A stretch of DNA of 64,000 nucleotides, taken from sequence record PQ724393.1. One strand, written 5' to 3'. Numbering within the stretch: position 1 is the stretch's first letter; the number at the start of each line of letters is the position of its first letter. The stretch is from a phage. The translations under genes and the position numbers were made by a program. Below are positions 1 to 64,000 of the stretch, piece by piece. The notes under the pieces are model-generated. The model was not told the origin of the DNA, did no database searches, and saw nothing but the letters and a program-made list of their open reading frames with translations.

Positions 1-22
1 GGGACCGTAAGGTCCCTTTATC
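1..22 (+). terminator. GC hairpin gggaccgtaaggtccc (GTAA loop) plus T-run; putative terminator of the upstream late transcript
   Basis: 6-bp stem, 4-nt loop, then TTTAT; identical copy at 47974-47994 after gene 35. Confidence 0.4.
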
Positions 23-24
23 AT

Positions 25-1032
25 TTATTTGGATACTAGTTCAATCCATACTGCTCGTAAGGTATCTTTTACGCACTCAACGAGCTGCTTTTTAACTTCA
101 ACAGGATTTTCGGCATCAGTTAATTCTAATTCTTCGCGGGCTGCTTCTTCCAAAATATCTTGGACTGTCAGTCCCATCACCTTTCCAAAATCCTTTTTAG
201 ATACTTCACCAATCTTACTGATAACGTTGTTAATACGGTTAACAGTCACATAATCAGTGAATTGCCACATCAAGTCCATATCGTCTTGGGATAAAACCAC
301 TGCAACTTTAATAGGCTTATCAGACTTTTTCTTCTCGCTGAATTTAGAGTTCTTACATTTAATCGCTACACGATTTCCGTTTGGAAGCCAGATAGGAACA
401 TCAGGTTTCAGTACAAAGCCTTCGGCGGTGAATACTTTACCTTCTACCTTAGGAATAAAATCTGTTGAGTTCGCAATAGTTAGGCCAGCATTATCCACTG
501 CAAAATTATAATCAGGAACAACAGAATCAAAATCATTAGGAAGTTTAATAAGGTCTTCAAAGCTACCAGTGGCCAGACATGGCGCAACCTTAAACTTATG
601 GATAATACAGAAGGCTTCCATCAATGTATCGGATAGAACAGATTCTGAGCCATCTTCCTTAGTAACTCGGATATCGAACACATAAAAGTCTTTATCACCG
701 TAATCCACATTCTTCTGGATACCCGGCCCAGCGAATTCGCCGTAAATTTGATATGACTGATAATTAATCGATTCAATTAGATGTTGAACGGATTTAATAG
801 AATCAGCATAATTCTTTAAAACAATTTCATAACCAAAGAAATCTTCAGCAGGGAGGATAGGGCCAGTGCGCTTGGCGCATGTGACTGCGTCACGTTCTAT
901 GATTAGACTAAAGTTGGTCCCATGAATCTTCTCACGTGCCACCCATTCACCACCAGTCAAACCGTTAGTACGGAGTTTTTCGATAAACTTACTGTTGTAG
1001 TGGTTTTCGAGACTGCTATATTTCTTGAACAT
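25..1032 (-). CDS. rnlB: RNA ligase 2 (T4 gp24.1 / Rnl2)
   Basis: 335 aa; KIHGTN nucleotidyltransferase lysine motif near N-terminus; length and sequence closely match T4 Rnl2 as recalled. Confidence 0.9.
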
Positions 1033-1146
1033 AAATCACCATAATAAATATAATTAAATAGAAGAGCTAGTAGTCTTCTGTCACCAAGCCAAATGGTTTA
1101 ACGGAAGGACCTAGACCCATTATATCACACCTAAATTTAAAGCATA

Positions 1147-1395
1147 TTACTTTGAACCAGAACGCGCTTTGCGCCGAACCTTGTTGTTCAATCTTTTACG
1201 ATAAACAACCTTTTCTTTCGCTTTAAATTTGGCCTTGGCTTGTTCTACATCAACCCATGCTTTGGCCATATCCTTAGCGGTCCCGCCCATTTTTTTAGCA
1301 ATTTCTATAAAATTCAACCCGGATTCGTGTAAAAAATGTACTTTAACCTTGTCCATAACAATTCTCTCGTTGAGTTGGTAAACCCATCTTAACAT
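1147..1395 (-). CDS. small basic protein with helix-turn-helix-like segment (24.3 position); true start may be ATG at 1356
   Basis: ORF between rnlB and hoc; segment SGLNFIEIAKKMGGTAKDMAKAW plus Lys/Arg-rich tail; internal Met (MDKV) preceded by a weak GAGAG RBS. Confidence 0.4.
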   Translation of the reverse strand: MLRWVYQLNERIVMDKVKVHFLHESGLNFIEIAKKMGGTAKDMAKAWVDVEQAKAKFKAKEKVVYRKRLNNKVRRKARSGSK

Positions 1396-1427
1396 AGGAT
1401 TTTTAACTTGTAAACAGGAATTTTGTA

Positions 1428-1455
1428 CTTTAATGCAAAATGGGCCTTGCGGCCC
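1428..1455 (-). terminator. intrinsic terminator after hoc
   Basis: hairpin gggccttgcggccc (GCAA loop on - strand RNA) followed on - strand by AUUUUGCAUU. Confidence 0.5.
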
Positions 1456-1459
1456 ATAA

Positions 1460-2308
1460 TTAGTAAACGTAATCGTATATAATACCAGCTTCTAAAGCGG
1501 TGCGATGAATAATTCGACCATTACGAGATTCTTGTACATCAACCTCTGGATAGTCGGTAATCATTTTTTGAAGTGTATATCGGTGTAAATAATACGGGCT
1601 ATCTGGGTTATCGGTTTTCCAGTCTTTGCCTTCAAGAGTCATTTTCTGAATTTCATCCATGACCCACCAACCGCACCGGATATAAGCTGAATTGCGTACT
1701 GGCAATGGGTGAACGTAAGGTAATTCGCCATCTGGAACAGGTGCGACTTTAGCCGTGACTGTTACATTACCGGTTTTTGTGACAGTCACCGGGTCATAAT
1801 CAGTCGCCGAAACCACAACAGAAACTTCAATAACCTGTGAACCTTCGGCGCTTGTGTCGATTGCTAGAGTATCCGTGGTGCCAACTACAGGAGAACCGTC
1901 TTTCTTCCAAGAATAGGCAAAAGTAGCGCCAGCAGGCGCGCCGACTACATCCGCTTTAAAAGAAGCTGGAGTGCCTTCAGGAACATTAATTGATTCTGGG
2001 GTTAATGTCACAGAAACACCAGACATAGTTTTATTCTGGATAGTTAAAGTTGTTTCAGCTTCAGCTGTTTCTGGTTCGCCGTCCGCTGGTGTAGTTGTTG
2101 CAACCACTTTAATAGTCTTGCTGCCTGCTGGACCAACAGCAACATAATCCATTGCAGCAGTCACAGAAGATTGAGGAACGCCATCAACGGTCCAGACAAA
2201 TGATTCAGTACCTTCAGCTGCAGCACCGGAACCGGTCGCAGTGAAATTGGTTGTTGCTCCAATAACGGCCGTAGCCGCCAAAGGAGAAATATCTACGGTA
2301 TAAGCCAT
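1460..2308 (-). CDS. hoc: Hoc, highly immunogenic outer capsid protein (two Ig-like repeats plus capsid-binding domain)
   Basis: 282 aa; C-terminal LPYVHPLP...CGWWVMDEIQKMT...YYLHRYTLQKM...EVDVQESRNG matches T4 Hoc capsid-binding domain; N-terminal Thr/Val-rich Ig-like repeats. Confidence 0.85.
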   Translation of the reverse strand: MAYTVDISPLAATAVIGATTNFTATGSGAAAEGTESFVWTVDGVPQSSVTAAMDYVAVGPAGSKTIKVVATTTPADGEPETAEAETTLTIQNKTMSGVSVTLTPESINVPEGTPASFKADVVGAPAGATFAYSWKKDGSPVVGTTDTLAIDTSAEGSQVIEVSVVVSATDYDPVTVTKTGNVTVTAKVAPVPDGELPYVHPLPVRNSAYIRCGWWVMDEIQKMTLEGKDWKTDNPDSPYYLHRYTLQKMITDYPEVDVQESRNGRIIHRTALEAGIIYDYVY

Positions 2309-2317
2309 AATAAACCC

Positions 2318-2989
2318 TTATTTTAAAGTGACAAAAGATGAGTTACGAGTTTCTCGTACTAGAACAGACCCATTACGATTGATGTAATAAATCAAGCTGA
2401 ATAGTGTTTGGTGTGCGGTAGGATGTTGGAAACTGGTTGGACGTTCTTTCCAATCCGGAGTCTCAGAAATCCATTGGTAAATCCACCAAGGAACGGTGCA
2501 ATAACCCGGGTTCTTACCGATAAGCAAAAGATTAGGACTGAAGTTTTCAGGTAAAGAGAATACAGGTTTTTCCGATTCGATAACCTTGGTTACAGCCTCT
2601 TTGAATTTCTCTTCGACAAACGGGACATCCTCTTCAATAATCTCTACCTTAGGAAGTTCGGCCACCTCAATGACTTCAACAACTGCCTCAGGAGCATCGA
2701 ACAAAAGGGTGGCTTCTTCTTTAGCTGGTTCTACACCTTCGATAAAGTCATTACCGCCGGTGAGTTCGTTATCAGCATCAATCAAATCAGAAATAGACAA
2801 ACCTTCTGTTTCTGGAAGTGGTTCGTCAGCCAAGGCTTTAAGGCCTTCAGAGATATCGATAATCAAATTATCAAACGAACGGGTTTTCTTAAGTTTTAAA
2901 CCGAACTGTTCGCCGTATTCGATTAACTTAGCTTTAGCTTCTTTTTTATCTTTGAGTGCACGAAGCTCTTCAATATATTGAGTATCCAT
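2318..2989 (-). CDS. inh: Inh-like acidic protein (inhibitor of prohead protease)
   Basis: 223 aa, strongly acidic, located between hoc and uvsW as in T4. Confidence 0.6.
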   Translation of the reverse strand: MDTQYIEELRALKDKKEAKAKLIEYGEQFGLKLKKTRSFDNLIIDISEGLKALADEPLPETEGLSISDLIDADNELTGGNDFIEGVEPAKEEATLLFDAPEAVVEVIEVAELPKVEIIEEDVPFVEEKFKEAVTKVIESEKPVFSLPENFSPNLLLIGKNPGYCTVPWWIYQWISETPDWKERPTSFQHPTAHQTLFSLIYYINRNGSVLVRETRNSSFVTLK

Positions 2990-3008
2990 AATTAGTCTCT
3001 TGTTGGTG

Positions 3009-3016
3009 TATAAATA
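3009..3016 (+). promoter_or_regulatory. T4-type late promoter TATAAATA for uvsW
   Basis: exact TATAAATA 29 nt upstream of the uvsW ATG. Confidence 0.6.
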
Positions 3017-3022
3017 TAACTA

Positions 3023-3030
3023 TATTTATA
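3023..3030 (-). promoter_or_regulatory. T4-type late promoter (TATAAATA on - strand) for inh-hoc
   Basis: reverse complement is TATAAATA, 34 nt upstream of the inh start; divergent from the uvsW late promoter. Confidence 0.55.
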
Positions 3031-3044
3031 ACTGAGAATTACTT

Positions 3045-4541
3045 ATGCAAATTCAAGTACATTTTGATAATTTTAGTCATGTCCGTATCGAGTGTGATGA
3101 ATCCACATTCTACGAACTTAGAGACTATTTTAGCTTTGAAGCTGATGGATATAAATTCAACCCTAAATTTCGTTATGGGCAATGGGATGGACGTATTCGT
3201 CTTCTAGATTATAACCGTAAACTGCCTTATGGACTTGTCCCTCAAATTAAAAAGTTCGCCGAACAATTTGAATACTCTCTGTGGATTGACCCACGTATTC
3301 TTGAACAGGAAGATATTTCTCGTGAAGATTTTGACTCATGGGTATCTTCTCAAGAAATTTATTCAGGGTCTACCAAGATTGAGCCTCATTGGTATCAGAA
3401 TGAAGCCGTATACAACGGCCTGACAAAACGTCGTGCAATTCTGAATTTACCTACATCCGCAGGTAAATCATTGATTCAGGCGCTCCTGAGTCGATATTAC
3501 GTTGAGAACTATGAAGGTAAAATTCTTATATTAGTTCCTACTACTGCACTCGTCGACCAGATGATTAATGACTTCATCGATTATCGATTGTTCCCTAAAG
3601 CCGCAATGCTTGGTATTCGTTCAGGTACTGCTCGTGATTCTGATGCAATGATTTATGTTTCAACTTATCAAACTGCTATCAAGCAACCTAAAGAATGGTT
3701 TGCTCAGTTTGGTATGTTTATGAATGACGAATGCCATTTGGCTACAGGTAAATCTATTTCTACTATCATCGAAGGCCTAACCAACTGTATGTTTAAATTC
3801 GGTTTGTCTGGTTCTTTAAAAGATGGTAAAGCTAATTTAATGCAATATATGGGTTTGTTTGGTGATGTGTTTAAGCCAGTATCCACTTCACAGTTAATGG
3901 AAGAAGGACAGGTTACTGACCTTAAAATCAACAGTATTTTCCTTCGTTATCCGGATGAATTCACTGTTAAGATGAAAGGTAAAGATTACCAATCAGAAAT
4001 CAAGGTCATTACTAAAGCTACTCGTCGTAATAAATGGGTTGCTAATTTAGCTGTTAAACTCGCTAAGAAAGAAGAGAACGTATTCCTGATGTTTAAAAAC
4101 ATCGAACACGGTAAAACTCTTTTTGAAATGGTTAAAGAGCAACATAAAGAAGTTTATTACGTATCAGGTGAAGTTAATACCGAAACGCGTAATGCTCTGA
4201 AAGTAATGGCGGAAAATGGTAAGGGTATTATTGTTGTGGCAAGTTATGGTGTGTTCTCTACTGGTATTTCTGTTAAGAACCTTCACCACGTTGTATTTGC
4301 TCATCCAGTAAAATCTAAAATCATTGTACTCCAGACAATTGGTCGTGTGCTCCGTAAACATGCCTCTAAATCAACAGCACAGGTGTGGGATATCATCGAC
4401 GACATGGGTGTTAAGCCTAAATCAGCTACGGCTAAAAAGAAATATGTTCATTTGAACTACGCCCTCAAACACGCTTTAGAACGTATTCAACGTTATGCTG
4501 ATGAGAAATTTAATTACGTAATGAAACAGGTGGATTTATGA
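3045..4541 (+). CDS. uvsW: UvsW DNA/RNA helicase (SF2)
   Basis: 498 aa; Walker A NLPTSAGKS, DECH box (MNDECHLATG); N-terminus matches T4 UvsW as recalled. Confidence 0.9.
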   Translation: MQIQVHFDNFSHVRIECDESTFYELRDYFSFEADGYKFNPKFRYGQWDGRIRLLDYNRKLPYGLVPQIKKFAEQFEYSLWIDPRILEQEDISREDFDSWVSSQEIYSGSTKIEPHWYQNEAVYNGLTKRRAILNLPTSAGKSLIQALLSRYYVENYEGKILILVPTTALVDQMINDFIDYRLFPKAAMLGIRSGTARDSDAMIYVSTYQTAIKQPKEWFAQFGMFMNDECHLATGKSISTIIEGLTNCMFKFGLSGSLKDGKANLMQYMGLFGDVFKPVSTSQLMEEGQVTDLKINSIFLRYPDEFTVKMKGKDYQSEIKVITKATRRNKWVANLAVKLAKKEENVFLMFKNIEHGKTLFEMVKEQHKEVYYVSGEVNTETRNALKVMAENGKGIIVVASYGVFSTGISVKNLHHVVFAHPVKSKIIVLQTIGRVLRKHASKSTAQVWDIIDDMGVKPKSATAKKKYVHLNYALKHALERIQRYADEKFNYVMKQVDL

Positions 4542-4765
4542 AAACCTTTAAAGAAGTTATTCAAGAAGCATCTATTGAAAGCTTCATGGCTAAAATTGGT
4601 TCTTGTCAGACTATGGACGGTCTGAAGGAATTGGAAAAGTATTACAAAACTCGTAGTAAGGAAGCCGAACTTCGTGATTCGGATGATATTAGCGTGCGTG
4701 ATGCATTGGCTGGTAAGAGAGCTGAATTGGAGTCGATGGACGACGAGGAAGAGGAAGATTTCTAA
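4538..4765 (+). CDS. uvsW.1: UvsW.1-like small acidic protein
   Basis: 75 aa ORF whose start overlaps the uvsW stop; acidic C-terminus. Confidence 0.6.
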   Translation: MKTFKEVIQEASIESFMAKIGSCQTMDGLKELEKYYKTRSKEAELRDSDDISVRDALAGKRAELESMDDEEEEDF

Positions 4766-4795
4766 ACAAAAAAGGCCCAACCTTTCGGAAGGGCC
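4764..4795 (-). terminator. hairpin plus U-run terminator for the uvsY operon
   Basis: ggccc...gggcc stem; on - strand followed by TTTTTTGTTT. Confidence 0.45.
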
Positions 4796-4824
4796 AATAA
4801 CCATAAATGGCTATACACACTAGA

Positions 4825-4992
4825 CTAAAGTAGTAATTGGGTTTCGTTCAGCTGTTCTTCAGTGTTTTCCGTAACAGGCAGGCTTTGAACGTAATTATAA
4901 CATGAGCCCGGATGAACCGGACCTTTTTCTGTTTCAACAACCAATGCAGCATCGATTGGAGTTTTACAGACAACGCAAATCTTATCTGACAT
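4825..4992 (-). CDS. 55-aa Cys-containing protein (uvsY.-2 position)
   Basis: ATG at 4992 with AAGGAG RBS; MSDKICVVCKTPIDA...; below the 60-aa cutoff of the ORF table. Confidence 0.4.
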   Translation of the reverse strand: MSDKICVVCKTPIDAALVVETEKGPVHPGSCYNYVQSLPVTENTEEQLNETQLLL

Positions 4993-5020
4993 GATTGTCT
5001 CCTTAGTTTAACTTACATAT

Positions 5021-5119
5021 CTATTTATTACTTGATAAAGCAGTATTAATGAATTCTTGAAGAAGTTTCATTTTATCGGCATCTACTTTAATGGGTTTGG
5101 TATTTTTAGTACGTCTCAT
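5021..5119 (-). CDS. 32-aa basic peptide (uvsY.-1 position)
   Basis: ATG immediately follows the uvsY stop (TAAATG); MRRTKNTKPIKVDADKMKLLQEFINTALSSNK. Confidence 0.3.
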   Translation of the reverse strand: MRRTKNTKPIKVDADKMKLLQEFINTALSSNK

Positions 5120-5554
5120 TTATTTACCTGCCTCAAATTGTCTCATCTCATGCATGGTCTTAAGGTTAAAACCCCGCGCCTTAATAGCATCAAGTGCTGA
5201 ACTACAAAAGTCCTGTAACAAAGCCCAATACTGGATTGATGTGTCGATTTTAATTACACTAGAATCCGCAGCCATAACGGTCTTTAATTCAGACTTCTCA
5301 TATTGGTCCATACAAACCTCATCACCAGGCTCTCCACGTCCCGTGTAGAAATCTAATCGCTTCTTAAGTGAGGTCTTTTTCTGGATTTCTAATCTCAATA
5401 TTTCTTTCTTACAATTCGTATACAGCCTTAGCCATTTGCTGTGCAGCAAAACGTTGTTCTGTACTTCATATTGTAAACGAGTTCCATCAATCTTTAAATC
5501 CTCGTCTAATGCGTCCTGAAATGATTCTAATTTATATTCAATCTCTTTACTCAT
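5120..5554 (-). CDS. uvsY: UvsY recombination mediator
   Basis: start moved to internal Met (MSKEIEYKLESF) with AGGAAA RBS; KLQYE..NNV.L.SKWL...LDFCS.ALDAIK.RGF matches T4 UvsY. Confidence 0.85.
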   Translation of the reverse strand: MSKEIEYKLESFQDALDEDLKIDGTRLQYEVQNNVLLHSKWLRLYTNCKKEILRLEIQKKTSLKKRLDFYTGRGEPGDEVCMDQYEKSELKTVMAADSSVIKIDTSIQYWALLQDFCSSALDAIKARGFNLKTMHEMRQFEAGK

Positions 5555-5585
5555 CGCATGTTTCCTGTGTAATAACCATAGGACC

Positions 5586-5612
5586 ATTATACACTATTCA
5601 TTTGAACAGCAA
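5586..5612 (-). promoter_or_regulatory. possible middle/early promoter upstream of uvsY
   Basis: - strand reads TTGCTGTTCA...N...TATAAT (MotA-box-like TGCT plus -10). Confidence 0.25.
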
Positions 5613-6002
5613 TTAACCACTCTGTGAGAGCTGGATTCTAATTTGCTCTAATGTATCTGGGTCATCAACTATACTAAACTGAACCGTCACTATAATCGAG
5701 TTATCATCGTACACAGGTGTCACACCTACAGCCAGGGTAGAAATTCTGGGTTCGAAGTTCCGCACAGCGGAAACTATATTACGCTTAATGGTATCCGTGA
5801 TTAGTGGAGTAATATTCTCAAACAATTGGTTACTGATGTCACAACCAAATTCAGGCATAAAAGGGCGTGAACCTTTGCGAGTAGTAATAATGCCTAACAA
5901 ACTATTTTTTACTGCACGAGCACCTGTAGCTTTAGCGACGTCTCTATTCCAAGACGTCCTCATTTCAGGGTCTAAATCTGAATACATTTTATTGATATTC
6001 AT
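5613..6002 (-). CDS. 25: baseplate wedge protein gp25
   Basis: 129 aa; NINK.YSD.DPEM...LLGIITTRKGSRPF.PEFGCD matches T4 gp25; TAATG coupling with gene 26. Confidence 0.9.
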   Translation of the reverse strand: MNINKMYSDLDPEMRTSWNRDVAKATGARAVKNSLLGIITTRKGSRPFMPEFGCDISNQLFENITPLITDTIKRNIVSAVRNFEPRISTLAVGVTPVYDDNSIIVTVQFSIVDDPDTLEQIRIQLSQSG

Positions 6003-6625
6003 TACATCACCTTAAAGAACTCTTTAAGTCCCTCAATAACGTGGACGGTATGTTCACCACATTCACAAGAAATAGGTATAGCCAAAATAGGCTTAGGGGC
6101 GACTAGTGCATCATAAACTTCTTTTATGTCTTTTTCTGTTATCGCAGAATAAAGGTCATCAAGTTCCGCATCACTTAAATCGGAAAGAAAAAGCTTTTCG
6201 CCTGCAGAAGTTAAAATATAATCGATACACCCTGCGACCATCATAGCTCTATTTTTATCTTCAAAGAGTTTAGGATATCTGAAAACAATTTTAAAGTTGC
6301 CAAAGTCTTTAATAACATCCGGCTCTTTACCTAATGTTGCGCGAGTTAGTGTCATAGGAACAACCTGTGAGCGACCACAACTACAAACCCACTCACGTTC
6401 TATATTCACTTCAGCTAATGAATGGGCCCACAGGTTTATCACCAGGAGCTCAGATTCCTGCTTGTTTAAATCACGAGCATCTGTGCAATTCGAAATGAGT
6501 TCATTGATAAAGGACTCTATTCTGCCTTCTAATTTAGCTTGGAGCAAGTCCTTATACTCTCTGAGGGTAAATGCTCTGCATTTTATGGTTTTGTTTTTAA
6601 TTTTTACGTCAAAAGTATAATTCAT
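6002..6625 (-). CDS. 26: baseplate hub protein gp26
   Basis: 207 aa (T4 gp26 about 208); position between 25 and 51; AAGGAG RBS. Confidence 0.75.
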   Translation of the reverse strand: MNYTFDVKIKNKTIKCRAFTLREYKDLLQAKLEGRIESFINELISNCTDARDLNKQESELLVINLWAHSLAEVNIEREWVCSCGRSQVVPMTLTRATLGKEPDVIKDFGNFKIVFRYPKLFEDKNRAMMVAGCIDYILTSAGEKLFLSDLSDAELDDLYSAITEKDIKEVYDALVAPKPILAIPISCECGEHTVHVIEGLKEFFKVM

Positions 6626-6643
6626 TGTCTTCTCCTTTAAGCT

Positions 6644-6651
6644 TATTTATA
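6644..6651 (-). promoter_or_regulatory. late promoter (TATAAATA on - strand) for genes 26-25
   Basis: overlaps the divergent + strand late box by 4 nt. Confidence 0.5.
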
Positions 6652-6655
6652 AATA
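6648..6655 (+). promoter_or_regulatory. late promoter TATAAATA for gene 51
   Basis: exact TATAAATA 20 nt upstream of ATG 6676. Confidence 0.55.
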
Positions 6656-6675
6656 CATCAATAAGAGGACACCCT

Positions 6676-7428
6676 ATGGCTAATATAGTACGTTGTGAAA
6701 TGCCTGATGGAGTCCACCGATTTAAACCTTTTACAGTAGCTGATTATCGTGATTTTATTTTGATTCGAAATGACATGAATAATAAATCGCCTGAAGAGCA
6801 AAAACAAATTTTAGATGAGTTACTGGAAGAATACTTCGGTGAATATCCTATGTCATGGCGCCCGTATATGTTCATTGAACTTTACACGTCATCACTCGGC
6901 AAGACCAAAATTCCTATCCGATACACTTGTAGTAAGTGTGAAAAGGATAGACAAGTCTTATTCAATTTGAAGCAAGCCAAGTTAGATAACCCTACAATTG
7001 AAGTGGCTGGCCTGAAACTGACATTCAAATTTCCGGAAATAGAATATCACGACAAATCTGAATTGATTTTGAACACCCTCCAAACCGTAGAAGATGAAAA
7101 TGGGACATATAATTGGACTGACCTTTCTGAAGAAGACCAATTAGCCGTAATAGATGCTATAGACTTGTCCACTTTAGAGGATATAGTCAAACAAACAAGC
7201 CCTATTCATTTCGAACTCAAATATGGATGCTGTAATCGTAGAACAATTACGTATACCGATATTTTAGAGGTGTTTAAGCTTATAGTCAATCCGGATGAGA
7301 TATTTTTATTTTACCAAATAAACCATTTATTGGTAAAGAACAATTATTCATTAGAAAGCATTATGCAGATGATTCCAATCGAACGCGGCATTGCTTTGTC
7401 TTTGGTTGAAAAGGACCTTAAGAAATGA
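6676..7428 (+). CDS. 51: baseplate hub assembly protein gp51
   Basis: start moved to ATG 6676 (AAGAGGA RBS); 250 aa versus T4 gp51 about 249; position. Confidence 0.75.
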
Positions 7429-8594
7429 GTTCAAAAACTATGCAGCGTGAAGGCTTTCCTAATATTAGTATACGCCTTTACGAAGATTATGACGCCTGGT
7501 TAGAGCATCGTTTTGTTGAACTAGGCGCGACATTTACTACTCTAACAATGCGAGACGGGCTTTACGGTAGTAATGAAGGATTGCTCCAGTTTTATGATGC
7601 AAAAAACCTTCATACTAAAATGGATGGTGAGCAGATTATCCAAGTTTCTGTTAAGAATGCCAACTCGGAACGTACCCAATCAAGAATTTACGGAAGTAAA
7701 CACTTTGCAGTAGGGGTGGATTCTAAGGGCGACAATATCATAACAATACAACTCGCCCCTATCCACTTTTTAGAAAATCTTAAATTCGGACGTATGTTCT
7801 TCCCTAGTGTTCAAGAAACATTAACTGAAATGATTGGTGTTATTTATCAAGACCGTCCACTTCTTGCACCTCCATTGAACGGGATAAACGTTTACGTTCC
7901 TAATGTTCCTTGGTGTGATTCAATGGACAGATATATGGAATTTGTACGAGAAGTTGGTATGGCTGTTGAATCTGATAAATTTGTATTTGTCTGGGAAGAT
8001 ATAGATGGTATTTCTATTATGGACTACGAATTTATGGTTAATCAAGAGCCAATTAATTTTGTGGTGGGTGAGCCGCGTTTAATAGGCCAATACGTTCAAG
8101 ATATGGATACTCCTATCGCATTTGATTTTGAATGGTTAACTAAAGCCAACCAGCATTCCAGAAAGCCATATGAAAACGCTACTATATACGCCCACTCTTT
8201 CTTAGACAAAAACGCCACACGAATTACTTTTGGCGATGGGCAAAACAGTATATTGGTTTCTCGCTCTGGTGGATATTCTGATTATACCTACCGAAACGGA
8301 TTTGAAGAAGCCGATAGATTAGTTACTATGGCCCAATACGACGGCTACGCGCATTGTAAGGTATACGGTAACTTTGAACTAACTCCAGGCGATAAGATTA
8401 ATTTCTATGACCCTAAAAACCAATTCCAATACGATTTTTATGTAGACGAAGTTATTCATGAAGTGAGTAACAATACATCAATTACAAACCTTTATATGTT
8501 TACTAATGGTAAGCCTATTAAGATTGAAGAACCACCGAAGGTTAAAAATGAACTTAAAACTGATACTCCCGATCAAGAAAATAACGCTGGGTGA
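7425..8594 (+). CDS. 27: baseplate hub protein gp27
   Basis: 389 aa (T4 391); position; overlaps gene 51 stop. Confidence 0.85.
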
Positions 8595-9075
8595 CAAAGA
8601 GATTTCCATTCCTAAATTGGGTCTTAAACACCAGAAATTGGTTAAAGATGAAAAGGACCCTTACAAGGCTCTTCACATATTAATGAATTCCATTTATAAA
8701 GATTTATCCGCGGCAGAGACTGATTTTGCCGCTCTTCACCTTTTAGAATTCAATGGAAGATTAAAAAGTAAAGTAACCAAAGACGGGTTTACTTATAACT
8801 TAAATGACCTTTATATCTGCCAACGACTTGAATTCCAATTCCAAGGTAAAACATTTAAATTTAAATCACATGAACCATTTCAAACATTTGGACCTGTTGA
8901 TAGTGTATTACAGTCCCTTTACCTTGGTGATGATGTACCAGATTTTCTGGATATGCCTGCCTTTGTTGCTACATGGGCCGACGATATAACTTCTACTATA
9001 GCTATCCCTGGTCCTAATGGTCCTATCAAAGGATTGCTTAAAATCATGGATATCTTAAATGAAGAACGAATCTAA
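8548..9075 (+). CDS. 28: baseplate hub distal subunit gp28
   Basis: start moved to internal ATG ([11 protein letters not shown]); about 175 aa versus T4 177. Confidence 0.7.
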
Positions 9076-10795
9076 TCAGAATAGTTTTCGTCGCAATAAA
9101 CTGATTGAAGAAATGGCGCCTCAGCGTCGTGCTGAGGCGCTAGCCCAAACTCAGAACGACGAATTAGGAAATATATCAGATGTTTTATCCGATTCCCAGG
9201 CGGCGTCTGAATTGCTCTCTGAAGTGGTTGAGACAAAGTCCAATCAGATTATTAGTTCTGTAGACCGAGTAGATAAAAGCGTCCAAGATGTTGTTGCTGG
9301 GACAGAATTAACGGCTGAAGCTATATCAGAACAAACTCAACAATCTAAAGCTCTTTCGGATGCACTAAACGAAAAGATTAATAAGCTTTCTAATATGTTA
9401 GAGGCTAAATTTTCTGGTATTTCTATTCCACCGGAAGGGAGTTCATTAAAGGTTATTGAAGACTCTATTCCGGAAGAACCTAAGGCCGAAACTCCTAAAG
9501 TTCCTGCGGTTGTTGAAGATATTCTTCCGCCTGAAGATAATAAACCTGACGCTGAATTTATGCCCGAGCCTCCTAAAAATTCAGATGAAGGTAAAGAAGG
9601 TGATAAGACTTCTCTTTCTGATAAAATTGAAGCCCTTACTAAAATAACTGAAAAGGGATTTAAAGCTTCTATAGGCGTCGCTGATAGAATTTCAGGCATG
9701 CTTTTTAAGTATACCATTACCGCTGCCGCTGAAGCTGCTAAACTCGCCGCAGGTTTAGTCCTTTTAATATTTGGTATAGATGCCATTCGTGTGTACTTCC
9801 AATATTTCATGGACCAATTTGAGTCAGGGTGGAAAGAATTTAATGATAAGTTTAAAGAGTGGGGCCCGTTACTTGAAGGATTAATGACATGGGCCAAGAA
9901 TGCCGAAGCTATGTTTAGTGAAGGGAACTGGTTAGGTCTGGCTGAAGCCATTATTCGTGGTATGGTTAATCTTACTAAAAATATGGCCCAGCTTTTAATG
10001 CTCGGTATTTCTAAGTTGATTTCTGCTATTTTAAGTAAAATACCTGGTATGGGTGAGATGGCTGAAAACGTAGAGGCTTCCGCTTTAATGTCATATCAAC
10101 AAAATACTGGAGCCACTTTAGATGATGAAGACCAAACTAAAGTAGCCAAGTACCACGATAGACGTTCTGCCGAGGCTTTAGAAACAGCCGAGAAAATGAA
10201 TAAGAAGTATAAGGATAAACCCGAGCTTATAAACCAAGCAGAGAAATACGGTAATCTTACTAAAGAACAAGCTGACCAATTACGTGCAGGTGGAATTGAC
10301 ACAAGCTTCCGTGACCTCCCTGAAGAAGAACGATTAGAGTATTTCAAGAAGCGTGATAAAGCCCAAGCCGATATTATTCGTTTGACTCAAACTGCTGATA
10401 ATATAATGAAGCCTGATTCTAAAGATATCGAAAATGCTAAAGCATTTAAAGCTGATATCGAGAAACAATTGGCCGACCCTATTATGGCTAAAGGCGGAGC
10501 ACCGAAGGACCTTAATATCCAGCAATTACTTGATAAGATGAATAAATCTTTAGAGAAATTTAATGAAGCCGAAAAGCCTAAACCTGCTTCTGTAGCGGAA
10601 TCTCCTGAAAATACCCAGGTTAAAAAGGTGGATGAGCAAATGAGAGCAAAGGAAAATGCTAAATATAGTCAGCAAGCTCCAACTCAAATAAATCAGCAAA
10701 CGAATATCAAGAAAACGAGTAAGACTAGTTATAATTTACCTCCGCAGTCTTCTACTCCTGCTCCTGGTATGCGTCAAGCTACTAAAGTTAATTAG
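9059..10795 (+). CDS. 29: baseplate hub / tail-length determination protein gp29
   Basis: 578 aa (T4 590); low-complexity Ala/Glu-rich helical protein; position. Confidence 0.85.
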   Translation: MKNESNQNSFRRNKLIEEMAPQRRAEALAQTQNDELGNISDVLSDSQAASELLSEVVETKSNQIISSVDRVDKSVQDVVAGTELTAEAISEQTQQSKALSDALNEKINKLSNMLEAKFSGISIPPEGSSLKVIEDSIPEEPKAETPKVPAVVEDILPPEDNKPDAEFMPEPPKNSDEGKEGDKTSLSDKIEALTKITEKGFKASIGVADRISGMLFKYTITAAAEAAKLAAGLVLLIFGIDAIRVYFQYFMDQFESGWKEFNDKFKEWGPLLEGLMTWAKNAEAMFSEGNWLGLAEAIIRGMVNLTKNMAQLLMLGISKLISAILSKIPGMGEMAENVEASALMSYQQNTGATLDDEDQTKVAKYHDRRSAEALETAEKMNKKYKDKPELINQAEKYGNLTKEQADQLRAGGIDTSFRDLPEEERLEYFKKRDKAQADIIRLTQTADNIMKPDSKDIENAKAFKADIEKQLADPIMAKGGAPKDLNIQQLLDKMNKSLEKFNEAEKPKPASVAESPENTQVKKVDEQMRAKENAKYSQQAPTQINQQTNIKKTSKTSYNLPPQSSTPAPGMRQATKVN

Positions 10796-10803
10796 GATTA
10801 ATA

Positions 10804-11892
10804 ATGAAAGCAAAAGAACTTGACTTTGATGTAGCCTCCTTGTTTAAAGGAGGCTCAAAGACCTCCGCCGGCCAGTCTAAAGCTAAACCGGCCCAAACTA
10901 CAGTAATGGCCCAATACCCGGCAGAAAGGGCCTCTGGCAATGATACCTCCACAGATATGGTGTTAAGCGATTTATATAAAAATGGATTACTTTTTACGGC
11001 ATATAATTTTAGCTCTCGTGTATCACCTGATTTGCGTAATGACCGATCAAGTCAAATGTCTAAAAAGTTTTCAAAAGCTGCTAGTAAGCTTACCGGCAAT
11101 ACCGGAGGATTCAGCGCGGTTAAAAACTTGTTCAGTAATAACTCTAAGGGAGTTAAATTTGACAACCAAGCTTTGGCAAATATTTTACTCCCACGTTCTA
11201 AATCTGACGTAGATTCGGTGTCGCATAAATTTAATGATGTCGGTGAATCATTAATTACTAAAGGTGGTGGTACTGCTACAGGTATTTTAAGTAACATTGC
11301 AAGTACTGCTGTATTTGGTGCATTGGAATCTGTAACTAACGGGGTAATGGCTGATTCAGGTGAACAGATATACACTACCGCCCGTAGTATGTATGCAGGG
11401 CCGGATAACCGTACTAAGGTATTTACCTGGGAAATGACCCCACGAAACGCCCAAGACCTTATCCAGATTATTAAAATATATGAAATCTTCAACTATTATT
11501 CTTATGGCGAAACAGGTAATTCGGCTTTCGCAGGTGAATTAAAAGAGAAGATTGATACTTGGTATCGTTCTACGTTTAAAAAAGAAGCTATTGACAAGTT
11601 TGATGGTAAGCTATTAGGGGAAAGTATTACAAGCTTCCTTTCTAATGTTATTGTGGTAAGTAACCCGACCATTTGGTATATCCGAAACTTTGGCGATAGC
11701 AGTTCATATGATGGTCGTGAAGATATTTTTGGTCCATGCCAAATCCAGAGTATCCGTTTCGATAAAACCCCTGACGGTCAATTTAATGGATTGGCTATTG
11801 CTCCTAACTTACCATCTACGTTTAGTTTAGAAGTTACTTTCCGTGAAATTATTACTCTGAACCGTGGCTCACTTTATACGGAAGGATTCTAA
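10804..11892 (+). CDS. 48: baseplate tail-tube cap protein gp48
   Basis: 362 aa (T4 364); position. Confidence 0.85.
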   Translation: MKAKELDFDVASLFKGGSKTSAGQSKAKPAQTTVMAQYPAERASGNDTSTDMVLSDLYKNGLLFTAYNFSSRVSPDLRNDRSSQMSKKFSKAASKLTGNTGGFSAVKNLFSNNSKGVKFDNQALANILLPRSKSDVDSVSHKFNDVGESLITKGGGTATGILSNIASTAVFGALESVTNGVMADSGEQIYTTARSMYAGPDNRTKVFTWEMTPRNAQDLIQIIKIYEIFNYYSYGETGNSAFAGELKEKIDTWYRSTFKKEAIDKFDGKLLGESITSFLSNVIVVSNPTIWYIRNFGDSSSYDGREDIFGPCQIQSIRFDKTPDGQFNGLAIAPNLPSTFSLEVTFREIITLNRGSLYTEGF

Positions 11893-12821
11893 TGTATACT
11901 TTACAAGAATTTCAGAACCAGGCAATTAATATTGACCTACAGAGGAATAACCTGTTTAGTGTAGTATTTGCTACAGTTCCTTCTTCTAAATCCCAAGCGC
12001 TCCTCGACCAGTTCGGTGGAGCTTTATTTAACAATATCCCATTGAATAGCGATTTGTTTGGTATTACACAAGGAGAGTTGACCCAAGGTGTTACGACATT
12101 AGTGACAGCGGGCACTCAGAAGTTGATTCGTAAGTCAGGCATAAGTAAATATCTGATTGGAGCTATGTCATCCAGGGTTGTGCAGAGCTTACTAGGAGAG
12201 TTTGAAGTAGGTACATATCTGATGGATTTTTTCAATATGGCCTATCCTACGGCAGGTCTTTTAGTCCACGCCGTTAAAATCCCGGATAATACTTTGAACT
12301 ATGAAATGGATTTGAACCACAACTCGCCTAACATCAAAATTACCGGAAGAGAATATTCTCCATTGGTATTAAGCTTCCGTATGGATTCTGAAGCTGCTAA
12401 CTACCGTGCTTTTAATGATTGGGTCAATAGTGTTCAAGACCCTATTACACAATTAAGAGCATTACCGGAGGATGTTGAAGCTGACATTCAAGTCAACCTT
12501 CATTCTCGTAATGGATTACCCCATACAGTAGTAATGCTTAACGGGTGCGTTCCTGTGGGTGTTTCATCGCCGGAATTATCTTATGACGGTGATAACCAGA
12601 TTGCTTCGTTTGATGTTACATTTGCTTATAGAAGTGTACAGACAGGCGCAGTTGGTAAACAGGCTGCTTATGAATGGTTGGAAGATAAGATTATTAAAGG
12701 CGTGGCGGGTATAAGTGAGAGCAATTCGCTGAGTTCTTCAGTGGCCAAATTAAGTAGACTTTCAGGAGCTTCTAGTGGATTAACAGGATTGGTTAATAGT
12801 AGAATATCGAGGTTGCTATAG
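11892..12821 (+). CDS. 54: baseplate tail-tube initiator gp54
   Basis: 309 aa (T4 320); position; start overlaps gene 48 stop. Confidence 0.85.
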   Translation: MYTLQEFQNQAINIDLQRNNLFSVVFATVPSSKSQALLDQFGGALFNNIPLNSDLFGITQGELTQGVTTLVTAGTQKLIRKSGISKYLIGAMSSRVVQSLLGEFEVGTYLMDFFNMAYPTAGLLVHAVKIPDNTLNYEMDLNHNSPNIKITGREYSPLVLSFRMDSEAANYRAFNDWVNSVQDPITQLRALPEDVEADIQVNLHSRNGLPHTVVMLNGCVPVGVSSPELSYDGDNQIASFDVTFAYRSVQTGAVGKQAAYEWLEDKIIKGVAGISESNSLSSSVAKLSRLSGASSGLTGLVNSRISRLL

Positions 12822-12849
12822 CAAAAAAGGAGAGCGTACGCTCTCCTTT
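12822..12849. terminator. bidirectional palindromic hairpin terminator between gene 54 and the alt cluster
   Basis: ggagagcgtacgctctcc with A-run 5' and T-run 3'. Confidence 0.55.
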
Positions 12850-12855
12850 AGGGGT

Positions 12856-13146
12856 TTACTTACGGAACGAAATGAAACCTGCTGCAGTCATTAATGGCTG
12901 CTTTTTAACAAAGACTGTAATAGAAATAGGAGCTTCAGATTCGAGTTGTCCTGTCACTACACCGTTAAAAATGTTTTCGGTTTGTTCTGGATAAGAAAAA
13001 TTCTCAACAGGTCGGATATCAAACTGTTTGTCTTCACCAAAAACTCGACGTAATTCATTACCTACGGCACTGTCAAACTCTTCAGAAGCAGGGATAACGT
13101 TTTCAACCACCAGTTCTTGACCATTAAAACGGAATGCAGATTTCAT
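12856..13146 (-). CDS. hypothetical protein (alt.-3 position)
   Basis: 96-aa ORF between gene 54 and the alt genes. Confidence 0.4.
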   Translation of the reverse strand: MKSAFRFNGQELVVENVIPASEEFDSAVGNELRRVFGEDKQFDIRPVENFSYPEQTENIFNGVVTGQLESEAPISITVFVKKQPLMTAAGFISFRK

Positions 13147-13203
13147 AATGTTCTCCTCATGTTTGTGTAAGGTAATAGTACCACATCCTTGTGGTGTTGT
13201 AAA

Positions 13204-15327
13204 CTACATTTTGAATTTATTTGATAAAGAAGAGATATCCAAAGACGCTGCAAGGATTTCCATAGCCTCGTTGCTTTCAGAAACGGATTCATTAACCAAG
13301 AATTGACTGAACCCATCCATCAGGCGAACTTCACCGGTTTCCATCAAATGGTCACCATCGTAAACAGATTCACTGAGCTCTGAAGGAGGTGTTACGGTAG
13401 CTTCCATAAGGTATTTGTGAGATACTCTATCATTCATGGCAAAAGCCGCTACTTTATCAACCTTCAACAATAATCCACGCGGAAGGATAATTTCTGCTTC
13501 TTCGGCATATTCTGTAAGGTCACCAGGAGCGATAACTTTAACTGCTTCAGCACCTCGAATAACCATACCAATTTCAGCAATTCTATCCGCAGGACCTTCA
13601 GGTGCAATTGGATTACCGAACTCGTCTTCTTCCCATTCTACCTCTTCGTCATCGACTTCACCCACATCAGATGAACTACCGCTAGCCAATTTAAACAACT
13701 CATCAGCGGAGGATAAAGAACCTTCGCCGCCAACAAAAACGGCTTGGTTGTCGAGGGCCATATAATTTTTACCAAATTCACCAAAGATGTTAGGCTTTAA
13801 TGAGGCTGACACAAAGTTCTTAAAGTAAAATGTTTTGTTATCGATATTATGGCGCAGAATTTTGTATGGCAAATCCTGACCACGATACAAAATAGTACCC
13901 TTAGGAAGTTTAATACCCTTAGTAAATGCTGAGTCTAAATCCTTAATCAATTTAATAGCCGTTGTATTGTTTTCGGATTCAGGTTTACCTAAAAGGAATA
14001 AGTTCATAGGAGCATATTCAGCCGCGCAATATTCAATAATAGCATTGCTTTCGTCTTTGGTTAGGTCCTTAGGTTTAATGAGCTCGCCTGAATAAGCATA
14101 TGCATCACTAATAGAATCGTTAACCAGTTTATAAACGGCTTCCATAGCGAAAGCAATTCGAGAGGCCTTTTCTGAAGGGGAACCCTTAAAACGGGTACTC
14201 AGGTTATTAACAATTTTCTTAATAATATCCAGACTATTGGTTGTATTGATTTGCGAAAGACCACTTAAAAGTCTATCGACTTCTGTATTAAAAAATGCCA
14301 TATTATTAGAGTAAATTTCAAACCCTTGTTTATCTCTATTAGCATAATTTAGTTTAAATTTACTATCAGTCATTAAAGCGTGTGTGAGAGCAATAGTGTA
14401 TCTAAAGTTGGCAAGGTCCTCGCTCTTAGATTTAAACTGAGAAGCCTGGCGCATTTTAGTAATAGCACCTTTTTTAAAGTTCTGGCTAATCTGTTCAATA
14501 CCTTCATTCTCAGGGCCTTCAGCCGTGTGAACCGGTACAGAAGCTTCAAACTCGTTATAAACCTGCAATTCTTTAGGGGACAAAGTTTCAGGCTCAGCAG
14601 TAGAATACTGCGCGGCTGCTGCCATACGACGGGAAATCTTAGTACGGGTAATGACAGCCTTATCAGTACGTTTCTCTTCAACTTGTGCAATAGATGCCGC
14701 TACTGCTTCGACCTTACTTACGGCCTGGCCGGTTTTCTTAGAAACATACACTTCGCCAACTTTAGACTCAACTTTAGTATAAAGATCGGCATTAATTTCA
14801 GGCATACCCTTGATATCTTCAATATTAGCACCACGACGTACTAAAAGAACGTAGGTATGTTTTCCGCTGAATTGGAACATGTCGTCAACAACTTTAAACT
14901 TACCACCGGTACGAGCCATAGCCAAACGAGCTAATACGCGCTGAACGGTAGGGCCTTTACCTTTCATTTTCTTAGTAGGGAAACGGAATAAAACCGCGTC
15001 CATTTTAAGTTTGTTTATTTGTTCATATATGGTATCGAAAATGGTGTTCAGTGTACCGAGTGGATCGGTACCCAAACCGCCCTTGAGTTCTGCCGGAGCG
15101 CCTTTAGCAGATAAACTCATTAAGATAACATGGACGTACTTATCGCCCGCCTTAACCATCTTAATAGCGTCGCCTTCAGACGCATAAGATACCATACGTG
15201 CTACTAAATTGTCATTACCAGGAGCATGTACCGCAAAAATCTGCGGTACGCCTGAGCCAGGTTTAAGATTTGTTACTGGGTAATTTTTTTTATCGCTTTT
15301 ATCAAAAACTTCGTTTAAATTTTCCAT
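13204..15327 (-). CDS. alt: Alt-like ADP-ribosyltransferase, paralogue 1
   Basis: 707 aa; N-terminal ~235 aa shared with T4 Alt and the other two paralogues; C-terminal R-S-ExE signature (LYRGQ, FVSASLKP, EAEIILPRG). Confidence 0.85.
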   Translation of the reverse strand: MENLNEVFDKSDKKNYPVTNLKPGSGVPQIFAVHAPGNDNLVARMVSYASEGDAIKMVKAGDKYVHVILMSLSAKGAPAELKGGLGTDPLGTLNTIFDTIYEQINKLKMDAVLFRFPTKKMKGKGPTVQRVLARLAMARTGGKFKVVDDMFQFSGKHTYVLLVRRGANIEDIKGMPEINADLYTKVESKVGEVYVSKKTGQAVSKVEAVAASIAQVEEKRTDKAVITRTKISRRMAAAAQYSTAEPETLSPKELQVYNEFEASVPVHTAEGPENEGIEQISQNFKKGAITKMRQASQFKSKSEDLANFRYTIALTHALMTDSKFKLNYANRDKQGFEIYSNNMAFFNTEVDRLLSGLSQINTTNSLDIIKKIVNNLSTRFKGSPSEKASRIAFAMEAVYKLVNDSISDAYAYSGELIKPKDLTKDESNAIIEYCAAEYAPMNLFLLGKPESENNTTAIKLIKDLDSAFTKGIKLPKGTILYRGQDLPYKILRHNIDNKTFYFKNFVSASLKPNIFGEFGKNYMALDNQAVFVGGEGSLSSADELFKLASGSSSDVGEVDDEEVEWEEDEFGNPIAPEGPADRIAEIGMVIRGAEAVKVIAPGDLTEYAEEAEIILPRGLLLKVDKVAAFAMNDRVSHKYLMEATVTPPSELSESVYDGDHLMETGEVRLMDGFSQFLVNESVSESNEAMEILAASLDISSLSNKFKM
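14620..15327 (-). repeat. direct repeat: conserved 5' ~700 bp of alt paralogue 1
   Basis: roughly 80% nucleotide identity to 16669-17379 by eye; approximate boundaries. Confidence 0.6.
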
Positions 15328-15330
15328 TAT

Positions 15331-17379
15331 TTACCCTTGGGTGAATTTTTCTGGGGTTTCGTCAAAATTAATACATGAAGCTAAAATAGGCATTATATCC
15401 ACCTTGGTCGATTTGACGAATGAATCAAAAGACACAGGGTTGTCGGTCTCTGTTTCTACGCCTTGGTAAACAACCAATTCACCGGTTTCCATCAATGCAT
15501 CACCATCATAGATAACCGCATTTTCTGCTAGTTGGTCTGTGGTCTGGATATCGGCTTCCAATAATTTGGTGTTGTAGTTTCCTTTATATGAGGCATCAGT
15601 AATTTTAGTAATCTTAACAGTAGTTCCGCGTGGAAGAATAACCTCTTGTTCTGTTGGAGAACCTGACAATTCACCGGGCACAATTACGTTAATAGAGTCT
15701 GCACCGGAAATTTTCCAACCGATGTTCATCATTGTATTTTCGGAACTCGTCAGCATACTTGGAAGAACAATTTCATTATCGCCTTGGAAAGATGTCCCAA
15801 CGCGATAGTCCTGATGAACTGCGGCCATTGCGACGTTTGATACCCAGCCGCCAAAGATAATCGGCTTAAGGGACGTTGATACATAGTTCCTGAAATAAAA
15901 CAATTTTGAGTGTTTGATTTTATCAAAAGTGTTAACATTTAAATATTGACCACGCCAAAGTGTAATATCAGGTGGCAATTTATGGCCAATTTCAAATGCC
16001 GCATCCATATCATTAATTACTTCAATTACATGATGGCTATCAATGAATTCTGCATCCTCTTCATAATAATCACCCAACAAATAATTATTAACATCGGTAT
16101 AATATTGGCCGCAATAAGAAGAAATAGCCTCACGCTGCTCATACTCAAATCGATTATCACTATAACTGGCTGTAAAATGCATAACACTTTCTGAAGCTTC
16201 ATTAGCAAAGTCGGCAACAGCAGCACTTATACGTTGAGCATACTCTTGTTCCCAAAGCTCTGCTGCATATTCTGCCGCATCCATATTAGGAGGGGCCTCA
16301 TTCATTTTTCTTTCGATAAATGCAGCTTTGCGAAGGTTAAGAACCTCTGCACATGATTCGGCAAAAATCTGCATCTGCTTCATACTGCCGACAGGAGCAC
16401 GTTTAAGTTCACGATGCATACGGTTAAAAATTGGGTCAGAGTCTTCGACTCGAATTTCTTCTTTCCACACACCATTTGCTCGCATAGCCGTATCTGCCGC
16501 GCGCATACGCTCCATAGTATTCGTTTCAGAAGGTTGAATAAAAATTTCTAGTTCTTCATAATCATCGATAAGTTCCGCTGTTGCTGGGGCACTAAATTTT
16601 GATGCCTCTGCATCAATCTCATTCCAACCTTCCGGAACTTCATCTCGAGGAGAATACTGGGCTGCGGCTACAGCACGCCTAGAAATCTTGGTAGTGGTAA
16701 TAACAGCCTTATCCGTACGTTTTTCTTCGACTGCCGCTATACTAGCAGATAGTGCTTCTATTTTGGTTACTGATTGGCCTGTTTTCTTGGATACATAAAC
16801 CTCACCAACTTTAGACTCAACCTTAGTGTAAAGGTCTGCATCAATTTCAGGCATACCTTTTATGTCCTCAATATTAGCTTGTTTACGAACCAGTAAAACG
16901 TATGTATGTTTGCCTGTAAATTGATACATATCATCGACAACTTTAAACTTGCCGCCAGTACGAGCCATCGCCAATCGTGCCAATACACGTTGAACAGTAG
17001 GACCCTTACCTTTCATTTTCTTGGTAGGGAACCGGAAAAGAACTGCATCCATTTTAAGTTTGTTTACTTGTTCGTATACAGTATCAAAAATGGTATTCAG
17101 CGTACCAAGTGGGTCAGAACCTAACCCGCCTTTCAGCTCGGCTGGGGTACCCTTAGCAGACAAACTCATCAAAATAACATGAACATATTTGTCGCCAGGC
17201 TTAACCATTTTAATAGCGTCTCCTTGAGACGCATAAGATACCATACGAGCCACCAGATTATCATTACCTGGTGCTTGGATAGAGAAAATCTGTGGAACAC
17301 TGGAACCCGGTTTAAGATTTGTTACTGGATAGTTTTTAGCGGAATCACTATCAAAAACCTCGTTTAAATTTTCCATCAT
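15331..17379 (-). CDS. alt: Alt-like ADP-ribosyltransferase, paralogue 2
   Basis: 682 aa; same N-terminal module; ART motifs LWRGQ, YVSTSLKP, EQEVILPRG; unrelated central region. Confidence 0.85.
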   Translation of the reverse strand: MMENLNEVFDSDSAKNYPVTNLKPGSSVPQIFSIQAPGNDNLVARMVSYASQGDAIKMVKPGDKYVHVILMSLSAKGTPAELKGGLGSDPLGTLNTIFDTVYEQVNKLKMDAVLFRFPTKKMKGKGPTVQRVLARLAMARTGGKFKVVDDMYQFTGKHTYVLLVRKQANIEDIKGMPEIDADLYTKVESKVGEVYVSKKTGQSVTKIEALSASIAAVEEKRTDKAVITTTKISRRAVAAAQYSPRDEVPEGWNEIDAEASKFSAPATAELIDDYEELEIFIQPSETNTMERMRAADTAMRANGVWKEEIRVEDSDPIFNRMHRELKRAPVGSMKQMQIFAESCAEVLNLRKAAFIERKMNEAPPNMDAAEYAAELWEQEYAQRISAAVADFANEASESVMHFTASYSDNRFEYEQREAISSYCGQYYTDVNNYLLGDYYEEDAEFIDSHHVIEVINDMDAAFEIGHKLPPDITLWRGQYLNVNTFDKIKHSKLFYFRNYVSTSLKPIIFGGWVSNVAMAAVHQDYRVGTSFQGDNEIVLPSMLTSSENTMMNIGWKISGADSINVIVPGELSGSPTEQEVILPRGTTVKITKITDASYKGNYNTKLLEADIQTTDQLAENAVIYDGDALMETGELVVYQGVETETDNPVSFDSFVKSTKVDIMPILASCINFDETPEKFTQG
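16669..17379 (-). repeat. direct repeat: conserved 5' ~700 bp of alt paralogue 2
   Basis: see 14620-15327. Confidence 0.6.
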
Positions 17380-19464
17380 TTACCCTTGGATGAATTTTTC
17401 TGGGATGTCATAGAGGTCTATGCATGAAGCCAAAAGAGGCAATACATCAAACCGTGTAGATTTAACAAATGAATCAAAAGATACAGGGCTTTCGGAAGTA
17501 TCGAAGTCATCTTGATATACGACCAACTCGCCGGTTTCCATTAGTACGTCACCATCATATACCACAGATTCTTGAAGCTCATCTGTTGTCATAACTTCAG
17601 CTTGGATGAGTTTTGTATTACTAGATGTTGTTCCATCATTATTAGAAGAATCTGTTATTTTATTAACTTTGACCATTAATCCACGCGGTAGAATAACTTC
17701 GGCTTCAGTTGCTATTCCGAGATTTCCTGGATATACGACATTAACTTTATGAGCCCCATCAATAGCCCATCCTATTTGAACTTTAACATAATCAGGATTT
17801 TCTTTATATGCTCTTATTTCATTAGGATTAATAGTTATTCCTTCTTCATTTTTATCGACTGTCAATTCATTGCGAACTTCCGGTTCTAAAAGACCAATAC
17901 CTGCGTGGGTAACACCAAAACGTCCAAAAATGATAGGAGTTAAAGAAGTAGATACAAAATTTCTGAAATAGAACACTTTATTTTTAACTAGTGCTTCGTA
18001 TATAGGAGCAGTCATACTCTGAGCACGATAAACTGTGATGCCCTCTGGTATACGGTCGCCATTTTCAAAAGCAGAATCCAAATTATTAACCGCGGATTCG
18101 ATATCTTTTTCGCTCATAACCTCATAGTTCTGAGGATTATAACGTCCTAAAAGAAGATTATTTATGTCTGTATATCCTGAACCACAATATTCTCTGATGC
18201 CGCGCTTTTGTGATGGGGTATATTTAGAGCCCTCACGAGCAATAGTAATATCGACCATAATACCGCCACCCACACCAGCAAAACTATATACACGTTTTTT
18301 AATGAACTTGGTCTTGGCGGCTTTCCACTTCGCATCGGTCAATTCATTCCAGAGGTCGTCAGGTTGGCCTTTACGAGTTTTGTTATGCCATGCCAGCCAT
18401 TCACCTTTGTATTCTTCGAAAACGGTATTAATAGCAGAGGCATATTTTTCTAGAGCTTTAACAGATGTCAAAGGTTCGTTTTTGATGGCCGTAAGAATTT
18501 TATTTTTAATTTTCTCTTGGATTTCACCTATACCGTGAAGAGGAAACATTTTATAATCGTAATGCAATTCTTCAGCCGTGCCTTCAGCCACTATATTAGC
18601 AACCTTATTTTTAGCCGCAGGAGAATTGTTATTAGTAACCATTTCCTGAGCCTCAGGGATTAATGGAACTGTTGCAGGTTTATTAAAATCTGCTGCAGTA
18701 GCTTCATATTTCTTAAACAATTCACTTTCATTACGATAAGATTCCAATGATTGGCTTGCTGCAATGGCGCGCCTAGAAATCTTAGTCTTGGTTATAACCA
18801 TTTTATCAGTGCGACGTTCTTCAACCTTAGCAATACTGCCGGCAATAGCAGTTTCTTTAGTAACCTGCACACCTTCTTTTTTGGAAATATAAACTTCACC
18901 GACATCAGAATCTACCTTAGTATACAATTCAGCATTAATTCCAGGCATACCTTTGATATCTTCGATATCAGCTTGTTTACGAACTACTAAGATGTAAGTA
19001 TGTTTACCGGTAAATTGGTACATAGCCGGAACCACTTTAAAACGTCCACCGGTTTTCTGTGCTACCAAACGTTGGATAATCCGTTGGACAATAGGTCCTT
19101 GTCCTTTCATTTTCTTGGTAGGAAAACGGAACATCACGGCATCCATACGAAGCTTTTTAACTTGGTCATAAACCACATCAAAAATAGTATTAATCGCATC
19201 TACAGGAGTAGGGCCAAGGCCACCTTTAAGTTCGGCTGGAGTACCTTTAGCCGATAAGCTCATTAAAATTACATGAGCATATTTATCGCCTAATTTAACT
19301 TGTTTGATTGCGTCGCCTTCAGAAGCATAAGAAACCATACGTGCTACTAATTGGGACTCTACGCCACCAATCTTCCAAATCTGCGGTACTTTAAGTTTAG
19401 GGTTCAAGTTTACTGTAGGCAGTGTGCCTTCGGACTCAAACACTTCATTTAATTGTTCGGTCAT
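17380..19464 (-). CDS. alt: Alt-like ADP-ribosyltransferase, paralogue 3
   Basis: 694 aa; N-terminal module about 65% identical to paralogues 1 and 2; ART motifs VYRAQ, FVSTSLTP, EAEVILPRG; C-terminal tail shared with paralogue 2. Confidence 0.85.
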   Translation of the reverse strand: MTEQLNEVFESEGTLPTVNLNPKLKVPQIWKIGGVESQLVARMVSYASEGDAIKQVKLGDKYAHVILMSLSAKGTPAELKGGLGPTPVDAINTIFDVVYDQVKKLRMDAVMFRFPTKKMKGQGPIVQRIIQRLVAQKTGGRFKVVPAMYQFTGKHTYILVVRKQADIEDIKGMPGINAELYTKVDSDVGEVYISKKEGVQVTKETAIAGSIAKVEERRTDKMVITKTKISRRAIAASQSLESYRNESELFKKYEATAADFNKPATVPLIPEAQEMVTNNNSPAAKNKVANIVAEGTAEELHYDYKMFPLHGIGEIQEKIKNKILTAIKNEPLTSVKALEKYASAINTVFEEYKGEWLAWHNKTRKGQPDDLWNELTDAKWKAAKTKFIKKRVYSFAGVGGGIMVDITIAREGSKYTPSQKRGIREYCGSGYTDINNLLLGRYNPQNYEVMSEKDIESAVNNLDSAFENGDRIPEGITVYRAQSMTAPIYEALVKNKVFYFRNFVSTSLTPIIFGRFGVTHAGIGLLEPEVRNELTVDKNEEGITINPNEIRAYKENPDYVKVQIGWAIDGAHKVNVVYPGNLGIATEAEVILPRGLMVKVNKITDSSNNDGTTSSNTKLIQAEVMTTDELQESVVYDGDVLMETGELVVYQDDFDTSESPVSFDSFVKSTRFDVLPLLASCIDLYDIPEKFIQG
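18760..19464 (-). repeat. direct repeat: conserved 5' module of alt paralogue 3 (more diverged)
   Basis: protein-level conservation of residues 1-235; approximate. Confidence 0.45.
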
Positions 19465-19486
19465 AATAATTCCTCTTTAATAACCT

Positions 19487-19494
19487 TATTTATG
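19487..19494 (-). promoter_or_regulatory. late-promoter-like box (CATAAATA) upstream of alt paralogue 3
   Basis: 7/8 match to TATAAATA, 23 nt upstream of the start. Confidence 0.35.
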
Positions 19495-19500
19495 CCAGAA

Positions 19501-19516
19501 AAGGCCCGAAGGCCTT
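19501..19516 (-). other. UUCG-tetraloop stem-loop
   Basis: aaggcccgaaggcctt; - strand RNA loop UUCG. Confidence 0.4.
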
Positions 19517-19518
19517 TA

Positions 19519-19701
19519 TTAAAGTACTAACAACGTACGGTACACTTCAAATTTAGGACCCTTTTCATAGCGGTCGAAATTATCTTTAAAATCGGCGAAC
19601 GCGATTTCATTTTCAAATTCAAGGACAATTTGGGACACTGTGGTGGAGACATCGCCACCTTCTTTATATCCAATAACCACGGTTTCTAAATAAGCTTTCA
19701 T
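19519..19701 (-). CDS. hypothetical 60-aa protein between gene 30 and alt
   Basis: ATG one nt after the gene 30 stop (TAATATG); table ORF trimmed. Confidence 0.4.
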   Translation of the reverse strand: MKAYLETVVIGYKEGGDVSTTVSQIVLEFENEIAFADFKDNFDRYEKGPKFEVYRTLLVL

Positions 19702-19702
19702 A

Positions 19703-21208
19703 TTATAGTCCAGTTTGAGACCAATCGCCAAATACATCTTCAAATGTATCAGCTTCTGTTTTATCGAAACGCCAACCTTTAATAATTGGAAGGAAAATAC
19801 CTACAGTATCAGTACGTCCTTTAGAATGAACCCAACCATTACATTCGCAGTCAGCAATACGACCAATCAATTTACCTTCACGGGCTTGTTTCATAAGAAG
19901 TTCACGGTCTAAATCAGGACGGTCTTCTAATGGAATCAATACCTTTTTACCTGATTTATCTTTCTTATGGGTGGTATCTTTAAAGCCTGAGCCACAGTCA
20001 CTTGTAATTCGACGACAACGTGATACCAATTCGACACCGCCAAGTTTGTTAGGGTCCTTCGAGTGTTCATAATAACCCACTACTTCTAAAGCGATATCGA
20101 TTACTTCTTTGAACTTGATAAGATTCTTAGAACGGCGGTTTTCCCAGTAGGAGTCCATGTTCTTAAGGATAATGCCTTCCAGGCCCTGGTCGACATATTT
20201 CTTATAAACGACTTTAGCTTCGTCAAGATTATTAACCCATTGCGTTTCTATAGGCTCGACACGTGTAAAACCTTCAGCCATTTGTACTAATGCCGCTAAA
20301 CGAACATCGTATTTTTGACCTTTAATTTTGCCTTCAGAATAAACTTCATCCAGTGGAACAAAGTCCCATGCCTGTAATACCATACCATCAGCTTCAGCTG
20401 GAGTAATAGTTCCTTGAAGAGCTTTATTAGCCAAACCATTTGAAGTAGAACGGTCGGCGACTGTCCGGAATTCCTTGGTTTTACTTAATTCCGGAAGTTC
20501 TTCATCAAACATACTAAACAAATCATTAGATGCTTTCGGTTCAACCTTAGGCGTGTGGTAAACTAATTCGCCATCAATCATAACACCATTAGGATGGCGC
20601 TGACGAGCTTCTTCAGTCATTTTAATAAGTTCGGCTGCAAGCTTAGTAAGCCCTTGATATTCATTACCACCGCGAGTAAGGAATGTTACCCCATCGTTAC
20701 GAACTTCAGCAAAACAACGGGCACCGTCAGCTTTTAATTGAGCGAACGCTGGCCATTTAATATTTTTCTTAATTAGAGCTTCGTCATAAGAACTAGCCAA
20801 CATCTGTGGTTGTTCAGGGATTAAACCTTTCCAAACCTTGTTAGCAATAGAAATCGATGCACCACATTCAAGGTCGCGCATCATTACACGACGTAGTACC
20901 TCAGCGTCTGGACCCTTGGCATCGGCGATAATTTGGGCAAGTTCTTCAATAGCAGCATTACCTGTAATCTTACGGGTTGCTAGTGTGAACTCAGCGAAAT
21001 CAAGAAGGTCTTCAAGTGTAATCATACCAAAGGATTGAGACGTAAATCCAGGTTCTGGCCACTTTTTGATGCCGTAGTTCAAACGACGGGTATAAGCCAT
21101 ACGATATACACGTTTCAGAAGCTCATTATCCTTTTCACGGGCAATAATAGCTTCTTTAGCTTTAGTAGAATCAATAGAAGCAATTTCGTTTAAAATATCT
21201 AAAATCAT
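19703..21208 (-). CDS. 30: ATP-dependent DNA ligase gp30
   Basis: 501 aa; adenylation motif KADGAR; size and position as T4 DNA ligase. Confidence 0.9.
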   Translation of the reverse strand: MILDILNEIASIDSTKAKEAIIAREKDNELLKRVYRMAYTRRLNYGIKKWPEPGFTSQSFGMITLEDLLDFAEFTLATRKITGNAAIEELAQIIADAKGPDAEVLRRVMMRDLECGASISIANKVWKGLIPEQPQMLASSYDEALIKKNIKWPAFAQLKADGARCFAEVRNDGVTFLTRGGNEYQGLTKLAAELIKMTEEARQRHPNGVMIDGELVYHTPKVEPKASNDLFSMFDEELPELSKTKEFRTVADRSTSNGLANKALQGTITPAEADGMVLQAWDFVPLDEVYSEGKIKGQKYDVRLAALVQMAEGFTRVEPIETQWVNNLDEAKVVYKKYVDQGLEGIILKNMDSYWENRRSKNLIKFKEVIDIALEVVGYYEHSKDPNKLGGVELVSRCRRITSDCGSGFKDTTHKKDKSGKKVLIPLEDRPDLDRELLMKQAREGKLIGRIADCECNGWVHSKGRTDTVGIFLPIIKGWRFDKTEADTFEDVFGDWSQTGL

Positions 21209-21468
21209 TTTACCGTCCTTACAGTTTGTGTACTTCTATTATAAGCTACTTCATCTAAAAGCTCATTTAAAGTTTTGTGATACGATATAATACGCTTATC
21301 TTTAATATCGTATTCAGTAACATACATAAATCCACGCCGAACACATTGGGTAAAGATATCTTCATCTTTGGCTTGGAAATATACAGGATTCAATCGAAGG
21401 AAATGTCTAACGTTTCCATAATCGTGGGATTTAGGCGTTCCATCAGTAATAGTATGAACTACAAACAT
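21205..21468 (-). CDS. hypothetical protein (30.1 position)
   Basis: start moved to ATG one nt after the 30.2 stop; 87 aa. Confidence 0.45.
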   Translation of the reverse strand: MFVVHTITDGTPKSHDYGNVRHFLRLNPVYFQAKDEDIFTQCVRRGFMYVTEYDIKDKRIISYHKTLNELLDEVAYNRSTQTVRTVK

Positions 21469-21469
21469 A

Positions 21470-22108
21470 TTAACCTCGGGCAATCCATTCAACTGCTGCA
21501 TTATTACGAAGGGATTCGATAGCTGCAATATCGTCCCATGAATTAACCTTTACGGCTAAATTAGGTTTAAAGTCGCGTTCACCACGGGCTAACCAATAAA
21601 CTTGGATATCCATGAGAATATTAGATGCGGCATCACAGTGGTGAGCCAAATCATCGACATAAAACTTAATACGTTTGCCGTATGTATTTTTAGCTCTTAT
21701 GAACAGGTCTTCTTTTGATTCTGAATGTCCACACATCAGAATCTCCTTGAATGCGCCAGGGAACAAAGCATTCAAATTGAATTGTCTATTCAGCAGGGCG
21801 TCAATTGAGTCGCCTAGCGCAGTCACGGCTACAAAATCGAAGTCTTTTTTGAGCTTGTTGATGTGTTTTAATGCGTCCATGTAAGGAGACAGATAACGAA
21901 TAAAATCCGACTGATTATATTTCTCAATTAAACGTGCGCCTAATTCGTCGTCACAATTAAACAGTTCGCCTGGAGATAAGAAACGTTCGTCCTGAATCAT
22001 ATTCAAAATATGTTCTAAAGGCAAATTATATTTCTGTGCGAAATAAGGCAAGCCGGACTGCCAACTTAAACACACTCCATCGATATCTGTTAAGATAACT
22101 GGTTTCAT
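21470..22108 (-). CDS. HAD-superfamily hydrolase-like protein (30.2 position)
   Basis: N-terminal DxDGV motif (ILTDIDGV), downstream K...DD; 212 aa. Confidence 0.55.
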   Translation of the reverse strand: MKPVILTDIDGVCLSWQSGLPYFAQKYNLPLEHILNMIQDERFLSPGELFNCDDELGARLIEKYNQSDFIRYLSPYMDALKHINKLKKDFDFVAVTALGDSIDALLNRQFNLNALFPGAFKEILMCGHSESKEDLFIRAKNTYGKRIKFYVDDLAHHCDAASNILMDIQVYWLARGERDFKPNLAVKVNSWDDIAAIESLRNNAAVEWIARG

Positions 22109-22572
22109 AATAAATCTCTCAATTTGTTTAGGATGTCGATAAACTCTTTTTCAGTTAGTATTGTATCACATTCTGTAAGGTGGCTTGCCATTGAATGCTT
22201 TAAAACCTTACCTTTAGTGGCTTGTAACGCATCGCGAAATCCTTTGTTTTGGAGCGCTGCTTCAAAATATGCATTTGTATACAACTCTTTCCATGCTGCA
22301 GAGTATCTTGAAAAGGGAATTCCAAGCCAGAAAAGCGTCCCACGGTCCGCAGCTCTTGCATAAGCTCTTCCACTTTGCTGGGCGGCCAATCCGGACATCC
22401 CAAATATACGTTTTTGTTGTTCAACATTTTTCACCTTACACCCTTGGAGGAATCCTTCGAGTCCACCAAATTGGATACCATCCATAACGAAAGGCCATTT
22501 AGCAAAGTTACTTAATGCGCATGATGGCCACGGAAAGTTACTTCTAATTTCTAACTCAGACATCTTTGACAC
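22105..22572 (-). CDS. NADAR / YbiA-like (DUF1768) protein (30.3 position)
   Basis: LSNFAKWPFVMDG...E..LQGCK aligns with the YbiA core FSNFAAWPIKVDG...EHYFQAQK. Confidence 0.65.
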   Translation of the reverse strand: MSKMSELEIRSNFPWPSCALSNFAKWPFVMDGIQFGGLEGFLQGCKVKNVEQQKRIFGMSGLAAQQSGRAYARAADRGTLFWLGIPFSRYSAAWKELYTNAYFEAALQNKGFRDALQATKGKVLKHSMASHLTECDTILTEKEFIDILNKLRDLL

Positions 22573-22774
22573 TTATAATTTCGACATCAGCCCAATGCCC
22601 GTAACCAGGCAGACGGTCTTCAATAGATAAATTTCCGTCATTTTTAGGCATTTTAATTGACGTAACGTACGGTTCTAAACGGTTTTCTGCATAATATGGA
22701 AAAACGTCTGTTACACGATAAGTAACTTCGATCATTTCCGTACCAAACAATTTCTGGATTAATTTATTCAACAT
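22556..22774 (-). CDS. hypothetical protein
   Basis: 72-aa ORF in the early-gene cluster. Confidence 0.4.
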   Translation of the reverse strand: MLNKLIQKLFGTEMIEVTYRVTDVFPYYAENRLEPYVTSIKMPKNDGNLSIEDRLPGYGHWADVEIISVKDV

Positions 22775-22775
22775 A

Positions 22776-22970
22776 TTATCCTCGCTTTAAACATTTGATT
22801 ACAGACAGTTCACCGCCCATGCGAACGTCTTCAGTTCCATCGACCCATAGGACGGTGTAGGCTTCTTTAATTTGGGTATTACCCAATTTAAAAGCAGGTA
22901 GAACCTTGGAAATCATTCCAGGAATACCTATACCTTTTAACTGGACTGTTTGTGATAAGAATAGTTGCAT
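22776..22970 (-). CDS. hypothetical protein
   Basis: 64-aa ORF, tightly packed. Confidence 0.35.
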   Translation of the reverse strand: MQLFLSQTVQLKGIGIPGMISKVLPAFKLGNTQIKEAYTVLWVDGTEDVRMGGELSVIKCLKRG

Positions 22971-23257
22971 TAGAACCTCATCTGAAAGCCGTGCGATTTA
23001 ACATTACCACCATAGATGTCAGAGGTATTGACTTCACGGGCGACACTTGGGTCGATATTGATGTCACGGTTGAGCTTAGTGATTGCCAGGGTATCACGAC
23101 CATTAACAGTACGGAATTCTACTGGACATACAACATCGGCATAGGCCTTAATAGATTCACGAGTAGGTTGTTTGTCGGCAGGAACGTCTTTACCTGCTTT
23201 AGAGAAAACAACTTCACAGAAATTTTTACGAGTATCAAAATAAGTGGTCATAAACAT
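22970..23257 (-). CDS. hypothetical protein
   Basis: start moved to ATG with GAGGAAA RBS; 95 aa. Confidence 0.45.
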   Translation of the reverse strand: MFMTTYFDTRKNFCEVVFSKAGKDVPADKQPTRESIKAYADVVCPVEFRTVNGRDTLAITKLNRDINIDPSVAREVNTSDIYGGNVKSHGFQMRF

Positions 23258-23272
23258 AATATTTTCCTCAAA

Positions 23273-23288
23273 GGAGGCCGAAGCCTCC
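23273..23288 (-). other. UUCG-tetraloop stem-loop between genes
   Basis: ggaggccgaagcctcc; identical copy at 61533-61548; sits directly upstream of an RBS. Confidence 0.5.
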
Positions 23289-23298
23289 ATTTTTAAGA

Positions 23299-23664
23299 TT
23301 AGATATCGAATTCATTCAGAACTACATCAAAGATTGCTTCCAGGTGTTCAGGTTTAGCTCGGTTGCTCAGGATGTGACGAATCCAGGTTTTAACCAGAAG
23401 CTTACGATTAGAACCGTTCCAGCAAGGATGGGTACCTAAATCACGTTGACGGAAATCGTCATCTAAAGCGATTTTAAAAGTAGAACCTTCCATAGTGATT
23501 GAAACCGTAATACCATTTTCAAAGCGCATGTAAACGTAGTTAGGAGTCATGCACTGTTCGATTTCACACACTGTACCGTTTTCGTGTTTCCACAGGCAAA
23601 TAACTTCGGAAGAACCAGCGATACCGTTAGAAACATATTTACGTTCGAAGTTGATGTAGTTCAT
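23299..23664 (-). CDS. hypothetical protein
   Basis: start moved to ATG 23664 (MNYINFERK) with GGAGAA RBS; 121 aa. Confidence 0.45.
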   Translation of the reverse strand: MNYINFERKYVSNGIAGSSEVICLWKHENGTVCEIEQCMTPNYVYMRFENGITVSITMEGSTFKIALDDDFRQRDLGTHPCWNGSNRKLLVKTWIRHILSNRAKPEHLEAIFDVVLNEFDI

Positions 23665-23705
23665 TTTTATTCTCCAGTTTGTTTTCGTATTATTTGGTAC
23701 AGGTC

Positions 23706-23735
23706 TATAATAACACAACCTGTACCAAAGTAAAA
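23706..23735 (-). promoter_or_regulatory. early promoter cassette (variant -35)
   Basis: part of a ~50-bp promoter-leader unit nearly identical to 24068-24120. Confidence 0.4.
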
Positions 23736-23738
23736 CAT

Positions 23739-24072
23739 TTATTTCACAACATTCCAATTTTTCATATCAAGTTTACCAACTTTTTTCATCTGGGCAATCA
23801 GACGTTCAGCGCGTGTACGGGCATTAACGTAATAGAATTCACCAATTTTGTTTTCTTCAATACGACCAGTAATTACAGTTTTCAGTTCATAAATCCAACC
23901 TGTAAAGAAGTTGTGAAGCTCGATGGTAAATGTGAAATCAGTAACCCATACCTTCAGTTGTTTCAACTTCGATGATATCACCTTCAACTGCAGTCAGGAC
24001 CCACATGGTTTCTTGATATTCACCGTTGAAACATTTAGCTTTAACAGATGCATTCAGATTTACAGTTTTCAT
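23739..24072 (-). pseudogene. frameshift-interrupted early ORF (44-aa N-terminal frame plus ~70-aa C-terminal frame)
   Basis: ATG 24072 with RBS reads 44 codons to TGA at 23938-23940; the long downstream ORF to 23739 is in the +1 frame; both frames open between 23938 and 23996. Confidence 0.4.
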
Positions 24073-24112
24073 TTTATTCTCCAGTTTGTTTTCGTATTAT
24101 TTGGTACATGTC

Positions 24113-24143
24113 TATAGTATCATGCCTACCGGAGATGTACACC
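24113..24143 (-). promoter_or_regulatory. early promoter cassette (variant -35)
   Basis: same conserved cassette geometry as the other early promoters. Confidence 0.4.
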
Positions 24144-24151
24144 TTTTTTTA

Positions 24152-24187
24152 AGATTTAGAAACAAAAATGGGACTCCGAAGAGTCCC
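24152..24187 (-). terminator. intrinsic terminator
   Basis: hairpin gggactccgaagagtccc (UUCG loop on - strand) followed by AUUUUUGUU. Confidence 0.55.
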
Positions 24188-24192
24188 ATAAC

Positions 24193-24354
24193 TTATGCCT
24201 GAGGCTTACCAAAGCAAGCAGCATCTGCACGCAATACTGCACGAGCACGAGCTTGAAGCTTATCAACTACCTGATTGATACGCTTGTTGGACGCACGCTT
24301 GTAACCAGCGCGTTTAGAGGTACCGTCAACTACTTTAACTTCTTTCTTAGCCAT
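24193..24354 (-). CDS. 53-aa basic protein
   Basis: ATG 24354; MAKKEVKVVDGTSKRAGYKRASNKR...; followed by the terminator; below ORF-table cutoff. Confidence 0.35.
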   Translation of the reverse strand: MAKKEVKVVDGTSKRAGYKRASNKRINQVVDKLQARARAVLRADAACFGKPQA

Positions 24355-24562
24355 TTTTAAATCTCTTAAATTAGGATGCAGGACTTATTGGCGTTGCCTG
24401 CGCAAGCCCTCAAGGGGAACATAGGTTTCGGATATTTAACGACAGGATAACCATAAACCTCGTCATCATACCGACCACGGCTTAGACAGATAACCTTTTT
24501 CTGACGCGTGATAGTACAAAATACATTCAAGAGGTACACCGTAAAACTGTTGGGGTCTTAAA

Positions 24563-24592
24563 ACTATAATGATTCGCAAATCATTAATCAAA
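24563..24592 (-). promoter_or_regulatory. sigma70-like promoter (TTGATT-N17-TATAGT) downstream of rIII
   Basis: - strand reads TTGATTAATGATTTGCGAATCATTATAGT. Confidence 0.3.
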
Positions 24593-24617
24593 CAGTTCGA
24601 CGGCTCCTCGATTTAAT

Positions 24618-24866
24618 TTACTTCAGGGTAATAATAAAATGACGTACTGCTTTACGAGCTGCAGAAGCCAGAGGCTTAGCAAATTTCAGTTCATCTTTAG
24701 CTTCCAGTTCAGCAGCCAGAGTAGCCTGAGCTGGGTTCAGATGTTTGAAATAACGCAGGATTTCCAGTGCTTCGGCTTCAACATCAATAGATGCGCCGTA
24801 GTTTTCGTGACCGTTGTTCCAAGCGTTGCGTTGCAGTTCAAGAGCGTGATTCAGATGTTTGTTCAT
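24618..24866 (-). CDS. rIII: rIII lysis-inhibition accessory protein
   Basis: 82 aa; MNKHLNH.LELQRNAWNNGHENYGASIDVEAEALEILRYFKHLNPAQ matches T4 rIII as recalled. Confidence 0.85.
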   Translation of the reverse strand: MNKHLNHALELQRNAWNNGHENYGASIDVEAEALEILRYFKHLNPAQATLAAELEAKDELKFAKPLASAARKAVRHFIITLK

Positions 24867-25012
24867 TTTAAATTCTCAATTCGAGATAAAGATTGGCGGA
24901 CACGTTCTTCTGAATTTCACTTCCTTTCGGCAAGTCTCTCAGTTGTAGTCCACCGCTTAGGATTCTCCGGTTAACTAACTAGTCCGGCAGCCAATCCATA
25001 TTATTATTTATA

Positions 25013-25336
25013 TCACTTATAAAGACACGGAATAGCTTTATAGTGACAGGTAACGAATTTTTGTTTAATTTCTTTAGGTTGTTTAATACCTAATGCAACC
25101 AACGGATGAGGCACGTTAGCAATCTTACCAACAGGAAGTGGAGTCAAATCACCTACTTCACAAAAATCTTCAGGGACATCAGGTCCTACAGAATAAATTT
25201 CACAAAGTTCAGGGATTTCACCTTGATGAAGTTTGCCAATAACGATACCAGATGCAGTAGTTTCTTCATCGCCAGCTTGTTTTGGTTCGGAAACGAGAAT
25301 AACATATTCTCCGACCGCTTTAATAGGAAGTTCCAT
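25013..25336 (-). CDS. 31: gp31 co-chaperonin (GroES analogue)
   Basis: 107 aa; [18 protein letters not shown]...PELC...[20 protein letters not shown]...[23 protein letters not shown] matches T4 gp31. Confidence 0.9.
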
Positions 25337-25394
25337 ATTTAATCCATATTGTTTTGTTGATAGATTAATAATAACACGCTATTCTTAAAGCATA

Positions 25395-25694
25395 TTACAG
25401 GACAAGCAGAGTTTCGGTCTGAAGGCCGTTAATAGAAATCAGCTTATCGAAACGGAATGAGCGCCAATCATTAACCTTGGTATCAAATACTCTGATGTAA
25501 TTAACAGGTTCTTTATTGGCTTCAGGCCCAGGGGCCTGGACTTCTTTATATGGAAGCAGGTCTAAGTCACGTGTACAAGTCATACGACGGGCACTACCAT
25601 CAGCCTTTTCAAACAGAACTTCGTGAAAGCCTACAGACAAAATAGTCTTGACTTTTTCACGGAGACGAATTGTTTCTTGTTCGGTTAAAATCAT
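25395..25694 (-). CDS. hypothetical protein (31.1 position)
   Basis: 99-aa ORF. Confidence 0.45.
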   Translation of the reverse strand: MILTEQETIRLREKVKTILSVGFHEVLFEKADGSARRMTCTRDLDLLPYKEVQAPGPEANKEPVNYIRVFDTKVNDWRSFRFDKLISINGLQTETLLVL

Positions 25695-25696
25695 AA

Positions 25697-25930
25697 TTAT
25701 TCCAGAATAGTTTTAATAGTGGTTGCATTACGCTCTTTTAGAGCTCTTAATAGGCTATGGCAATTTTCAAGAATAGGTACTGTTTTGTAATTCATGTTGG
25801 CATAAACCCAATCAGATTTATAGTACGATTTCCAACGAGAGAAAAAGTACTTTTTGTATTCTACTGAATAGGCTACTAAGCTTTCACCTTTTGAATTCAG
25901 ACCTGAAAACTTAACTAGACGAAATTTCAT
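25697..25930 (-). CDS. hypothetical protein (31.2 position)
   Basis: 77-aa ORF. Confidence 0.4.
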   Translation of the reverse strand: MKFRLVKFSGLNSKGESLVAYSVEYKKYFFSRWKSYYKSDWVYANMNYKTVPILENCHSLLRALKERNATTIKTILE

Positions 25931-26475
25931 TATTCACCACAATAGTTTTGAATTGATTCCCAGTTCAGAGAACGGAGGCCAGTACGGTTATACTGGATAA
26001 CCTCAATGCCTGATTCACGGAGGATATCGTCCCACCCTTCAGGATTTCGGTCATAGAGTTCAGCATAAACCAGTGTTTTAATTCCGGACTGCGCAATAGA
26101 CTTAGCACAATCTGCACATGGGGACAGTGTCACATACATCGTAGCACCGTCAATAGAACTTCCTGTACGAGCTGCGAACAGGATAGCATTCAGTTCGGCA
26201 TGGATTTCATTTTTAGATGACCATGCAGCGTGAGCCATACGGTGTTCTTTAAGAAGAACAGATTTGTGCGACATCCGAGTTGGGTCATACACCACACGGG
26301 TCCAGTCCTGTTCCACAGCGTGGTCACAACAGTTAACACCACCGGACGGTGAACCATTATAGCCTGTAGAGATAATGCGACCATTCTTTTCAATAACCGC
26401 GCCCACTTTCCATGAACAACATTTTGATTCTTGAGAAATCAGATATGCAATCTGAAGGTATGTGCTTGCTTTCAT
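25930..26475 (-). CDS. cd: dCMP deaminase
   Basis: 181 aa; zinc-binding cytidine/dCMP deaminase motifs HAE...PCADC. Confidence 0.85.
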   Translation of the reverse strand: MKASTYLQIAYLISQESKCCSWKVGAVIEKNGRIISTGYNGSPSGGVNCCDHAVEQDWTRVVYDPTRMSHKSVLLKEHRMAHAAWSSKNEIHAELNAILFAARTGSSIDGATMYVTLSPCADCAKSIAQSGIKTLVYAELYDRNPEGWDDILRESGIEVIQYNRTGLRSLNWESIQNYCGE

Positions 26476-26813
26476 TACATCACCATGATATAGGCAGATT
26501 TAGCAGTTTCAACACGATATAATTCATGTCGCAATTTCGTGATTGATTTTACACGTGAGGTTAATATACCATAACCATCTTTAAAGCGTTTTTTCTTATC
26601 AAAAAACACTACACCCGCTAATGAACTACCAATTTCAACTGGTAACATAGTCAGCAGCACACCATCATAATCAGCTGGGTTAATGCTTTTGAACAGGGTA
26701 TCATTCATCAACAAAGATCGGATAAATTGTATAGCGCCATCAGAGAGACCGCGATGGTCTCCATCCTTATCTTCTTGTAATGCGGTGGTAATAGCTTCTA
26801 CTAAACTAATCAT
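26475..26813 (-). CDS. hypothetical protein (cd.1 position)
   Basis: 112-aa ORF. Confidence 0.45.
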   Translation of the reverse strand: MISLVEAITTALQEDKDGDHRGLSDGAIQFIRSLLMNDTLFKSINPADYDGVLLTMLPVEIGSSLAGVVFFDKKKRFKDGYGILTSRVKSITKLRHELYRVETAKSAYIMVM

Positions 26814-27040
26814 TGATATACCCGCTGTGCTTCAACCAAACCATCTGAATCTAGTTTTAACTGGGTAATCTGGTCGCCATCTTTAGGATTAACGATAACC
26901 AATACCGCACGTGGTGATTCCTGAATTACTCGCAGAGTTGCATCAGGAAAACGTACAGAAACCTTATTAATCAGGGCCTGAGCAAATTCTTTAACTTTAA
27001 CTTGGAACTGCTCTACAGTAATAGGTTGTTCGCTCAGCAT
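26810..27040 (-). CDS. hypothetical protein (cd.2 position)
   Basis: 76-aa ORF. Confidence 0.4.
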   Translation of the reverse strand: MLSEQPITVEQFQVKVKEFAQALINKVSVRFPDATLRVIQESPRAVLVIVNPKDGDQITQLKLDSDGLVEAQRVYQ

Positions 27041-27594
27041 TAGATGGTCTCCAACTTAAGTTGTTTGGTAGTGGTAGCTTGGGTAACGTCGCCTTTAACA
27101 ATATAACACACTTGTTGGAACGACTTAGTCAAAAGCTCTTCAGCCTGACGATCGGCTTGTTCCTTTGTGTTATGGCGAGAATGAACTTCAATCTTACCAT
27201 TTTTAACAATAAGCACTTTCCAATCGGCCGTAGCTTTTACTGGCTTAGGTTCCGGCTTTACAGCAATACTCGTAGTAGCCAGTGGACGTACTACTTCGAT
27301 AAAGTATTCGAATTCATGGGCAAAGGCGCCTACTGAATTAAAAAGAACACTAGTTGCATCATCGGGATTACCTGTGATTTTGCTCAGGTCAACAAACATC
27401 AACTCATCGTATACACGAATTCGGCTTACACGTGGCTTCCCGTTATGGTAATCAATTTCAACTTCAAACGGGTTCATACCTACATACTTGGCAAAAGCTG
27501 TATTGAGGCCATAAGCACCGTTATTAGTGAATTTGTTTTTAGTGTATTCACCAACGAACTTATAAAACTTACGCTCTTCAAAGAACTGGCTCAT
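27040..27594 (-). CDS. hypothetical protein (cd.3 position)
   Basis: start moved to ATG with GAGGAAA RBS (MSQFFEERK); 184 aa. Confidence 0.45.
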   Translation of the reverse strand: MSQFFEERKFYKFVGEYTKNKFTNNGAYGLNTAFAKYVGMNPFEVEIDYHNGKPRVSRIRVYDELMFVDLSKITGNPDDATSVLFNSVGAFAHEFEYFIEVVRPLATTSIAVKPEPKPVKATADWKVLIVKNGKIEVHSRHNTKEQADRQAEELLTKSFQQVCYIVKGDVTQATTTKQLKLETI

Positions 27595-27656
27595 TTCGAT
27601 TTCCTCATTTGTTTCGGTAGGACTACTATACCACAGTCCTACCATAGTGTAAACAC

Positions 27657-27935
27657 TTAAATTGCTTCGACAACTACCGTTTGTTTCTGGAAGTCCATTT
27701 TGCATGAAATAGCCAAAATGTGATTATCAATTTTAAATGGAACAATTGCAAATGCTGCACCAGGCGTGAGTTGAACAGTGATTGCATCAACCGCATCCGG
27801 GAACATGATTTCCAGAATAGCAGACAAACGACCGTGCACTTTTAGTTCAGTCGACGTGTCGACGGTTTCGTATAGATAATCAGATACAATCTGACTAAAA
27901 ACTACTTTAACAATTTCAGAATAAGTAGGGAACAT
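27657..27935 (-). CDS. hypothetical protein (cd.4 position)
   Basis: 92-aa ORF. Confidence 0.4.
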   Translation of the reverse strand: MFPTYSEIVKVVFSQIVSDYLYETVDTSTELKVHGRLSAILEIMFPDAVDAITVQLTPGAAFAIVPFKIDNHILAISCKMDFQKQTVVVEAI

Positions 27936-27942
27936 AATTACC

Positions 27943-28158
27943 TCAGTGTACTGTATGGACCTTCACGTTAACAATAAACCGGTTAATGACTTCAGTCAGA
28001 GGAACAAACTCAACATAGTACTCGCCTTTGTAACGTTCATTGAGGTCGTTACGAAGGGCTGCTAGTGAGTTAATGAGGGTAGGAGACATATTATGACCTA
28101 CCAGTTTCTGAAGCTCTTTATAAGCTTCTTCTTCAACTTCGTGGTGTTTGTTATACAT
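27943..28158 (-). CDS. hypothetical protein (cd.5 position)
   Basis: start moved to internal ATG; 8-nt overlap with the upstream ORF. Confidence 0.35.
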   Translation of the reverse strand: MYNKHHEVEEEAYKELQKLVGHNMSPTLINSLAALRNDLNERYKGEYYVEFVPLTEVINRFIVNVKVHTVH

Positions 28159-28347
28159 AATGTTCTTCCAAGAAGGCAAGGAGTTCTGGCGCTGATTTAA
28201 AAATACCACCATCGACCTTGTCTTCATCTTTATAGTCCATAACATCCAGGCCAATACGTCCATCAGTTAAAGGCCATACGCCGAAGAAAAAGCATTTACG
28301 TTTTTCAATTTCTTCGATTGTACGAAAAATCTTTTCGATATTATTCA

Positions 28348-28348
<1 letters not shown>
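28151..28348 (-). CDS. hypothetical protein
   Basis: 65-aa ORF; its ATG overlaps the pseT stop. Confidence 0.35.
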
Positions 28349-29573
<1,225 letters not shown>

Positions 29574-29607
29574 AATAATTTCCTCAATTTTTGTAATCCG
29601 TAGGAGC

Positions 29608-29637
29608 ATTATACTCTGCTCCCAAGAGTTTGTAAAC
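29608..29637 (-). promoter_or_regulatory. early promoter (GTTTAC -35, TATAAT -10)
   Basis: GTTTAC-N18-TATAAT on - strand upstream of the pseT.1-position ORF. Confidence 0.4.
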
Positions 29638-29744
29638 TACTTTCCAAAAAGACCATGCATACACATGCTGAACACAATCCCAAAACAAAAGAATGCGGCG
29701 CCAAATCTAACGGCATCCCAACCGCAAACACATGTCTCAATCAT
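29637..29744 (-). CDS. 35-aa Cys-rich hydrophobic peptide
   Basis: ATGA overlap with the upstream ORF stop; strong AAGAGGAG RBS. Confidence 0.3.
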   Translation of the reverse strand: MIETCVCGWDAVRFGAAFFCFGIVFSMCMHGLFGK

Positions 29745-30031
29745 TTGCACTTCTCCTCTTTTAGTCCAGAACGATAATAACATAACATAGATTTCTGGTC
29801 TTGTACATATCTTTTTACGTCATTCAACCAAATGCGATGTTCTTGAGAGTCTTCAAATGGCATACCGACCCAAGCCTTACCATCGATTACCTTAACCTGC
29901 CACTTAACATTATGTTCGGCAATAGGTTGTGGCCACGAAGGGTGGAGTTGTTGTTTAGGCACTACAGGAACATCCTGGGCACACCCAACTAACAAGCCAA
30001 TAGATAACATTACAGCAGTCAATTTAATCAT
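29741..30031 (-). CDS. putative lipoprotein (pseT.2 position)
   Basis: N-terminal signal with lipobox LLVGC. Confidence 0.45.
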   Translation of the reverse strand: MIKLTAVMLSIGLLVGCAQDVPVVPKQQLHPSWPQPIAEHNVKWQVKVIDGKAWVGMPFEDSQEHRIWLNDVKRYVQDQKSMLCYYRSGLKEEKCK

Positions 30032-30381
30032 TCTGTGATGCTCCTGAAGTCTTTGGCAAAGGAATCGAAGGACTTGTTGATTTGTTTTTCGACCAATCCT
30101 GGCTTACTTGCCACCACGTGCGCCTTCTTCGAATCTTTACGGAGCTTTTCATTTTCTACCTTAATTTTATCCAGTCGGGCATTCATTTCAGTAGTGCGGA
30201 ATTCAATATCAGAGTATTGACCACGAAGGTCCTCTACAGCTTCAGCGTTCTGTTTAGCTGTTTGCTGGGTTGTTTTCAGTTCTTCAGTAAGGGTATCAAT
30301 ACGGCTTGATTGATACGAAATAAGACTGTACGCGCCTACTGCAATGGCTCCGGCTAAAAGGTAAATACTTAATTTAGACAT
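30028..30381 (-). CDS. membrane-anchored coiled-coil protein (pseT.3 position)
   Basis: N-terminal transmembrane helix then helical region. Confidence 0.45.
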   Translation of the reverse strand: MSKLSIYLLAGAIAVGAYSLISYQSSRIDTLTEELKTTQQTAKQNAEAVEDLRGQYSDIEFRTTEMNARLDKIKVENEKLRKDSKKAHVVASKPGLVEKQINKSFDSFAKDFRSITE

Positions 30382-30869
30382 TTGGTAATAATCTCGATGA
30401 TGTCATCACGTGACAGGGAATTAATAAGAACCGTTTTAGGATTTTCACACTGAATTTTATACGTTTCAAACATAAAACACAATTCTTCAGCGGTATGGTA
30501 AGGACTTGAAATGCCGAGGCGATTAAACTTGTCGCTTAATGGGTCACAAATCAAATAGAACGTGATGCCTGAGATTTTAACATTAGGTTGGCTAATATTA
30601 ATGAATACCTCGGCATCGTATTTGGAAAGGTTGTTTTGGAGAAACTCGACCATAGAGTTAACAGCTTCCGGCATGGCTTCACGCTTTTCTTCTGCATAAC
30701 GGGTAGAGTATTCTTTTTGCTTAATTTTCTTTTTAGCATTTTTGGCTAAAGTAACACGAAGATCGGTCAGGTAACCTACTGCACGAGAACCTTTAAAAAC
30801 TTGGATGCCGTCAGTAGAGTCACCAAAAGCCTTAACAACCATTTCGTTAGTAATCATTTGCATATTCAT
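30369..30869 (-). CDS. alc: Alc-like protein (host transcription shut-off) by position and size
   Basis: 166 aa (T4 Alc 167) between pseT.3 and rnlA; sequence identity not verified from memory. Confidence 0.5.
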   Translation of the reverse strand: MNMQMITNEMVVKAFGDSTDGIQVFKGSRAVGYLTDLRVTLAKNAKKKIKQKEYSTRYAEEKREAMPEAVNSMVEFLQNNLSKYDAEVFINISQPNVKISGITFYLICDPLSDKFNRLGISSPYHTAEELCFMFETYKIQCENPKTVLINSLSRDDIIEIITKCLN

Positions 30870-30899
30870 TTTGTTTTCTCCTCATTAGTTGGTAAGTCT

Positions 30900-30928
30900 A
30901 TACTAACACATCATGAGGAGATGTAAAC
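30900..30928 (-). promoter_or_regulatory. early promoter cassette upstream of alc
   Basis: GTTTAC-N17-TAGTAT on - strand. Confidence 0.5.
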
Positions 30929-32076
30929 TACTCTACCACAATTTCTTTCAAATATTTTTCAGGGATTTGGGCTTTATGGTTTTTCAAGAACACAGAGTTA
31001 ATCTGGTCTACAACCGTATCATAATTAATACCGCCTACGTACGCCTGCATAAGAATAGAGAACAACCCTGGGAAGTCCTTAAGGATTAGCTGTCCAGTAA
31101 CGGCGTAATCTTTACGGTCGCGGCCCTTGAGTTGGGAATATGCTGCTTCTAACAAGGCCAATGATTGTTCTAGGTAATCTAAATGGATGCGTTCAAAGGC
31201 ATCGATTTTCTCGATAGCAAACGAATCCGTACTGAACAGACCACGAAGGTCATCTGTTCCACCTGCAACTACAACTTCAAACAAACGTTCGTTATTGTTA
31301 ATGGAATCTTTGGTGTGATGCAGGGCGCTGTACCATGCCGTTTTGAGTTTAAAGAACGTGCCATCTTTAAGTACAAAGATAAAGCCTTCAATACCCTCTT
31401 GTTTACGGATATTGTCAACAAAATCACCTTCAGCGAGTTCATAGCTTTTAACCAAATGCTTACGCAGGGCGCCATCTTTAAACAGTTCAGCGTAAGGGAT
31501 ATACTCACCCGTTTCGTTATTACGAACGTTCAGTAAGATAAGGTTTGTTTCTTGGTAAGCCAGCACGATACGGTTGGTGGGTGCAACATATTCAAGGTTA
31601 CAAGTATACCCAGCTTTGGTGATTTCTTCTAAACGTGCGGCAAAAGCCTCGTTTTCAGGGAGGCGAAGGAAACGTAAAGAATCATGCACCATTGATGAAT
31701 GGATAGAGCCTTTAGATTTGACAGAAAGATACTGACGGTCCATGAATGTAGAAATCAGAGAACCATCTTCCTTAGCCATTACGAGGTCAATATTTTCCGG
31801 TGACAAATCTAGACCGATAGTCATAGGGTTTTCGTCGAGGTTAAAGAACTTTTGCATAGGACGAGCAGCAATACGTACCGGACCGTTCTCGTCCATTTCA
31901 AACATAATGCCTCGGCACTCTAGTGCGCCGTCTTCCAACCAATCACTGTATGATGCATAGTTATAACTAAAGATGCGATAGTTGACTCCTAGCGCACTCT
32001 GAAAGTCTTTAAAGAAGAACTTAGATTTAGTCGAGTTTTTAACCAGGGCCATCAAGTTATCATATAATTCAATCAT
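30928..32076 (-). CDS. rnlA: RNA ligase 1 (gp63)
   Basis: 382 aa; adenylation lysine motif KEDGSL; position. Confidence 0.9.
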   Translation of the reverse strand: MIELYDNLMALVKNSTKSKFFFKDFQSALGVNYRIFSYNYASYSDWLEDGALECRGIMFEMDENGPVRIAARPMQKFFNLDENPMTIGLDLSPENIDLVMAKEDGSLISTFMDRQYLSVKSKGSIHSSMVHDSLRFLRLPENEAFAARLEEITKAGYTCNLEYVAPTNRIVLAYQETNLILLNVRNNETGEYIPYAELFKDGALRKHLVKSYELAEGDFVDNIRKQEGIEGFIFVLKDGTFFKLKTAWYSALHHTKDSINNNERLFEVVVAGGTDDLRGLFSTDSFAIEKIDAFERIHLDYLEQSLALLEAAYSQLKGRDRKDYAVTGQLILKDFPGLFSILMQAYVGGINYDTVVDQINSVFLKNHKAQIPEKYLKEIVVE

Positions 32077-32486
32077 TGCTTTATCCTATGTTGGGTATTC
32101 CAAGGTGGATTAAATTTCTTTATGAACATTGGCTCTTCAAGAGACATGGTCTCAACTGACATAGTTCCAAGTTCGTTAGTCATCGACAGATTAAAGCACT
32201 GTCTAGCATAGAACTCTACCTTTTTACCAGCCATTAATGCTTCATGAATCAGAATGGACTTGGTCGAATCCGACGTTTGGTCCTTACGATTAATAGCGGT
32301 TCGGTAGTAGTTGATGCGCTTACGAAGATTTTTAGTCTTCCCGATGTAGACTAGTATATCATCAACCGCTATAGCATATATGACATTTTGTTTATTTGGT
32401 ACTGTGAGTGGAGCTATGGTGGCGTCATCTTGGAGCTCCAGTGTAACGTACTTGATAAAGCTAAATTCATCTGCGATTTCTTTCAT
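32073..32486 (-). CDS. denA: endonuclease II (GIY-YIG)
   Basis: GIY-YIG-like IYAI...YIGKT...R...YY; start moved to internal Met giving 137 aa (T4 DenA 136). Confidence 0.65.
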   Translation of the reverse strand: MKEIADEFSFIKYVTLELQDDATIAPLTVPNKQNVIYAIAVDDILVYIGKTKNLRKRINYYRTAINRKDQTSDSTKSILIHEALMAGKKVEFYARQCFNLSMTNELGTMSVETMSLEEPMFIKKFNPPWNTQHRIKQ

Positions 32487-32494
32487 AGCAATAA

Positions 32495-32508
32495 GGGGCC
32501 GAAGCCCC
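32495..32508 (-). other. UUCG-tetraloop stem-loop between nrdB and denA
   Basis: ggggccgaagcccc. Confidence 0.4.
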
Positions 32509-32513
32509 ATTCC

Positions 32514-33683
32514 TTAAAAATATTTCTTGTATGACGCCATTACTTTTTCATCGACATCATTATCAATTTGTGCTACAAGGTAAGAACTGATTTCCACTTC
32601 CTGAGGAGCCGCCTGTACAGCATCAGAGTTCAGGTATTCGCGAATCCAAGGATAAGGATGGCGAGTAGGAGCATCAGTAATAGGACACGGTAAGCCACAT
32701 TGCTTCATACGAGAAACTGTCAGGTAATCGACAAAAGCACCCATGTTCTGAGTATTTAATCCAGGGCAAGTACCATCTTTGAACAGGTGAGCAGCCCATT
32801 CTTTTTCTTGACGGTTAACTTCCATGAAAATATCAACTGCTTCTTGTTCACACTCTTGAGCAATTTTAACCCATTCATCACCATCTGTACCAAGCTGGAG
32901 TTGACGGATAATGTACTGGGTGCCTTTAAGGTGAAGCTGTTCATCACGTGCAATGAACTTCATAATCTTAGCATTACCTTCCATGATTTCCATGTTTTTA
33001 TGGAAGTTAAAGGTGCATGCGAAAGATACATAAAAACGAATAGCTTCCAATGCGTTGATTACATGCAGGCAGAGGTAAAGAGAGCGCATTAGTTCGTATT
33101 TAGCGGTTTTAAGACCTTCACTGAACTCATGGTATTCTTCTAAAGCATTTTGGTATTTACGTGTTTTTTCAATAACGTCATCGTAATAACGACCAATAGA
33201 TTCGGCACGTTTCATGATAGCGTCGTCCAACAGAATTTCATCAAATACCTTAGATGGGTCTGTATAGAGGTTACGCATGATATGGGTATATGAACGAGAG
33301 TGAATGGTTTCACTAAATGTCCATGTTGCCACCCAAGTATCAAGGCTAGGGTCGGAAATCAAGGCTTGAAGTGCAGCAGAAGGAGCACGACCTTGAATAC
33401 TATCCAGAAGTGATTGATACTTCAGATTATTGGTAAAAATATTTTGCTGGAATTGTGGAAGCTTATTAAACTGGGCAGCATCCATCATCAAGTTGACTTC
33501 TTCTGGACGCCAGAAAAAACTCAACTGCTTCTCACAAAGCTCTTCGAATACTTTATGGCGTTGGATATCATATCGAGCAATACCCAATCCTGAACCAAAG
33601 AACATCGGTTCGACTAAAACATCAACTGGGGTAGTATTAAAAACTGTAGACATGTTATTCTCATTTGTTAGTGACTCATCCAT
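32514..33683 (-). CDS. nrdB: ribonucleotide reductase small subunit (uninterrupted)
   Basis: 389 aa contiguous ORF with di-iron R2 fold features; no intron interruption. Confidence 0.9.
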   Translation of the reverse strand: MDESLTNENNMSTVFNTTPVDVLVEPMFFGSGLGIARYDIQRHKVFEELCEKQLSFFWRPEEVNLMMDAAQFNKLPQFQQNIFTNNLKYQSLLDSIQGRAPSAALQALISDPSLDTWVATWTFSETIHSRSYTHIMRNLYTDPSKVFDEILLDDAIMKRAESIGRYYDDVIEKTRKYQNALEEYHEFSEGLKTAKYELMRSLYLCLHVINALEAIRFYVSFACTFNFHKNMEIMEGNAKIMKFIARDEQLHLKGTQYIIRQLQLGTDGDEWVKIAQECEQEAVDIFMEVNRQEKEWAAHLFKDGTCPGLNTQNMGAFVDYLTVSRMKQCGLPCPITDAPTRHPYPWIREYLNSDAVQAAPQEVEISSYLVAQIDNDVDEKVMASYKKYF

Positions 33684-33705
33684 GAGTCAATTATAATCAG
33701 ATTTA

Positions 33706-35961
33706 TTAAAGCTTACAAGCTGCACAATCGTCGGCTTTAGGAGTTTCGATTTCGTAATCGTCTGTACCAGAGCCATCACGGGTATTGTGGTAGTAAAAAT
33801 TCTTGAGCCCATAATACCATCCGTACAGCAGGTCATCAAGCATTACGGACATCGGAACTTTTCCTTTCTCATAGTTCTGAGGGTCGTAATACGTATTCGC
33901 TGACGCCGATTGGCAAACCCATTTCAACATAATTGCTACTTGGGTAAGATAAGGTTTATTACCTTTCTTAGCGAGGCTCCAAGCGTAATCATAGAGGCCT
34001 TGGTTATGTTCTACATTAGGAACTACCTGACGGAAGTTACCTTCTTTAGATTCTTTAATACTTACCGGCCCACGCGGAGGTTCGATACCGTTGGTAGAGT
34101 TGGAAACTTGGCTGCTTGACTCGCATGGCATAAGTGCTGATAATGTGCTATTACGGATGCCATGTTTAGCCAGGTCTTCCCGCAACGACGACCAGTCACA
34201 AACATAGTTTGGGGCTGCGATTTGGTCAATCTTTTTATTGTACCAGTCGATAGGAAGCTCGCCTCGAGACCACTTAGTGTCTGAATAATACTCGCAAGGT
34301 CCTTTTTCTTCGGCCAACTTGATTGATGCTCGGATAAGTCCATATTGTAATCTCTCAAACAGTTCATGAGTTAAATCGTTTGCGTCTTCATAAGAAGCAA
34401 AGTTGCTTGCCAACCATGCAGCGTAGTTGGTAACACCTACACCCAAGTTACGACGTTTCTTAGCCTTCAAAGCTTCAGGAACAGGATAGCTTTGATAATC
34501 TAATAGGTTATCAAGTGCACGTACCTGTACTTCAGCGAGTTCGTTGATTTTGTCTTGGTCTTGCCAATCAAAGTTATCCAACACGAATGCAGACAGCGTA
34601 CACAATCCGATTTCAGCGTCCGGACTATTCACATCGGTAGTCGGGATAGCAATTTCACAACACAGGTTACTCTGGCGAATAGGAGCCTTTTCACGAATAA
34701 ATGGGGTGAAGTTGTTAGTGTTATCAACAAACTGAGGATAAATTCGTGCAGTGCCTGAACGTTCGGTCATAAACAATTCGAAGAGGTCGCGTGCTTTAAT
34801 ACGTTTCTTACGAATACTAGAGTCTTTTTCAGCCGCTTCATACAATTCACGGAAACGTTCTTGGTCTTCAAAATAAGAATAATAAAGCTCACCACCCATT
34901 TCATGAGGACTGAACAGCGTGATGTAATCATTTTTACCGAAACGTTCCATCATAAGGTCGTTCAACTGGATTCCGTAGTCCATATGGCGAATACGGTTCT
35001 CGTCGACACCTTTGTTGTTTTTCAGAACGAGCAGATTTTCAACTTCCAAATGCCAAATAGGATAATAAGCAGTAGCAGCGCCGCCACGGATTCCACCTTG
35101 TGAACATGATTTAACAGCAGTCTGGAAATGTTTCCAGAATGGAATAACGCCTGTATGTTTGACTTCACCCATGCCAATACGAGAACCTTCAGCACGAATC
35201 ATACCAACGTTGATACCAATACCTGCACGTTTAGAAATGTATTCAATTATTGAGTTAGCAGTTTTGTTAATAGATTTCAGTGAGTCGCCTGCTTCAATAA
35301 CCACACAAGAACTAAATTGACGGGTTGGTGTACGTGCCCCAGCCATAATAGGAGTTGGTAATGAAACCTGACGGGTACTTACAGCATCATAAAAACGAAT
35401 AATATGGGCTAAACGGTTCCCTGGCTCGTCTTGGTGTAAGGCCATGCCAATACACATGATAGCGAACTGAGGGGTTTCATAGATTTTACCGGTTGTTTTA
35501 TCTTTAACCAGATATTTCTCTTTAAGCTGCATTGCGCCAGCGTAAGTCAATTCAAAGTCACGTTCATGCTTGATATGAGATTCTAAGAAAGTAATTTCTT
35601 CTGCAGAATATCGAGACAGCAATTCTGGGTCATATTTACCTTCGTTAACACAATAGGAAATATGGTCAATAAAACTACGCGGTTCAAACTGGCCATAAAC
35701 TTCTTTACGCAGGGCAAACATCAATTGCTTTGCAGCAACATACTGATAATCAGGCTCTTCAACCGAGATAAGGTTGGCCGCGACCTTAACAGTCAAATTC
35801 TGGATATCTTTGGTAGTCATACCATCACGAAGGTGGGATTTGATTTCTTCGTATAATTCGTAGGGATCGATTTGGGTTCCTTCACAACCCCAAGTCAGAA
35901 CTTTAATAATTTTTTGTGCGTCAAAATCTTGGGATACACCACTACTCTTTTGTACTTGCAT
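33706..35961 (-). CDS. nrdA: ribonucleotide reductase large subunit
   Basis: 751 aa (T4 NrdA 754); class Ia catalytic Cys motifs. Confidence 0.9.
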   Translation of the reverse strand: MQVQKSSGVSQDFDAQKIIKVLTWGCEGTQIDPYELYEEIKSHLRDGMTTKDIQNLTVKVAANLISVEEPDYQYVAAKQLMFALRKEVYGQFEPRSFIDHISYCVNEGKYDPELLSRYSAEEITFLESHIKHERDFELTYAGAMQLKEKYLVKDKTTGKIYETPQFAIMCIGMALHQDEPGNRLAHIIRFYDAVSTRQVSLPTPIMAGARTPTRQFSSCVVIEAGDSLKSINKTANSIIEYISKRAGIGINVGMIRAEGSRIGMGEVKHTGVIPFWKHFQTAVKSCSQGGIRGGAATAYYPIWHLEVENLLVLKNNKGVDENRIRHMDYGIQLNDLMMERFGKNDYITLFSPHEMGGELYYSYFEDQERFRELYEAAEKDSSIRKKRIKARDLFELFMTERSGTARIYPQFVDNTNNFTPFIREKAPIRQSNLCCEIAIPTTDVNSPDAEIGLCTLSAFVLDNFDWQDQDKINELAEVQVRALDNLLDYQSYPVPEALKAKKRRNLGVGVTNYAAWLASNFASYEDANDLTHELFERLQYGLIRASIKLAEEKGPCEYYSDTKWSRGELPIDWYNKKIDQIAAPNYVCDWSSLREDLAKHGIRNSTLSALMPCESSSQVSNSTNGIEPPRGPVSIKESKEGNFRQVVPNVEHNQGLYDYAWSLAKKGNKPYLTQVAIMLKWVCQSASANTYYDPQNYEKGKVPMSVMLDDLLYGWYYGLKNFYYHNTRDGSGTDDYEIETPKADDCAACKL

Positions 35962-36089
35962 AATTTCCTCAATATGTTAGGTTCTACATCTATAATAACA
36001 TAGAACCTGTTAAGCATGGACTGATATTTATAGAATGAAATTCAGTCCGACCATAATAACCAAAAACAGAGTACAGATTATTTGAATTT

Positions 36090-37744
<1,655 letters not shown>

Positions 37745-37767
<23 letters not shown>

Positions 37768-38101
37768 AATTAGACCGTAGCTTTTTAATGGCAGTAAAAT
37801 CTTTGCGAATATCGAGAACCAATTTGTAAAGATGTTTAATTGTATCTGTATCAAAATATGATACCGCGCAACGTGATTGGCGAATATCTTCTAATGAATA
37901 TTTGCTTTCGCAAGACCCGTATCCAATGATACCACTAATGCACTTGTCATTAAGCGTATATTTCTGTGGGCCATCAATATTATTTTTAGGATAGATATAA
38001 AGGCTCCAATCAAATTTTTGTTCAAGCGTATTAACCTTAACTTCAAGAATCAGTTCAGGATGGGCATCATCTTTAGCAAAGCAAGTGTATTCAGTAAGCA
38101 T
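37745..38101 (-). CDS. hypothetical Cys-containing protein
   Basis: 118-aa ORF. Confidence 0.4.
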
Positions 38102-38346
38102 TATAGCACCTCAACATGTGTGATATCGTTTGGCCAAATGATGTCATGATGGTTATAATAGGAAATATCGCCCTTAACAAAACGATAATTATTACCACGG
38201 CCTTGCTCCCAGGCCAAAGATACCTTATGGAGGTTTTCATAACGGTCCCTGACCCAAAAGGATTCGTCATATGCTGTATTATTATAAAGTCTATCCAATT
38301 CTGCTTCGGTACCAGTAAACTCTTTTAAATTGATAGTAATTTGCAT
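38101..38346 (-). CDS. hypothetical protein
   Basis: start at ATG with GAGGAAAA RBS (MQITINLKEF); 81 aa; the 160-aa table ORF is a read-through composite. Confidence 0.4.
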   Translation of the reverse strand: MQITINLKEFTGTEAELDRLYNNTAYDESFWVRDRYENLHKVSLAWEQGRGNNYRFVKGDISYYNHHDIIWPNDITHVEVL

Positions 38347-38356
38347 TATATTTTCC

Positions 38357-38617
38357 TCACGCTTTCTTAGCGATTTTCCAGTCAGCTTTAAATTGGTCGA
38401 CATCAGAGTGGTGAATCCAGAAACCAGACGAGCTACCATCTTCATAAAGAGGACAACCATCACACTCATCTTTCCAACCCATCGCGCATAAAGCTTGTTC
38501 AGCTTTTTCCAGAGCTTCCGGGTTATTACCTTGGATTGTGAAGTACCATTTGCCTTTAACTTCAGAATCGTTGATTGATTCACGTTGTAATTTCATTTTA
38601 TTCTCCTTAGTTGACAA
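38357..38617 (-). CDS. hypothetical protein
   Basis: 86 aa; AAGGAGAA RBS; own promoter. Confidence 0.45.
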   Translation of the reverse strand: MSTKENKMKLQRESINDSEVKGKWYFTIQGNNPEALEKAEQALCAMGWKDECDGCPLYEDGSSSGFWIHHSDVDQFKADWKIAKKA

Positions 38618-38621
38618 GGCT

Positions 38622-38651
38622 ATAGTATCACTACCATAGCCTGATGTAAAC
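38622..38651 (-). promoter_or_regulatory. early promoter cassette
   Basis: GTTTAC-N18-TACTAT on - strand. Confidence 0.5.
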
Positions 38652-38897
38652 TTATTTTTGAATTAAGCCCATATAAAATTTAGTGTCTTCCGGGTGCATA
38701 CCGTCGCAATACTCGTCAGCCATAAAGCGGGTAAGGTCTTCAAGAGGACCTTGGACTTCAATTTGCATACTACAGAATTGAGTATCTTTAATATGGGTCA
38801 CAACTAAAGAAGGATAACGATTACGGATAACTTCGTAAGTGTATTCAAAATCAACGATATCAATATTAACCTTAGCCATTTTATTTTCCTCACTCAT
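38652..38897 (-). CDS. hypothetical protein
   Basis: 81 aa; GAGGAAAA RBS; own promoter. Confidence 0.45.
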
Positions 38898-38911
38898 TAG
38901 TTGATAGGTCT

Positions 38912-38940
38912 ATAGTATCATGTTTAAAGGCGTTGTAAAC
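38912..38940 (-). promoter_or_regulatory. early promoter cassette
   Basis: GTTTAC-N17-TACTAT with TGn extension; near-identical to the 39597 and 56893 cassettes. Confidence 0.5.
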
Positions 38941-38942
38941 AT

Positions 38943-39215
38943 TTATTTTTGAATTTTATCAAGCCATTTACCAAGTTTAATCATTTCTTTGGTAGCTTTT
39001 TCCATACTTCTGAATTTAACCAGTAAAGGTTGTGAATCAACACCCATAACTAAGGTGGTTACAAGACTATGTTCACCTACAAGCCATAATGAATAAGTTT
39101 GGATATCGAGCCCGTAATTTCGGTCTTTATGAACTCGTACGCCCATAACTTCAAACTGTTCGCTGGCTTTTTCTACGGCATCCAGGAAATCATCTTTAGT
39201 CATGTTAAATTCCAA
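38943..39215 (-). CDS. hypothetical protein
   Basis: 90-aa ORF. Confidence 0.4.
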   Translation of the reverse strand: MEFNMTKDDFLDAVEKASEQFEVMGVRVHKDRNYGLDIQTYSLWLVGEHSLVTTLVMGVDSQPLLVKFRSMEKATKEMIKLGKWLDKIQK

Positions 39216-39567
39216 AGGTAGCTTTAATCAAGGCAACAACTTCTGCCGCATTTTTATGATTGACTTGTACATGAATGGTTTGGGTATCTATTACAGGGGT
39301 ATCATCTACTTCTATGAAGTGTTTGAATTCCCATTCAGCGAGTTCAAAATATTCATCAGCATTATCTAGGCTATCTAAGATAGTACCGTCTTTCATTTCA
39401 ACTTTTTCAACAAAATAATCACCGTCGATATAACACATATCCAGGACTTTAAAGGAACCACCGTGTTGTTCCATCAGTTTGACCATACGTGAGTTATCGT
39501 CAGGACTACCCTCAATGAATTTTCTTTTAGAAGAAGGGTCTAATGCGTAAGTTTTACCAGTTTCCAT
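39205..39567 (-). CDS. hypothetical acidic protein
   Basis: 120 aa, net charge about -12; GAGGAAAT RBS; own promoter. Confidence 0.45.
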   Translation of the reverse strand: METGKTYALDPSSKRKFIEGSPDDNSRMVKLMEQHGGSFKVLDMCYIDGDYFVEKVEMKDGTILDSLDNADEYFELAEWEFKHFIEVDDTPVIDTQTIHVQVNHKNAAEVVALIKATFGI

Positions 39568-39596
39568 TTTTATTTCCTCATGTAGTTGATAAGTCT

Positions 39597-39625
39597 ATAG
39601 TATCATGTTTAAAGGCATTGTAAAC
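39597..39625 (-). promoter_or_regulatory. early promoter cassette
   Basis: GTTTAC-N17-TACTAT. Confidence 0.5.
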
Positions 39626-39627
39626 CA

Positions 39628-39661
39628 TTAAATGCCAAAAAGGGAAGACCGAAGTCTTCCC
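39628..39661 (-). terminator. intrinsic terminator after gene 32
   Basis: hairpin gggaagaccgaagtcttccc (UUCG loop) followed by UUUUUGG on - strand. Confidence 0.65.
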
Positions 39662-39677
39662 ATTATAAATCAATAAC

Positions 39678-40583
39678 TTATAGACCAGCTAACAAATCGT
39701 CCAGACCGTCGTCATCAGAAGGACTTACTGACGGCTCAGGAGTAGTGGAACGAGCAGGTGTAGACGGTTTGGAATCATATGCATCAAGGTCTGCACTGAA
39801 TGCGTCCAGGTCATCACCAATCTTATCAGCGGCTGCAGAAGCTTTAGCGGCAGCACCACCAAGAGCAGCTGTACCAACAACTTTCTTAAACTTGGCTTCG
39901 TTAGTTTCGAATGATTTGAAATCGAGCAGTTTAGAAAGGTCGTGCATTTCTTCCATCAATTTAGCTTGGTAAGCTTCGTCATTGATGTTAGGAATTTCAG
40001 ACTGACCCATGAATTTGGAATCGTCGTAGTTTTTGAAGTCGCCAACTTTCTTAGATTTCAGTACGAAGTTCGCACCATCAAACGGACATGTTACGTCAAC
40101 CGGCACTTCACCAATATCAGTATCAACTTCAACCATCTGGTTGATTTTATCCATAATTTTCTGACCGAAACGGAATTTAAACACTTTACCTTCGTTAGCA
40201 GGCACTGCACTATCCTTAATAACAAGGATGTTAGCCCAGAAGGAAGTTTTACGTTTCATCAGTTTGTATTCGGCATTATTAGTATTAAAAGTATCGTTCT
40301 GGTTCATGTATTTACATACAGGACAAGAATCGAAATCACCGTGAGTAGACGTACAGTTTTCAATATACCATTGACCATTTTTCTTAAAGCCGTGGTTAAC
40401 GAGCTTAATGAATGGAGATGGATTTTCTTCGTTTTTCGAAGGTAGGAAACGAATTACCGCAGTACCAACACCATTGTCATCTTTCAATTTCCATTCAGCT
40501 TTATCATCGGAAGAGAAAGAAGAACCACCTTTCATTGCAGACAGTTGAGCAGCCAGTTGGGAAGGGTCTTTACGTTTAAACAT
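39678..40583 (-). CDS. 32: single-stranded DNA-binding protein gp32
   Basis: 301 aa (T4 301); MFKRK...[10 protein letters not shown]...CPVC...KRKTS.WANILV..D matches T4 gp32; acidic C-terminal tail. Confidence 0.9.
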
Positions 40584-40672
40584 ATTATTTACCTTAGCAG
40601 ATTTATCAGTTGTATTTTATTGACAGTTTTTAACAGATTGAGTTAGTATATTAACACAGTTGATTTGAAGCA
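40584..40672 (-). promoter_or_regulatory. gene 32 leader / putative autoregulatory translational operator
   Basis: AU-rich unstructured leader, inferred from the known T4 gp32 autoregulation. Confidence 0.35.
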
Positions 40673-41326
40673 TTAAAACTTGCAAGATTTGATAGTTTCA
40701 ATGAACAATTTACGAGCTTCTAAATTATCGATTATAAGAATTTTCTTATAAGCATTTAATTTAGTCGAATACTTAGACCACACTAAATCGTTGGTCTGTT
40801 CATCATGTTTATTTATTATATCCATAAATGAATCAAGCAAAATAAACGTTTCGAACGAAATAACATTCGATTGAAGGAGCTTAAAAATATAGCTCGAGTT
40901 AACTTTTTTATTATACTCAAAAATTTCAGAAAGCGCTTGAACTTCCACTTTCTTACTAAAATAATAAATGTTTTTGATATCATCCTCAAAAACTTGTTTT
41001 ATTCTTTTAAGTCTACCGATATATTCTCGGTAAAAGACTAAGGCGTCAGCATCACTGATGTCGCCAATCCATGCGTCTTGGTTAGCCACCAAGTTACTCA
41101 TGAAGATAAGAGCAAGCTCTTTCAAAGTGTATTTATCACTCAATTTCTCGAAGAAATATTTGTCACGACGTTTTTGGTAAGCCGTATCAGAGATTCGCAT
41201 GACCCAGTTATATTTTATAACGTCGTATTTGGCATTGAAGTGATGTTTGAGCATTAAGTATAGTGAATATACGCTCTTACCATTCACCATACGGTTATTG
41301 TTTGGTGGCATGCGAATCTTAATCAT
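40673..41326 (-). CDS. 59: helicase loader gp59
   Basis: 217 aa (T4 217); N-terminus MIK.RMP...DGKSVY.LYLM.K.H.N.KYDVIKYNW matches T4 gp59. Confidence 0.85.
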   Translation of the reverse strand: MIKIRMPPNNNRMVNGKSVYSLYLMLKHHFNAKYDVIKYNWVMRISDTAYQKRRDKYFFEKLSDKYTLKELALIFMSNLVANQDAWIGDISDADALVFYREYIGRLKRIKQVFEDDIKNIYYFSKKVEVQALSEIFEYNKKVNSSYIFKLLQSNVISFETFILLDSFMDIINKHDEQTNDLVWSKYSTKLNAYKKILIIDNLEARKLFIETIKSCKF

Positions 41327-41625
41327 AACAAGAAATCCAAGGTATTAGTTTTTTGCGTTCGTGCCATTGAAGGACGAAGCAAGTTATCATCAATGGCTTC
41401 GTTCATAATTTTATCAATAATTCCTGCAGGCAAATAACGAGCAAAGTTACCTTCAGGGATGCTGTTCTCTTCCAACCATGCGGTAGCCGCTTCGAGGTAA
41501 CTACAACCTTCAGCCTCAACAAAGGCCTCAATATCAAGGCCATTCTGTTGTTTATTTACCAATACATGGACAGGTTCAGAAGCGGTATTAACCGCTCCAT
41601 CAAAATCATTCAAAGATTGTGTCAT
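41323..41625 (-). CDS. 33: late transcription co-activator gp33
   Basis: 100 aa; position between 59 and dsbA. Confidence 0.65.
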   Translation of the reverse strand: MTQSLNDFDGAVNTASEPVHVLVNKQQNGLDIEAFVEAEGCSYLEAATAWLEENSIPEGNFARYLPAGIIDKIMNEAIDDNLLRPSMARTQKTNTLDFLL

Positions 41626-41884
41626 ACAGTTCTACCACTTCAGTTTTTTCGTCTTCGAAACGTTCACGAGTGCCTTTATGATACAGTGAGAACAGCTGGT
41701 TAAACATTTTACCGTCGACACCAAGTTCAGTCTTAGCACGGTCTTTGATATCTTTAATTTCATCGCCATAGGCTTCCATTTTTAATTTAGTATCGGAAGC
41801 AGACTTAATCAGTTGTGCCAATGTGTTACCATGTTCTTCTTGATTGAATTCAACTTTCACTTTTTCTTTAGCCATTATATTCAC
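41606..41884 (-). CDS. dsbA: dsDNA-binding protein DsbA
   Basis: 92 aa (T4 89); position. Confidence 0.6.
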   Translation of the reverse strand: MNIMAKEKVKVEFNQEEHGNTLAQLIKSASDTKLKMEAYGDEIKDIKDRAKTELGVDGKMFNQLFSLYHKGTRERFEDEKTEVVELYDTIFE

Positions 41885-41885
41885 C

Positions 41886-42833
41886 TTAATAAAAATCAGC
41901 TACCGTAGCAGTTAGTTTAGACAAACCAGATTTAACGAAATAAGGATAGACTTTAGATTTCGAAGGTTTGTTATACGTATTATATCTTTCGGTAATTAAA
42001 GCAACAATATCATCTGGAATAAAGTCCATATCAATTAAGATTTGGTTTTCACAGAAACGTTCATATTGTTCCTCAGTAAGAAGTGTTTTAATTATATCAT
42101 GGTCATAATAATTCAGAGCAATTGCTTCAAGTTCCTTGGCACGAGTGCTAGGAGTACGTTCGCCTTCAACCATAGTCAACCAATAATCACCACGAACTTT
42201 AATACTTGCAACGTTATCCTTGCGGTCGCCTTTAACAACCTTAGTTACACAATCAAGCAAGGCATCACCGGATTTTGTTTTGACGAATTTTTTCTGCATT
42301 GGAGACCATTGTTTTACACCAGGGAATTTATGAAGTTGGGTAAAGTCACCATCCGAAGAACCGATCATAACAGGATGACCTAAAGCCGTAAGGATACGAG
42401 TCAATACAGCAATATGGTCATCAGCCTCGATTGTATCGATATTCATAACAATATAAGGCATATTATGTTCAAGCTCATCAACAATAATATGCATTGCCGT
42501 GAATAAACCTTCCCAATCAAATGGTGATTCATCACGTGCCTTAGCACGGTTTTTCTTATAATAAGAGGAATAACGACGGCGCCAATAACCTGATTTAGAG
42601 TTATCAACACAAATGATTAGTTGGTTGTAACCTTGTTTACGGAAGTCTTTAATGTTTTTCTTAATTGAATTCAACACGAGGTGTCGAAGCATTGCTGTGG
42701 TTACTTTAGGAAATCCAGCGTTTTCACCAAATTCTTGGAAGGCCGCCGCCATAATGATTTGGCTGAAATCCAGGAGTAAAAATCCGTCTTTTTGTTGGTC
42801 TTCTTCAGGAAGTAAAAAATCTAAATCGTTCAT
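41886..42833 (-). CDS. rnh: RNase H (5'-3' exonuclease, FEN family)
   Basis: start moved to internal ATG with RBS; CVDNSKSGYWRR...YYKKNR...SSDGDFTQLHK matches T4 RNase H. Confidence 0.85.
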   Translation of the reverse strand: MNDLDFLLPEEDQQKDGFLLLDFSQIIMAAAFQEFGENAGFPKVTTAMLRHLVLNSIKKNIKDFRKQGYNQLIICVDNSKSGYWRRRYSSYYKKNRAKARDESPFDWEGLFTAMHIIVDELEHNMPYIVMNIDTIEADDHIAVLTRILTALGHPVMIGSSDGDFTQLHKFPGVKQWSPMQKKFVKTKSGDALLDCVTKVVKGDRKDNVASIKVRGDYWLTMVEGERTPSTRAKELEAIALNYYDHDIIKTLLTEEQYERFCENQILIDMDFIPDDIVALITERYNTYNKPSKSKVYPYFVKSGLSKLTATVADFY

Positions 42834-42900
42834 ATGAACCTCTGTCCAATTAGTGTAGAGGTTCATTATATCATGACCCTAGAAGAAGTAAACACTTTGC

Positions 42901-42908
42901 TATAAATA
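42901..42908 (+). promoter_or_regulatory. late promoter TATAAATA for gene 34
   Basis: exact box 33 nt upstream of ATG 42941. Confidence 0.6.
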
Positions 42909-42940
42909 GTTCTATACCCTGAAAACGAAAAGGAAATAAA

Positions 42941-45900
42941 ATGGCCGATATTTTAAAACCTGCATTCCGTGCTACATCCGGACTCGATGCTGCGGGCGAG
43001 AAAGTTATCAATGTTGCCAAAGCCGATTACAATGTATTAGATGATGGCGTCAACGTTGAATTCTTTATAGATGAGAACACCATCCAGGCGTACGACGAGA
43101 CGCGCGGATATAAGAATGGGTTTGCCGTAATCCATGACCAACGTATCTGGGTTGCTCAACGTGATATCGCTGCACCAGCCGGAACTTTTGTACCTGGTTA
43201 TTGGACCGCTACCCGTACCGACCCTAAATGGATTACCGTAGCGTCTCCTACACGCCAGCTGGCTTCCGGTGAATATATTGCGGTGGATTCTGCTGCTAGC
43301 TTTACTACATTTACCCTGCCTCCGAACCCTACTGACGGTGATACAATCGTAATCAAGGATATTGGTGGTCGTGTAGGTTATAATGAAATTAAGCTCCAGT
43401 CTAGTTCTGCTCCAGGCGGCGGTAATCAGAAAATTGTTCGTTTTGGTAATCAGTTCACTGAGACCTTAATTACGAAGCCTTTTTCTTATAATATGATTAT
43501 CTTTGCCAACCGTTTATGGCATTTCTGGGAAGCAGCTAATGAAGAACGTGGTATTCGTGTAGAACCGAACACCGCTCAGTTCCAATCACAAGCGGGTGAT
43601 AACGTTTTGCGCCGTTATACTTCAGGTGCAGTAATTAAGTTTACTCTTCCTAAGTATGCGAACCAAGGTGATATTATTAAAACCGTTGATATCGATGGTT
43701 TAGGAAGTAAGTTCCACTTAATTGTAGAAACGTTTGATGCTTCGTCTGCATTAGGTAAACCTGGGCAGCATAGTATGGAATTCCGTACCTCCGGCGATGG
43801 ATTCTTTGTTTATAACTCTACCGAAAAATTATGGTATGTTTGGGACGGTGATCGTCAAACTCGTTTACGCGTAATTCGTGACGATGTTGAACTCTTGGCT
43901 AACGAAAGCGTTATTGTTTTTGGTCCTAATAACACGACACCACAGACAATTAATATCACATTACCTACAGGCGTAGCCCAGGGTGATGTAGTCAAGATTG
44001 CTCTGAACTATCTCCGTAAAGCTCAGACGGTAAATATTAAGGCCGCTGTAGGAGATAAAATAGCTTCTTCGGTTCAATTGCTCCAGTTCCCTAAACGTTC
44101 TGAATATCCGCCAGATACTGAATGGGTATTGAATGATGTATTGACCTTCAATGGTAACTTAAGTTATACTCCGGTTATTGAACTGAGTTATATTGAAGAC
44201 TCCACTACAGGTGGCAAATATTGGGTTGTTGCTCAGAACGTTCCTACTGTAGAACGTGTAGATTCTAAAGATGATTTAACCCGTGCTCGTCTTGGTGTTA
44301 TTGCTCTGGCGTCTCAGACCCAAGCAAACGTCGACCATGAAAATAATCCTGAAAAAGAACTGGCTATCACCCCACAGACTTTAGCCAATCGTGTAGCTAC
44401 CGAATCACGTCGTGGTATTGCTCGTATTGCTACTACTGCTCAGGTAAACCAGAACACAACTTTCGCGTTCCAGGACGATTTGATTATTTCTCCTAAGAAA
44501 TTAAACGAACGTACTGCAACCGAAACTCGTCGTGGTGTTGCTGAAATTGCTACGCAAGTTGAAACTGATGCCGGTGTTGATGATACAACCATTATCACTC
44601 CTAAGAAGCTACAGACGCGCCAGGGAACTGAAAGCCTGTCTGGTATAGTAAAATATGTATCTACCACAGGAACCACTCCTGCGACTTCTAGAGCAACTGT
44701 AGGTACTAACGTTTATAATAAGAACACAACTACTTTAGTTATTTCTCCTAAAGCTTTAGACCAATATAAAGCCGATCAAAATAACCAAGGTGCTGTATAT
44801 CTTGCTACGCAAGCCGAAGTTAATGCGGGTGCTACTAACCCAGGTTTTAGTAACTCGGTTGTCACACCTGAAACATTGGGTGCTCGTCGTGCTACTGATA
44901 CTAATCATGGTTTAATTGAAATTGCTACGCAAGCAGAGACTGATACTGGAACTGATTATACTCGTGCGGTAACGCCTAAGACGTTAAATGACAGGAATGC
45001 TACTCAAACACTTACTGGTATTGCTCGTATTGGTACTCAAGTAGAATTTGATGCAGGTGTATTAGATAATGTTATTTCAACTCCGTTGAAAGTTAAAACA
45101 AGATTTAATGATACTGCTAGAACTTCTGTCTCAGCAGCCAGTGGTTTGATTGAATCAGGAACCTTATGGAACCATTATACACTAGATATCCGTGAAGCAA
45201 GTAATACTCAACGTGGTACAGCTCGTTTGGCGACCCAAACTGAAGTTAATACTGGTACCGATGATAAAACAATCATCACTCCGCTTAAGCTTCAAGCTAA
45301 AAAGGCTACCGAAAACGCTGAAGGTATTATCCAACTCGCTACTCAGGCCGAAGTTATTGCGGGTACGATAAGTAATAAAGCGTTTAGTCCCAAGCATTAC
45401 AAATATGTCGTCCAACAGGAAAAATCCTGGGAAGCTACTTCTGCTCGTAGAGGATATGTTAAATTAACCACAGGTACCGCCACTTGGGAAGGCGATGATA
45501 CTAATGGCTCTGTTGCTAACCTGGCTAAATTTGAAGACGATGGTTTTGCTATTTCACCACTTCAGATGAACACCGCATTAACTCACTATCTTCCTATTAA
45601 AGGTAAGGCTTTTGACTCCGATAAATTGGACAACCTGGATAGCTCTCAGTTCGTCAGGAGAGATATCGACCAAATAGTTGAAGGAACATTAACCCTTCGT
45701 AAAAACATCAGAATCGATGGCCAGTTAACTACAGGTGGTACAGGTGAGTTTGGTGGTTCTTTAGCTGCTAATTCTACATTTACTATTCGTAATACAGGTG
45801 CTTCAACTCGTTTGGTATTTGAAAAAGGACCACAAACTGGAAATAACCCGTTTCAAACCATGAATATCCGAGTATGGGGTAACCAGTTTAGCGGTGGAAG

Positions 45901-46840
45901 TAATACAAGTCGTTCTACTATATTTGAAGTTGGTGATGAAACGTCTAATCACTTCTATTCACAGCGTAACGACGCTGGTAATATTACTTTTAGTATCAAC
46001 GGCACAGTTCAACCGATTAACGTTGATGCATCCGGAACATTGAATGCTAATGGTGCGGCGACATTTGGACGTTCAGTGACTGCACAGGGTGAATTCACAT
46101 CTTATAGTTCAAACGCATTTAGAGCAATTAACGGTAATTATGGTTTTATTATTCGTAATGCCGGTAATGACACCTATTTTATGCTCACCGCGGCGGGTGA
46201 ACAGACCGGTGGATTTAATGGATTACGTCCATTAATAATTAATAACCAATCGGGCCAAGTAACTATTGGTGAAAGCTTAATCATTGCCAAAGGTGCTACT
46301 ATAAATTTGGGTGGTTTAACAGTTAACTCGAGAATTCGTTCGCAGGGTACTAAACCTGCTGACCTTTATTCGAGAAAACCTAATGCCGATAATACAGGCT
46401 TCTGGTCCGTTGAAGTTAATGATTCAGCTACATATAATCAGTTCCCTGGTTATTTTGAAATGGTCGAAAAAGTTAACGAAGTAACAGGATTGCCTTACTT
46501 AGAACGTGGTGCAGAGATTAAATCCCCTGGCACATTGACCCAGTTTGGTAATACCCTGAATTCGTTATACCAAGATTGGATTACTTATCCTGCTAATGCC
46601 AACGCACGTACTACTCGTTGGACCCGTACATGGCAGCAAAGTAAAAATGCATGGTCGGGTTTTGTTCAGGTGTTTGATGGCGGTAACCCTCCTCAACCTT
46701 CTGATATCGGCGCCCTTCCGGCGGATAACGCTTCGATGAGTAACTTGACCATTCGTGACTGGTTACGTATTGGTAACGTTCGTATAGTTCCTGACCCGGT
46801 AACTCGTTCTGTTAAATTCGAATGGATTGATACACCATAA
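42941..46840 (+). CDS. 34: long tail fibre proximal subunit gp34
   Basis: 1299 aa (T4 1289); first large late ORF after rnh. Confidence 0.9.
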   Translation: MADILKPAFRATSGLDAAGEKVINVAKADYNVLDDGVNVEFFIDENTIQAYDETRGYKNGFAVIHDQRIWVAQRDIAAPAGTFVPGYWTATRTDPKWITVASPTRQLASGEYIAVDSAASFTTFTLPPNPTDGDTIVIKDIGGRVGYNEIKLQSSSAPGGGNQKIVRFGNQFTETLITKPFSYNMIIFANRLWHFWEAANEERGIRVEPNTAQFQSQAGDNVLRRYTSGAVIKFTLPKYANQGDIIKTVDIDGLGSKFHLIVETFDASSALGKPGQHSMEFRTSGDGFFVYNSTEKLWYVWDGDRQTRLRVIRDDVELLANESVIVFGPNNTTPQTINITLPTGVAQGDVVKIALNYLRKAQTVNIKAAVGDKIASSVQLLQFPKRSEYPPDTEWVLNDVLTFNGNLSYTPVIELSYIEDSTTGGKYWVVAQNVPTVERVDSKDDLTRARLGVIALASQTQANVDHENNPEKELAITPQTLANRVATESRRGIARIATTAQVNQNTTFAFQDDLIISPKKLNERTATETRRGVAEIATQVETDAGVDDTTIITPKKLQTRQGTESLSGIVKYVSTTGTTPATSRATVGTNVYNKNTTTLVISPKALDQYKADQNNQGAVYLATQAEVNAGATNPGFSNSVVTPETLGARRATDTNHGLIEIATQAETDTGTDYTRAVTPKTLNDRNATQTLTGIARIGTQVEFDAGVLDNVISTPLKVKTRFNDTARTSVSAASGLIESGTLWNHYTLDIREASNTQRGTARLATQTEVNTGTDDKTIITPLKLQAKKATENAEGIIQLATQAEVIAGTISNKAFSPKHYKYVVQQEKSWEATSARRGYVKLTTGTATWEGDDTNGSVANLAKFEDDGFAISPLQMNTALTHYLPIKGKAFDSDKLDNLDSSQFVRRDIDQIVEGTLTLRKNIRIDGQLTTGGTGEFGGSLAANSTFTIRNTGASTRLVFEKGPQTGNNPFQTMNIRVWGNQFSGGSNTSRSTIFEVGDETSNHFYSQRNDAGNITFSINGTVQPINVDASGTLNANGAATFGRSVTAQGEFTSYSSNAFRAINGNYGFIIRNAGNDTYFMLTAAGEQTGGFNGLRPLIINNQSGQVTIGESLIIAKGATINLGGLTVNSRIRSQGTKPADLYSRKPNADNTGFWSVEVNDSATYNQFPGYFEMVEKVNEVTGLPYLERGAEIKSPGTLTQFGNTLNSLYQDWITYPANANARTTRWTRTWQQSKNAWSGFVQVFDGGNPPQPSDIGALPADNASMSNLTIRDWLRIGNVRIVPDPVTRSVKFEWIDTP

Positions 46841-46848
46841 GAGGTAAT

Positions 46849-47973
46849 ATGGAAAGATTTATGGCTGAATTTGGACAAGATTACGTTCAAATTCCTGTAC
46901 TATCTGAAAATAATGCCGTTAGTTATAAACTTAGTATAGCAGGGAGCTGTACTAAGTCTACTAAAAAGGCTTATATCAAATTTCAAGATGAGGACTTCGG
47001 TCCTCAGAATTTCCAATCCGGCCTAAATTTGGTTGAAATAGACCCGACAAATAACACAATAGTAACTACAAAATCATACTCATTTACCAAAGACCATGAT
47101 GTTATTTCCCAAGCGTTTATAACTTATATTTCATCTATACCTGCTGGTAGAATTGTTTGCATTATTTCTTCCGGCAAATTAAACGCCTCACAAGTATTAA
47201 TTGATTGGTTTAGGGCTTCCGGTTCTACAGCATTTCCGGATAAATGGCTTATTGATAAAGTGGATACTTCTTATTCAGCTTTTTATGTTTCAGGAAGAAA
47301 TGCTATTGTAATGGAACATGTGCTTTATAACGATGGCGTTTTGGTAGAAGATGTTTCCACTCCATTAGAAGTCGTTTATGATAACTTTAATGATGTAGGT
47401 GGGACCGGGTTCCCTGTTAGAGTCATTGAAGATGAAAATACTTACTATAGCGGAGCTACTCAAGAAATTAAAAGGTTTCCTACCAATTCCGCCATAACTC
47501 CTTGTGCCGGTTATAATATGGTCCCTGGAGATTTCTTTTATCTTAAATTCCAAATGACCTATGACCAGGCTTTAAAAGATTTGGGGACGACTCAGATGTC
47601 CATACGATTTTTTAATGGCCAAGAAATGCTTCAATCCACTGATATCAATATTCCTGTAGGAGCAGGCTCTCCACCGGCAGGCGCATGGATGACTTTTGAG
47701 CGCGTAATAGAAGTTCCGCCAAATGCCAATGGTTTTACATTATATTGTAGAAAAACTGTCTCAGGCGGAGTAGGAGGTGTTAGGAATGTTATGTTTGGTG
47801 AAATAGCTAGACCTGAAGATACCCCTAAATCCGCTGAAATCGGTGTTAATGGTATTCGTATGAGCTATGGTACCGAAACCCGTTCAATGGGTAATGTTAT
47901 TGCACAATTGAATGACAAATCATCTGGTAACGCAGGTAAAGTATTTGTTCAAGAATTTAAAGAAAAATATTAA
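46849..47973 (+). CDS. 35: long tail fibre hinge gp35
   Basis: 374 aa (T4 372); position. Confidence 0.85.
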   Translation: MERFMAEFGQDYVQIPVLSENNAVSYKLSIAGSCTKSTKKAYIKFQDEDFGPQNFQSGLNLVEIDPTNNTIVTTKSYSFTKDHDVISQAFITYISSIPAGRIVCIISSGKLNASQVLIDWFRASGSTAFPDKWLIDKVDTSYSAFYVSGRNAIVMEHVLYNDGVLVEDVSTPLEVVYDNFNDVGGTGFPVRVIEDENTYYSGATQEIKRFPTNSAITPCAGYNMVPGDFFYLKFQMTYDQALKDLGTTQMSIRFFNGQEMLQSTDINIPVGAGSPPAGAWMTFERVIEVPPNANGFTLYCRKTVSGGVGGVRNVMFGEIARPEDTPKSAEIGVNGIRMSYGTETRSMGNVIAQLNDKSSGNAGKVFVQEFKEKY

Positions 47974-47994
47974 GGGACCGTAAGGTCCCTTTTT
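47974..47994 (+). terminator. intrinsic terminator after gene 35
   Basis: gggaccgtaaggtccc plus TTTTT. Confidence 0.6.
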
Positions 47995-47996
47995 GC

Positions 47997-48004
47997 TATA
48001 AATA
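47997..48004 (+). promoter_or_regulatory. late promoter TATAAATA for genes 36-37
   Basis: exact box 26 nt upstream of ATG 48030. Confidence 0.6.
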
Positions 48005-48029
48005 CGTTATCTAATAAAGAGGAATAACT

Positions 48030-48677
48030 ATGGCTGATTTAAAATTAGGCTCAACCGCCGGAGGTTCCGTTATATGGCACCAAGGCAACTTTCCGCTGAC
48101 GCCGGTATCAAATGATATTTTATATAAAACCTACAAAATCTATACCGAATTTAATAAGCCTCAAGCTACAGATAACGACTTTGTTTCTAAGGCAGCCGGA
48201 GGTACATATAAAGGTACTGTTAATTTTGAAAAAGGTATAACTTTTAACGACTCTGCCGGGTATGCTATTAAATTGGGTGCCAGAGAAGGCGGGCAACCTT
48301 TTACCGCTTCATTTAAGATTAAAGGGTCTTTTGGCCTTGAAACTGAAACGGGGACCCCATTTGTAATCTTCAACCCGAGCACTACAGTAGGAGCTAACCG
48401 TCTTACAGTAATGGGTGATATCCTTGGTCGTCAAATTAAAGACGAATCAGGCCGAGTGTTTTCTCCAGGGAATGCTCCGACAAAAGCCCAGGTAGGATTA
48501 AGTGATGTGGATAACGCAAAACAGGTCCAAATAAATAATAGTAACATACAATCCATGGCTGGTGTTCTTTCAGCCCCAAATTTCATATCTAGGAACCCAG
48601 GTACATTGAACGAACACGTTCCTCGTATTGACCAGGTTGTTCTTAGAGGTACATCTGAAGATTTTGGATATTATTAA
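48030..48677 (+). CDS. 36: long tail fibre distal connector gp36
   Basis: 215 aa (T4 221); position. Confidence 0.85.
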   Translation: MADLKLGSTAGGSVIWHQGNFPLTPVSNDILYKTYKIYTEFNKPQATDNDFVSKAAGGTYKGTVNFEKGITFNDSAGYAIKLGAREGGQPFTASFKIKGSFGLETETGTPFVIFNPSTTVGANRLTVMGDILGRQIKDESGRVFSPGNAPTKAQVGLSDVDNAKQVQINNSNIQSMAGVLSAPNFISRNPGTLNEHVPRIDQVVLRGTSEDFGYY

Positions 48678-48685
48678 GAGGCATT

Positions 48686-51600
48686 ATGGCTACTTTAAAA
48701 TCGATACAATTTAAAAGAAGTAAAATAGCAGGAGCCAAGCCTACTGCAGCCCAGTTAGATGAAGGTGAACTGGCTATTAACTTGCGTGACCGTACCATTT
48801 TTACTAAGTCAGACCAGGGACAGATTATTGACCTTGGTTTTGCAAAGGGTGGTACTGTCGATGGCGATGTAACTATTAATGGGACCCTGAATTTAAACGG
48901 TCCTGAAATTGTTGCCTCTGGTGGTTATATAGAATTTAACTATCGTACGACAGGTAGTGGCTCTTGGGCAGGCCAGCACAGGGCCAAAGCTCCTATTTTT
49001 GCTGATTTAAGTGCGGCTGCATCTACTTCAGAATACAACCCACTGATTAAACAACGCTTTAAAGATGGAACATTTTCAGCAGGCACATTAGTTTCGGAAG
49101 GTAGTTTTAAATTCCACTATATTAATGAAGCTGGTGATTCAAAATATTGGACCTTTAATCGTAATGGTAATTTTCAAGTTGATACCGGTAGTTTAATGGT
49201 ATCAGCAGGTAATATTTCTGCATCAGGCAACATAAATTCGGCTAATGGTATTATCACCGGTCCTGAAATTGTTACCAAAAATATTAATTTCAGTACAAAA
49301 TCATTTGTAGCTAATGCAAATATAGGATACGACTGGGTTTCATTACCTACCTGGGTTTATAATCCTCCTGCTGATGGTTCTGATGATACTACTAACGGTT
49401 TAAACTATTTGCGTAAATTGCGTGCATCAAGTGCATCAAGTATTTTCCATGAAATTGCTGATTGTCGCAAAGGTAAACCACAAGAAATTTCTTGGTGGAC
49501 CGGCGTAGGACCATCGTCTTTCCAATGGGCTTTTGATAACTCTGGACGTATTACCGCAGGTAAATCAATTTCTGTAGGTCTTCCTGATAATGGTACAAAT
49601 GGTCGTTACCCACTAGATTCAGCAATTTCTATTGGTATTGCAATTGGTGATAATGACACCGGTATTAAATGGGTTCGTGACGGCGTTATTGATTTCATGG
49701 CTAACAGTATTTCAACCGCTACCATTTTGAATAACGGTATTAACAGTACTAAAAAATTGACGGTCGGTTATAGCCGTGATTCCGGCTCTACTTGGGATTT
49801 CCCAAATAACAACCAGGCAATGTTTACTGCTCGTACCGATATTGATGGTAATAATAATGGTGACGGTCAGACTCATATCGGTTATAGCAGCAATGCCAAG
49901 ATGTATCACTATTTCCGTGGCACAGGTCGTATGTCTGTTAGTATGGGTGATGGACTTCTTGTTGAACCGGGTATTTTAGATATTAAAACCGGTTCAAATT
50001 CATTAAATTTACGTGCTGACGGTACTGTTGCTTCAACGAAAAGAATTAAACTTGATAATGGATTGGTTCTTACCGGTTCTAGACCTGATGGTATTCAACT
50101 TGATGCACCCACATCAGTAGATGGCACTAAATCTATTTTGTGGGCTGGTGGTACTCGCGCAGGTCAGAATAAAAACTATGTAACTATTAAAGCATGGGGT
50201 AATGCATTCAACTCAACTGGTGATAAAACCCGTGAAACCGTATTTGAAGTTGGAGATGGACAAGGATACCATTTTTATTCACAGCGCATATCCCCTACCG
50301 GAGTTGAAACAGTTGGCCCTGTGATTATTCAAATGGCAGGTAGTTTATTGGCTCGTGGTACGTTAAACACTGATGGCAATCTTTATGTGAAAGGATTAAG
50401 TACACATGAAGGTACTGTGACCATGAATAATGGCCTTCGTTTAACTGGCGGCGCTAATATAAGCGGCCAGGTTAAAATTGGTGGTGTTAACGATGCATTG
50501 AGAATTTGGAACGACCGATATGGTGCTATTTTCCGTCGCTCAGAAACATCATTACATATTATCCCGACCAATGAAAATGAAGGTGAAAACGGTCCGATAA
50601 GCAACCTTCGCCCGTTTAGTATTGAATTAGGTACTGGTGCCATTAATATGGGCCATTCTTTAATGATAGGCAACTCGGCCCGCGGTGATGGCCTGCTGAA
50701 TATTGATACCAAAGCATTCTTGATTACAATTAACAGTCATTCGAAAATTAAACCTAATTATCGTATGGACTTAGAAAACGGTGCTTATATAAATGCTTTA
50801 ATGGATGCAAACGGTCGTTCAGCTGGCGCAGGTTCATTCGCGTCCCAGAATAATGAAAACGTCCGCGCTCCATTCTACATGAATATCGACCGTGATGATA
50901 CCAGCACTTATGTTCCAATGATAAAGCAACGTTATGTTCAGGGTAATGGATGTTTTTCAATAGGTACTTTGTTGAATAATGGCAACTTCCGCGTCCATTA
51001 TCACGCTGGTGGTGACGGTGGTTCGACTGGTGCTCAGATTGCAGATTACGGTTGGGAATTCACTAAATCCGGTGATTTTGTATCTCCACGACGTGTCTCG
51101 GCAGGTGGTTCGGTTTATCTAGGTACGGATGGTAATATCACTGGTGGTTCTGGTAATTTCTCTAACCTGAATACTACTTTAGACCGCAAAGTTACCACGG
51201 GGTGGATTAACTATTCTTCTGAAAGTGGCTGGTATAAATTGGCAACAGTAAATATGCCTCAAGGTGCAGCTACGGTCCAATTTAAAATAACAGGCGGTTC
51301 CGGTTTTAACGTTGGTATTTTTAGACAAGCAACAATTAATGAAATTGTATTGCGTTCCGGTAATAATACACCTAAAGGAATTAACGGTGTTTTATGGCAG
51401 CGCGAAACTGATGCTATTAAAGACATTGCATATATTAATACCTCAGACGATGAGTATGATGTTTATATTAATTGTGGTACTTATTTAAATAGACTTACCC
51501 TAGAATATAGCACTTCAGAAAACGCTTCGGTAGTAGTTTATGGATTATATGGGCCTACGCAATCACCGGTAGAAGAGCTTCCTGTAGATATTGTTAAAGG

Positions 51601-52663
51601 TCGTGTTTTTAAACTTCTTAATAATAGCTCAGATGTTTTTGACGCTGGTAGTTCTAATATTTCTACAAATGCCACCTTTGTTGCTAATACAACTGTAGGT
51701 TTCCGCCATAAATCCAATGGTGATGAAAGTGGTTCTGCCGCTACTCTGTTTTATAATGATGGTACTACGTTCCATATATTATTAACAGATAAGAACACCG
51801 ACACAGATAAAACTAAAGCCTCTGGTTCTAACAACAGTTTAAGGCCTTTTTCTATCAATATTGCTTCTGGTAAAGTAACTATTTCAAACTCTATGAGTGT
51901 TTCTGGTGTTGCAGAGTTTTATAACGGTCTTAATATCAAAAACAATGGAAGCATTAATTTTGATAAGTCTGGTGCGAACCCGAGAAACATGCGTATATTC
52001 CATGCCGGTGATGCTTCACGTGGAAACCGTATTGAAGTTGCGGATGAGTCTAATTACTTAGTTTATTGGGAAAAAACTCCGGGCGGCGCAAACCGTTCTT
52101 CATATAACCAATGTGAAGTTAATGGTATAACTACTCTTAACGTTAATACTAAAGTGAACACCCCACAAATTGGAGCATTTGGTGTTAACACAACTAATGG
52201 ATTTGGTGGTAACTCAATTGTAATAGGTGATACCGATACAGGTTTCAGACAAGTTGGCGATGGACTTTTAGAAGTTTGGACCAATGCCGTTCGCCGGATG
52301 CGATTCCAGAGTGGTGACACTTATTCTGATATGAATATAAATGCTCCAAACGTTTATATTCGTTCGGATATCAGATTGAAATCTAACTTCAAACCTATTG
52401 AAAATGCTCTTGAAAAGGTTGAACAGCTCGACGGTTTAATCTATGATAAAGCTGATTATATTGGTGGAGAGGTTGTTCACACTGAAGCAGGTGTTATTGC
52501 ACAGAGCCTGGAAAAAGTATTACCTGAAGCTATTCGTGAAGTTGAAGATATCAAAGGTAATAAAGTTCTGACCGTTTCGACTCAGGCCCAAGTGGCGCTG
52601 TTACTTGAAGCGGTTAAAACCCTGTCGGCTAAAGTTAGAGAACTTGAAGCTAAATTAAATTAA
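48686..52663 (+). CDS. 37: long tail fibre distal subunit gp37 with C-terminal intramolecular chaperone domain
   Basis: 1325 aa; N-terminus MATLK.IQFKRSKIAG..P.A..L.EGELAINL.DRTIFTK matches T4 gp37; C-terminal ~99 aa begin with SDIRLKSN. Confidence 0.9.
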   Translation: MATLKSIQFKRSKIAGAKPTAAQLDEGELAINLRDRTIFTKSDQGQIIDLGFAKGGTVDGDVTINGTLNLNGPEIVASGGYIEFNYRTTGSGSWAGQHRAKAPIFADLSAAASTSEYNPLIKQRFKDGTFSAGTLVSEGSFKFHYINEAGDSKYWTFNRNGNFQVDTGSLMVSAGNISASGNINSANGIITGPEIVTKNINFSTKSFVANANIGYDWVSLPTWVYNPPADGSDDTTNGLNYLRKLRASSASSIFHEIADCRKGKPQEISWWTGVGPSSFQWAFDNSGRITAGKSISVGLPDNGTNGRYPLDSAISIGIAIGDNDTGIKWVRDGVIDFMANSISTATILNNGINSTKKLTVGYSRDSGSTWDFPNNNQAMFTARTDIDGNNNGDGQTHIGYSSNAKMYHYFRGTGRMSVSMGDGLLVEPGILDIKTGSNSLNLRADGTVASTKRIKLDNGLVLTGSRPDGIQLDAPTSVDGTKSILWAGGTRAGQNKNYVTIKAWGNAFNSTGDKTRETVFEVGDGQGYHFYSQRISPTGVETVGPVIIQMAGSLLARGTLNTDGNLYVKGLSTHEGTVTMNNGLRLTGGANISGQVKIGGVNDALRIWNDRYGAIFRRSETSLHIIPTNENEGENGPISNLRPFSIELGTGAINMGHSLMIGNSARGDGLLNIDTKAFLITINSHSKIKPNYRMDLENGAYINALMDANGRSAGAGSFASQNNENVRAPFYMNIDRDDTSTYVPMIKQRYVQGNGCFSIGTLLNNGNFRVHYHAGGDGGSTGAQIADYGWEFTKSGDFVSPRRVSAGGSVYLGTDGNITGGSGNFSNLNTTLDRKVTTGWINYSSESGWYKLATVNMPQGAATVQFKITGGSGFNVGIFRQATINEIVLRSGNNTPKGINGVLWQRETDAIKDIAYINTSDDEYDVYINCGTYLNRLTLEYSTSENASVVVYGLYGPTQSPVEELPVDIVKGRVFKLLNNSSDVFDAGSSNISTNATFVANTTVGFRHKSNGDESGSAATLFYNDGTTFHILLTDKNTDTDKTKASGSNNSLRPFSINIASGKVTISNSMSVSGVAEFYNGLNIKNNGSINFDKSGANPRNMRIFHAGDASRGNRIEVADESNYLVYWEKTPGGANRSSYNQCEVNGITTLNVNTKVNTPQIGAFGVNTTNGFGGNSIVIGDTDTGFRQVGDGLLEVWTNAVRRMRFQSGDTYSDMNINAPNVYIRSDIRLKSNFKPIENALEKVEQLDGLIYDKADYIGGEVVHTEAGVIAQSLEKVLPEAIREVEDIKGNKVLTVSTQAQVALLLEAVKTLSAKVRELEAKLN
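52364..52660 (+). other. predicted self-cleaving intramolecular chaperone domain of gp37
   Basis: SDxRLKxN Ser-Lys dyad motif followed by a helical C-terminal segment. Confidence 0.55.
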
Positions 52664-52668
52664 GAAAA

Positions 52669-52682
52669 GGGCCTTCGGGCCC
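52669..52682 (+). other. UUCG-tetraloop stem-loop after gene 37
   Basis: gggccttcgggccc, no clear T-run. Confidence 0.4.
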
Positions 52683-52694
52683 TAAGGATTTATT

Positions 52695-53495
52695 ATGGCA
52701 ATCGTAGGATTACCCGGTTGGGTCGGCCAATCTGCAGTTGACGAAACAGGTCAACGTTGGATGGATGCAGCAATGCGTGATGTTCGTGTAGCTGTTCCGG
52801 GTTGGATGGGTTCGATGGCTAACCAATCAAAAGAAATTTACTTATCTATAGGGGCTAATCATAACTATGATAGGAATACCCTTATAAACTGGATGAGAGC
52901 ACAAGGTGGTGCGCCTGTGGTTATTACAATTACCGGCGACTTGGTATCAAATAGCCGCGGAAACCCTTGCCTGGAATTCCCTAGCAATCTTCCTAACGCA
53001 TATATTCAACTTACCATTAATAGCGGTGTGACTGTTTATGGCCGAGGAGGCCGAGGAGGCTGGACCCATAGCAACGGCAATGGTAATGGTGAGGCCGGCG
53101 GAATAGCCATACAAAACAATGCCGGAACTAAACTTCGTATCCGTAATAATGGCGCTATAGCCGGTGGTGGTGGCGGTGGCGGTGGCATCGCGTATAGGCC
53201 CCATTCAGGTGCTAACTGGCAAGATATAGGCGCTGGCGGCGGTAGACCATTTGGTGCAGCTGGTGGCGGAGGATACTCCGGTGGGGCGGCATCTCTTACC
53301 GGAGCAGGTGGTGGTTATAATTATGGTAACGCGCATTCCGGTGCTGGTGGGAATGTCGGTGCTAAAGGCCAAAACGCTTGGAATGATGGAGGTAAAGTGC
53401 TTAAAGTTGGCGCTGGTGGTAATGCTGGGGCAGCAGTCGCCGGTAATGCTCCTAACTGGCAAAACGTTGGTACGATATACGGAAGCAGAGTATAA
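52695..53495 (+). CDS. 38: receptor-recognising adhesin gp38 (T2 type, glycine-rich motifs)
   Basis: 266 aa; N-terminus MAIVG.PGW.G.SAV.ETGQRWM as in T2-type gp38; poly-Gly islands (GGGGGGGG) flanking variable segments. Confidence 0.8.
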   Translation: MAIVGLPGWVGQSAVDETGQRWMDAAMRDVRVAVPGWMGSMANQSKEIYLSIGANHNYDRNTLINWMRAQGGAPVVITITGDLVSNSRGNPCLEFPSNLPNAYIQLTINSGVTVYGRGGRGGWTHSNGNGNGEAGGIAIQNNAGTKLRIRNNGAIAGGGGGGGGIAYRPHSGANWQDIGAGGGRPFGAAGGGGYSGGAASLTGAGGGYNYGNAHSGAGGNVGAKGQNAWNDGGKVLKVGAGGNAGAAVAGNAPNWQNVGTIYGSRV

Positions 53496-53505
53496 TACCC
53501 CATAT

Positions 53506-53513
53506 TATAAATA
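53506..53513 (+). promoter_or_regulatory. late promoter TATAAATA for holin t
   Basis: exact box 19 nt upstream of ATG 53532. Confidence 0.55.
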
Positions 53514-53531
53514 TCTTTAAAGGAGAAAAGT

Positions 53532-54185
53532 ATGGAACCAAAAGTAGGATTTTCATTATCAGACCTACTTTTTGGACTTCTTGATAGAATTTTTAAAGAT
53601 ACTTCTTCCGGGAAAGTAGTTTTTTCCCGGGTCCTAGTCGTAATATTATTGTTCTTTATGGCACTGGTTTGGTATAAAGGCGAGTATATTCTAAACTTTT
53701 ACAAAGAGACAACTTATGCCTCTTATACTGAAATGATTAGACAAGACCAGGACAATAGATTTAAAATTGCGGCTATCGAGCAGCTCCGAATAGTGCATTC
53801 TTCTTCAGGCGCGGACTTCACAGCAATATATTCTTTTAGACCAACCAACATGAATTATTTTGTGGATATGGTTGCTTACGAGGGTAAATTACCGGAAACG
53901 GTAGACGCAAAAAATACGGGAGGGTTTCCAATTGACAAAACGTCAGTAGAATATATGGCGGGAGTTAACGGGAACTATTTTGAATCAAGTACCGAAACTG
54001 TATTCCTTCCTACAAAGAAGAAAACACAATTCACATATATGTTTTCATGCCCGTTTTTTAATTTGGATAACGTCTACGCCGGCTCGATATCGTTGTACTG
54101 GTACGATATCAAACCGGATTTAGGATTTCCTAGACTTTCGTCTATGTGTGGTCAAGCCGGGAGGACATTAGGTCGAACACGTTAG
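53532..54185 (+). CDS. t: holin T
   Basis: 217 aa (T4 218); single N-terminal transmembrane helix; LDR.FKD...GKV..SRV.VVILLF.MA.VWY, YSFRP.N.NYFVD..AYEGKLP match T4 T. Confidence 0.9.
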   Translation: MEPKVGFSLSDLLFGLLDRIFKDTSSGKVVFSRVLVVILLFFMALVWYKGEYILNFYKETTYASYTEMIRQDQDNRFKIAAIEQLRIVHSSSGADFTAIYSFRPTNMNYFVDMVAYEGKLPETVDAKNTGGFPIDKTSVEYMAGVNGNYFESSTETVFLPTKKKTQFTYMFSCPFFNLDNVYAGSISLYWYDIKPDLGFPRLSSMCGQAGRTLGRTR

Positions 54186-54457
54186 AAATTGGAGGTATAC
54201 ATCATTAAATAACGGTGTATATCTTCATATCCTTCATTAAATTGCTCTATAAGAGTATCACGTTCATCTTCAGTTAAAGACTTAAATAATTTGTTATAAG
54301 ACAAACCATTAAGTTCCTTTCCATGTTCATTACGAATACCTAACTCATTCAAAAAGGCAATAAACTCATCACGACGTTGCATGATGTCTTCACAATCCGT
54401 TTTAATCAAAATGGAAACAATAGTAGCAATTTCGGAAACGATTTCAATTTTAGTCAT
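54182..54457 (-). CDS. asiA: anti-sigma70 factor AsiA
   Basis: 91 aa; ...VSILIK...EDI...R..FIAFLNE.G...EHG..LN..S..K....LTE.E...LIE.FNEG.E...RYL.MYT matches T4 AsiA. Confidence 0.9.
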   Translation of the reverse strand: MTKIEIVSEIATIVSILIKTDCEDIMQRRDEFIAFLNELGIRNEHGKELNGLSYNKLFKSLTEDERDTLIEQFNEGYEDIHRYLMMYTSNF

Positions 54458-54498
54458 AATATTCTCTTCAATTCAGTACGACATCATCTGATAGGGCT

Positions 54499-54527
54499 AT
54501 ACTAACATATCCTTAGGGATTGTAAAC
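54499..54527 (-). promoter_or_regulatory. early promoter cassette upstream of asiA
   Basis: GTTTAC-N17-TAGTAT. Confidence 0.5.
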
Positions 54528-54760
54528 ATGTTCTTCGTTCTTTTTAACATATTCCTGATACATCTCTTCTATTGGTTCCTGGAACTTAAAATCAGCTCCC
54601 AGGAATTCCTCAAAGCACTCCTGCTCACGTGTACGCATGCCTGTTACGGTATTCTCTAAGTTATGACTCATAGCCTTTACCCTTATGTTTCTGTTTACGT
54701 TTAGACTCTTTAAGATTTTTCTTCTTGTCCTTATGGACAGAAGCCTTATTGAAATCGTGC

Positions 54761-55045
54761 TTAGCTACCAGATTGTTCATCACGTAATTTCCTTAATTGA
54801 TATTCAAGAGAGCTAATAATTTCTTTATTAGTCGCAATATACATATCACGTAGGAATGGCTTCAACCCTTCCATATTCCCATGAATTGTCTTGGAACTAA
54901 TATTCTTTATATATTCATGGTCTAATGCATCCCAAGCCGGTTGGTTGACATAAGTTCCCCAGTTGTCTTCCACCATGACATTCAGTCGTTTAATATGATT
55001 AATATGGGCTTCGATTGCATCAATCTGGAGTTGTTTAAGATTCAT
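54761..55045 (-). CDS. hypothetical protein (arn region)
   Basis: 94-aa ORF; cannot confirm identity with Arn. Confidence 0.35.
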   Translation of the reverse strand: MNLKQLQIDAIEAHINHIKRLNVMVEDNWGTYVNQPAWDALDHEYIKNISSKTIHGNMEGLKPFLRDMYIATNKEIISSLEYQLRKLRDEQSGS

Positions 55046-55533
55046 TAGTAAAGGTCCTCAGAGTAAAGTTCTTTTTCACTACCACCACGTTCAATACGAA
55101 CTTGATTAGCATATGTTGCAATTACCATTGCTTCTTCGCGAGTCCAATAGTTTGAGTATTGGTCGATAAATCCTTGGTCATCACCACAGACGTGCTCGGA
55201 TACAAGTTTATCACTTACCTGGTCAAGCACTTCTGCCATATCTTTAGAATAATGACGAGCTCCTGGAATAACCAATGTCCCACCGTCTTTTAACTTAAAA
55301 CGGTTGGCCGCGCATACAATTCGACGTTGGTATTTTTCATTGTTGTTCCAATAGGCAATCTGCCAACAGATTTCTGGGACTTCATTCAAAACATCCTCTT
55401 CTGTATATTCGGTGTAATCGCCATAGGCCTGTAATTTAGCTGCTAGACTTTCAGGCGTCTCGCGAGAAAGAGCTTTATCTAACAAGGCCATTCGGTCTTT
55501 GAAGGATAATTCTTTACCTTTTAATGGATTCAT
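55045..55533 (-). CDS. hypothetical protein (arn.x region)
   Basis: 162-aa ORF. Confidence 0.4.
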
Positions 55534-55889
55534 TTAACAATTACCTTATAGCCTTTAACTTTAGAAAATGATTGGATTTTGGAACCGGTTTCTATTAACA
55601 TATCTTCATTAGAAGAAGATAGCATGATATCCACGATTTGACCTTTACCGTATGGGTTGATAGAAACTTCTTCCTTGGCAATCATAGCTAAAAATCTATT
55701 TAACTGCATACCAAATTCAAGACTCACTTCATGAATACGAAGGTTAAGCTGGTATACTTTCTTAACACCGTTAACTAAGGAAGCCATTTCATTCCATGCA
55801 TTACGTTGTTCTTCGCGAGGCTCTTCAATCAATTTAAGGGAGTGGCCTTCGCCGTCCCAGTTAAGTTCCATCGGAATCATTTGAACCAT
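55530..55889 (-). CDS. hypothetical protein
   Basis: 119-aa ORF. Confidence 0.4.
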
Positions 55890-56206
55890 CCTTTAACACG
55901 TTGCCAGAGGCTTTTCTGTTGGGCTTTATTAACACCAATTGAACGAATAACCGGCTGTGATTCCTGGTATTCTTTGTAGTCGGCTTTATAGACTTCATAA
56001 GCGGCTGGAACAAAGGTGCTGATTGCTGCCATAAAGTTCTTACGAATTCCCATAGAAGCTTCAGAACCGCCACGGATGATTAAGTATTTACCTGCTTTAA
56101 TCTTAACAATAGTGCCGAGATAAGCACCATGGTACCAAATGTCCCAACCTTCTTGAGTAGGTTCTGCACAACGACGAAGTTCATTAACAATATTCAGCTT
56201 GTTCAT
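55877..56206 (-). CDS. hypothetical protein
   Basis: 109-aa ORF. Confidence 0.4.
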   Translation of the reverse strand: MNKLNIVNELRRCAEPTQEGWDIWYHGAYLGTIVKIKAGKYLIIRGGSEASMGIRKNFMAAISTFVPAAYEVYKADYKEYQESQPVIRSIGVNKAQQKSLWQRVKGWFK

Positions 56207-56224
56207 AATAATTTCCTCAGTCAG

Positions 56225-56857
56225 TTAAATTGCGTTGGTTACGGTTTTGATAACTTCAGATGATACGTTTTGGAAGTCGATATAAGTATTCTTACCACCA
56301 GTCTTAATCTTAACATCAAGGTTCAAGGAAGTAAACACTTGTTTTTCTTTATCAGTCATATTATAACCGAAGATACGCATCATTCCATCACGACGGACTT
56401 CGATTTGACGAATACCATTGGTGCGTTTAGCGAATCGAACTTCAAGGTTGCTACGGTTTTCAGCAATTTCACGAATCTCGATACGGTCTTCCAACAAAGA
56501 TTTAACTTCATCAGCCAATACCACCATTTCAGGAGTAACACCACGTGAGCTACGCGTTTTACGTTTTTCCAACATCTCTGGAGCATTTTCAGAAGCGAAC
56601 AGGTCGGCAGCTTTTTGAACTAGGTCCATTGCTTCACCTGTAGCCACCAGTCCATCACCAGATTTTTCGATGAATCCTTTCTTAATCAATACACCGATGT
56701 TAGAGTTAACTACCGCAGCACTAAATTGCTCACTCAGGGCTTCACGGACTTCGCCTGAAGTGATGAAGTTATTCTTGATGATATGTACTAAGATAGAAGC
56801 GGTTTTTTCATTCAGGACGTCTTCAGAAGCTTTGATGATGTAAGTAATTTTAGACAT
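56225..56857 (-). CDS. motA: middle-transcription activator MotA
   Basis: 210 aa (T4 211); MSK.TYIIKAS.DVLNEKTA.IL...K..FIT..EVRE...VVNSNIGVLIKKG..EKSGDGL matches T4 MotA. Confidence 0.9.
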   Translation of the reverse strand: MSKITYIIKASEDVLNEKTASILVHIIKNNFITSGEVREALSEQFSAAVVNSNIGVLIKKGFIEKSGDGLVATGEAMDLVQKAADLFASENAPEMLEKRKTRSSRGVTPEMVVLADEVKSLLEDRIEIREIAENRSNLEVRFAKRTNGIRQIEVRRDGMMRIFGYNMTDKEKQVFTSLNLDVKIKTGGKNTYIDFQNVSSEVIKTVTNAI

Positions 56858-56892
56858 TTTGTATCTCCGATAACCATTTATTTGATAGGTCT

Positions 56893-56921
56893 ATAGTATC
56901 ACGTTTAAAGCAGAAGTAAAC
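56893..56921 (-). promoter_or_regulatory. early promoter cassette upstream of motA
   Basis: GTTTAC-N17-TACTAT. Confidence 0.5.
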
Positions 56922-56935
56922 ACCTTTTTGCACTA

Positions 56936-56961
56936 AACCAAAAAAGGAACCCTAAGGTTCC
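56936..56961 (-). terminator. intrinsic terminator
   Basis: ggaaccctaaggttcc followed on - strand by UUUUUU. Confidence 0.55.
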
Positions 56962-57066
56962 TTACTTTTTAAAGTGGGCTGCTATTAAACCTATAGCTAA
57001 GCCTGTCGCCAGGCCTAGGATAACAGCAAAGATACAGAGTAACAAGAACTCGACTCCAAGGCTCAT
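56962..57066 (-). CDS. 34-aa hydrophobic membrane peptide
   Basis: ATGA overlap with gene 52 stop; MSLGVEFLLLCIFAVILGLATGLAIGLIAAHFKK. Confidence 0.3.
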   Translation of the reverse strand: MSLGVEFLLLCIFAVILGLATGLAIGLIAAHFKK

Positions 57067-58442
57067 AGAGCCTCCAAATCTTTAACATACTCGGTTACAA
57101 CATCAGTGGTTTTCCAATATTGATGCTCTTCTTTCTTAGCCTTGGCTTCTAAGGCCAATTTCTTAGCTTCATCTGATGTGATATGGAAAATGTTCATGGC
57201 TACTAGTTTATCAGCATACTCGCCGTAGACTTTATTACTAGCCAATTCTTCGGTTAAAACCTTACGAGTCTTACCTTGGATAACCACTACGCCATCAATA
57301 ACATCTTTGATAAATGTGGCTTTAGCCAATGCCAGTTTGAAAGCTTCTTCAGTTTCGATGATTTTACCATCAATACGTTTCTGTACAAAGGTCTTACGGA
57401 CCTCAACGAAATCACGAATCAGTTCAACTGCATCTTCGTAAACCTTAAGTTTACCTTTCTCATTAATGACAGTCAGGTTTTGTGAACGGCGTTCGATTAA
57501 CCCGAAGTCCTTCATGATTTTTTCATGCTTCTTGTTTTCTTCGGTAGGCAATTCATATTCTTTACGAATCTTAACCTTGAAGCCGAAACCGTTCTCGTCA
57601 CAGTCATCGTCATACGTGATATACCCTTTGTCTTCTAAAGGGTCTAATACCTTGGCCACGTACGTTTCACGATCATATTTGTATGGGATTTCCGTGATAT
57701 GCATTTGGGTTCGAGATGTGAACTTATAGGTCCCACGAATCTCATAACTACCTGGTTCAGTCTCAACAACATCACCACGGAATTCAGGATAAGCCACTTT
57801 AGGCTTGGTTACACGTTTTTCCTGAAGAACTTGTAATACAGCTTTCTTAACAGAATCAAAACTATGAGGAAGAATATTAGTTGCATAACCAGTTGCAATA
57901 CCGGAAACGCCATTAAGAAGAACAGTAGGAATAATAGGCAGATAAAAAGCCGGTGGCTTATGTTCGACATCCGCATGAACCGGAGCATATTCTGTGTCCT
58001 TATAAACTTTTGCAAAGTTACTTCCAATACGAGCAAAAATATAACGAGAGGCCGCCGCCTTTTGAACCAAACGAGAACCAAAGTTACCCTGGCCATCCAA
58101 CAGTGGGAAGTTGTTGTTCCATGTGTTAGCCATCAAAGCCCCTGCTTCCTGAGCAGAACCTTCACCATGATGATATCCAAGGTCGGCTACGCCACCAGCG
58201 ATAGAAGCCAGTTTGTGGAATTTTTCTTTATTACCACGAGCCATATCAAGACAACGAGCAACTACAAAACGTTGTACAGGTTTAAAGCCGTCAATCATAT
58301 TTGGAATGGCACGGTTTTCGACAGTATACATTGCATAAGCCAATGCTTCGTTGTCGATAATACTTTTTAAGTCGCGAGGAGTAAAAGTATCGTCGTAAAC
58401 ATCTAAAGCCTGTTTAAAAAGGGTATCAATTACATCAGCCAT
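57063..58442 (-). CDS. 52: DNA topoisomerase II medium subunit gp52
   Basis: 459 aa; DLKSIIDNEALAYAMYTVENRAIPNMIDGFKPVQRF with active-site Tyr region matches T4 gp52. Confidence 0.9.
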   Translation of the reverse strand: MADVIDTLFKQALDVYDDTFTPRDLKSIIDNEALAYAMYTVENRAIPNMIDGFKPVQRFVVARCLDMARGNKEKFHKLASIAGGVADLGYHHGEGSAQEAGALMANTWNNNFPLLDGQGNFGSRLVQKAAASRYIFARIGSNFAKVYKDTEYAPVHADVEHKPPAFYLPIIPTVLLNGVSGIATGYATNILPHSFDSVKKAVLQVLQEKRVTKPKVAYPEFRGDVVETEPGSYEIRGTYKFTSRTQMHITEIPYKYDRETYVAKVLDPLEDKGYITYDDDCDENGFGFKVKIRKEYELPTEENKKHEKIMKDFGLIERRSQNLTVINEKGKLKVYEDAVELIRDFVEVRKTFVQKRIDGKIIETEEAFKLALAKATFIKDVIDGVVVIQGKTRKVLTEELASNKVYGEYADKLVAMNIFHITSDEAKKLALEAKAKKEEHQYWKTTDVVTEYVKDLEAL

Positions 58443-58446
58443 AATT

Positions 58447-58587
58447 TTACCATACTAGTGAATGAATAGCCATAATAACATCGGAAATAAAAAGCACAAC
58501 TTGGATAAGTCCGAACATTACTCCATAATACAGCGCTACTAATAAAGCAGCAAGGACTAACGAGTAGCCCAGGATTTGTTTAATCAT
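58447..58587 (-). CDS. 46-aa membrane peptide (52.1 position)
   Basis: ATGA-coupled to the upstream ORF; hydrophobic. Confidence 0.35.
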   Translation of the reverse strand: MIKQILGYSLVLAALLVALYYGVMFGLIQVVLFISDVIMAIHSLVW

Positions 58588-58748
58588 TTCTTGACCAAGG
58601 CTTCCAGAAATTTAACGATTGCATCAATTACGAACCAAGTGCAAATAAATCCAACAGCGAAAGGACCTGGAACCCACACACCAGCAGCAAAAAGGGTTAC
58701 CCACACAATAACAATCACGAGCCAGATAAAAGTATAAATCGGTAGCAT
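58584..58748 (-). CDS. 54-aa membrane protein (ac position)
   Basis: GAGGAAAAT RBS; two predicted transmembrane segments. Confidence 0.35.
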   Translation of the reverse strand: MLPIYTFIWLVIVIVWVTLFAAGVWVPGPFAVGFICTWFVIDAIVKFLEALVKK

Positions 58749-58758
58749 ATTTTCCTCA

Positions 58759-58836
58759 TTAGCGTCCGAAGACGCCTTTAGTTTTAAGATTGTTACGATA
58801 GAACTGCATCACATGTTCGTTATGGAAATTACTCAT
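58759..58836 (-). CDS. stp: Stp peptide (EcoprrI restriction inhibitor / PrrC anticodon-nuclease activator)
   Basis: 25-aa [28 protein letters not shown] matching T4 Stp as recalled; ATG overlaps the ndd stop (TAATG). Confidence 0.7.
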
Positions 58837-59285
58837 TAGTAAGCCTGCAGAACGAATTTGAAGTTATCAGCCAACATACGGTTCATTTCTTCCAGGGTCT
58901 GGAGATCTGAACTATGGTTGCGAGTGAAAGCCATTGCAATTTGTCCTTTACCAAAACCTGTAGTCAGAGGTTTCATTTTAGAAGCCGGTACATAAAGAAC
59001 TTCATACAGGATACTGTTAGTTTTCATGGTACGGTTGGCTTGAGAACGAGCTGAACGAATATTCTTAAGAACACCATCCAGACCTTGTCCTGAACGCTGA
59101 TTACCTACATAGAAGCGAGCAGCTACGATGCGGTTTTCGCCAACACCTTTAACAAAGAAATAGAAGCCTGGCTGGGCAGAGATTTCTTTAGAAGGCTTAC
59201 CGTTTTGGTATTCACCATTCTTAACATAAGCAACAGTAGTAGCACCTGCAGACAGAACGTTACGGCGAGTCATATAAGTATTCAT
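58836..59285 (-). CDS. ndd: nucleoid disruption protein Ndd
   Basis: 149 aa; ...[13 protein letters not shown]......I...RSQ..RT.......[48 protein letters not shown] matches T4 Ndd. Confidence 0.9.
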
Positions 59286-59334
59286 ATCAATTTCCTCAGT
59301 AGATTAATGTTTTGTTATCCAGTCAACGAGAACC

Positions 59335-59363
59335 ATTATAACATGATTCTCGAGGTTGTAAAC
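59335..59363 (-). promoter_or_regulatory. early promoter upstream of ndd
   Basis: GTTTAC-N17-TATAAT with TGn extension. Confidence 0.5.
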
Positions 59364-59707
59364 TATTTTTGTAGCTGTTCTAAAATAAATCCGCTCGTAT
59401 AAAAGGAAGCATTATAAACCTTATTCAGTGGGTGCAAAGCACGTCCGTATGTATCACGTAGTTCTTTGATAACATTTTCATAGCTCACATAGTAAGCACT
59501 ACGATAGTCCGGGTCCATGCTCATACGGAATTTGATGAACCGATAAAAGCCTGTTTCCGGATCTTGAACGAAAACGAAATCCGCGCTTGCCATAGTTTTT
59601 GGATTTACGCCTGGAATCATACTTTGATTGAATGATACCGTTGCCTCCTGAAGGCTGAGTTGTTTAAAGAACATAACTTTAGAGTTACCAAAAAATACTT
59701 TAGACAT
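59363..59707 (-). CDS. hypothetical protein (ndd.x position)
   Basis: start moved to ATG with AAGGAAAAT RBS; 114 aa. Confidence 0.4.
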   Translation of the reverse strand: MSKVFFGNSKVMFFKQLSLQEATVSFNQSMIPGVNPKTMASADFVFVQDPETGFYRFIKFRMSMDPDYRSAYYVSYENVIKELRDTYGRALHPLNKVYNASFYTSGFILEQLQK

Positions 59708-59717
59708 GATATTTTCC

Positions 59718-59930
59718 TTATTCAGCGTCAACAGAAATAGCCATCAGTTCATCAACGGTAAGACATTGTACACTTGGCCCTACACAAAAGCGCTTAGTTG
59801 AATCATAGAGGTCTGTAGCATTTACAGGCTGCAATTCAGTACCAACTTGCAAAGGAGAAATGCGAATCAGTTGTTGGCCGTTATGTAATACAAAGCTCTC
59901 ACCAACTGCGACATCTTTAAAAAGTTTCAT
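59718..59930 (-). CDS. hypothetical protein
   Basis: start moved to ATG with GAGGAAAAT RBS; 70 aa. Confidence 0.4.
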   Translation of the reverse strand: MKLFKDVAVGESFVLHNGQQLIRISPLQVGTELQPVNATDLYDSTKRFCVGPSVQCLTVDELMAISVDAE

Positions 59931-59940
59931 AATATTTTCC

Positions 59941-60051
59941 TCAGAAGTTAAAGAATACACGTACATGGTCAATCATAAAAACGATTGGGAAAATGCTCAA
60001 TACTACTAACAACACAAACATGTTCCAAATTGCTTTAAGTAAGTTTTTCAT
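59941..60051 (-). CDS. 36-aa hydrophobic peptide
   Basis: MKNLLKAIWNMFVLLVVLSIFPIVFMIDHVRVFFNF; GGAG RBS; follows the promoter at 60078-60106. Confidence 0.3.
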   Translation of the reverse strand: MKNLLKAIWNMFVLLVVLSIFPIVFMIDHVRVFFNF

Positions 60052-60077
60052 AATCATCTCCATTAGTTGATAGGTCT

Positions 60078-60106
60078 ATAATATCATGTCTAATGGAGAT
60101 GTAAAC
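60078..60106 (-). promoter_or_regulatory. early promoter cassette
   Basis: GTTTAC-N17-TATTAT. Confidence 0.45.
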
Positions 60107-60110
60107 TGAT

Positions 60111-60200
60111 TTATGCCAATTTCCACAACAATAAACTAAAACATACACAAATCACCGGGATACAGGTCAACCAAATAAGGCACCACATTTTGCTGCTCAT
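60111..60200 (-). CDS. 29-aa Cys-rich hydrophobic peptide
   Basis: ATGA-coupled to the upstream ORF; MSSKMWCLIWLTCIPVICVCFSLLLWKLA. Confidence 0.25.
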   Translation of the reverse strand: MSSKMWCLIWLTCIPVICVCFSLLLWKLA

Positions 60201-60454
60201 AATTCCACCTCAATGATTTCAATCTTCTTGGCTTTGATAGCTTTCTTCAAATCCGGGTAAACTTGAGTACAGTAAGAATTATTCAACTCGCCATTCACCA
60301 AACGTTGAATCTCTTCATGGGTGGTCAGATAAGGTTGGTCCGTCTCATATTTAGATAAATCCAGTCCGGTAATGCAAAAATCTTCTCCATCCGAAAAGGT
60401 TGAAAACGATACAAACTCACGGGTAATTTTATGTTTAGCGTAATAGAATTTCAT
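60197..60454 (-). CDS. hypothetical protein
   Basis: 85 aa; GAGGAG RBS; own promoter. Confidence 0.45.
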   Translation of the reverse strand: MKFYYAKHKITREFVSFSTFSDGEDFCITGLDLSKYETDQPYLTTHEEIQRLVNGELNNSYCTQVYPDLKKAIKAKKIEIIEVEL

Positions 60455-60484
60455 TTTTGTTTCTCCTCATAAGTTGATAGGAAG

Positions 60485-60514
60485 ATAGTAACACCGTCCT
60501 TGGTGTATGTAAAC
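60485..60514 (-). promoter_or_regulatory. early promoter cassette
   Basis: GTTTAC-N18-TACTAT. Confidence 0.45.
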
Positions 60515-60530
60515 TGTTTTGTGGAAAAAA

Positions 60531-61007
60531 TTATAAGGCGAGATACCAGCCGCTAAAATTACTCTTACGGACTAGCTTTTTGATGGCTTCTCTATCACCA
60601 GAGAATTTAGGAGTGAACAGGACGTCGCCTGCCTCATTTACTGAAGTGTTGAATATAATTATACAGTCTGCAACTTTATGATTCAGGAGTGGGCCTAGGT
60701 TAATCCCTGTTCCATAAGGGAAGTCACCGGAGTATCCTGTAGTACAGGAAATCCACTTAGAATCCGACTGATGGGTCTTGACCTCTACACGAAGTCCACA
60801 ATACATAGGATGGGCTAAAACATCCCATGCATAGGTATAAGGGTCGTCATGGTCTTCCAGACCGCTGTTAACATATCCTTTCAACCAATCCGCCACCATA
60901 TACTCGGCATACGTTGCAATGACACACCGAGTCAATACTTCTTTCTTATCTTGGGACGGGTCTTGACTTAAGGAATACAGTACAGTATCCTTAATCTTAA
61001 CCTTCAT
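60531..61007 (-). CDS. denB: endonuclease IV-like protein by position; start uncertain (could extend to 61088 or 61115)
   Basis: large ORF between the ndd cluster and rIIB as in T4; N-terminal extension conflicts with the upstream ORF 60997-61320. Confidence 0.45.
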   Translation of the reverse strand: MKVKIKDTVLYSLSQDPSQDKKEVLTRCVIATYAEYMVADWLKGYVNSGLEDHDDPYTYAWDVLAHPMYCGLRVEVKTHQSDSKWISCTTGYSGDFPYGTGINLGPLLNHKVADCIIIFNTSVNEAGDVLFTPKFSGDREAIKKLVRKSNFSGWYLAL

Positions 61008-61320
61008 TTCGCCTGTTAAACCAGATGTCTTCAGGGTAAATGTCGGCATCGCTGCCAATCGGAGTAGTCCCGGGTTCGTCTTCACCATAAATGCCTCGAA
61101 TATGAAGTTCACCATAATAAATTCGGTCGTTAGGCTCTAAAGTATCGGAATCTACTAAAGGAAACTCGCCTTCAACCACCTCATCACATTCTAGAAAAGC
61201 GTAATGAACATCACCAGGGTGTTTAACGAGCTTAGCACAATAAACAGTGCCTGCTTTATGGAACCCACGCAAATTAGAAATCTTGATATCGCGTTCACCT
61301 ACATTCAGGTAATTAATCAT
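60997..61320 (-). CDS. hypothetical protein (denB.1 position)
   Basis: 107 aa from ATG 61320 (table start was GTG); TAAAATG junction with the upstream ORF. Confidence 0.35.
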   Translation of the reverse strand: MINYLNVGERDIKISNLRGFHKAGTVYCAKLVKHPGDVHYAFLECDEVVEGEFPLVDSDTLEPNDRIYYGELHIRGIYGEDEPGTTPIGSDADIYPEDIWFNRRNEG

Positions 61321-61321
61321 T

Positions 61322-61519
61322 TTACTCACCGAAATAAGAAATACGAACCTCTAAACAATGAGCATAAGCACCCATCGCATCCAGTTGTGAAATAAGTAAC
61401 CCTTGTTGACGGATATCGAGAGTTTCAAAAACACCGCCTTTAATAAAGGTTTCTAGTGTATTAATTTTAAGAACCAACTGGTCGTATTCTTCAACTACAC
61501 GTGCTTGGTAACCTAACAT
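61322..61519 (-). CDS. hypothetical protein
   Basis: 65 aa; AAGAGGAAATT RBS directly after the stem-loop. Confidence 0.4.
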   Translation of the reverse strand: MLGYQARVVEEYDQLVLKINTLETFIKGGVFETLDIRQQGLLISQLDAMGAYAHCLEVRISYFGE

Positions 61520-61532
61520 AATTTCCTCTTAG

Positions 61533-61548
61533 GAGGCCGAAGCCTCCA
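61533..61548 (-). other. UUCG-tetraloop stem-loop after rIIB
   Basis: ggaggccgaagcctcc, identical to 23273-23288. Confidence 0.5.
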
Positions 61549-61554
61549 ATTAGT

Positions 61555-62586
61555 TTATTTGTATTCGTTTGCAAACTGTTCAGTGACGTCTTCCAGAACT
61601 TCATAATAACATACACGCATTTTAGCATCACCGTAATCGACTGGGATACTAACAACATCACGCGGGTTAACTTTACATGAAACTACTTTACAGTTTGAGC
61701 TACCAAAATGTCTGATATAGCTACGAGAGCAAACATGCAGACCTGTTGAACAAGTTACTTCGTCGTCATCATTTACACGCGAACGAGGCATTTTAACTGG
61801 TTTGCCTGGCGAGTTATCAAACGTACCGGTACGACAGTCGGTGTAATCGGAGTTAACTACCTTCCATGTAATAAAGTGGCCATCTTCAGTGATTTTGATA
61901 TCGTTTGCAACCAGGAAGTCGAACAGACGCTGTACAGCTTTTTCGCTTGGGTTTTCTAACAGATTCTCAAGGAACGGCAGGTAGAATTCGAAGTCTTCAC
62001 CATTTTCCATTGAGGTGATAATACGGTCAATCAACCCTGAACGCAATTCGATACCTTGATAAACCAGACGTCCACCTTCAATACGAACGTTACCTTTAAC
62101 GAAAGCCTTAACAGCTTCTTTAATGGAAATCAGTTTAATCGCATCATCGAAACGAGATTCTTTAAGAGCCTGTACGATGGCATCGAAATGTTTGTTCTTA
62201 TTAGTGGTGTTCCATACTGTACGGCCTTCAGTGATGGATACGAATTTAGAACTCGCGTTCCAAATAATTTCAGGACGAGAACCACCAATAGTAGCTTCAA
62301 CAGGAACTACACGAGGCTCGTTAGGAACTGTTACTTTGATATTTCCGGTAATAACCACTTCTGCCGGGGCATTAAGAGGTACAGTAGGTGCTTTTTTAAG
62401 AGATTCGGCTAATTCTTTAGCTACTTGCGAACGTTTAGCTTCTTCAGCATTTTTCAGGACTTTACGAATGGTATCAACCGAAACACCATACCAGTCAGCT
62501 AGTTCTTGCTGAGTATAATTACCAGATTTATAGAGGGAAACTACTTTCTCTTGTTCAGATTTAGCCAGGCACTTAATATTGTACAT
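61555..62586 (-). CDS. rIIB: rIIB membrane-associated protein
   Basis: 343 aa; N-terminus MYNIKCL.K.EQ..V.LY.SGNYTQQELADW.GVSVDTIR.VLKNAEEAKR and C-terminal VTCSTGLHVCS.SYIR.FGSS matching T4 rIIB. Confidence 0.85.
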   Translation of the reverse strand: MYNIKCLAKSEQEKVVSLYKSGNYTQQELADWYGVSVDTIRKVLKNAEEAKRSQVAKELAESLKKAPTVPLNAPAEVVITGNIKVTVPNEPRVVPVEATIGGSRPEIIWNASSKFVSITEGRTVWNTTNKNKHFDAIVQALKESRFDDAIKLISIKEAVKAFVKGNVRIEGGRLVYQGIELRSGLIDRIITSMENGEDFEFYLPFLENLLENPSEKAVQRLFDFLVANDIKITEDGHFITWKVVNSDYTDCRTGTFDNSPGKPVKMPRSRVNDDDEVTCSTGLHVCSRSYIRHFGSSNCKVVSCKVNPRDVVSIPVDYGDAKMRVCYYEVLEDVTEQFANEYK

Positions 62587-62600
62587 AATATTTCCTTAGA

Positions 62601-64000
62601 TTAAGCCGCTTCCACGGCTTTCATGAATTTAACGATTTGAGCTACAGAAGCCTCGGTAATGGATGTTCCACGACGATACATGTAGTCCGAAACTAAATGG
62701 TAATCAGATTCAAACTGTACAGTCATTTTATCATTGTTACTTGAAGCATTATTGGTTAGCGTATTGAACGTCGTGTTACAGATTTTCTTGATAACGGAAA
62801 GCTTATCATCAGTGATATAACCATGGAAATTCATATAACGGAATATATCATAGAAATTACTCAGACGAGTATATGCTTCAGACACCGGCTTGTCACTGAA
62901 ATACTTAGTCATGAAACCAAGCTCAGGGAACTTAGCAATGATTTCAAGGTAATACCTTGCACGGGTATTACTACCAATGTAGTCATCAATATCTACCGCA
63001 TCCAATGCTTCGGCATAAGCTTCTAATGTAGCTTCCATCAGGCATTCACATTGGCCTAACTTTTTAATCTTTTTGGCAATCTGAGGGCGAATGATATGGA
63101 ATTCGGTAGCACCAATCAAATTAGCCATACGACACATGGTAGTGGTGTTGATGTCAAAGATACCATAAGCTTCATCCATTCCCATGATATCAGAACGACT
63201 ACCAAACAGAACATAACCGGTAATTTCTTCTGCTTCAGCTGCGGTCAAATACATGGTCTCTTGTTGCCAGCGCCCGTCTTTAATGAACCAACGATAAGCA
63301 CTTGGTGTTTTAGGACGCGGTTCTGATGAACGGACAGTAACCGGAATCCATGGCTTAACAATTTTATTCAGTTCAGAGACTTTATAAAAATGAATTGTGT
63401 CACCTTTAAAAAGTTCTTTAACCTTTTCAAGTTGTTGCATTTGCAACATTGAATTCGGGTCGACGAAAATAAGGTCGGTCCCGGATTTAGGAATATTGTT
63501 CTCTTTAACAATTTTCTTGGCCGAAGCACTGTTGTCCATTGCTAAGGCCCAAAGTCCTCGAACTAATGGCACACGGCCCTTTTCATCGTCATAAACAATA
63601 TGGATTTCTTTATTATTAATGCCTAATAGGCCACTAAGTCCTGCTACCGAAGAAGTATTACTACTCGGCTTAATTCGTCTCAAACGTGGGTCCATACAAA
63701 CTTCGTAAACAACACCCAAATTAATAAGGTCGTTTTGAAGTGTATAACGTTGGTATAATTTCTCATATGTCAATTTTTCTGTAGTAAACAGGCTAGTCCC
63801 ACCTTTTTTGGTAAGATAGTCACGAGCACTGTAACCAAGGTTAGAAAGGTCACGATAAACATGGCGTGGATTATCAGATTCAACCCATTCCTGTGTATCG
63901 TTTTTAAAGACCAATGCATCCAAGGCTTCGATACGAGTTGCAATATTTTCCATTGTGCGTTTATCAAGAGACAACACTTCACGAGATGGAGCAATATCCA
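62601..64000 (-). CDS. rIIA: rIIA, C-terminal part (N-terminus beyond window end)
   Basis: ORF open to the window edge, immediately upstream of rIIB as in T4; sequence not verified from memory. Confidence 0.7.
   Translation of the reverse strand, partial: DIAPSREVLSLDKRTMENIATRIEALDALVFKNDTQEWVESDNPRHVYRDLSNLGYSARDYLTKKGGTSLFTTEKLTYEKLYQRYTLQNDLINLGVVYEVCMDPRLRRIKPSSNTSSVAGLSGLLGINNKEIHIVYDDEKGRVPLVRGLWALAMDNSASAKKIVKENNIPKSGTDLIFVDPNSMLQMQQLEKVKELFKGDTIHFYKVSELNKIVKPWIPVTVRSSEPRPKTPSAYRWFIKDGRWQQETMYLTAAEAEEITGYVLFGSRSDIMGMDEAYGIFDINTTTMCRMANLIGATEFHIIRPQIAKKIKKLGQCECLMEATLEAYAEALDAVDIDDYIGSNTRARYYLEIIAKFPELGFMTKYFSDKPVSEAYTRLSNFYDIFRYMNFHGYITDDKLSVIKKICNTTFNTLTNNASSNNDKMTVQFESDYHLVSDYMYRRGTSITEASVAQIVKFMKAVEAA

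Follow-up and report, generated by a model that had tools for sequence, protein, structure and literature searches.

Alt of phage T4 is a textbook protein injected with phage DNA. About 40 copies of T4 Alt (gpAlt, NP_049811, 682 aa) are carried per head and ejected with the DNA, and the enzyme is broadly promiscuous, with RNA polymerase alpha R265, MazF R84, and others among at least 27 host targets (review PMC8120803). The prohead protease gp21 cuts T4 Alt at ITE-6 and LTE-619 (PMC5694885; PMC9026906), the role of the C-terminal cut being left open by its discoverers (PMC5694885). A search of the PDB copy used found no solved Alt structure, and BFVD has no full-length model of a T4-type (class I) Alt. 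The number of alt genes varies among relatives: T2 has two full-length genes (alt and "alt.-1"), JS98, IME08, and JS10 carry alta and altb, and T4 has one full-length gene and a mere remnant of the second (alt.-1/alt.-2). Homologues of the second T2 gene occur in ~400 Tequatrovirus records, and the single copy of T4 is the outcome of loss. An initial annotation of the DNA studied here, made from sequence alone, described T4 as having one full-length alt.

A three-gene alt array in Dhakavirus

We analyzed a 64,000-nt stretch of phage DNA (PQ724393.1; hereafter, the window). The phage is a JS98-group (Dhakavirus) T4-like coliphage, and the window shares 99.3% identity with phage fDHCT2. Three adjacent full-length minus-strand ORFs, supported by Pfam and PHROG hits and by domain identities, make up the array: A3, the first gene (17,380–19,464, 694 aa); A2, the middle gene (15,331–17,379, 682 aa); and A1, the last gene (13,204–15,327, 707 aa), their coordinates and lengths being exactly those first annotated. 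A3 and A2 are separated by 0 nt and A2 and A1 by 3 nt. The array occupies the position that alt has in T4, with gene 30 (DNA ligase)/alt.1 on one side and alt.-3/gp54 on the other, and gene order here is that of T4.

The initial annotation took prior documentation of the same arrangement in close relatives, with assigned functions, as grounds for refutation, and the arrangement is indeed already annotated there. At least nine deposited Dhakavirus genomes have the three-gene array (the set comprises fDHCT2, QL01, MX01, C6, AnYang, KIT01, LHE83, and UGJNEcP3/4), with identical gene order and 94–99% nucleotide identity to the window; the genes are labeled alt_1, alt_2, and alt_3, as in fDHCT2, or "Alt-like RNA polymerase ADP-ribosyltransferase (x3)." UGJNEcP3 differs from the window in that its first gene carries a JS98-type cassette rather than a T2-like one. 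What we offer is thus interpretation rather than discovery of a genome feature. In the searchable literature we found no functional study of a three-gene alt array, and our literature searches returned no description of such arrays or of alt cassette exchange, although an earlier description is possible.

Compared with the two-gene arrays of JS98, IME08, and JS10, A3 is the counterpart of alta and A1 that of altb, and the middle gene A2 is absent from those arrays, as it is from that of T2. The cassette allele of JS98 alta differs from that of A3. On sequence comparison, A1 is of the JS98 "altb" lineage and shares its central region with the second alt gene of T2/T6-type phages, the T2 gene having an A1-type center (47% identical) and ART domain (60%). 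The abutting gene junctions are of near-identical sequence; the window junction is nearly identical to that of JS98, and the T2 junction has the same form.

Conserved ends and divergent effector regions

All three proteins match Pfam PF03496 (ADPrib_exo_Tox; E 3e-17 to 8e-36) and align end to end with PHROG 802, "Alt-like RNA polymerase ADP-ribosyltransferase" (E about 1e-250), including the Alt-specific N-terminal module of ~230 aa, which places them in the T4 Alt family (Alt/VIP2 clade of R-S-E ARTs), with its ADP-ribosyltransferase exoenzyme fold. As initially annotated, an R-S-ExE core is present in each (YRG/SAS/EAE, WRG/STS/EQE, and YRA/STS/EAE), and no copy lacks catalytic residues; R482, S507, E610, and E612 (A1 numbering) are invariant across 49 family representatives. 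A3 aligns with T4 Alt over its full length at 48% identity, sharing the family residues and gp21 sites, and the likeness to T4 Alt extends to locus, five-part architecture, catalytic residues, and the positions of both gp21 sites; the window differs in having three intact genes where T4 has one and a remnant. A1, A2, and A3 are all intact Alt-family enzymes under purifying selection (for the A2 cassette against VR7, dN is 0.06–0.17 and dS 0.8–0.9). Between STS and ExE, A1 has an acidic stretch of 64 aa (residues 519–582; 17 D+E against 3 K+R) that is predicted to be disordered, much of it with model pLDDT below 50.

Each protein has the same five parts. An N-propeptide of 6–7 residues, with LNE at its end, precedes an alpha/beta N-module of ~225 aa that is specific to the phage lineage. 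Next comes the effector cassette, in which an all-helical central domain of ~175 aa is joined to an ART domain of the C3/VIP2 type (R-S-ExE); a second L-x-E site and a C-propeptide of 54–63 residues follow. The N-propeptide and N-module, an alpha/beta domain with linker helices, occupy 18,769–19,464 in A3 (propeptide MTEQLNE, with the predicted cut after its last residue), 16,681–17,379 in A2, and 14,632–15,327 in A1 (here and below, all on the minus strand). The effector cassettes (A3, 17,569–18,768; A2, 15,523–16,680; A1, 13,369–14,631) end at the predicted gp21 sites LQE632, LAE619, and LSE653, respectively. Beyond these lie the predicted C-propeptides, of 62 aa in A3 (17,380–17,568; a homologue of the 63-residue piece that gp21 cuts from T4 Alt), 63 aa in A2 (15,331–15,522), and 54 aa in A1 (13,204–13,368). 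Homologues of both T4 Alt sites are thus found in all three proteins, LNE at the N terminus and the sites just given near the C terminus, and each cleavage-site glutamate is conserved at 90% or more across the family.

The N-modules are 42–44% identical to that of T4 (33 columns are invariant among 10 sequences) and had no match in Pfam (E up to 10), PDB sequences (profile search), or NCBIfam; their structural models gave weak GNAT-like matches and no second ART fold. The inactive ART-like N-terminal adaptor of binary toxins (VIP2, iota Ia, CDTa, C2I) is not seen, the modeled N-module being alpha/beta and the center all-helical. Unlike the C3, iota, VIP2, and Certhrax bacterial toxins, Alt lacks both a B-component and a second, ART-like adaptor, and its delivery is by phage ejection. 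Superposition of the A1 and A3 models onto that of SP18 alta, an indirect comparison, gave TM scores of 0.83 and 0.73 (normalized to the target).

The N-module (residues 1–232) is 89% identical between A1 and A2, 67% between A1 and A3, and 70% between A2 and A3, close to the ~85% and ~65% first estimated. The segment between this module and the catalytic core, initially put at ~200 aa and described as unrelated among the three, measures 171–183 aa, and only part of that description stands. The A1 center has no significant sequence match to the center of A2 or A3, whereas the A2 and A3 centers align colinearly (21.6% identity over 162 aa, BLASTP E = 4e-4) and phmmer cross-matches each to the other's orthologues (A2 to T4, 2e-8; A3 to VR7, 1e-6), indicating homology. 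When the two classes of central region were compared as profiles with hhalign, the result was not significant (probability 6%, P = 0.006 over 33 columns). A homologue search with the A1 and A2 central regions gave no match, in a database that evidently does not cover this family. In all, the comparisons suggest four or more cassette lineages and a minimum of two classes of central domain lacking detectable mutual sequence similarity. Because the ART cores are just 33–39% identical among the three, divergence is not confined to the center. The initial picture of swapped central domains on a shared core was right that the effector parts are very different, but the variable unit is the central region together with the ART domain (~380–420 aa), the constant parts being the N-module and C-terminal propeptide.

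The 5' direct repeats, proposed initially to promote copy-number change, do exist, but they are 65–82% identical in ungapped blocks, and exact matches between paralogues reach 21 nt at most. Synonymous sites of the A1 and A2 N-modules are saturated (dS ~1.9, dN 0.08), and with no longer exact match available these repeats make poor recombination substrates today, diverged as they now are. This dS led us to reject a recent tandem duplication, or gene conversion still under way, as the cause of the 89% A1–A2 identity. The composition of the array has clearly changed over evolutionary time. The triplet is not a recent expansion: each paralogue, by its sequence relationships, comes from an old lineage present in other genera.

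Exchange of effector cassettes between phages

Sequence comparisons show that cassettes are exchanged between phages, with the end modules fixed within each phage lineage. A3 is the T4/T2 Alt orthologue, with the N-module and C-propeptide of Dhakavirus (JS98 alta) and a T2-like central+ART cassette: codons 1–235 are 84–98% identical to JS98 alta, codons 406–610 are 79–98% (mostly 90% or more) identical to T2 alt, and codons 629–694 are 94–96% identical to JS98 alta, with breakpoints at codons about 230–255 and 617–628. Its N-module is 45% identical to that of T2 in amino acids, and its cassette differs from that of T4 (center 36%, ART 63% identical). Against the first gene of UGJNEcP3, A3 is 98% identical in the N-module and 95% in the C-tail, yet 36% in the center and 62% in the ART domain. 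The same pattern separates T4 and T2 Alt, for which dS is 0.09 in the N-module and 0.13 in the C-tail against 1.37 in the cassette.

For A2, the source lineage of the cassette is alt of VR7/SP18 (Gaprivervirus), whose altb is 82–83% identical in the central region and 76–77% in the ART domain. The A2 N-module is 91–92% identical to that of Dhakavirus altb (JS98, PSD2002) and merely 40–41% to that of VR7/SP18 altb, which marks A2 as a chimera on a Dhakavirus frame; its C-tail is closest to that of A3.

A constant delivery module joined to a recombinationally exchanged effector, as in polymorphic toxins, is seen in A2, A3, UGJNEcP3, and T4 versus T2. Polymorphic toxin systems and the T4 internal proteins (IPs) resemble the array in their constant delivery/targeting modules, exchangeable effectors, and arrays of alternatives, and IPs, like Alt, are core-packaged, gp21-processed, and ejected. 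Unlike polymorphic toxins, the Alt array has neither cognate immunity genes nor silent downstream cassettes (the genes abut, with no small coding-strand ORFs between them), and its cassettes all come from a single enzyme superfamily. What stays constant in Alt is a 230-aa domain plus C-propeptide, as against the 10-aa capsid-targeting sequence (CTS) of the IPs.

Probable injection and possible targets of the three enzymes

We consider it likely that the locus is a late-transcribed array of three Alt-family mono-ADP-ribosyltransferases that are packaged, gp21-trimmed, and injected, with fixed ends and exchanged cassettes giving each phage a different enzyme set. Observed in its favor are gene integrity, family membership, catalytic and cleavage motifs, mosaic structure, and purifying selection. 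Packaging of every copy is plausible because homologues of both prohead-protease sites are kept in all three. If they behave like T4 Alt, all three proteins would enter the prohead core, lose both ends to gp21, stay inside the head, and leave it together with the DNA; in the host they would use NAD+ to ADP-ribosylate protein arginines ahead of any phage gene expression. All three keep the arginine-type E-x-E and a similar stretch directly before it. Lineage-specific conservation suggests a head-targeting role for the N-module and C-propeptide; the terminal modules would be constant within a phage lineage, presumably so as to match its head. With cassettes recombined at the module boundary on either side and stacked in arrays of one to three genes, each phage would then inject a different set of enzymes.

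More tentatively, and somewhat short of an even chance in our judgment, the T-even-type alt locus may be a polymorphic injected-effector system, in which "central domain + ART" cassettes move among Tequatrovirus, Dhakavirus, and Gaprivervirus on a lineage-specific head-incorporation frame. Being mobile and stacked, the cassettes would lead related phages to inject different ADP-ribosyltransferase sets, with different host targets possibly including defense proteins, as with MazF. The paralogues may have non-identical target spectra, in keeping with the different host target for each that the initial annotation proposed. If the targets differ, a multi-alt phage such as this one would deliver several enzymes in a single injection, and which cassettes it carries could affect the host range of therapeutic T4-like phages or their escape from defenses. 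With modules so cleanly delimited, a natural rule suggests itself for putting foreign enzymes into T4-type heads, namely to retain the N-module and C-propeptide and exchange what lies between them.

Since T4 Alt is broadly promiscuous (at least 27 targets, PMC8120803), paralogue targets could overlap heavily. The three copies might even be redundant, acting on the same host proteins (e.g., RNA polymerase alpha Arg265), with divergence reflecting dosage or an arms race with host factors that recognize or inhibit Alt; the shared E-x-E region fits this, as does the non-essentiality of alt in T4 (PMC9026906). We regard redundancy as unlikely, given how far the ART domains and centers have diverged and that purifying selection has kept each lineage across genera, a sign that distinct functions are retained; the small head capacity for Alt (~40 copies) would limit any gain from dosage. 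Less probable again is that A3 alone is packaged and injected, A2 and/or A1 acting intracellularly late in infection or decaying like T4 alt.-1/alt.-2. T4 is a precedent for loss of a second copy, and the A1 C-tail is the most divergent (30–35% identical to the A2 and A3 tails), but all three genes keep both protease motifs, the N-module, and the C-tail, reading frames are intact in at least nine phages, dN/dS is well below 1, and the A1-lineage central region is retained in the ~400 Tequatrovirus records. Tandem paralogues with common 5' modules can confuse assemblers, but a repeat-caused assembly artefact is hardly credible for genes ~50% identical overall, with no exact repeat above 21 nt, in an arrangement found identically in independently sequenced phages from several countries.

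Sigma-70 and terminator scans of the locus were at background level, and the exact T4 late promoter TATAAATA occurs nowhere in it. A conserved terminator upstream of alt has been described (Nolan 2006), and upstream of A3 we found a terminator-like hairpin, AGGCCTTCGGGCCT, followed by a T-run (19,497–19,515, minus strand), conserved in 9/9 phages compared. A late-promoter-like CATAAATA (19,487–19,494, minus strand) occupies the position that TATAAATA has in T4, T2, VR7, and SP18; its match, at 7 of 8 positions, is a point against the full explanation. Upstream of the first gene, (T/C)ATAAATA follows the conserved hairpin.

Three Alt-family genes and their 5′ repeats

The three tandem genes A3 (17380–19464, 694 aa), A2 (15331–17379, 682 aa) and A1 (13204–15327, 707 aa) abut one another on the minus strand, flanked on one side by a small alt.1-like ORF and DNA ligase (gene 30) and on the other by an alt.-3-like ORF and the baseplate genes gp54 and gp48, the same order as at the alt locus of T4. 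Each passes Pfam PF03496, matches PHROG 802 ('Alt-like RNA polymerase ADP-ribosyltransferase') over its full length and contains the R / S-T(A)-S / E-x-E residues of the catalytic domain (ART), which are invariant in 49 family representatives. These matches bear out the initial annotation of three adjacent Alt-family ORFs with R-S-ExE residues and make the observation real, far beyond chance.

The 5′ direct repeats also noted there exist, but their recombinogenicity was overstated. Between the N-modules (the ~230-aa N-terminal parts), dS is 1.9 for A1–A2 (dN 0.08) and 1.8–2.3 in comparisons with A3, and no two paralogues share an exact match longer than 21 nt. The 89% identity of the A1 and A2 N-modules is therefore due to purifying selection; recent duplication or conversion as its source is ruled out by the dS of 1.9. 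Judging from these values, the present array should be fairly stable; historically, copy number and array composition have changed.

Directly downstream of A1 lies the 96-aa alt.-3 homologue (12856–13146, minus strand), preceded by a T4-early-like promoter (GTTTACA, 17 nt, TACTAT; 13175–13203) and followed by a strong hairpin terminator (12826–12849). C-terminal extension mutants of T4 Alt.-3 escape the CmdTAC defense system (PMC11618068).

Exchange of center–ART cassettes

Domain-wise identities and 30-codon sliding windows revealed sharp mosaicism within the genes. A3 is 97% identical to JS98 alta in the N-module and 98% in the C-terminal propeptide (C-tail), but 37% in the center (the helical region before the ART) and 63% in the ART; against T2 Alt the pattern is reversed (N-module 45%, center 66%, ART 93%, C-tail 49%), and codons 406–610 in the A3 ART are 79–98% nucleotide-identical to T2 alt, mostly at least 90%. 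The breakpoints fall at codons ~230–255, in the conserved KISRR linker, and ~617–628, just 5′ of the C-terminal cleavage site. In UGJNEcP3, the A2 and A1 genes are 97–99% identical to ours, and the first gene has a JS98-type cassette on an A3-type frame (98% identical to A3 in the N-module and 95% in the C-tail, 36% in the center and 62% in the ART). Between T4 and T2 Alt, dS is 0.09 in the N-module and 0.13 in the C-tail versus 1.37 in the cassette. The A2 N-module is 91–92% identical to Dhakavirus altb (JS98, PSD2002) versus 40–41% to VR7/SP18 altb, its first 60 codons being 92–98% nucleotide-identical to JS98 altb; its center (82–83%) and ART (76–77%) are of VR7 type, and its C-tail is nearest to that of A3 (65%). 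The A3/A2 junction resembles the JS98 alta/altb junction almost base for base, and the A2/A1 junction repeats the same sequence.

The variable unit is center and ART together, exchanged between phages; the initial annotation, which placed it in the center alone, misplaced it, as both the identities and the sliding windows show the two swapped jointly. The searchable literature yielded no description of this cassette-on-frame organization, the most interesting reading of the locus and one that can be tested directly.

The centers had also been called unrelated among the three, which fails for A2 and A3, whose centers can be aligned colinearly at 21.6% identity across 162 aa (E=4e-4), with phmmer cross-matches to orthologues (A2 versus T4, 2e-8; A3 versus VR7, 1e-6), but stands for A1 in that it has no significant sequence link to the others. 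Judged by sequence, the centers of A2, A3, T4, T2, JS98 alta, VR7, EcS1 and CHI14 form one class, and a second comprises those of A1 and of the second T2 gene, joined via intermediates by the SP18 alta type; neither phmmer nor hhalign (probability 6%) gave a significant link between the two. In models, both classes are all-helical and equal in length, and those of A1 and A3 can both be superposed on the SP18 alta model in BFVD across >660 alignment columns (target-normalized TM 0.83 and 0.73), suggesting, without proving, a common scaffold.

Probable packaging, processing and expression

The array probably encodes three head-packaged, injected arginine ADP-ribosyltransferases: all three proteins would be packaged in the head, trimmed by the protease and injected to act on host proteins, with lineage-specific terminal modules serving head incorporation and exchangeable cassettes determining which proteins are modified. 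At least 27 proteins are substrates of T4 Alt, RNAP alpha (R265) and MazF (R84) among them (PMC8120803), so that distinct or only partly overlapping target sets for A1, A2 and A3 are plausible; that the copies are redundant, or products of an arms race on the same targets, we consider unlikely.

In T4 Alt, the prohead protease gp21 cleaves after ITE-6 and LTE-619, and 63 residues are lost from the C-terminus at the second site (Ali et al. 2017, PMC5694885; review PMC9026906). Homologous L-x-E motifs occur in all three proteins (LNE at residues 4–7; LSE653 in A1, LAE619 in A2 and LQE632 in A3), and the glutamates of both sites are at least 90% conserved in the Alt family. Packaging of A3 alone is less likely than redundancy of the copies.

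AlphaFold2 models of A1 (pLDDT 78.6, pTM 0.78) and A3 (pLDDT 83.9, pTM 0.81) have a confident alpha/beta N-module (~residues 18–200), linker helices and a central domain of six to seven helices; confidence is low in the C-tail and in the loop between STS and ExE. Between these motifs, in the most variable region of the paralogues' fold, A1 has a 64-aa acidic stretch (residues 519–582; 13582–13773, minus strand; 17 D+E versus 3 K+R), much of it predicted disordered; most of the stretch is missing from A2, and ~22 residues of it are absent from the second alt of T2.

Upstream of A3 lie, in order, a hairpin (AGGCCTTCGGGCCT plus a T-run; 19497–19515, minus strand), the late-promoter-like CATAAATA (19487–19494, minus strand), AAGAGGA and the ATG; all nine phages compared keep this layout ahead of their first alt gene, the promoter-like motif being TATAAATA or CATAAATA. 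A2 starts 0 nt and A1 3 nt past the preceding stop codon, with a Shine-Dalgarno-like AAGGG within the last codons of the preceding gene (CAAGGGTAA). Together, these features fit a putative single late operon with coupled translation. Conserved in phages of five genera, the hairpin and late-promoter-like unit resembles the promoter-terminator cassettes that have been proposed as mediators of modular shuffling in T4-type genomes (PMC2839356, PMC4122927).

Distribution of alt genes among phages

The 6.3-kb alt region is 99.3% identical to that of Escherichia phage fDHCT2 (alt_1, alt_2 and alt_3) and 94–97% identical to those of QL01, MX01, C6 and AnYang, annotated as three Alt-like transferases; the A2-specific central region recurs at at least 93% identity in nine distinct phages. 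The array is a known, annotated feature, correctly observed, and it is extremely improbable that the triplet is an assembly artefact. Alt paralogues in T4-like genomes have been reported, with T4 alt.-1/alt.-2 read as an alt duplication (Nolan et al. 2006, PMC1524935); we found no functional study of a three-gene array in the searchable literature, which did not include the JS98 paper.

Among the phages examined, one, two or three alt genes occur, in four combinations. JS98, IME08 and JS10 have two (alta and altb), and PSD2002 has a different array of three (631, 693 and 707 aa). The A1-type central region is found in 446 phage records, ~400 of them Tequatroviruses including T2 and T6, at ~45% identity; in T2 it is part of a second full-length alt gene, located immediately 3′ of the first. 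This gene and T4 alt.-1 both open with MELITELFDGASAPVV, so T4 keeps only its 5′ stump, and T4, with its single full-length alt, is the exception, not the rule. The A2-type center is that of the single VR7 alt and of SP18 altb (both Gaprivervirus), with more distant versions in EcS1, Serratia CHI14 and related phages. SP18 and PSD2002 have a fourth Alt type (624–631 aa) in first position. Instead of the expanded set initially proposed, the array largely reflects old paralogue lineages that were retained and reshuffled; overall, the initial interpretation is correct in part.

The fourth cassette type (PSD2002 locus sequence 4091–5986; SP18 locus sequence 3415–5289) has its own center; its ART shares 32–39% identity with those of the other types, and its C-tail is unrelated to theirs (9–27%). 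In wg01-type phages of Dhakavirus it opens a three-gene array distinct from the present one.

With A3 as query, tblastn matched 1,793 places in 1,221 records; HMMER, run exhaustively against 1.84 billion representatives, recovered only 108 relatives, ~55 of them full-length. Outside coliphages the locus appears much more plastic. In the Jiaodavirus Klebsiella phage vB_Kpn_AM_K5, six large ORFs stand in a row at the alt position (locus sequence 1–8909); of these, only the last, at 310 aa, matched the profiles for ART and C-tail, and none matched that for the N-module. BFVD lists 'split' Alt proteins of Acinetobacter phages. In four HMMER representatives (P0071, P0073, P0084 and P0086; 347–1142 aa), the Alt N-module is the sole match and the remainder contains no Pfam domain; these possibly represent N-modules that carry non-ART cargo.

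Follow-up and report, generated by a model that had tools for sequence, protein, structure and literature searches.

Does a NADAR-like protein encoded beside a HAD-like phosphatase and DNA ligase in a T4-type phage act alone, or do NADAR and HAD proteins work as a pair? We addressed this question in a 64,000-nt stretch of PQ724393.1 (the window), which belongs to a JS98-like (Dhakavirus) T4-type phage. A first-pass annotation had coupled a 155-aa NADAR ORF to a 212-aa HAD-like ORF and had offered reversal of ADP-ribosylation, NAD salvage, defense against DarT-like toxins or an offset of the phage's own Alt activity as possible roles. Both ORFs lie on the minus strand where it had placed them and contain the motifs it quoted, LSNFAKWPFVMDG and EGFLQGCK in the first and LTDIDGV in the second. 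Along this strand the order is 30.4, 30.3 (adfN), 30.2, 30.1, DNA ligase (30), an alt.1-like ORF and two Alt paralogs (Table 1).

Table 1. Annotated genes of the adfN region in the window.
Feature	Coordinates	Strand	Evidence
Gene 30.4 ortholog, 72 aa	22556..22774	(-)	phrog_2042; sequence; same arrangement in T4 and RB69
adfN / gene 30.3 ortholog, phage-clade NADAR, predicted DNA (guanine-N2) ADP-ribosylglycohydrolase, 152 aa	22105..22563	(-)	PF08010 E=2e-65; T4 identity; fold
Gene 30.2 ortholog, HAD-superfamily phosphatase with helical C1 cap, 212 aa	21470..22108	(-)	
Gene 30.1 ortholog (DUF3045), 87 aa, ATG 21468	21205..21468	(-)	PF11243 E=1e-19; start from sequence and fDHCT2 annotation
Gene 30, ATP-dependent DNA ligase	19703..21208	(-)	PF01068 E=2e-23; phrog_114
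Two tandem Alt-like ADP-ribosyltransferase paralogs (17380-19464, 15331-17379)	15331..19464	(-)	PF03496 E=8e-36 and E=5e-21

From 30.4 to 30, neighboring genes overlap by 8 or 4 nt or are separated by a 1-nt gap. The last 8 nt of 30.4 overlap the adfN start codon (ATGTCTGA), and 30.3 and 30.2 share 4 nt (ATGA) in the window phage and in T4. The 30.4/30.3/30.2/30.1/30/alt order and the overlapping junctions are identical in T4. The reported co-orientation of the NADAR gene with the ligase and Alt genes holds, but read along transcription it lies upstream of them, not downstream. A promoter scan of the 15-27.5 kb region, with 28 sigma-70-like sites against 35 in shuffled controls, is uninformative on the proposed 'early unit', and the NAD salvage idea finds no support in the locus, which has no NAD-pathway neighbors.

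The mechanically called ORF starts at GTG 22572, which adds three codons. ATG 22563 is the likelier start (152 aa, MSELEIRS...) because the resulting protein aligns end to end and gap-free with the 152-aa T4 gp30.3 and keeps the same E36/K43 numbering; the 155-aa NADAR assignment thus stands in kind, with a start that is probably three codons too early. The two proteins are 88% identical over all 152 residues; of the 19 positions at which they differ, five lie among the final 11 of the C-terminal helix. The ORF is the Dhakavirus-like ortholog of T4 gene 30.3 (adfN) and occupies the same 30.4-30.3-30.2 position as its Tequatrovirus counterpart. Public records of the closest relatives label the gene 'hypothetical protein' and sometimes begin it at an internal Met. 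An alternative-frame ORF, 30.3', makes a weak case as a conserved overlapping gene: its start codon is missing in several relatives, and JS98 carries an internal stop.

The Pfam family of the protein is PF08010 ('Phage_30_3'). The NADAR profile PF08719, which the first-pass annotation had named as the check, gives nothing at E<=0.1; the NCBIfam riboflavin-intermediate N-glycosidase model TIGR02464 yields E=0.09 (13 bits against a cut-off of 73.7 bits), PADLOC returns zero matches, and a single-sequence PDB search is empty. As Pfam, NCBIfam and PADLOC provide no direct assignment to NADAR or DarG, membership is established through the family profile and the fold. Searched against PDB sequences, the gp30.3 family profile has E. 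coli YbiA as its sole match (E=1e-3), and several family members bear PF08010 and PF08719 together. An AF2 model of the window protein (pLDDT 95.2, pTM 0.90) retrieves from the PDB with Foldseek only YbiA (2b3w), PnNADAR (8bau) and GlNADAR (8bat) at a probability of at least 0.99, which are the three solved NADAR structures; the next match has E=5. YbiA, a PF08719 protein of the riboflavin-intermediate N-glycosidase subfamily, ranks first in structure (E=5.6e-5, TM 0.68) at 18% sequence identity and shares the motif SNFA.WP...DG ... E..Q..K, but affords no protection against DarT1 (PMC11125620). The YbiA strings compared in the first-pass annotation agree with the 2B3W alignment.

The NADAR E-x6-K motif is present. 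In the alignment with YbiA, E36 and K43 fall on the Glu and Lys of SEHYFQAQK; they correspond to E88/K95 in the E. coli C7 NADAR, and each is conserved in at least 90% of 111 homologs. H123 (LKHSMAS) is invariant in the 111 sequences. According to two reports, this last-strand position is His in the phage clade, Glu in the YbiA subfamily and Asp in the BC4488/DarG1 subfamily (PMC11543638, PMC11125620). The C-terminal helix is kept (residues 138-151 in the model), in line with the end-to-end T4 alignment, and adfN measures 459 nt in the window phage against 414 nt in RB69.

Functional data come from T4, where gp30.3 is AdfN, the anti-DarT factor NADAR (Johannesman et al. 2025, PMC11825919; Cihlova et al. 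2024, PMC11125620). T4 and T2 phages lacking adfN fail to plate on DarTG1 hosts, RB69, whose allele is 15 residues shorter and inactive, is rescued on DarTG1 by ectopic AdfN, and the E36A and K43A substitutions impair rescue (PMC11825919). Purified AdfN alone strips ADP-ribose from DarT1-modified DNA (PMC11825919), and in vitro it hydrolyzes guanine-ADPr but not thymidine-ADPr (PMC11125620). In a published T4 transposon screen, 30.3 insertions are strongly depleted on DarTG1 (log2FC -7.25), and they are tolerated at 27 of 28 sites without DarTG1. The mechanism of AdfN-T4 is nevertheless incomplete, because the protein does not neutralize DarT1 in uninfected cells and rescues T5 and Bas25 weakly, and because a T-even factor has been postulated as necessary for its full activity.

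We therefore arrive, with a probability of roughly 0.8, at a reading in which the AdfN ortholog is a stand-alone anti-DarTG1 glycohydrolase and gp30.2 is independent of it, their adjacency being inherited T4-type synteny and not a two-component system. Orthology, fold and key residues are established for the window protein; enzyme activity and phenotype are those of the T4 ortholog. The 88% identity to the T4 allele suggests that window 30.3 encodes a guanine-ADP-ribose DNA glycohydrolase with anti-DarTG1 activity. In the proposed mechanism, the host DarT1 toxin would ADP-ribosylate guanines of replicating phage DNA, and AdfN would cut the N-glycosidic ribose-guanine bond, freeing ADP-ribose and making the template replicable again, which would permit phage growth on DarTG1 hosts. 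From homology, binding and activation of ADP-ribose would fall to E36 and K43, H123 would stand in for the Glu or Asp of other NADAR clades, and full activity would depend on the C-terminal helix.

Among the known systems closest to it are also the DarG1 and DarT1-associated NADAR antitoxins (E. coli C7; Geobacter lovleyi, PDB 8BAT), with which the window protein shares the NADAR fold (Foldseek probability 0.99), the Glu and Lys pair and, to judge from the T4 ortholog, probably the guanine-ADP-ribose DNA substrate. In contrast to the window protein, which starts straight at the NADAR core and has 30.4 and 30.2 as neighbors with no adjacent DarT gene, DarG1 carries an N-terminal extension and lies next to DarT. 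Its third catalytic residue is Asp instead of His, and the T4-type enzyme, unlike DarG1, fails as an antitoxin in uninfected cells. A parallel is provided by T4 Tk.4 (AdfM), the macrodomain anti-DarTG2 factor (bioRxiv 10.1101/2025.11.20.689424), which is likewise a phage homolog of an antitoxin enzyme and is proposed to reverse DarT-type DNA ADP-ribosylation. AdfM differs in its unrelated macrodomain fold, its locus and its target, the thymidine-modifying DarTG2, with thymidine-linked ADP-ribose as the presumed substrate.

Before experiments were available, comparative genomics put forward soluble low-molecular-weight ADP-ribose derivatives, such as immune signals or RNA-repair by-products, as substrates of phage NADARs (PMC9503650). 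If these, or YbiA-like riboflavin-pathway intermediates, were the main substrates, the role at DNA would be secondary. The faint TIGR02464 similarity points in this direction, but its score is far below the model's cut-off, and the T4 ortholog clearly acts on DNA and has a phenotype specific to DarTG1. The replacement of the YbiA-subfamily Glu by His in the phage clade also argues against it. We consider such a primary role improbable.

The 212-aa ORF bears out its HAD assignment in the first-pass annotation. Motifs I-IV are all present, with D8, D10, K132, D152 and D153 invariant and T96 conserved in at least 90% of 121 sequences. Its fold combines a Rossmannoid HAD core with a four-helix C1 cap; T4 gp30.2 is longer (278 aa), with an extra C-terminal tail. 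gp30.2 is probably a Mg-dependent HAD phosphomonoesterase. Its predicted catalytic residues are D8 (nucleophile) and D10 (acid/base), T96 and K132 would bind phosphate, and D152 and D153 the metal; the cap over the active site would favor small substrates, (deoxy)nucleotides being the most probable. The protein most resembles 5'(3')-deoxyribonucleotidases, sharing the HAD core, the DxD motif I and the four-helix C1 cap with cdN/mdN and bacterial NT5C-like proteins (PF06941; 2JAO, 3BWV), and a local match pairs DGVcLsWQSGL with DGVLADFESGL of a nucleotidase. The Pfam NT5C profile (PF06941) scores 12.9 bits against a cut-off of 24.8 bits, and distant gp30.2 relatives match Pfam Hydrolase, NT5C (9 of 40) and HAD_2. 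Sequence searches against the PDB gave marginal matches only, to cdN at E=0.19-0.75, with spurious hits to TPR and clathrin-adaptor proteins, and a literature search on gp30.2 returned nothing relevant. In contrast to the NT5C nucleotidases, the gp30.2 family is phage-restricted and always adjoins DNA ligase.

Could the two proteins nonetheless form a two-enzyme module, with gp30.2 removing phosphate from the ADP-ribose that AdfN liberates, or from what AdfN makes of a soluble ADP-ribose derivative, or could gp30.2 be the missing T-even factor? The 4-nt overlap of the two genes would suit a module, a NADAR gene lies within 6 kb of gp30.2 in 31 of 65 gp30.2 loci from several genera, and RB69, which AdfN can rescue, has gene 30.2, as would be expected if the further T-even protein reportedly required by AdfN-T4 were gp30.2. 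However, the remaining 34 gp30.2 loci have no NADAR within this distance, 62 of 80 NADAR loci have no gp30.2 within 6 kb (18 have one), and ligase accompanies gp30.2 in 65/65 viral loci. NADAR-HAD adjacency is absent from many T4-like genera, and 57-68 kb separate 30.3 from 30.2 in Klebsiella phage ValerieMcCarty05 and Aeromonas phage CC2. Purified AdfN is active alone in vitro, and T4 30.2 insertions are neutral on DarTG1 (log2FC -0.12, padj 1, 71 sites) in a comparison that reaches genome-wide significance only for 30.3 and 30.4 and, as a single replicate, is compatible with a redundant or subtle contribution of 30.2. A module of this kind is quite improbable, and the functional pair suggested by the first-pass annotation does not survive. 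gp30.2 travels with DNA ligase, and AdfN functions without need of gp30.2. Synteny statistics and transposon data together led us to reject gp30.2 as the AdfN cofactor; it is a redundant helper at most.

The transposon data direct attention to the other neighbor. On DarTG1, T4 30.4 is the only significantly depleted gene besides 30.3 (log2FC -1.79, padj 0.014). The T-even factor for full AdfN activity may be encoded in the same packed cluster, with the 72-aa gp30.4, whose stop codon overlaps the start of adfN, as the best remaining candidate, a proposal that we regard as unlikely. A simpler alternative is that 30.4 insertions merely reduce AdfN expression through polarity or lost translational coupling.

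Finally, it is highly improbable that the NADAR tempers ADP-ribosylation of host proteins or RNA by the phage's own Alt, ModA or ModB: its gene is co-oriented with the two Alt paralogs about 2.6 kb away, but the substrates described in the accessible sources are DNA bases (guanine-ADPr, not thymidine-ADPr), activity on arginine-linked protein ADP-ribose was not found in the accessible literature, T4 30.3 is disruptable at almost every site in the absence of DarTG1 though alt is intact, and 66 of 80 NADAR loci have no Alt within 6 kb, which leaves the suggested offset of Alt unsupported.

The counter-defense reading, that the NADAR reverses DarT-dependent DNA ADP-ribosylation, is correct, with experimental demonstration for the 88%-identical T4 AdfN (PMC11825919, PMC11125620), yet already known: publications of 2023-2025 describe the family, its mechanism and the phenotype for T4. 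The annotation of the window gene is useful and conceptually adds nothing. Two observations go beyond the literature accessible to us. gp30.2 is linked to ligase, not to NADAR, in every sampled locus, and the T4 transposon table speaks against gp30.2 being the further factor needed by AdfN, for which gp30.4 remains a candidate. The window phage almost certainly encodes a functional enzyme against DarTG1, and we predict that it would be resistant to DarTG1-type defense.

Both open reading frames singled out by the first-pass annotation, 30.3 (the NADAR gene) and 30.2 (the HAD-like gene), are present in the window with the motifs quoted for them. The mechanical 30.3 ORF begins at GTG 22572 and encodes 155 aa. 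Translated from ATG 22563, the product has 152 aa and can be aligned over its whole length, with no gaps, to T4 gp30.3, which is also 152 aa long (88% identity); we therefore take this ATG as the start. Several public 30.3 calls begin at an internal Met and span only 126 aa (fDHCT2 4079-4459; proteins P0004-P0006), so that the LSNF motif and the N-terminal strand are missing; the overlap between the true ATG and gene 30.4 is the presumed reason. An alternative-frame ORF of 75 aa inside the gene has the offset and length of the annotated T4 gene 30.3'; it is doubtful as a conserved gene, its start codon being replaced in several relatives and its frame interrupted by a stop in JS98.

In a Pfam search the 30.3 protein matched PF08010 'Phage_30_3' (E=2e-65) and gave no match to PF08719 at E<=0.1. 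Lack of a significant NADAR profile hit, which the first-pass annotation named as refuting the NADAR assignment, thus applies in the literal sense; the assignment nevertheless stands on the family profile, shared Pfam models, fold, and residues. E. coli YbiA (2B3W, E=1e-3) was the sole hit of a nine-sequence family profile; the alignment spans SNFA.WP..DG and places E36 and K43 on the E and K of YbiA. Both Pfam models, along with the JGI label 'YbiA (DUF1768 family)', are found on several of the 883 family members. The AlphaFold model, built from a 111-sequence alignment (pLDDT 95.2), matched only three PDB entries with a probability of at least 0.99, YbiA 2b3w, Phytophthora NADAR 8bau, and Geobacter NADAR 8bat; the next match had E=5. 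P13, L17, S18, N19, F20, H123, E140, and R149 are invariant among the homologues, and E36 and K43 are at least 90% conserved. On this evidence, PF08010 is the phage branch of NADARs.

The function of the 30.3 orthologue is already known and settled by the literature. T4-like phage NADARs were described as early genes encoded along with ARTs (Iyer, Aravind and co-workers, PMC9503650). Schuller et al. (2023, PMC11543638) showed that NADARs hydrolyse the guanine-N2 ADP-ribose produced by DarT1, the toxin of the bacterial defence DarTG1, and noted that phage NADARs have a His in place of the Glu of the YbiA subfamily or the Asp of DarG1; this clade-typical His is H123 in the window protein. Cihlova et al. 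(2024, PMC11125620) found that a gp30.3-type NADAR from a phage of E. coli removes ADP-ribose from guanine but not from thymidine in vitro, yet gives uninfected cells no relief from DarT1 toxicity. The name adfN for 30.3 comes from Johannesman et al. (2025, PMC11825919). T4 and T2 lacking adfN do not plate on DarTG1 hosts; RB69 is DarTG1-sensitive because an adfN frameshift costs it the last 15 residues, and is rescued by ectopic AdfN-T4, a rescue impaired by E36A, K43A, and truncation alike. Purified AdfN de-ADP-ribosylates DarT1-modified DNA, and a T4 transposon screen confirms the dependence on 30.3 under DarTG1 (bioRxiv 10.1101/2025.11.20.689424). Since the window allele is full length and keeps the three catalytic positions and the C-terminal helix (model helix 138-151), we interpret it as an active orthologue of AdfN; its fold and residues are observed, and its activity and phenotype would be those of the T4 protein. 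DarT counter-defence, one of the roles first proposed for the locus, is the correct interpretation, but had already been published for the T4 orthologue.

Soluble ADP-ribose derivatives as NADAR substrates, an earlier hypothesis (PMC9503650), may account for a side activity but are not needed to explain the phenotype. That the NADAR offsets the phage's own Alt activity is unlikely: in the available parts of the sources the substrates reported for these NADARs are DNA bases, activity on protein ADP-ribose is not reported in the literature examined, and T4 30.3 is freely disruptable without DarTG1 (insertions at 27 of 28 sites). NAD salvage lacks contextual support, with no NAD-pathway genes near the 30.3 locus.

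The 3.8 kb around 30.3 and 30.2 share 97.9% identity with Escherichia phage fDHCT2 and ~91% with JS98 (Dhakavirus, Tevenvirinae, Straboviridae) and its relatives. Every gene from 30.6 to the Alt region, with families assigned by Pfam and PHROG profile matches, lies on the minus strand, in the order annotated in T4 and RB69. There is an 8-nt overlap between the 30.4 stop and the 30.3 ATG, an ATGA is common to 30.3 and 30.2, a single base separates 30.2 from 30.1, and 30.1 overlaps gene 30 by 4 nt. T4 has the same overlaps, and these tight junctions make co-transcription of genes 30.4 to 30 plausible. A sigma-70 consensus scan was uninformative (28 sites vs 35 expected). A strong terminator-like hairpin (9-bp stem with 5 G-C pairs, then a T run) just after a 53-aa ORF may mark the upstream boundary of a 30.8-through-30 transcription unit. 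In the mechanical call, 30.1 begins within 30.2, at TTG 21528; ATG 21468, a single base beyond the 30.2 stop, is almost certainly its true start and gives 87 aa. T4 has a single alt here, the window two tandem, back-to-back Alt-like ART paralogues (682 aa at 15331-17379 and 694 aa at 17380-19464).

Features of the region around 30.3 and 30.2 in the window
Feature	Coordinates	Strand	Remark
53-aa ORF	24193-24354		
Terminator-like hairpin	24168-24189	-	
30.6	22970-23290	-	first in transcription direction
30.5	22776-22970	-	
30.4	22556-22774	-	72 aa, phrog_2042
30.3 (NADAR gene)	22105-22563	-	
75-aa ORF within 30.3	22200-22427	-	
30.2 (HAD gene)	21470-22108	-	
30.1	21205-21468	-	
Gene 30, DNA ligase	19703-21208	-	
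Small alt.1-like ORF	between gene 30 and first Alt-like ART	-	
Alt-like ART	17380-19464	-	PF03496
Alt-like ART	15331-17379	-	PF03496

The first-pass annotation also presented the NADAR and the HAD-like protein as a pair. We sampled viral contigs in both directions, from gp30.3-family NADARs (80 loci) and from gp30.2 (65 loci). A gp30.2 homologue lies within 6 kb of the NADAR in 18/80 loci, the Tevenvirinae-like ones and a few at ~45% identity; in the remaining 62, neither gp30.2 nor ligase nor Alt is close by. Conversely, gp30.2 sits immediately upstream of an ATP-dependent DNA ligase in 65/65 loci (L083-L147), a much tighter link than that to a NADAR within 6 kb (31/65); Alt is present in 51/65. 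Among GenBank phages the record counts of the two proteins are close (1,511 and 1,448), and their genes are far apart in Klebsiella phage ValerieMcCarty05 (64 kb vs 122 kb) and Aeromonas phage CC2 (65 kb vs 133 kb). Thus, gp30.2 is a ligase-linked gene with a NADAR upstream in only part of the family.

More direct on pairing is the 'Control vs DarTG1' table of the T4 transposon screen (Data S6), in which exactly two genes are significant: 30.3 (log2FC -7.25, adjusted p tabulated as 0.00000, values <1e-5 being rounded to zero) and 30.4 (-1.79, adjusted p 0.014). Insertions in 30.2 are neutral (-0.12, adjusted p 1, 71 sites), and 30.1 and alt (both about 0) and 61.2 (adfA; -0.34, adjusted p 1) are not significant. 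T4 30.2 is non-essential, with insertions at 72/72 sites. Together with the synteny counts and the activity of purified AdfN alone in vitro, these data lead us to reject a two-enzyme NADAR-HAD module; the screen is a single replicate, and 30.2 may still have a redundant role.

AdfN-T4 is fully effective only in T-even infections, and a further phage factor has been postulated (PMC11825919). Apart from 30.3, T4 has one DarTG1-conditional gene, 30.4; RB69 also encodes it, and in the window its stop codon overlaps the adfN start. Its depletion is more simply explained by polar effects or a loss of translational coupling; gp30.4 remains an improbable candidate for a cofactor that potentiates AdfN.

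The window gp30.2, a phrog_420 member, is 75% identical to T4 gp30.2 across residues 1-194; the T4 protein has an extra tail (278 aa in total), whereas the window protein is short-tailed (212 aa). The C-terminal tails of homologues (window 21470-21530, minus strand) vary widely, with total lengths of ~196-347 aa. Motifs, model, and Foldseek agree with the HAD-like reading. D8, D10, K132, D152, and D153 are invariant and T96 nearly so in 121 homologues, which completes a HAD motif I-IV set whose DxD is of the usual phosphatase type. In the AF2 model (pLDDT 93) a helical insertion between motifs I and II interrupts a Rossmannoid core, and the best 50 of 145 Foldseek matches at E<=1e-3 are all HAD-superfamily enzymes. 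Similarity to NT5C/cdN is sub-threshold in sequence (12.9 bits), with a local match of DGVcLsWQSGL to DGVLADFESGL. An exhaustive profile search yielded 1,093 clusters; 40 distant ones compared with Pfam included 10 Hydrolase, 9 NT5C, and 8 HAD_2. From sequence and model we conclude that gp30.2 would be a capped, Mg-dependent phosphomonoesterase whose substrate is small and most probably a nucleotide. Its linkage to ligase in all sampled loci hints at a role related to ligase or nucleotide metabolism.

Follow-up and report, generated by a model that had tools for sequence, protein, structure and literature searches.

Predicted early-promoter cassettes with near-identical downstream halves, probably of the PeSL type, flank gene 30.8 in a Dhakavirus

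We analysed a 64-kb stretch of phage DNA (PQ724393.1; hereafter the window) around a locus whose genes all lie on the minus strand, in the order rIII, 30.9, a terminator hairpin, cassette B, 30.8, cassette A, 30.7, a further hairpin and 30.6 (Table 1). Identity of the region reaches 99.4% with Escherichia phage fDHCT2, its closest relative, and 96–98% with Bp7, WG01, JS98 and other members of Dhakavirus (T4-type phages), and on this similarity we assign the window to a Dhakavirus, that is, a JS98/Bp7-like T4-type phage. The order 30.9-30.8-30.7 is the same in T4 and is thus ancestral. The genes that follow the two cassettes encode proteins of different families (30.8, phrog_1507 and PF06019; 30.7, phrog_1582 and PF06919) which give no BLASTP alignment with each other at E≤100, in agreement with the original prediction that two unrelated ORFs lie behind the copies of a duplicated promoter-leader-start element.

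Table 1. Positions of genes, hairpins and cassette components at the 30.8 locus (window coordinates).
Feature	Coordinates	Strand	Description	Basis
rIII	24866-24618	-		
Gene 30.9 homologue	24193..24354	-	53 aa, upstream of cassette B; annotated 30.9 in JS98/Bp7	ORF; phrog_1427
Intrinsic-terminator-like hairpin	24158..24189	-	ATGGGACTCTTCGGAGTCCCAT then T-run; stem-loop component of cassette B	Terminator scan
Cassette B promoter	24114..24142	-	Predicted; -35 GTGTAC/TGTACA, 17-nt spacer, TGn-extended -10 TACTAT (24119-24114)	
Repeat copy B	24068..24122	-	-10, predicted start region GACATGTACC, unstructured A-rich leader	
Repeat copy B, signals	24082-24079; 24072-24070	-	SD GGAG; ATG	
Gene 30.8 homologue	23739..24072	-	T4-type allele, broken by one extra T	PF06019
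Cassette A promoter	23707..23735	-	Predicted; -35 TTTTAC, 17-nt spacer, TGn-extended -10 TATTAT (23712-23707)	
Cassette A hairpin	23693..23729	-	TTTGGTACAGGT / ACCTGTACCAAA, -10 inside 13-nt loop; stem-loop component of cassette A	
Repeat copy A	23660..23715	-	-10, predicted start region GACCTGTACC, same leader as B	
Repeat copy A, signals	23675-23672; 23664-23662	-	SD GGAG; ATG	
Gene 30.7 homologue	23299..23664	-	121 aa	ORF; PF06919

Gene 30.8 is interrupted in this phage. JS98, Bp7, QL01 and IME08-independent relatives read GGGTAC where the window reads GGGTTAC. The additional T (23943/23944) sits 128 nt inside the gene and leaves a product of 44 aa followed by an out-of-frame remainder; an intact 333-nt ORF is found in JS98, Bp7, QL01 and fDHCT2. 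A 37-nt query across the T insertion had no match in 50,697 phage records, and the exact frameshifted string is absent from IMG/VR, in which the intact string occurs in 5 contigs. Programmed frameshifting was considered and rejected, as the local reading (GGT TAC TGA) has no slippery motif, the frame of the relatives is uninterrupted and the extra T is unique. The frameshifted partner ORF that had been linked to the cassettes is real as a feature of the record, but the link does not hold: the lesion is a private 1-nt insertion well inside the gene, which we take to be either a private mutation or a sequencing error unrelated to the cassettes, and annotation should treat it as such.

The two cassettes share a direct repeat. 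A repeat search within the window aligned 23665-23715 with 24072-24122 (51 nt, 48 of 51 identical), and the fuller extent of the repeat is about 55 nt (23660-23715 against 24068-24122), with three substitutions and one 1-nt indel. The near-identity initially proposed thus stands, although the estimate of about two differing positions was too low. On the minus (coding) strand the unit reads TG[T/A]TA[T/C]TATAGAC[C/A]TGTACCAAATAATACGAAAACAAACTGGAGAATAAA[A/-]ATGAA; the content first described (-10, leader, RBS and ATG) is present in both copies, with the correction that all of these features lie on the minus strand. The three substitutions cluster at the -10/+1 (start-site) end and the indel falls in the A-run just 5' of the ATG, where the extra A of copy A is common to the window and fDHCT2; the remaining 38-nt leader is identical in A and B. 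Homology ends just upstream of the -10, and the -35, spacer and stem-loop halves of the two cassettes are unlike (TTTTAC-N17-TATTAT in A, TGTACA-N17-TACTAT in B), so that, as a second correction, what is shared runs from the -10 to the ATG and does not include the -35 and spacer. In a comparison of the window with itself, a 47-nt pattern with up to 3 mismatches matched the two repeat copies only; it gave 0 hits in 100 dinucleotide-preserving shuffles, with a chance expectation of 0, and the repeat that was anticipated from such a comparison is accordingly significant.

Repeats are also found elsewhere in the window. The largest direct repeats belong to three tandem paralogues of about 2 kb each at 13204-19464 on the minus strand (707, 682 and 694 aa), which are Alt-like, carry an ADP-ribosyltransferase domain (PF03496) each and lie just downstream of the DNA ligase gene (19703-21208). 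A coding sequence at 44396-45267 contains in-frame repeats of 39-77 nt that are 61-82% identical (repeat families D4 and D10) and suggest a structural protein with a recurring peptide motif.

Early promoters of this general type recur across the window. The pattern TTTAC-N17-19-TAYWAT is matched 12 times where 1.37 matches are expected, always on the minus strand, and a relaxed scan yields about 14 cassettes with an SD and an ATG, which bears out the claim of at least 12 recurrences. A significant hairpin surrounds the -10 in 5 of the 14 (cassette A and those at 29636, 38650, 60105 and 59362). Most members of the family are alike at the consensus blocks only, namely the -35, TGnTAnTATAGACCT and GGAG...ATG (repeat families D3, D5 and D6), and the pair at 30.8 and 30.7 is unusual among them in that the non-consensus leader is shared too. 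Just downstream of the gene 32 homologue, the minus strand carries a second near-identical pair of early promoters (38894-38945 and 39579-39630), separated by 685 bp and with 92% identity over 48 nt; this pair shares the segment from the -35 to about +12 and has unlike SD regions, the reverse of the situation at 30.8 and 30.7. Another repeated intergenic cassette, at 23259-23292, 58747-58780 and 61518-61551, consists of a GC-rich hairpin of the GGAGGCTTCGGCCTCC type followed directly by GAGGAAAATATTATG; it joins a terminator-like stem to the RBS of the next gene and is also present before 30.6 in T4.

PeSL cassettes have been described in RB49/phi1 (Arbiol et al., 2010; PMC2839356) and in PST/T4 and nt-1/KVP40 (Comeau et al., 2014; PMC4122927). 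Their layout comprises an upstream stop codon, an AT-rich tract, a T-even-type early promoter, a stem-loop, an SD and a start codon, and in T4 and PST the promoter reads TTTACW-N17-TAYWAT, with the stem-loop often placed between the boxes or over the -10 (PMC2839356; PMC4122927). Comparison with this layout supports the assignment of both copies at the 30.8 locus to it, and the match with PeSL cassettes that had been suggested is upheld both by the anatomy and by exchanges and a deletion in relatives that end inside these cassettes (see below). Cassette A has TTTACT-N17-TATTAT with a TGn extension and scores 9/12 in a sigma-70 scan. The TGTACA-N17-TACTAT of cassette B, also with TGn, is a weaker match; it is missed by strict promoter patterns and scans and found by the relaxed scan only, and its agreement with the consensus is moderate. 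In cassette A the TAA stop of 30.8 lies 3 nt before the -35, within the AT-rich GAAATAAATG, and in cassette B the AT-rich tract TTTTTGTTTCTAAATCTTAAAAAAAGG separates the terminator from the -35. Both cassettes end in GGAGAATAAA(A)ATG, that is, GGAG, 6-7 nt and ATG. On these motifs we predict promoter activity and a start site for each cassette, near 24107 in B and near 23700 in A; the T4 records NC_000866 and AF158101 carry no annotated promoter features here, and a literature search found no published transcription-start mapping for these sites in this phage or in T4.

The stem-loop of cassette A is a 12-bp stem that encloses the -10 (fold -18.8 kcal/mol, z -4.67). It has no T-run on its 3' side, which makes a terminator role doubtful. 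Cassette B is preceded instead by a terminator-like hairpin with a T-run (fold -18 kcal/mol, z -4.5) that is invariant across 5 Dhakaviruses, and a hairpin overlapping its promoter was not significant (z -1.55). From their structure and position the hairpins may serve as terminators or attenuators, and that at 24158..24189 would insulate cassette B from rIII/30.9 transcription. Folding the leader from its predicted start gave 0 kcal/mol, which is not an improvement on shuffled sequences, and an Rfam search of the region returned no match at E≤1; a structured cis-regulatory RNA leader (riboswitch, thermosensor or protein-binding hairpin) was rejected on these grounds.

Both cassettes are present in every Dhakavirus examined, and fDHCT2 has the same arrangement with 30.8 intact. 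The exact leader occurs in 2 copies per genome and, in phage records and IMG/VR, is confined to Dhakavirus plus JM10, the IMG/VR occurrences being Dhakavirus isolates; we therefore rejected a dispersed mobile element. The 30.7 promoter and its GGTACAGG...CCTGTACC stem are conserved in T4 and other Tequatroviruses, Mosigvirus (p000v, ST0), Gaprivervirus (SP18, VR20) and Dhakavirus. The core of this stem is essentially invariant and the sole change seen, CTTGTACC in one relative (L027), is G-U compatible; the -35 of cassette A is TTTTAC here and GTTTAC in other genera, and the stretch of about 20 nt between the A stem and CTGGAG has a genus-specific sequence. The upstream region of 30.8 is of three types (T4, SP18 and Mosig/Dhaka), and the GTGTACA...TGATACTATAGAC arrangement of the B promoter is also found at 30.8 in SP18 and at Klebsiella phage gp183. 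The latter was considered as a 30.8 homologue with its own leader and was rejected, since it has no similarity to 30.8 and belongs to a different PHROG (phrog_6496).

In T4 and Gaprivervirus the regions upstream of 30.8 and 30.7 are not alike. The Mosigvirus cassettes already have TAYTATAGACNTGTACCA and CTGGAGAATAAAATGAA in common, with middles that are unlike, and only in Dhakavirus are the middles of the two leaders identical (AAATAATACGAAAACAAACT). Because only this leader middle of about 20 nt is specific to the genus, a single ancestral copying event is suggested, and the simplest reading would be that, in the ancestor of Dhakavirus, copying or gene conversion took place once between blocks that the cassettes already shared. 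The Mosigvirus and Gaprivervirus leaders are ambiguous as to the direction, from B to A or from A to B. Private variants are found in A and in B (in B, G to T in QL01 and IME281 and G to A in IME08), which indicates that the copies now drift independently with no ongoing homogenisation; in IME341, B reads GACCTG as A does, and a later conversion is possible there. In the Dhakavirus contig IMGVR_UViG_2706795356 (170,473 nt; L033 / L014), cassette A keeps the shared leader and CCAAAGGATAATAAA replaces CTGGAGAATAAA before the 30.7 start, so that a small patch holding the Shine-Dalgarno sequence has been exchanged.

Recombination that ends within the cassettes is recorded in the relatives. Through 30.9 and on to the SD-ATG of cassette B, IME08 matches JS98 at 97-100% identity. 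Its 30.8 coding sequence then has 40-60% identity to JS98 and 90-97% identity to Gaprivervirus SP18, and 100% identity with JS98 resumes from the -35/stem of cassette A onward. By the informative sites, the left crossover falls in the 19 nt of CTGGAGAATAAAATGAAAA, which span SD to start, and the right one in the 18 nt of TTTACTTTGGTACAGGTT, which span the -35 and the 5' stem arm. IME08-type phages thus carry a Gaprivervirus-like 30.8 allele, acquired by replacement across genera. The two 30.8 alleles are homologues, with 40% amino acid identity and the same Pfam family; the imported type is found in 190 records, and about a dozen of these, including IME341, are at least 95% identical to the allele of IME08. 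Cassette type and 30.8 allele type are unlinked across genera: a Mosig-like cassette B goes with the T4-like allele in JS98 and with the other allele in p000v. In SP18 an additional gene, 30.6A, lies between two similar terminator hairpins at the position of cassette B.

A deletion is seen in Mosigvirus JM10, in which 30.9 is joined directly to 30.7 through one chimeric cassette, without 30.8. The JM10 cassette follows Mosigvirus B (terminator, -35 and spacer) up to TGTGTTA and is identical to the Dhakavirus-type A from the -10 on. The two types meet in the loop of the A hairpin; the Dhakavirus-type patch reaches about 100 nt into 30.7, after which the sequence is of Mosigvirus type again. Departures from Mosigvirus B are limited to a terminator loop that is inverted and an A/T tract that differs by 1 nt. 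The inversion, at the centre of the terminator hairpin after 30.9 (L011, about 1727-1744), reads GGGAGACCGAAGTCTCCC in JM10 against GGGAGACTTCGGTCTCCC in p000v (L008), an outcome that a hairpin-mediated template switch would give. Among the 729 records matching the junction region, JM10 alone has 30.9 and 30.7 contiguous and no other genome lacks 30.8. JM10 has the form expected of the deletion product of recombination between neighbouring cassettes; it shows no circle. In nearly all of the approximately 730 T-even records 30.8 sits between the cassettes, and the locus is by that token not very plastic.

The adjoining intergenic region also varies among the relatives. The rIII-30.9 spacer is 163-397 nt long (24355-24617 in the window; 1265-1616 in L001, 55-451 in L007 and 1584-1910 in L004). 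An insertion of about 150 nt, with no tRNA or Rfam match, is common to JS98 and SP18 and absent from the window, Bp7 and T4, and at the rIII end IME08 carries additional sequence of another kind; the spacer forms a second mosaic hotspot adjoining the cassettes. Upstream of 30.9, a block of about 95 nt (24362-24455, minus strand) is almost invariant in T4, Mosigvirus, Gaprivervirus and Dhakavirus (including L006, L008, L007 and L011). Three 1-nt indels break any long reading frame in this block, and searches for Rfam families, tRNAs and compensatory pairs were negative; a possible micro-ORF of 18 codons (MFPLRACAGNANKSCILI) in the block stops 10 nt short of the 30.9 start.

We consider these data best explained, with a probability of roughly three in four, by two early cassettes of the PeSL type that flank 30.8, with downstream halves made alike once in the lineage of Dhakavirus and with conserved blocks that act as homology patches. 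Each cassette would supply a T4-type early promoter for host sigma-70, a short A-rich leader that lacks structure, a strong GGAG SD and the start codon, so that 30.8 and 30.7 would each be transcribed from a promoter of their own and translated from essentially the same initiation region; the putative terminator hairpin precedes cassette B and the strong hairpin of A encloses its -10. A single round of copying or gene conversion in the ancestor of Dhakavirus, between the shared blocks TAYTATAGACNTGTACCA and CTGGAGAATAAAATGAA, would account for the near-identity of the copies. These blocks would offer the recombination system of this highly recombinogenic phage short patches of homology through which an ORF can be replaced or removed with its expression signals left intact. 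Crossovers in conserved blocks may be no more than ordinary homologous recombination, which takes place wherever identity exists and calls for no special property of the cassettes. Going further, the hairpin-bracketed -10s and the start block TATAGACNTGTACCA might be recognition sites for a phage-encoded factor that targets exchange or co-regulation (it could be a recombination helper, a nuclease or a regulator of early transcripts). We regard this as a long shot; if true, it would make the cassettes site-specific shuffling elements and not passive homology patches.

In the main alternative, the identical leader would be a selected cis-regulatory element that co-regulates 30.8 and 30.7, for example through a translational repressor or endoribonuclease target or a start-site operator, with recombination there being incidental. 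The 38-nt leader is identical between the copies in almost all of the Dhakaviruses examined, TATAGACNTGTACCA and GGAGAATAAAATGAA recur before unrelated genes, including Klebsiella gp183 in another genome region, and GGAG in the Shine-Dalgarno sequences of early genes is a known target motif of T4 RegB, all of which such selection would accommodate. However, genera differ freely in the middle of the leader in front of the same genes, individual phages tolerate single-base variants and even a replaced SD segment, the leader has neither predicted structure nor an Rfam match, and its conservation within Dhakavirus is not above that of the flanking coding DNA (97-100%). We therefore hold selection on the leader to be rather unlikely as the cause of the identity.

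The proposal with which this analysis began, that the pair reflects a recent cassette-mediated insertion or replacement in this genome tied to the frameshifted ORF, was prompted by the close similarity of the copies and by the broken neighbour gene. The comparison of genomes contradicts it and leaves it very improbable: the gene order is the ancestral one found in T4, all close relatives, including the 99.4% identical fDHCT2, have both cassettes and an intact 30.8, and the frameshift is a single extra T inside the ORF that is found nowhere else. Scarcely credible, finally, is the idea that the repeat is the remnant of a tandem gene duplication, with 30.8 and 30.7 as diverged paralogues that kept a common 5' region. 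The two genes are adjacent, similar in size and in the same orientation, and ATGAA follows the repeat in both, but the paralogy was rejected because their proteins have no detectable homology and fall into separate Pfam and PHROG families, as given above, and because the unlike upstream regions in T4 and Gaprivervirus make the identity derived and not ancestral.

The kind of element and its proposed role are already published (PMC2839356; PMC4122927), and the 30.8/30.7 pair is a new example; neither the pair nor the IME08 and JM10 events are mentioned in PMC4122927. The PeSL idea, in which regulatory cassettes double as recombination linkers, offers a way for T4-type phages to swap accessory genes and keep the expression signals. 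It rests on few phage pairs, to which this locus adds a case resolved to the base in a fourth T-even group, and a single pair of cassettes displays an allele replacement across genera, the precise deletion that left JM10 a chimeric cassette, and a homogenisation of the leader in the ancestor. With 407 bp between direct repeats of about 50 nt, a deletion or mini-circle should be measurable, and phages whose alleles can be told apart are available as natural donors.

Compared with published PeSL cassettes, the pair has the same layout, the same kind of position between small non-essential early ORFs and similar replacements, insertions and deletions among close relatives (the allele replacement in IME08/IME341, the JM10 deletion and the SP18 30.6A insertion), and the JM10 junction in the loop of the A hairpin corresponds to that reported for the RB49 mini-circle. 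It differs in that near-identity is limited to the half from the -10 to the ATG, with -35s, spacers and stem-loops that are unlike between A and B, in that the stems are not of the G-run/C-run type seen in RB49, and in that the gene between the cassettes is not an ORFan but a widely conserved family with two allele types. With ordinary T4 early promoters the pair has in common the -35 and -10 motifs, the 17-nt spacing, the TGn, the location on the early-transcribed strand and the GGAG-type SD that follows. The consensus of those promoters, described by Liebig and Rueger in 1989, is said to comprise a GTTTAC -35, an extended -10 and a conserved start region; ordinary members are alike at the consensus only, whereas the pair studied here is identical over a 38-nt non-consensus leader. 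A further parallel comes from the internal-protein (IP) genes of T-even phages, which are reported to be shuffled between regulatory motifs conserved on either side (Repoila et al., 1994, cited in PMC2839356 and PMC4122927). By those accounts the IP cassettes lie at another locus and hold unrelated genes, in place of the two alleles with 40% amino acid identity found here, but in both systems alternative coding segments are exchanged at a conserved promoter/leader sequence and the expression signals are kept.

Follow-up and report, generated by a model that had tools for sequence, protein, structure and literature searches.

The early locus at 23739–24072 of the phage sequence PQ724393.1 is a copy of gene 30.8 of the T4-type phages whose reading frame is split by one extra base. 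The gene is known and conserved, and what splits it is either an ordinary frameshift mutation of one base or an error of one base; the locus is not a recoding site. The favoured reading, to which we give a probability of about 0.58, is that a genuine insertion of one nucleotide, which turned T into TT at 23943/23944, has inactivated 30.8 very recently. The whole stretch of DNA that was analysed (64,000 nt) is called the window here, and all coordinates refer to it. A sequence-only reading of the locus had offered three explanations: that the gene became a pseudogene recently, that sequencing or assembly introduced an error, or that a +1 frameshift is programmed. The first two fit the evidence, whereas programmed frameshifting is unsupported because the site has no re-pairing codon, no structure, no slippery run and no conservation.

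Identity of the locus

Megablast comparison with a phage collection identifies the source as a JS98-like T4-type phage of the genus Dhakavirus, and the 431-nt query used for the locus returned 43 records at a query coverage of at least 80%. The 44-aa ORF matches positions 1–42 of the family profile PHROG 1507 (E 2.8e-14), and residues 16–82 of the downstream ORF match positions 43–112 of the same profile (E 1.8e-25). At the level of profile matching, the split pair is not a chance arrangement, since one family is matched end to end by both. The neighbouring ORFs match PHROG 1427 (30.9) and PHROG 1582 (30.7), and the gene order 31 - rIII - 30.9 - 30.8 - 30.7 - 30.6 is that of the annotated JS98 genome. 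The sequence-only reading had pointed to the T4 30.7–30.9 region, and it did so correctly, the locus being 30.8 between 30.9 and 30.7.

When one T is deleted, a 333-nt ORF is obtained, the 110-aa product of which matches the gp30.8 of JS98 and MN04 at every residue (100% identity). This repaired product scores 163.4 bits against PF06019 (Phage GP30.8), for which the cut-off is 25, and covers model positions 1–124 of 124. The profile match and the conserved position of the PF06019 family are thus both present in the window, while the single ORF of about 110–127 codons is absent. On profile and position, the window copy is a disrupted allele of a family member and not an intact member.

The extra base and the two reading frames

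The alignment of orthologues that had been suggested for locating the indel places it at a single extra T (Table 1). In the nucleotide alignment with JS98, MN04 and fDHCT2, the sequences are 99% identical and the only gap column is the extra T of the window. The repaired ORF differs from JS98 at five nucleotides and from MN04 at three. All of these differences are synonymous, and therefore nothing has decayed since the insertion. Furthermore, a protein alignment of the two window fragments with eight orthologues (JS98, T4, TG1, JD18, Cronus, Mizar, X20 and ZCKP1, described as seven named genera and one unclassified phage, with ZCKP1 belonging to Phapecoctavirus) shows that the fragments tile the family alignment exactly, with their junction inside the conserved motif EG(M/P)(G/S)|(T/D)DF.

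Table 1. Features of the split 30.8 locus and its surroundings, in window coordinates
Feature	Position	Strand	Details
Gene 30.8 (Pfam PF06019, PHROG 1507), frameshifted allele	23739..24072	(-)	334 nt, against 333 nt in relatives
Inserted base	23943..23944	(-)	TT for a single T, GGGTAC to GGGTTAC; one of the two bases is extra; codon 43/44 boundary
N-terminal ORF	ATG at 24072; last codon at 23941; TGA 23940-23938	(-)	44 codons; from the ORF list and a script
Translated remnant of 30.8	23938..24072	(-)	43 native residues and Tyr, then TGA
Downstream ORF	23739-23987	(-)	+1 frame; 82 aa counted from TTG; stop 23741-23739
C-terminal 67 codons of 30.8 and TAA stop	23739..23942	(-)	Now in the +1 frame
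Shine-Dalgarno sequence	24079..24082	(-)	GGAG, 6 nt upstream of the ATG; identical in JS98, MN04 and fDHCT2
Putative T4-early-type promoter	24114..24142	(-)	GTGTAC 24142-24137, 17-nt spacer, TACTAT 24119-24114
Intrinsic-terminator-like hairpin	24168..24189	(-)	UUCG loop and T-run; separates 30.9 from the 30.8 promoter
Leader cassette, copy 1	24072..24108	(-)	5' UTR and Shine-Dalgarno, 37 nt exact, before 30.8
Leader cassette, copy 2	23665..23701	(-)	Same 37 nt, before 30.7

The frames themselves had been described accurately. The 44-codon frame and its stop are borne out by the ORF list, the raw sequence and a script, and the only long downstream ORF, which runs to 23739, does lie in the +1 frame. 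The C-terminal stretch of 67 codons is without a convincing start codon or ribosome-binding site of its own, and the +1 frame becomes open only downstream of a TGA at 23996-23994. An interval of 58 nt had been given as open in both frames. The overlap exists, but its length is 53 nt (23993-23941), or 59 nt when both bounding stop codons are included. The interval had also been described as free of homopolymer runs, which holds. The longest runs that a script finds inside the overlap are AAA, GGG and TT, and the lesion is a change of T to TT beside GGG.

Distribution of the split among related sequences

Among the sequences searched, the split is neither shared nor conserved. A 61-nt query centred on the site was matched by megablast to 23 phage records, each of which spans it with 60 nt, and the insertion is missing from all 23. 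By tblastn, a 30.8 homologue is found in 1032 phage records and forms one uninterrupted piece covering at least 80% of the protein in 1026 of them. A 25-nt pattern containing the TT gave zero exact matches in IMG/VR, metagenome contigs and GTDB genome contigs, while the single-T version of the same pattern does match JS98 in IMG/VR. In addition, a lookup of the exact 44-aa product returned no recorded gene encoding it. Orthologues with the same two separate ORFs would have counted against the sequence-only reading, but the orthologues are single ORFs.

Genuine mutation or base-calling error

The main competitor of a genuine mutation is a phage with a normal 333-nt 30.8 and a consensus that carries a single spurious T, introduced during sequencing or assembly. 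This falls short of even odds and is nevertheless a serious prospect. Throughout the 431-nt alignment the window equals the consensus of its relatives, with the extra T as the sole departure, and the identity of the repaired product to the JS98 and MN04 proteins is what such an error would leave behind. The TT allele occurs in no independent sequence searched, and the absence of any further private change in 30.8 is equally compatible with an error and with a very recent mutation. The overcall of a homopolymer from one base to two is a known type of sequencing error. Flow-based chemistries are prone to this kind of T-to-TT overcall, and a consensus that was left unpolished could also contain such an error.

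Against an artefact stands the behaviour of the rest of the assembly. The window aligns with fDHCT2 over approximately 47 kb, including 21.1 kb with zero gaps, and the alignment with JS98 extends to window position 45330. For this comparison, indels were listed, compensating ones were clustered, and the remainder were set against the fDHCT2 and JS98 annotations. Over the approximately 44 kb for which both phages offer a comparison, no frame-changing indel other than the insertion at 23943 is missing from both, and no other lies in a gene body. The other indels up to 45330 whose net length is not a multiple of three are intergenic or close to a gene end, at most a few codons away. Beyond window position 48882, where the comparison is with fDHCT2 alone, indels are intergenic, at the ends of alignment blocks or in divergent patches. 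Long homopolymers are the usual site of consensus indel errors, and the insertion is not in one. A genuine mutation is favoured over a consensus error because the assembly is not indel-prone and the sequence context is not a long homopolymer.

The comparisons establish the place and kind of the lesion, its absence from the other sequences searched, the intact ORF of relatives and the lack of recoding signals. We infer that the phage itself carries the extra base, so that it is not confined to the assembly, and further that the 44-residue fragment has no function and that the phage can dispense with 30.8.

Expression signals and the fate of the transcript

The good ribosome-binding site that had been noted at the ATG is the GGAG listed in Table 1, at a spacing of 6 nt. 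As for the dedicated promoter claimed upstream, a T4-early-type sequence can be recognized there by eye, with a spacer that ends in TGA (TGn) and an A-run directly upstream, but a promoter scanner reported a different and weak match at 30.8 itself. We infer the promoter by aligning this sequence with the scanner-reported promoter of 30.7 (TTTACT-16-TATTAT, 23734-23707).

With a genuine insertion, transcription and initiation would presumably be unchanged, as the promoter-like sequence, the leader, the ribosome-binding site and the ATG are as in relatives. Ribosomes would translate the 43 native codons, add a Tyr and stop at the UGA at 23940-23938, yielding a 44-residue fragment, and the remaining 67 codons in the +1 frame would go untranslated. 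Small early phage genes of unknown function are generally dispensable in culture. The loss would be tolerated, since 30.8 is a small early gene of this class and probably dispensable likewise.

The leader of 30.8 recurs in front of 30.7. An exact 37-nt direct repeat, TGTACCAAATAATACGAAAACAAACTGGAGAATAAAA, which extends to approximately 46 nt with one mismatch, constitutes the leader and Shine-Dalgarno sequence of both genes, and is present in two exact copies where zero are expected by chance. Judged by this repeat, 30.8 and 30.7 have a duplicated promoter-proximal cassette in common, and it could act as a recombination substrate that deletes 30.8.

Two products or programmed recoding

It is very unlikely that gp30.8 is jointly replaced by two products of the locus, one being the 44-aa peptide and the other a C-terminal fragment whose translation restarts at an internal TTG or GTG. 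TTG or GTG codons do occur in the +1 ORF at 23987, 23981 and 23966, and one Karamvirus protein has only the N-terminal approximately 58 residues of the family fused to other sequence, which hints at some modularity. However, none of the three codons is preceded by a properly spaced Shine-Dalgarno sequence, no orthologue is organised in this manner, and the break falls inside the conserved motif, a position at which a beta-strand begins in a low-confidence model.

We consider it extremely improbable that full-length gp30.8 is made from the split gene by recoding, that is by a +1 shift at GGU-U or UAC-UGA, or by bypass. Some elements of a recoding site can be recognized. The 0-frame UGA stop comes directly after the site and an SD-like GAAGGU a few nucleotides before it, and a +1 shift at GGU-U or UAC-UGA would make either the wild-type protein or a T44Y variant. 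However, neither codon allows the tRNA to re-pair in the +1 frame, as GGU (codon 43) becomes GUU and UAC (codon 44) becomes ACU. The GAAGGU element is weak. Its end is separated by 6 nt from UAC and by 3 nt from GGU, and relatives with a continuous frame, which require no shift, carry it unaltered. The split arrangement is not a conserved one. A 131-nt segment around the site gives no more stable a fold than shuffled sequences do (MFE -22.9 against a mean of -24.7 kcal/mol, z = +0.55), and an Rfam scan of the whole window gave no match. Some spontaneous leakiness is conceivable, and at most a trace of it could be expected at the stop codon.

Two further mechanisms were considered and, like the independent restart of the C-terminal fragment, rejected because their defining sequence features are missing. 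Transcriptional slippage of the dnaX or IS-element type requires a run of approximately seven or more A or T at the shift site, and there is no A/T run at the site. For a bypass of the gene 60 type, a hop from UAC to UAC restores no productive frame, as the UAC landing codon 12 nt downstream remains in the 0 frame, which is closed again at 23889, and a hop from GGU to GGU would delete 14 conserved residues.

It is likewise hardly to be expected that the TT is real and that near-full-length gp30.8 arises in a useful quantity by unprogrammed +1 slippage at UAC-UGA, or that the 44-residue peptide is functional by itself. Either case would mark an early stage, not yet under selection, in the emergence of a recoding site.

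The gp30.8 family

A literature search for gp30.8 and for the gene names 30.7, 30.8 and 30.9 found nothing relevant. For gp30.8, neither its sequence nor an eight-sequence profile finds a relative in the PDB, PADLOC gives no match, and a large protein search returned only two clusters. An AlphaFold model built from a two-sequence alignment has low confidence (pLDDT 54). It hints that gp30.8 may be mostly beta with a C-terminal helix, and that the break may lie at the start of a beta-strand.

Several relatives deserve mention in their own right. In the Enterobacter phage vB_VIPECLOM01 (OQ721912.1, segment 601-1062), a 153-aa protein of PHROG 18504 occupies the 30.8 position; it is gp30.8-like over its first approximately 58 residues only, its C-terminal part being different. 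From its sequence, this protein suggests that the N-terminal segment of the family may be recombinable as a module. Homologues of PF06019 are also found outside the Straboviridae, in the Stephanstirmvirinae, for example in Klebsiella phage ZCKP1 (Phapecoctavirus). The copy in 'Campylobacter phage A110a' has 37% identity to the query and resembles the ZCKP1 copy, so that the Campylobacter host label may be doubtful. Furthermore, two annotations in relatives are odd. In Yersinia phage TG1 (NC_028820.1), the annotated start of 30.8 lies 28 codons downstream of where homology begins, and in phage ESCO10 (OM386655.1), 30.8 is labelled 'putative ABC transporter ATP-binding protein', a name for which its family match gives no support.

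Other differences within the window

The comparison with fDHCT2 and JS98 also reveals differences away from 30.8. The gap between rIII and 30.9 (window 24355-24617, minus strand, 263 nt) contains no ORF with a family match and, by eye, several tandem T4-early-type promoter-like sequences; JS98 has approximately 90 nt more there (alignment break at window 24470/24515). Window 12700-19500 is gap-free and collinear with fDHCT2 (segments: fDHCT2 11754-18014, JS98 15999-20213), and this comparison concerns the alt (ADP-ribosyltransferase) paralogues, of which there are three in tandem in fDHCT2 and two annotated in JS98. Between window 22562-22579 and fDHCT2 21129-21334, approximately 205 nt are extra in fDHCT2 and absent from the window; they correspond to a second 213-nt ORF beside 30.4.

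At window 37541-38109, between frd and the small genes that follow it, the window has approximately 570 nt that are missing from fDHCT2 and show as a gap between alignment blocks; the JS98 genome has orf228 and orf229 in that part. Finally, the distal tail-fibre region (gene 37 area, window 48882-52334) is unaligned to fDHCT2 at megablast level, whereas its flanks are approximately 95–97% identical; this probably reflects the exchange of a host-range cassette.

Implications for annotation and use

The overall significance of the split is small, and its practical value lies mainly in annotation. The appropriate label is a frameshifted gene 30.8, entered as a pseudogene or accompanied by a remark that the sequence may be in error; annotation as a pair of hypothetical ORFs, or as a recoding site, is not appropriate. 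A genuine mutation would make the isolate a naturally occurring 30.8 null mutant of a JS98-like phage, producing a 44-residue fragment and none of the C-terminal 67 residues. The isolate would then provide modest evidence that the widely conserved 30.8 is dispensable for propagation on the isolation host, as well as a ready-made strain for probing what gp30.8 does.

Comparison with known systems

The closest known system is the T4 gp30.8 family itself (e.g. JS98 ABX11139.1 and T4 AAD42449.1), with which the window copy shares its place in the gene order. The repaired product is 100% identical to the JS98 and MN04 proteins and 78% identical to that of T4. The window copy differs from this family in its one extra T, as a result of which it encodes only residues 1–43 and a Tyr.

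The site resembles the frameshift site of prfB (RF2) in that a 0-frame UGA (23940-23938) follows UAC at the point where the +1 shift is needed, with the weak SD-like GAAGGU upstream. However, it is without a codon of the CUU-U type that is able to re-pair in the +1 frame, and its SD-like element is 6 nt from UAC, whereas that of prfB is 3 nt from the shift codon. Moreover, the prfB frameshift is conserved across bacteria, while the split in 30.8 is found in one sequence only. T4 gene 60 comes from the same phage family, and the window site shares with it a stop right after a potential take-off codon (UAC) and an identical UAC 12 nt downstream; in contrast to gene 60, it is without a take-off hairpin, and no relative has a coding gap here.

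The sporadic frameshift pseudogenes and assembly frameshifts in non-essential phage genes likewise consist of a single-base indel that is absent from the relatives searched. As in 30.8, a small early gene is affected, the expression signals are intact and no further decay has followed, so that the window copy resembles these sporadic cases without a distinguishing difference.

Follow-up and report, generated by a model that had tools for sequence, protein, structure and literature searches.

What is specified by the 263 nt that lie between genes rIII and 30.9 in a T-even phage? The window (the whole 64-kb stretch of DNA analysed) derives from a T-even phage of the Dhakavirus type, and the queried stretch is 99.9% identical to fDHCT2 and 98.6% identical to Bp7. 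On the minus strand, gene 31 (25336..25013) is followed by rIII (24866..24618), the gap (24355–24617), 30.9, a terminator, and gene 30.8. A first, sequence-only reading had called the packing unusually loose, and the gap does rank third in size among the 67 intergenic gaps annotated over 49 kb of the near-identical phage Bp7, but four conserved RNA modules fill it completely. The same reading spoke of a GC-rich leader, which the composition hardly bears out (40.3% GC in the gap vs 39.6% in the whole window, and between 34 and 46% in individual 100-nt windows). The gap matches 776 phage records, including T4, to which it is 75% identical over ~200 nt. Although T4 serves as the reference virulent phage, its homologous 244 nt (130541–130784 of AF158101) carry no annotation in the reference record, and no description of an RNA in the rIII–30.9 gap was found in the literature searched.

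To define the content of the gap, we compared 40 loci fetched via gp30.9 and 46 fetched via RIII, recognised modules by side-by-side reading of the gaps, and then mapped them by profile searches. In T-even-type loci with both genes, the gap always measures 120–416 nt. In the window it comprises, from 5′ to 3′, modules A, E, B, and C (hairpins h1 and h2), followed by the Shine-Dalgarno sequence and start codon of 30.9 (Table 1). Every module has its own closing helix, AU-rich linkers lie in between, and each occurs as a single copy in the 64-kb window, on the sense strand.

Table 1. Features of the gene 31–30.8 region in the window, listed in the direction of the minus strand
Feature	Coordinates	Strand	Basis
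Late-promoter box TATAAATA and structured 31–rIII leader with module G	24900..25012	−	Pattern search; module map; folding
rIII gene, 82 aa; upstream neighbour of the gap	24618..24866	−	ORF list; phrog_1457, E 1e-42; Bp7 annotation
Module A, long irregular hairpin, 91 nt	24524..24614	−	Alignment of 13 relatives
σ70-like match TTGATT-N17-TATAGT, inside module A	24563..24591	−	Scan
Module E, hairpin cassette	24472..24521	−	RNAalifold, 8 sequences
Module B, H-type pseudoknot	24421..24470	−	Alignment of 29 sequences, many genera
Module C, hairpin h1, GUUCCCCUUGAGGGCUUG, short, sequence-conserved	24403..24420	−	Motif in relatives
Module C, stem-loop h2, GCAGG (24401..24397)/CCUGC (24382..24378), 14-nt loop CAACGCCAAUAAGU	24378..24401	−	Stem variants
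30.9 translation-initiation region, Shine-Dalgarno AAGAG 24367..24363, AUG 24354..24352	24352..24367	−	Read from sequence
gp30.9, 53-aa basic protein	24193..24354	−	phrog_1427, E 4e-27
Intrinsic terminator after 30.9, 9-bp stem, UUCG loop, U tract	24158..24189	−	Terminator scan

Module B folds as an H-type pseudoknot. A 5′ flank, UAUGAUG, is followed by helix P1 (24464..24458 with 24446..24441, GAC(G)AGG/CCUGUC in the window), helix P2 (24452..24449 with 24427..24424, GGUU/AACC), and the A-rich loop 3 (24440..24428); in other genera P2 reaches up to 7 bp, for example GUUGGUU/AACCAAC. Among the 13 pairs of the 29-sequence alignment (six in P1 and seven in P2), eight are changed on both sides, four per helix, so that both helices of the pseudoknot carry compensatory changes. 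The covariation score is 0.363; shuffles gave 0.152, with none of 500 reaching the observed value, and slid partners gave no more than 0.148. The unpaired nucleotides GUU, GGUUAUC, and CGUUAAAUA are invariant. Pairing of the UAUGAUG flank with loop 3 was considered and dropped, because loop 3 varies without compensation.

Module B is present in every T-even-type locus with a gap among those examined, and it is confined to this spacer. Specifically, B matched 14 metagenomic contigs, and all 12 that retain a flanking gene place it between rIII and 30.9. A 16-base B pattern returned 120 loci from viral contigs, only 17 of them real, and the matches examined lie on contigs already recovered via rIII or 30.9. 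Furthermore, the B core was not found in any of 185,579 bacterial and archaeal genomes.

Module A is built from two helices (24609..24606 with 24534..24531 and 24604..24591 with 24551..24538) together with a hairpin at the apex (24586..24579 with 24574..24567). Across 13 close relatives, 98.8% of the cells of its 25 pairs are paired and five pairs are changed on both sides, a level reached in none of 500 shuffles; its folding z-score is −2.98, and inverted repeat I1 is also reported there. Several invariant G-U pairs of A would turn into C-A mismatches in RNA of the opposite strand, indicating that the structure belongs to the sense (minus-strand) RNA. Module E, with an outer stem (24514..24509 with 24477..24472) and an inner stem (24503..24500 with 24490..24487), has modest support, four of its 11 pairs being changed on both sides in the eight sequences.

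The two hairpins of module C are conserved in different ways. The h1 motif, GUWCCCYUNGAGGRCUUG, is nearly universal in the relatives, where its place ahead of h2, B, or D differs from phage to phage; it is conserved by sequence, not by covariation, and has one copy in the 64-kb window. By eye, h1 resembles the stem of lambda boxB, and a U-rich stretch in some relatives resembles boxA, an impression on which we base no claim. The h2 stem occurs in nine versions among the relatives, all of them fully standard-paired, and four of its five basal pairs change on both sides, as tabulated by script. In other genera the h2 loop is replaced by module G or other hairpins, and it is h2 (or G) that adjoins the ribosome-binding site of 30.9.

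Minimum-free-energy folding of the whole gap is not significant (z = −0.87), nor are the folding z-scores of B, C, and E taken alone, and the case for structure therefore rests on covariation, not on stability. The covariance analysis that the sequence-only reading had proposed reveals compensatory changes that are strong for A, B, and h2 and modest for E, and very probably the gap is a functional structured RNA of the sense strand. Of the two possibilities first raised, a structured leader or a small RNA, the structured leader is thus strongly supported in its conserved sense-strand structure, but a separate small-RNA gene fits poorly, as the gap appears to have neither a promoter nor a terminator of its own. 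Covariance models of Rfam 15 gave no match near the gathering score in positions 23000–26000 of the window or in eight related loci; the sole signal is a chance-level match to the S15 leader in a relative (E 0.86, 20.5 bits vs a gathering score of 39.5). ARAGORN found no tRNA or tmRNA. The rIII–30.9 RNA is not a member of any described family, and the cassette-like shuffling of folds in one spacer, described below, is unusual.

That the gap has no ORF, as first stated, holds only for ATG-started ORFs: a 57-aa GTG ORF and a 41-aa TTG ORF, both interrupted in T4 by 1-nt indels, can be opened mechanically, and a short peptide could start at the AUGAUG over module B; some depositors annotate a 'hypothetical protein' within the gap. 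It is very improbable that any of these encodes a small protein. Neither Pfam nor PHROG gives a match, three 1-nt indels separate T4 from the window within B alone, the T4 ORFs here differ in frame and length, and the substitutions track base-pairing, not codon positions. A leader peptide from the conserved UAUGAUG was rejected, since its frame and length are not constant between phages.

The sequence-only reading had also placed an internal promoter in the gap. The hexamers are present, matching the consensus at nine of 12 positions with 17-nt spacing, and the −10 element TATAGT is kept in 12 of 13 relatives. A working host-type promoter at this site would give a monocistronic 30.9 mRNA starting within module A, and such a transcript, lacking the 5′ half of A, could fold unlike the read-through RNA. 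There is precedent in T4, which uses alternative transcript starts to alter folding around ribosome-binding sites (lysozyme gene e and soc). However, promoter-like matches in the region occur at the frequency expected by chance (four found vs 4.3 expected from shuffles), and this one lies inside covarying helices. Specifically, the −35 element reads CTGATT, with three of six consensus positions, in 12 of 13 relatives, T4 included, and only the window has a U-A pair there; the variable base is one side of a compensated pair of module A, in which C pairs with G or A in the relatives, indicating that this position tracks the helix rather than the hexamer. The 17-nt 'spacer' is itself a perfect 8-bp hairpin that covaries, and in one relative (L008) it is altered by compensatory substitutions while the −10 element becomes TATGTT. 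Furthermore, in a Salmonella-phage relative only the base of A is retained, without any apical part, and module A is missing in most genera. A functional promoter is thus unlikely, and nothing in the comparison of relatives appears to favour a weak one.

If 30.9 is not transcribed from within the gap, it would be transcribed from upstream. A late-promoter box (25012..25005) lies upstream of rIII, the pattern search found no T4 late-promoter box within the rIII–30.9 gap, and the terminator scan found no terminator-like site separating the two genes; the simplest reading is therefore that rIII and 30.9 form one transcription unit, the box being the likely start of a late rIII–30.9 transcript. 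The 146-nt gap between gene 31 and rIII (24867–25012, minus strand) is structured as well, with a folding z-score of −2.49, a closing helix (I5) that pairs 24990–25001 with 24886–24897, module G at 24950..24900, and a small hairpin, UCUC/GAGA, over the rIII Shine-Dalgarno sequence.

Module G consists of a closing stem, UACAAC, a GAAA-capped hairpin, and GAAGAACGUG, followed by a small compensated hairpin that covers the Shine-Dalgarno sequence. This module stands before rIII in T4 and in Dhakavirus types, including this window, and before 30.9 in Klebsiella-phage types. The two genes thus share a design in which a large stem-loop with conserved internal loops (G or h2), and then a small Shine-Dalgarno hairpin, stand before either gene. 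In the relatives, the small hairpin that sequesters the 30.9 Shine-Dalgarno sequence shows compensatory changes; in the window it is weak.

Comparison across genera reveals that the spacer is modular. To the modules of the window, relatives add blocks D, F, and G, identified by profile searches, and H, identified by eye, and the order varies by genus (B-F-D-C-G, D-B-C, h1-B-hairpin, and others). The smallest spacers (126–166 nt) retain B, a stable hairpin adjacent to the ribosome-binding site, and mostly h1. At the junction of A and B, close relatives carry E, D, or nothing. Module D, ~150 nt and present in relatives only, in place of E (for example L004:1249–1383, L014:1233–1368, and L018:1188–1329), contains eight helices with 44 pairs, of which 24 are changed on both sides (96.5% paired); a 6-bp loop-loop (kissing) helix is 100% paired with three covarying pairs, and long unpaired stretches are invariant. 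Module D has no Rfam match, its 20-nt core is absent from the 185,579 bacterial and archaeal genomes, and it looks like a new complex-fold RNA class. By eye, module H reads CCCAC-stem-UGUACG-stem-GGUAAC with stems that differ compensatorily, and module F, seen in T4 too, reads GGWGAUUCRCUACCUUAGUGYG... and is possibly a small pseudoknot; H and F were seen in the spacers of L014, L016, L019, L022, L028, and L042.

In the more distant T4-like phages examined, the modules are absent. In two distant T4-like phages (L202 and L204), rIII stops at 1425 and a 44-aa 30.9 begins 9–10 nt later, with no modules in between and a UUCG-loop terminator behind it. In other distant T4-like phages, rIII is followed by a terminator or another gene, again with no modules; another lacks rIII and carries a 92-aa 30.9-like gene preceded by an ordinary early-type promoter. 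These arrangements indicate that neither rIII nor 30.9 needs the leader and that the structured spacer is limited to T-even-type phages. A distant gp30.9 homologue (L043) has a lysine/alanine-rich tail.

The 53-aa basic ORF noted at the outset is a conserved gene: the suggested profile search places its product in the phrog_1427 family, found in 1001 phage records whose names nearly all point to Enterobacterales hosts. gp30.9 carries 14 K+R vs 4 D+E, and an alignment of 41 cluster representatives has a conserved core around SKRAGYKRxSN, with S13, R15, A16, Y18, K19, R20, S22, and N23 invariant. Pfam yields no match for it and PDB yields matches at chance level only; neither database links it to a ribosomal-protein family. 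The AlphaFold2 model (mean pLDDT 69) has a disordered basic N-terminus and a single helix spanning residues 28–48, an architecture that fits a nucleic-acid-binding peptide but does not prove one.

As the sequence-only reading had proposed, the codon usage of 30.9 is of the highly expressed type. Scored against a list of E. coli-optimal codons, rIII (0.76) and 30.9 (0.73) have the highest optimal fractions of all genes in the window, above the maximum of 0.728 among its 52 ORFs of 120 aa or longer; such values would be expected of abundant products that may need control. The predicted UUCG-loop terminator directly past 30.9 is also present. Its stem-loop and T tract occupy 24189..24168, with five G-C pairs among the nine and TTTTTGTTTCT behind the loop and stem, and T4 has a homologous UUCG-loop hairpin and U tract at the equivalent place with a different stem sequence.

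What could the RNA do? With about even confidence, we propose that the gap is a cis-acting intercistronic leader that controls the translation of 30.9 or the stability of its message, perhaps through binding of gp30.9 to B and h1. In this model, the gap would be transcribed from upstream as part of an rIII–30.9 mRNA that ends at the UUCG-loop terminator, and its RNA would fold into four self-contained modules, namely A, E, the pseudoknot B, and C. The leader would uncouple the translation of 30.9 from that of rIII and would set the amount of gp30.9, or the survival of each half of the message. It may act through the stable stem-loop set against the 30.9 ribosome-binding site together with B and h1, which would serve as upstream structures for protein recognition or for blocking nucleases. 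In its most specific version, a small basic RNA-binding protein would recognise B and h1, the obvious candidate being gp30.9 itself, and such autoregulation would parallel that of ribosomal-protein operons and T4 gene 32.

The positions of the modules are those expected of a cis-acting leader: they lie on the sense strand, B always stands between rIII and 30.9, and h2 or G stands at the ribosome-binding site. Module G precedes two different genes while B is confined to one spacer, which we count in favour of a cis role. The T4-like contig L186 (1449–2233) may be counted likewise: it retains the leader together with the first ~15 codons of 30.9, an unrelated 208-aa ORF taking the place of the rest, so that the leader seems to behave as a unit. 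Against such a leader, the module order is not fixed between genera, which would be unusual for a single cis-regulatory fold, and D and E come and go like accessory cassettes in close relatives. The distant T4-like phages without modules further argue against a strictly necessary cis role.

These same properties suit the main rival, in which the modules are autonomous trans-acting RNAs or RNA domains that are processed out of the transcript, the spacer merely keeping and exchanging the cassettes; they might act as sponges for proteins, as decoys against host defence, or as units resembling ribozymes or riboswitches. Independent domains would account for the closing helix of each module and the AU-rich linkers, for the shuffling of order and content between genera, for the choice of E, D, or nothing at one junction, and for distant relatives that have both genes without any module; module D, with its eight helices, covarying kissing loop, and invariant unpaired stretches, is also more complex than a typical leader element. 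However, the universal module B is never found outside the rIII–30.9 spacer, the modules have no promoter or terminator of their own (the sole terminator lies past 30.9), they adjoin the 30.9 ribosome-binding site, and module G is the leader of two different genes. We regard trans action as possible but less probable than a cis role. Slightly less probable still is a related reading in which the spacer of T-even phages, T4 included, is an exchange site of autonomous RNA cassettes (B, h1, and optional D or E) that would represent new RNA classes with functions outside the mRNA that carries them, such as binding of a ribosomal or host-defence protein, ligand sensing, or catalysis.

Invariant unpaired nucleotides around covarying helices, in an element that always lies upstream of 30.9, also raise the question of whether one module, most likely the pseudoknot B, is a ligand-sensing riboswitch aptamer controlling 30.9. 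We consider this improbable. The distance from B to the 30.9 start codon ranges from about 60 to 250 nt among relatives, with other modules intervening, neither an expression platform nor an alternative pairing of B with the ribosome-binding site or terminator was found, and no Rfam riboswitch matches.

Returning to the cis-acting leader, the best inference by analogy is that it would work like the T4 gene 32 translational operator or the leaders of ribosomal-protein genes. Like the rIII–30.9 RNA, the gene 32 operator is a T-even mRNA leader in which a conserved H-type pseudoknot precedes a highly expressed gene, and for which autogenous control is proposed. By eye, the two pseudoknots show no sequence resemblance. 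In gene 32 an unstructured AU-rich tract extends from the pseudoknot to the ribosome-binding site, whereas B is followed by structured modules; B sits between two cistrons, and the gene 32 pseudoknot is bound by gp32, whereas no binding protein is known for B. The gene 32 pseudoknot operator is also absent from Rfam (PMC10690425). Ribosomal-protein leaders such as the S15 and S4 pseudoknots likewise stand directly before a small, very basic, highly expressed protein, but gp30.9 lacks a ribosomal-protein family match and the S15-leader signal in Rfam is at chance level and in a relative only. RIII itself has recently been reported to bind ribosomal protein S1 (PMC9409239).

Other T4 leaders offer partial parallels, among them the compensated Shine-Dalgarno hairpins before rIII and, in other genera, before 30.9, which recall those of genes e, soc, and 49. 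The leaders of these three genes hide the ribosome-binding site in read-through transcripts, and a late promoter within the hairpin makes it accessible; here, the rIII–30.9 gap has no late-promoter box and the 30.9 Shine-Dalgarno hairpin of the window is weak. T4-type genomes also contain mobile PeSL (promoter-early stem-loop) cassettes that flank variable ORFs, as reportedly described by Arbiol, Comeau and Krisch in 2010. PeSLs resemble the present modules in being short conserved non-coding cassettes shuffled at gene boundaries of T4-type genomes, but a PeSL is a stem-loop with an early promoter, whereas the rIII–30.9 modules are complex folds with no supported promoter, in one spacer.

If the rIII–30.9 RNA is functional, Rfam would lack at least one pseudoknot conserved throughout the T-even phages, together with several other folds of theirs. 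The locus would then open a testable case of post-transcriptional control in T4, offer a clue to what the uncharacterised basic protein gp30.9 does, and serve as an example of structured-RNA modules shuffled like gene cassettes.

The structured leader also bears on annotation, since several records either carry 30.9 too far upstream, into leader sequence, or place ORFs within the gap. The start of 30.9 differs among records, those of protein clusters P0015–P0021 included: the protein is 72 aa in M37882 (T4; L002, 1554–1772) and in RB14 (L003, 969–1187), and 58 aa in AF158101, while Klebsiella-phage entries of 63–69 aa begin at an AUG within the leader. The longer proteins, whose reading frames run through h2 or the Shine-Dalgarno hairpin, are probably over-extended. 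Some deposited gp30.9 proteins of 53–58 aa (H93, H117, H131, and H135; cluster P0018) are called '1,4-alpha-glucan branching enzyme', a label that is an annotation artefact given how small gp30.9 is.

Past the 30.9 terminator, at ~24113–24143 on the minus strand, the sequence reads GTGTAC-N17-TACTAT preceded by an A run, a site not listed by the consensus scan; it is probably the early promoter of 30.8, at the same position as GTTTAC-N17-TAGTAT in T4. Elsewhere, the Bp7 annotation (L211) leaves a 546-nt gap between rnlA and pseT.3 (18422–18969) and a 234-nt gap between cd and 31.1 (23068–23303), the latter corresponding to a 77-aa ORF of the window (25930..25697) that is unannotated in Bp7.
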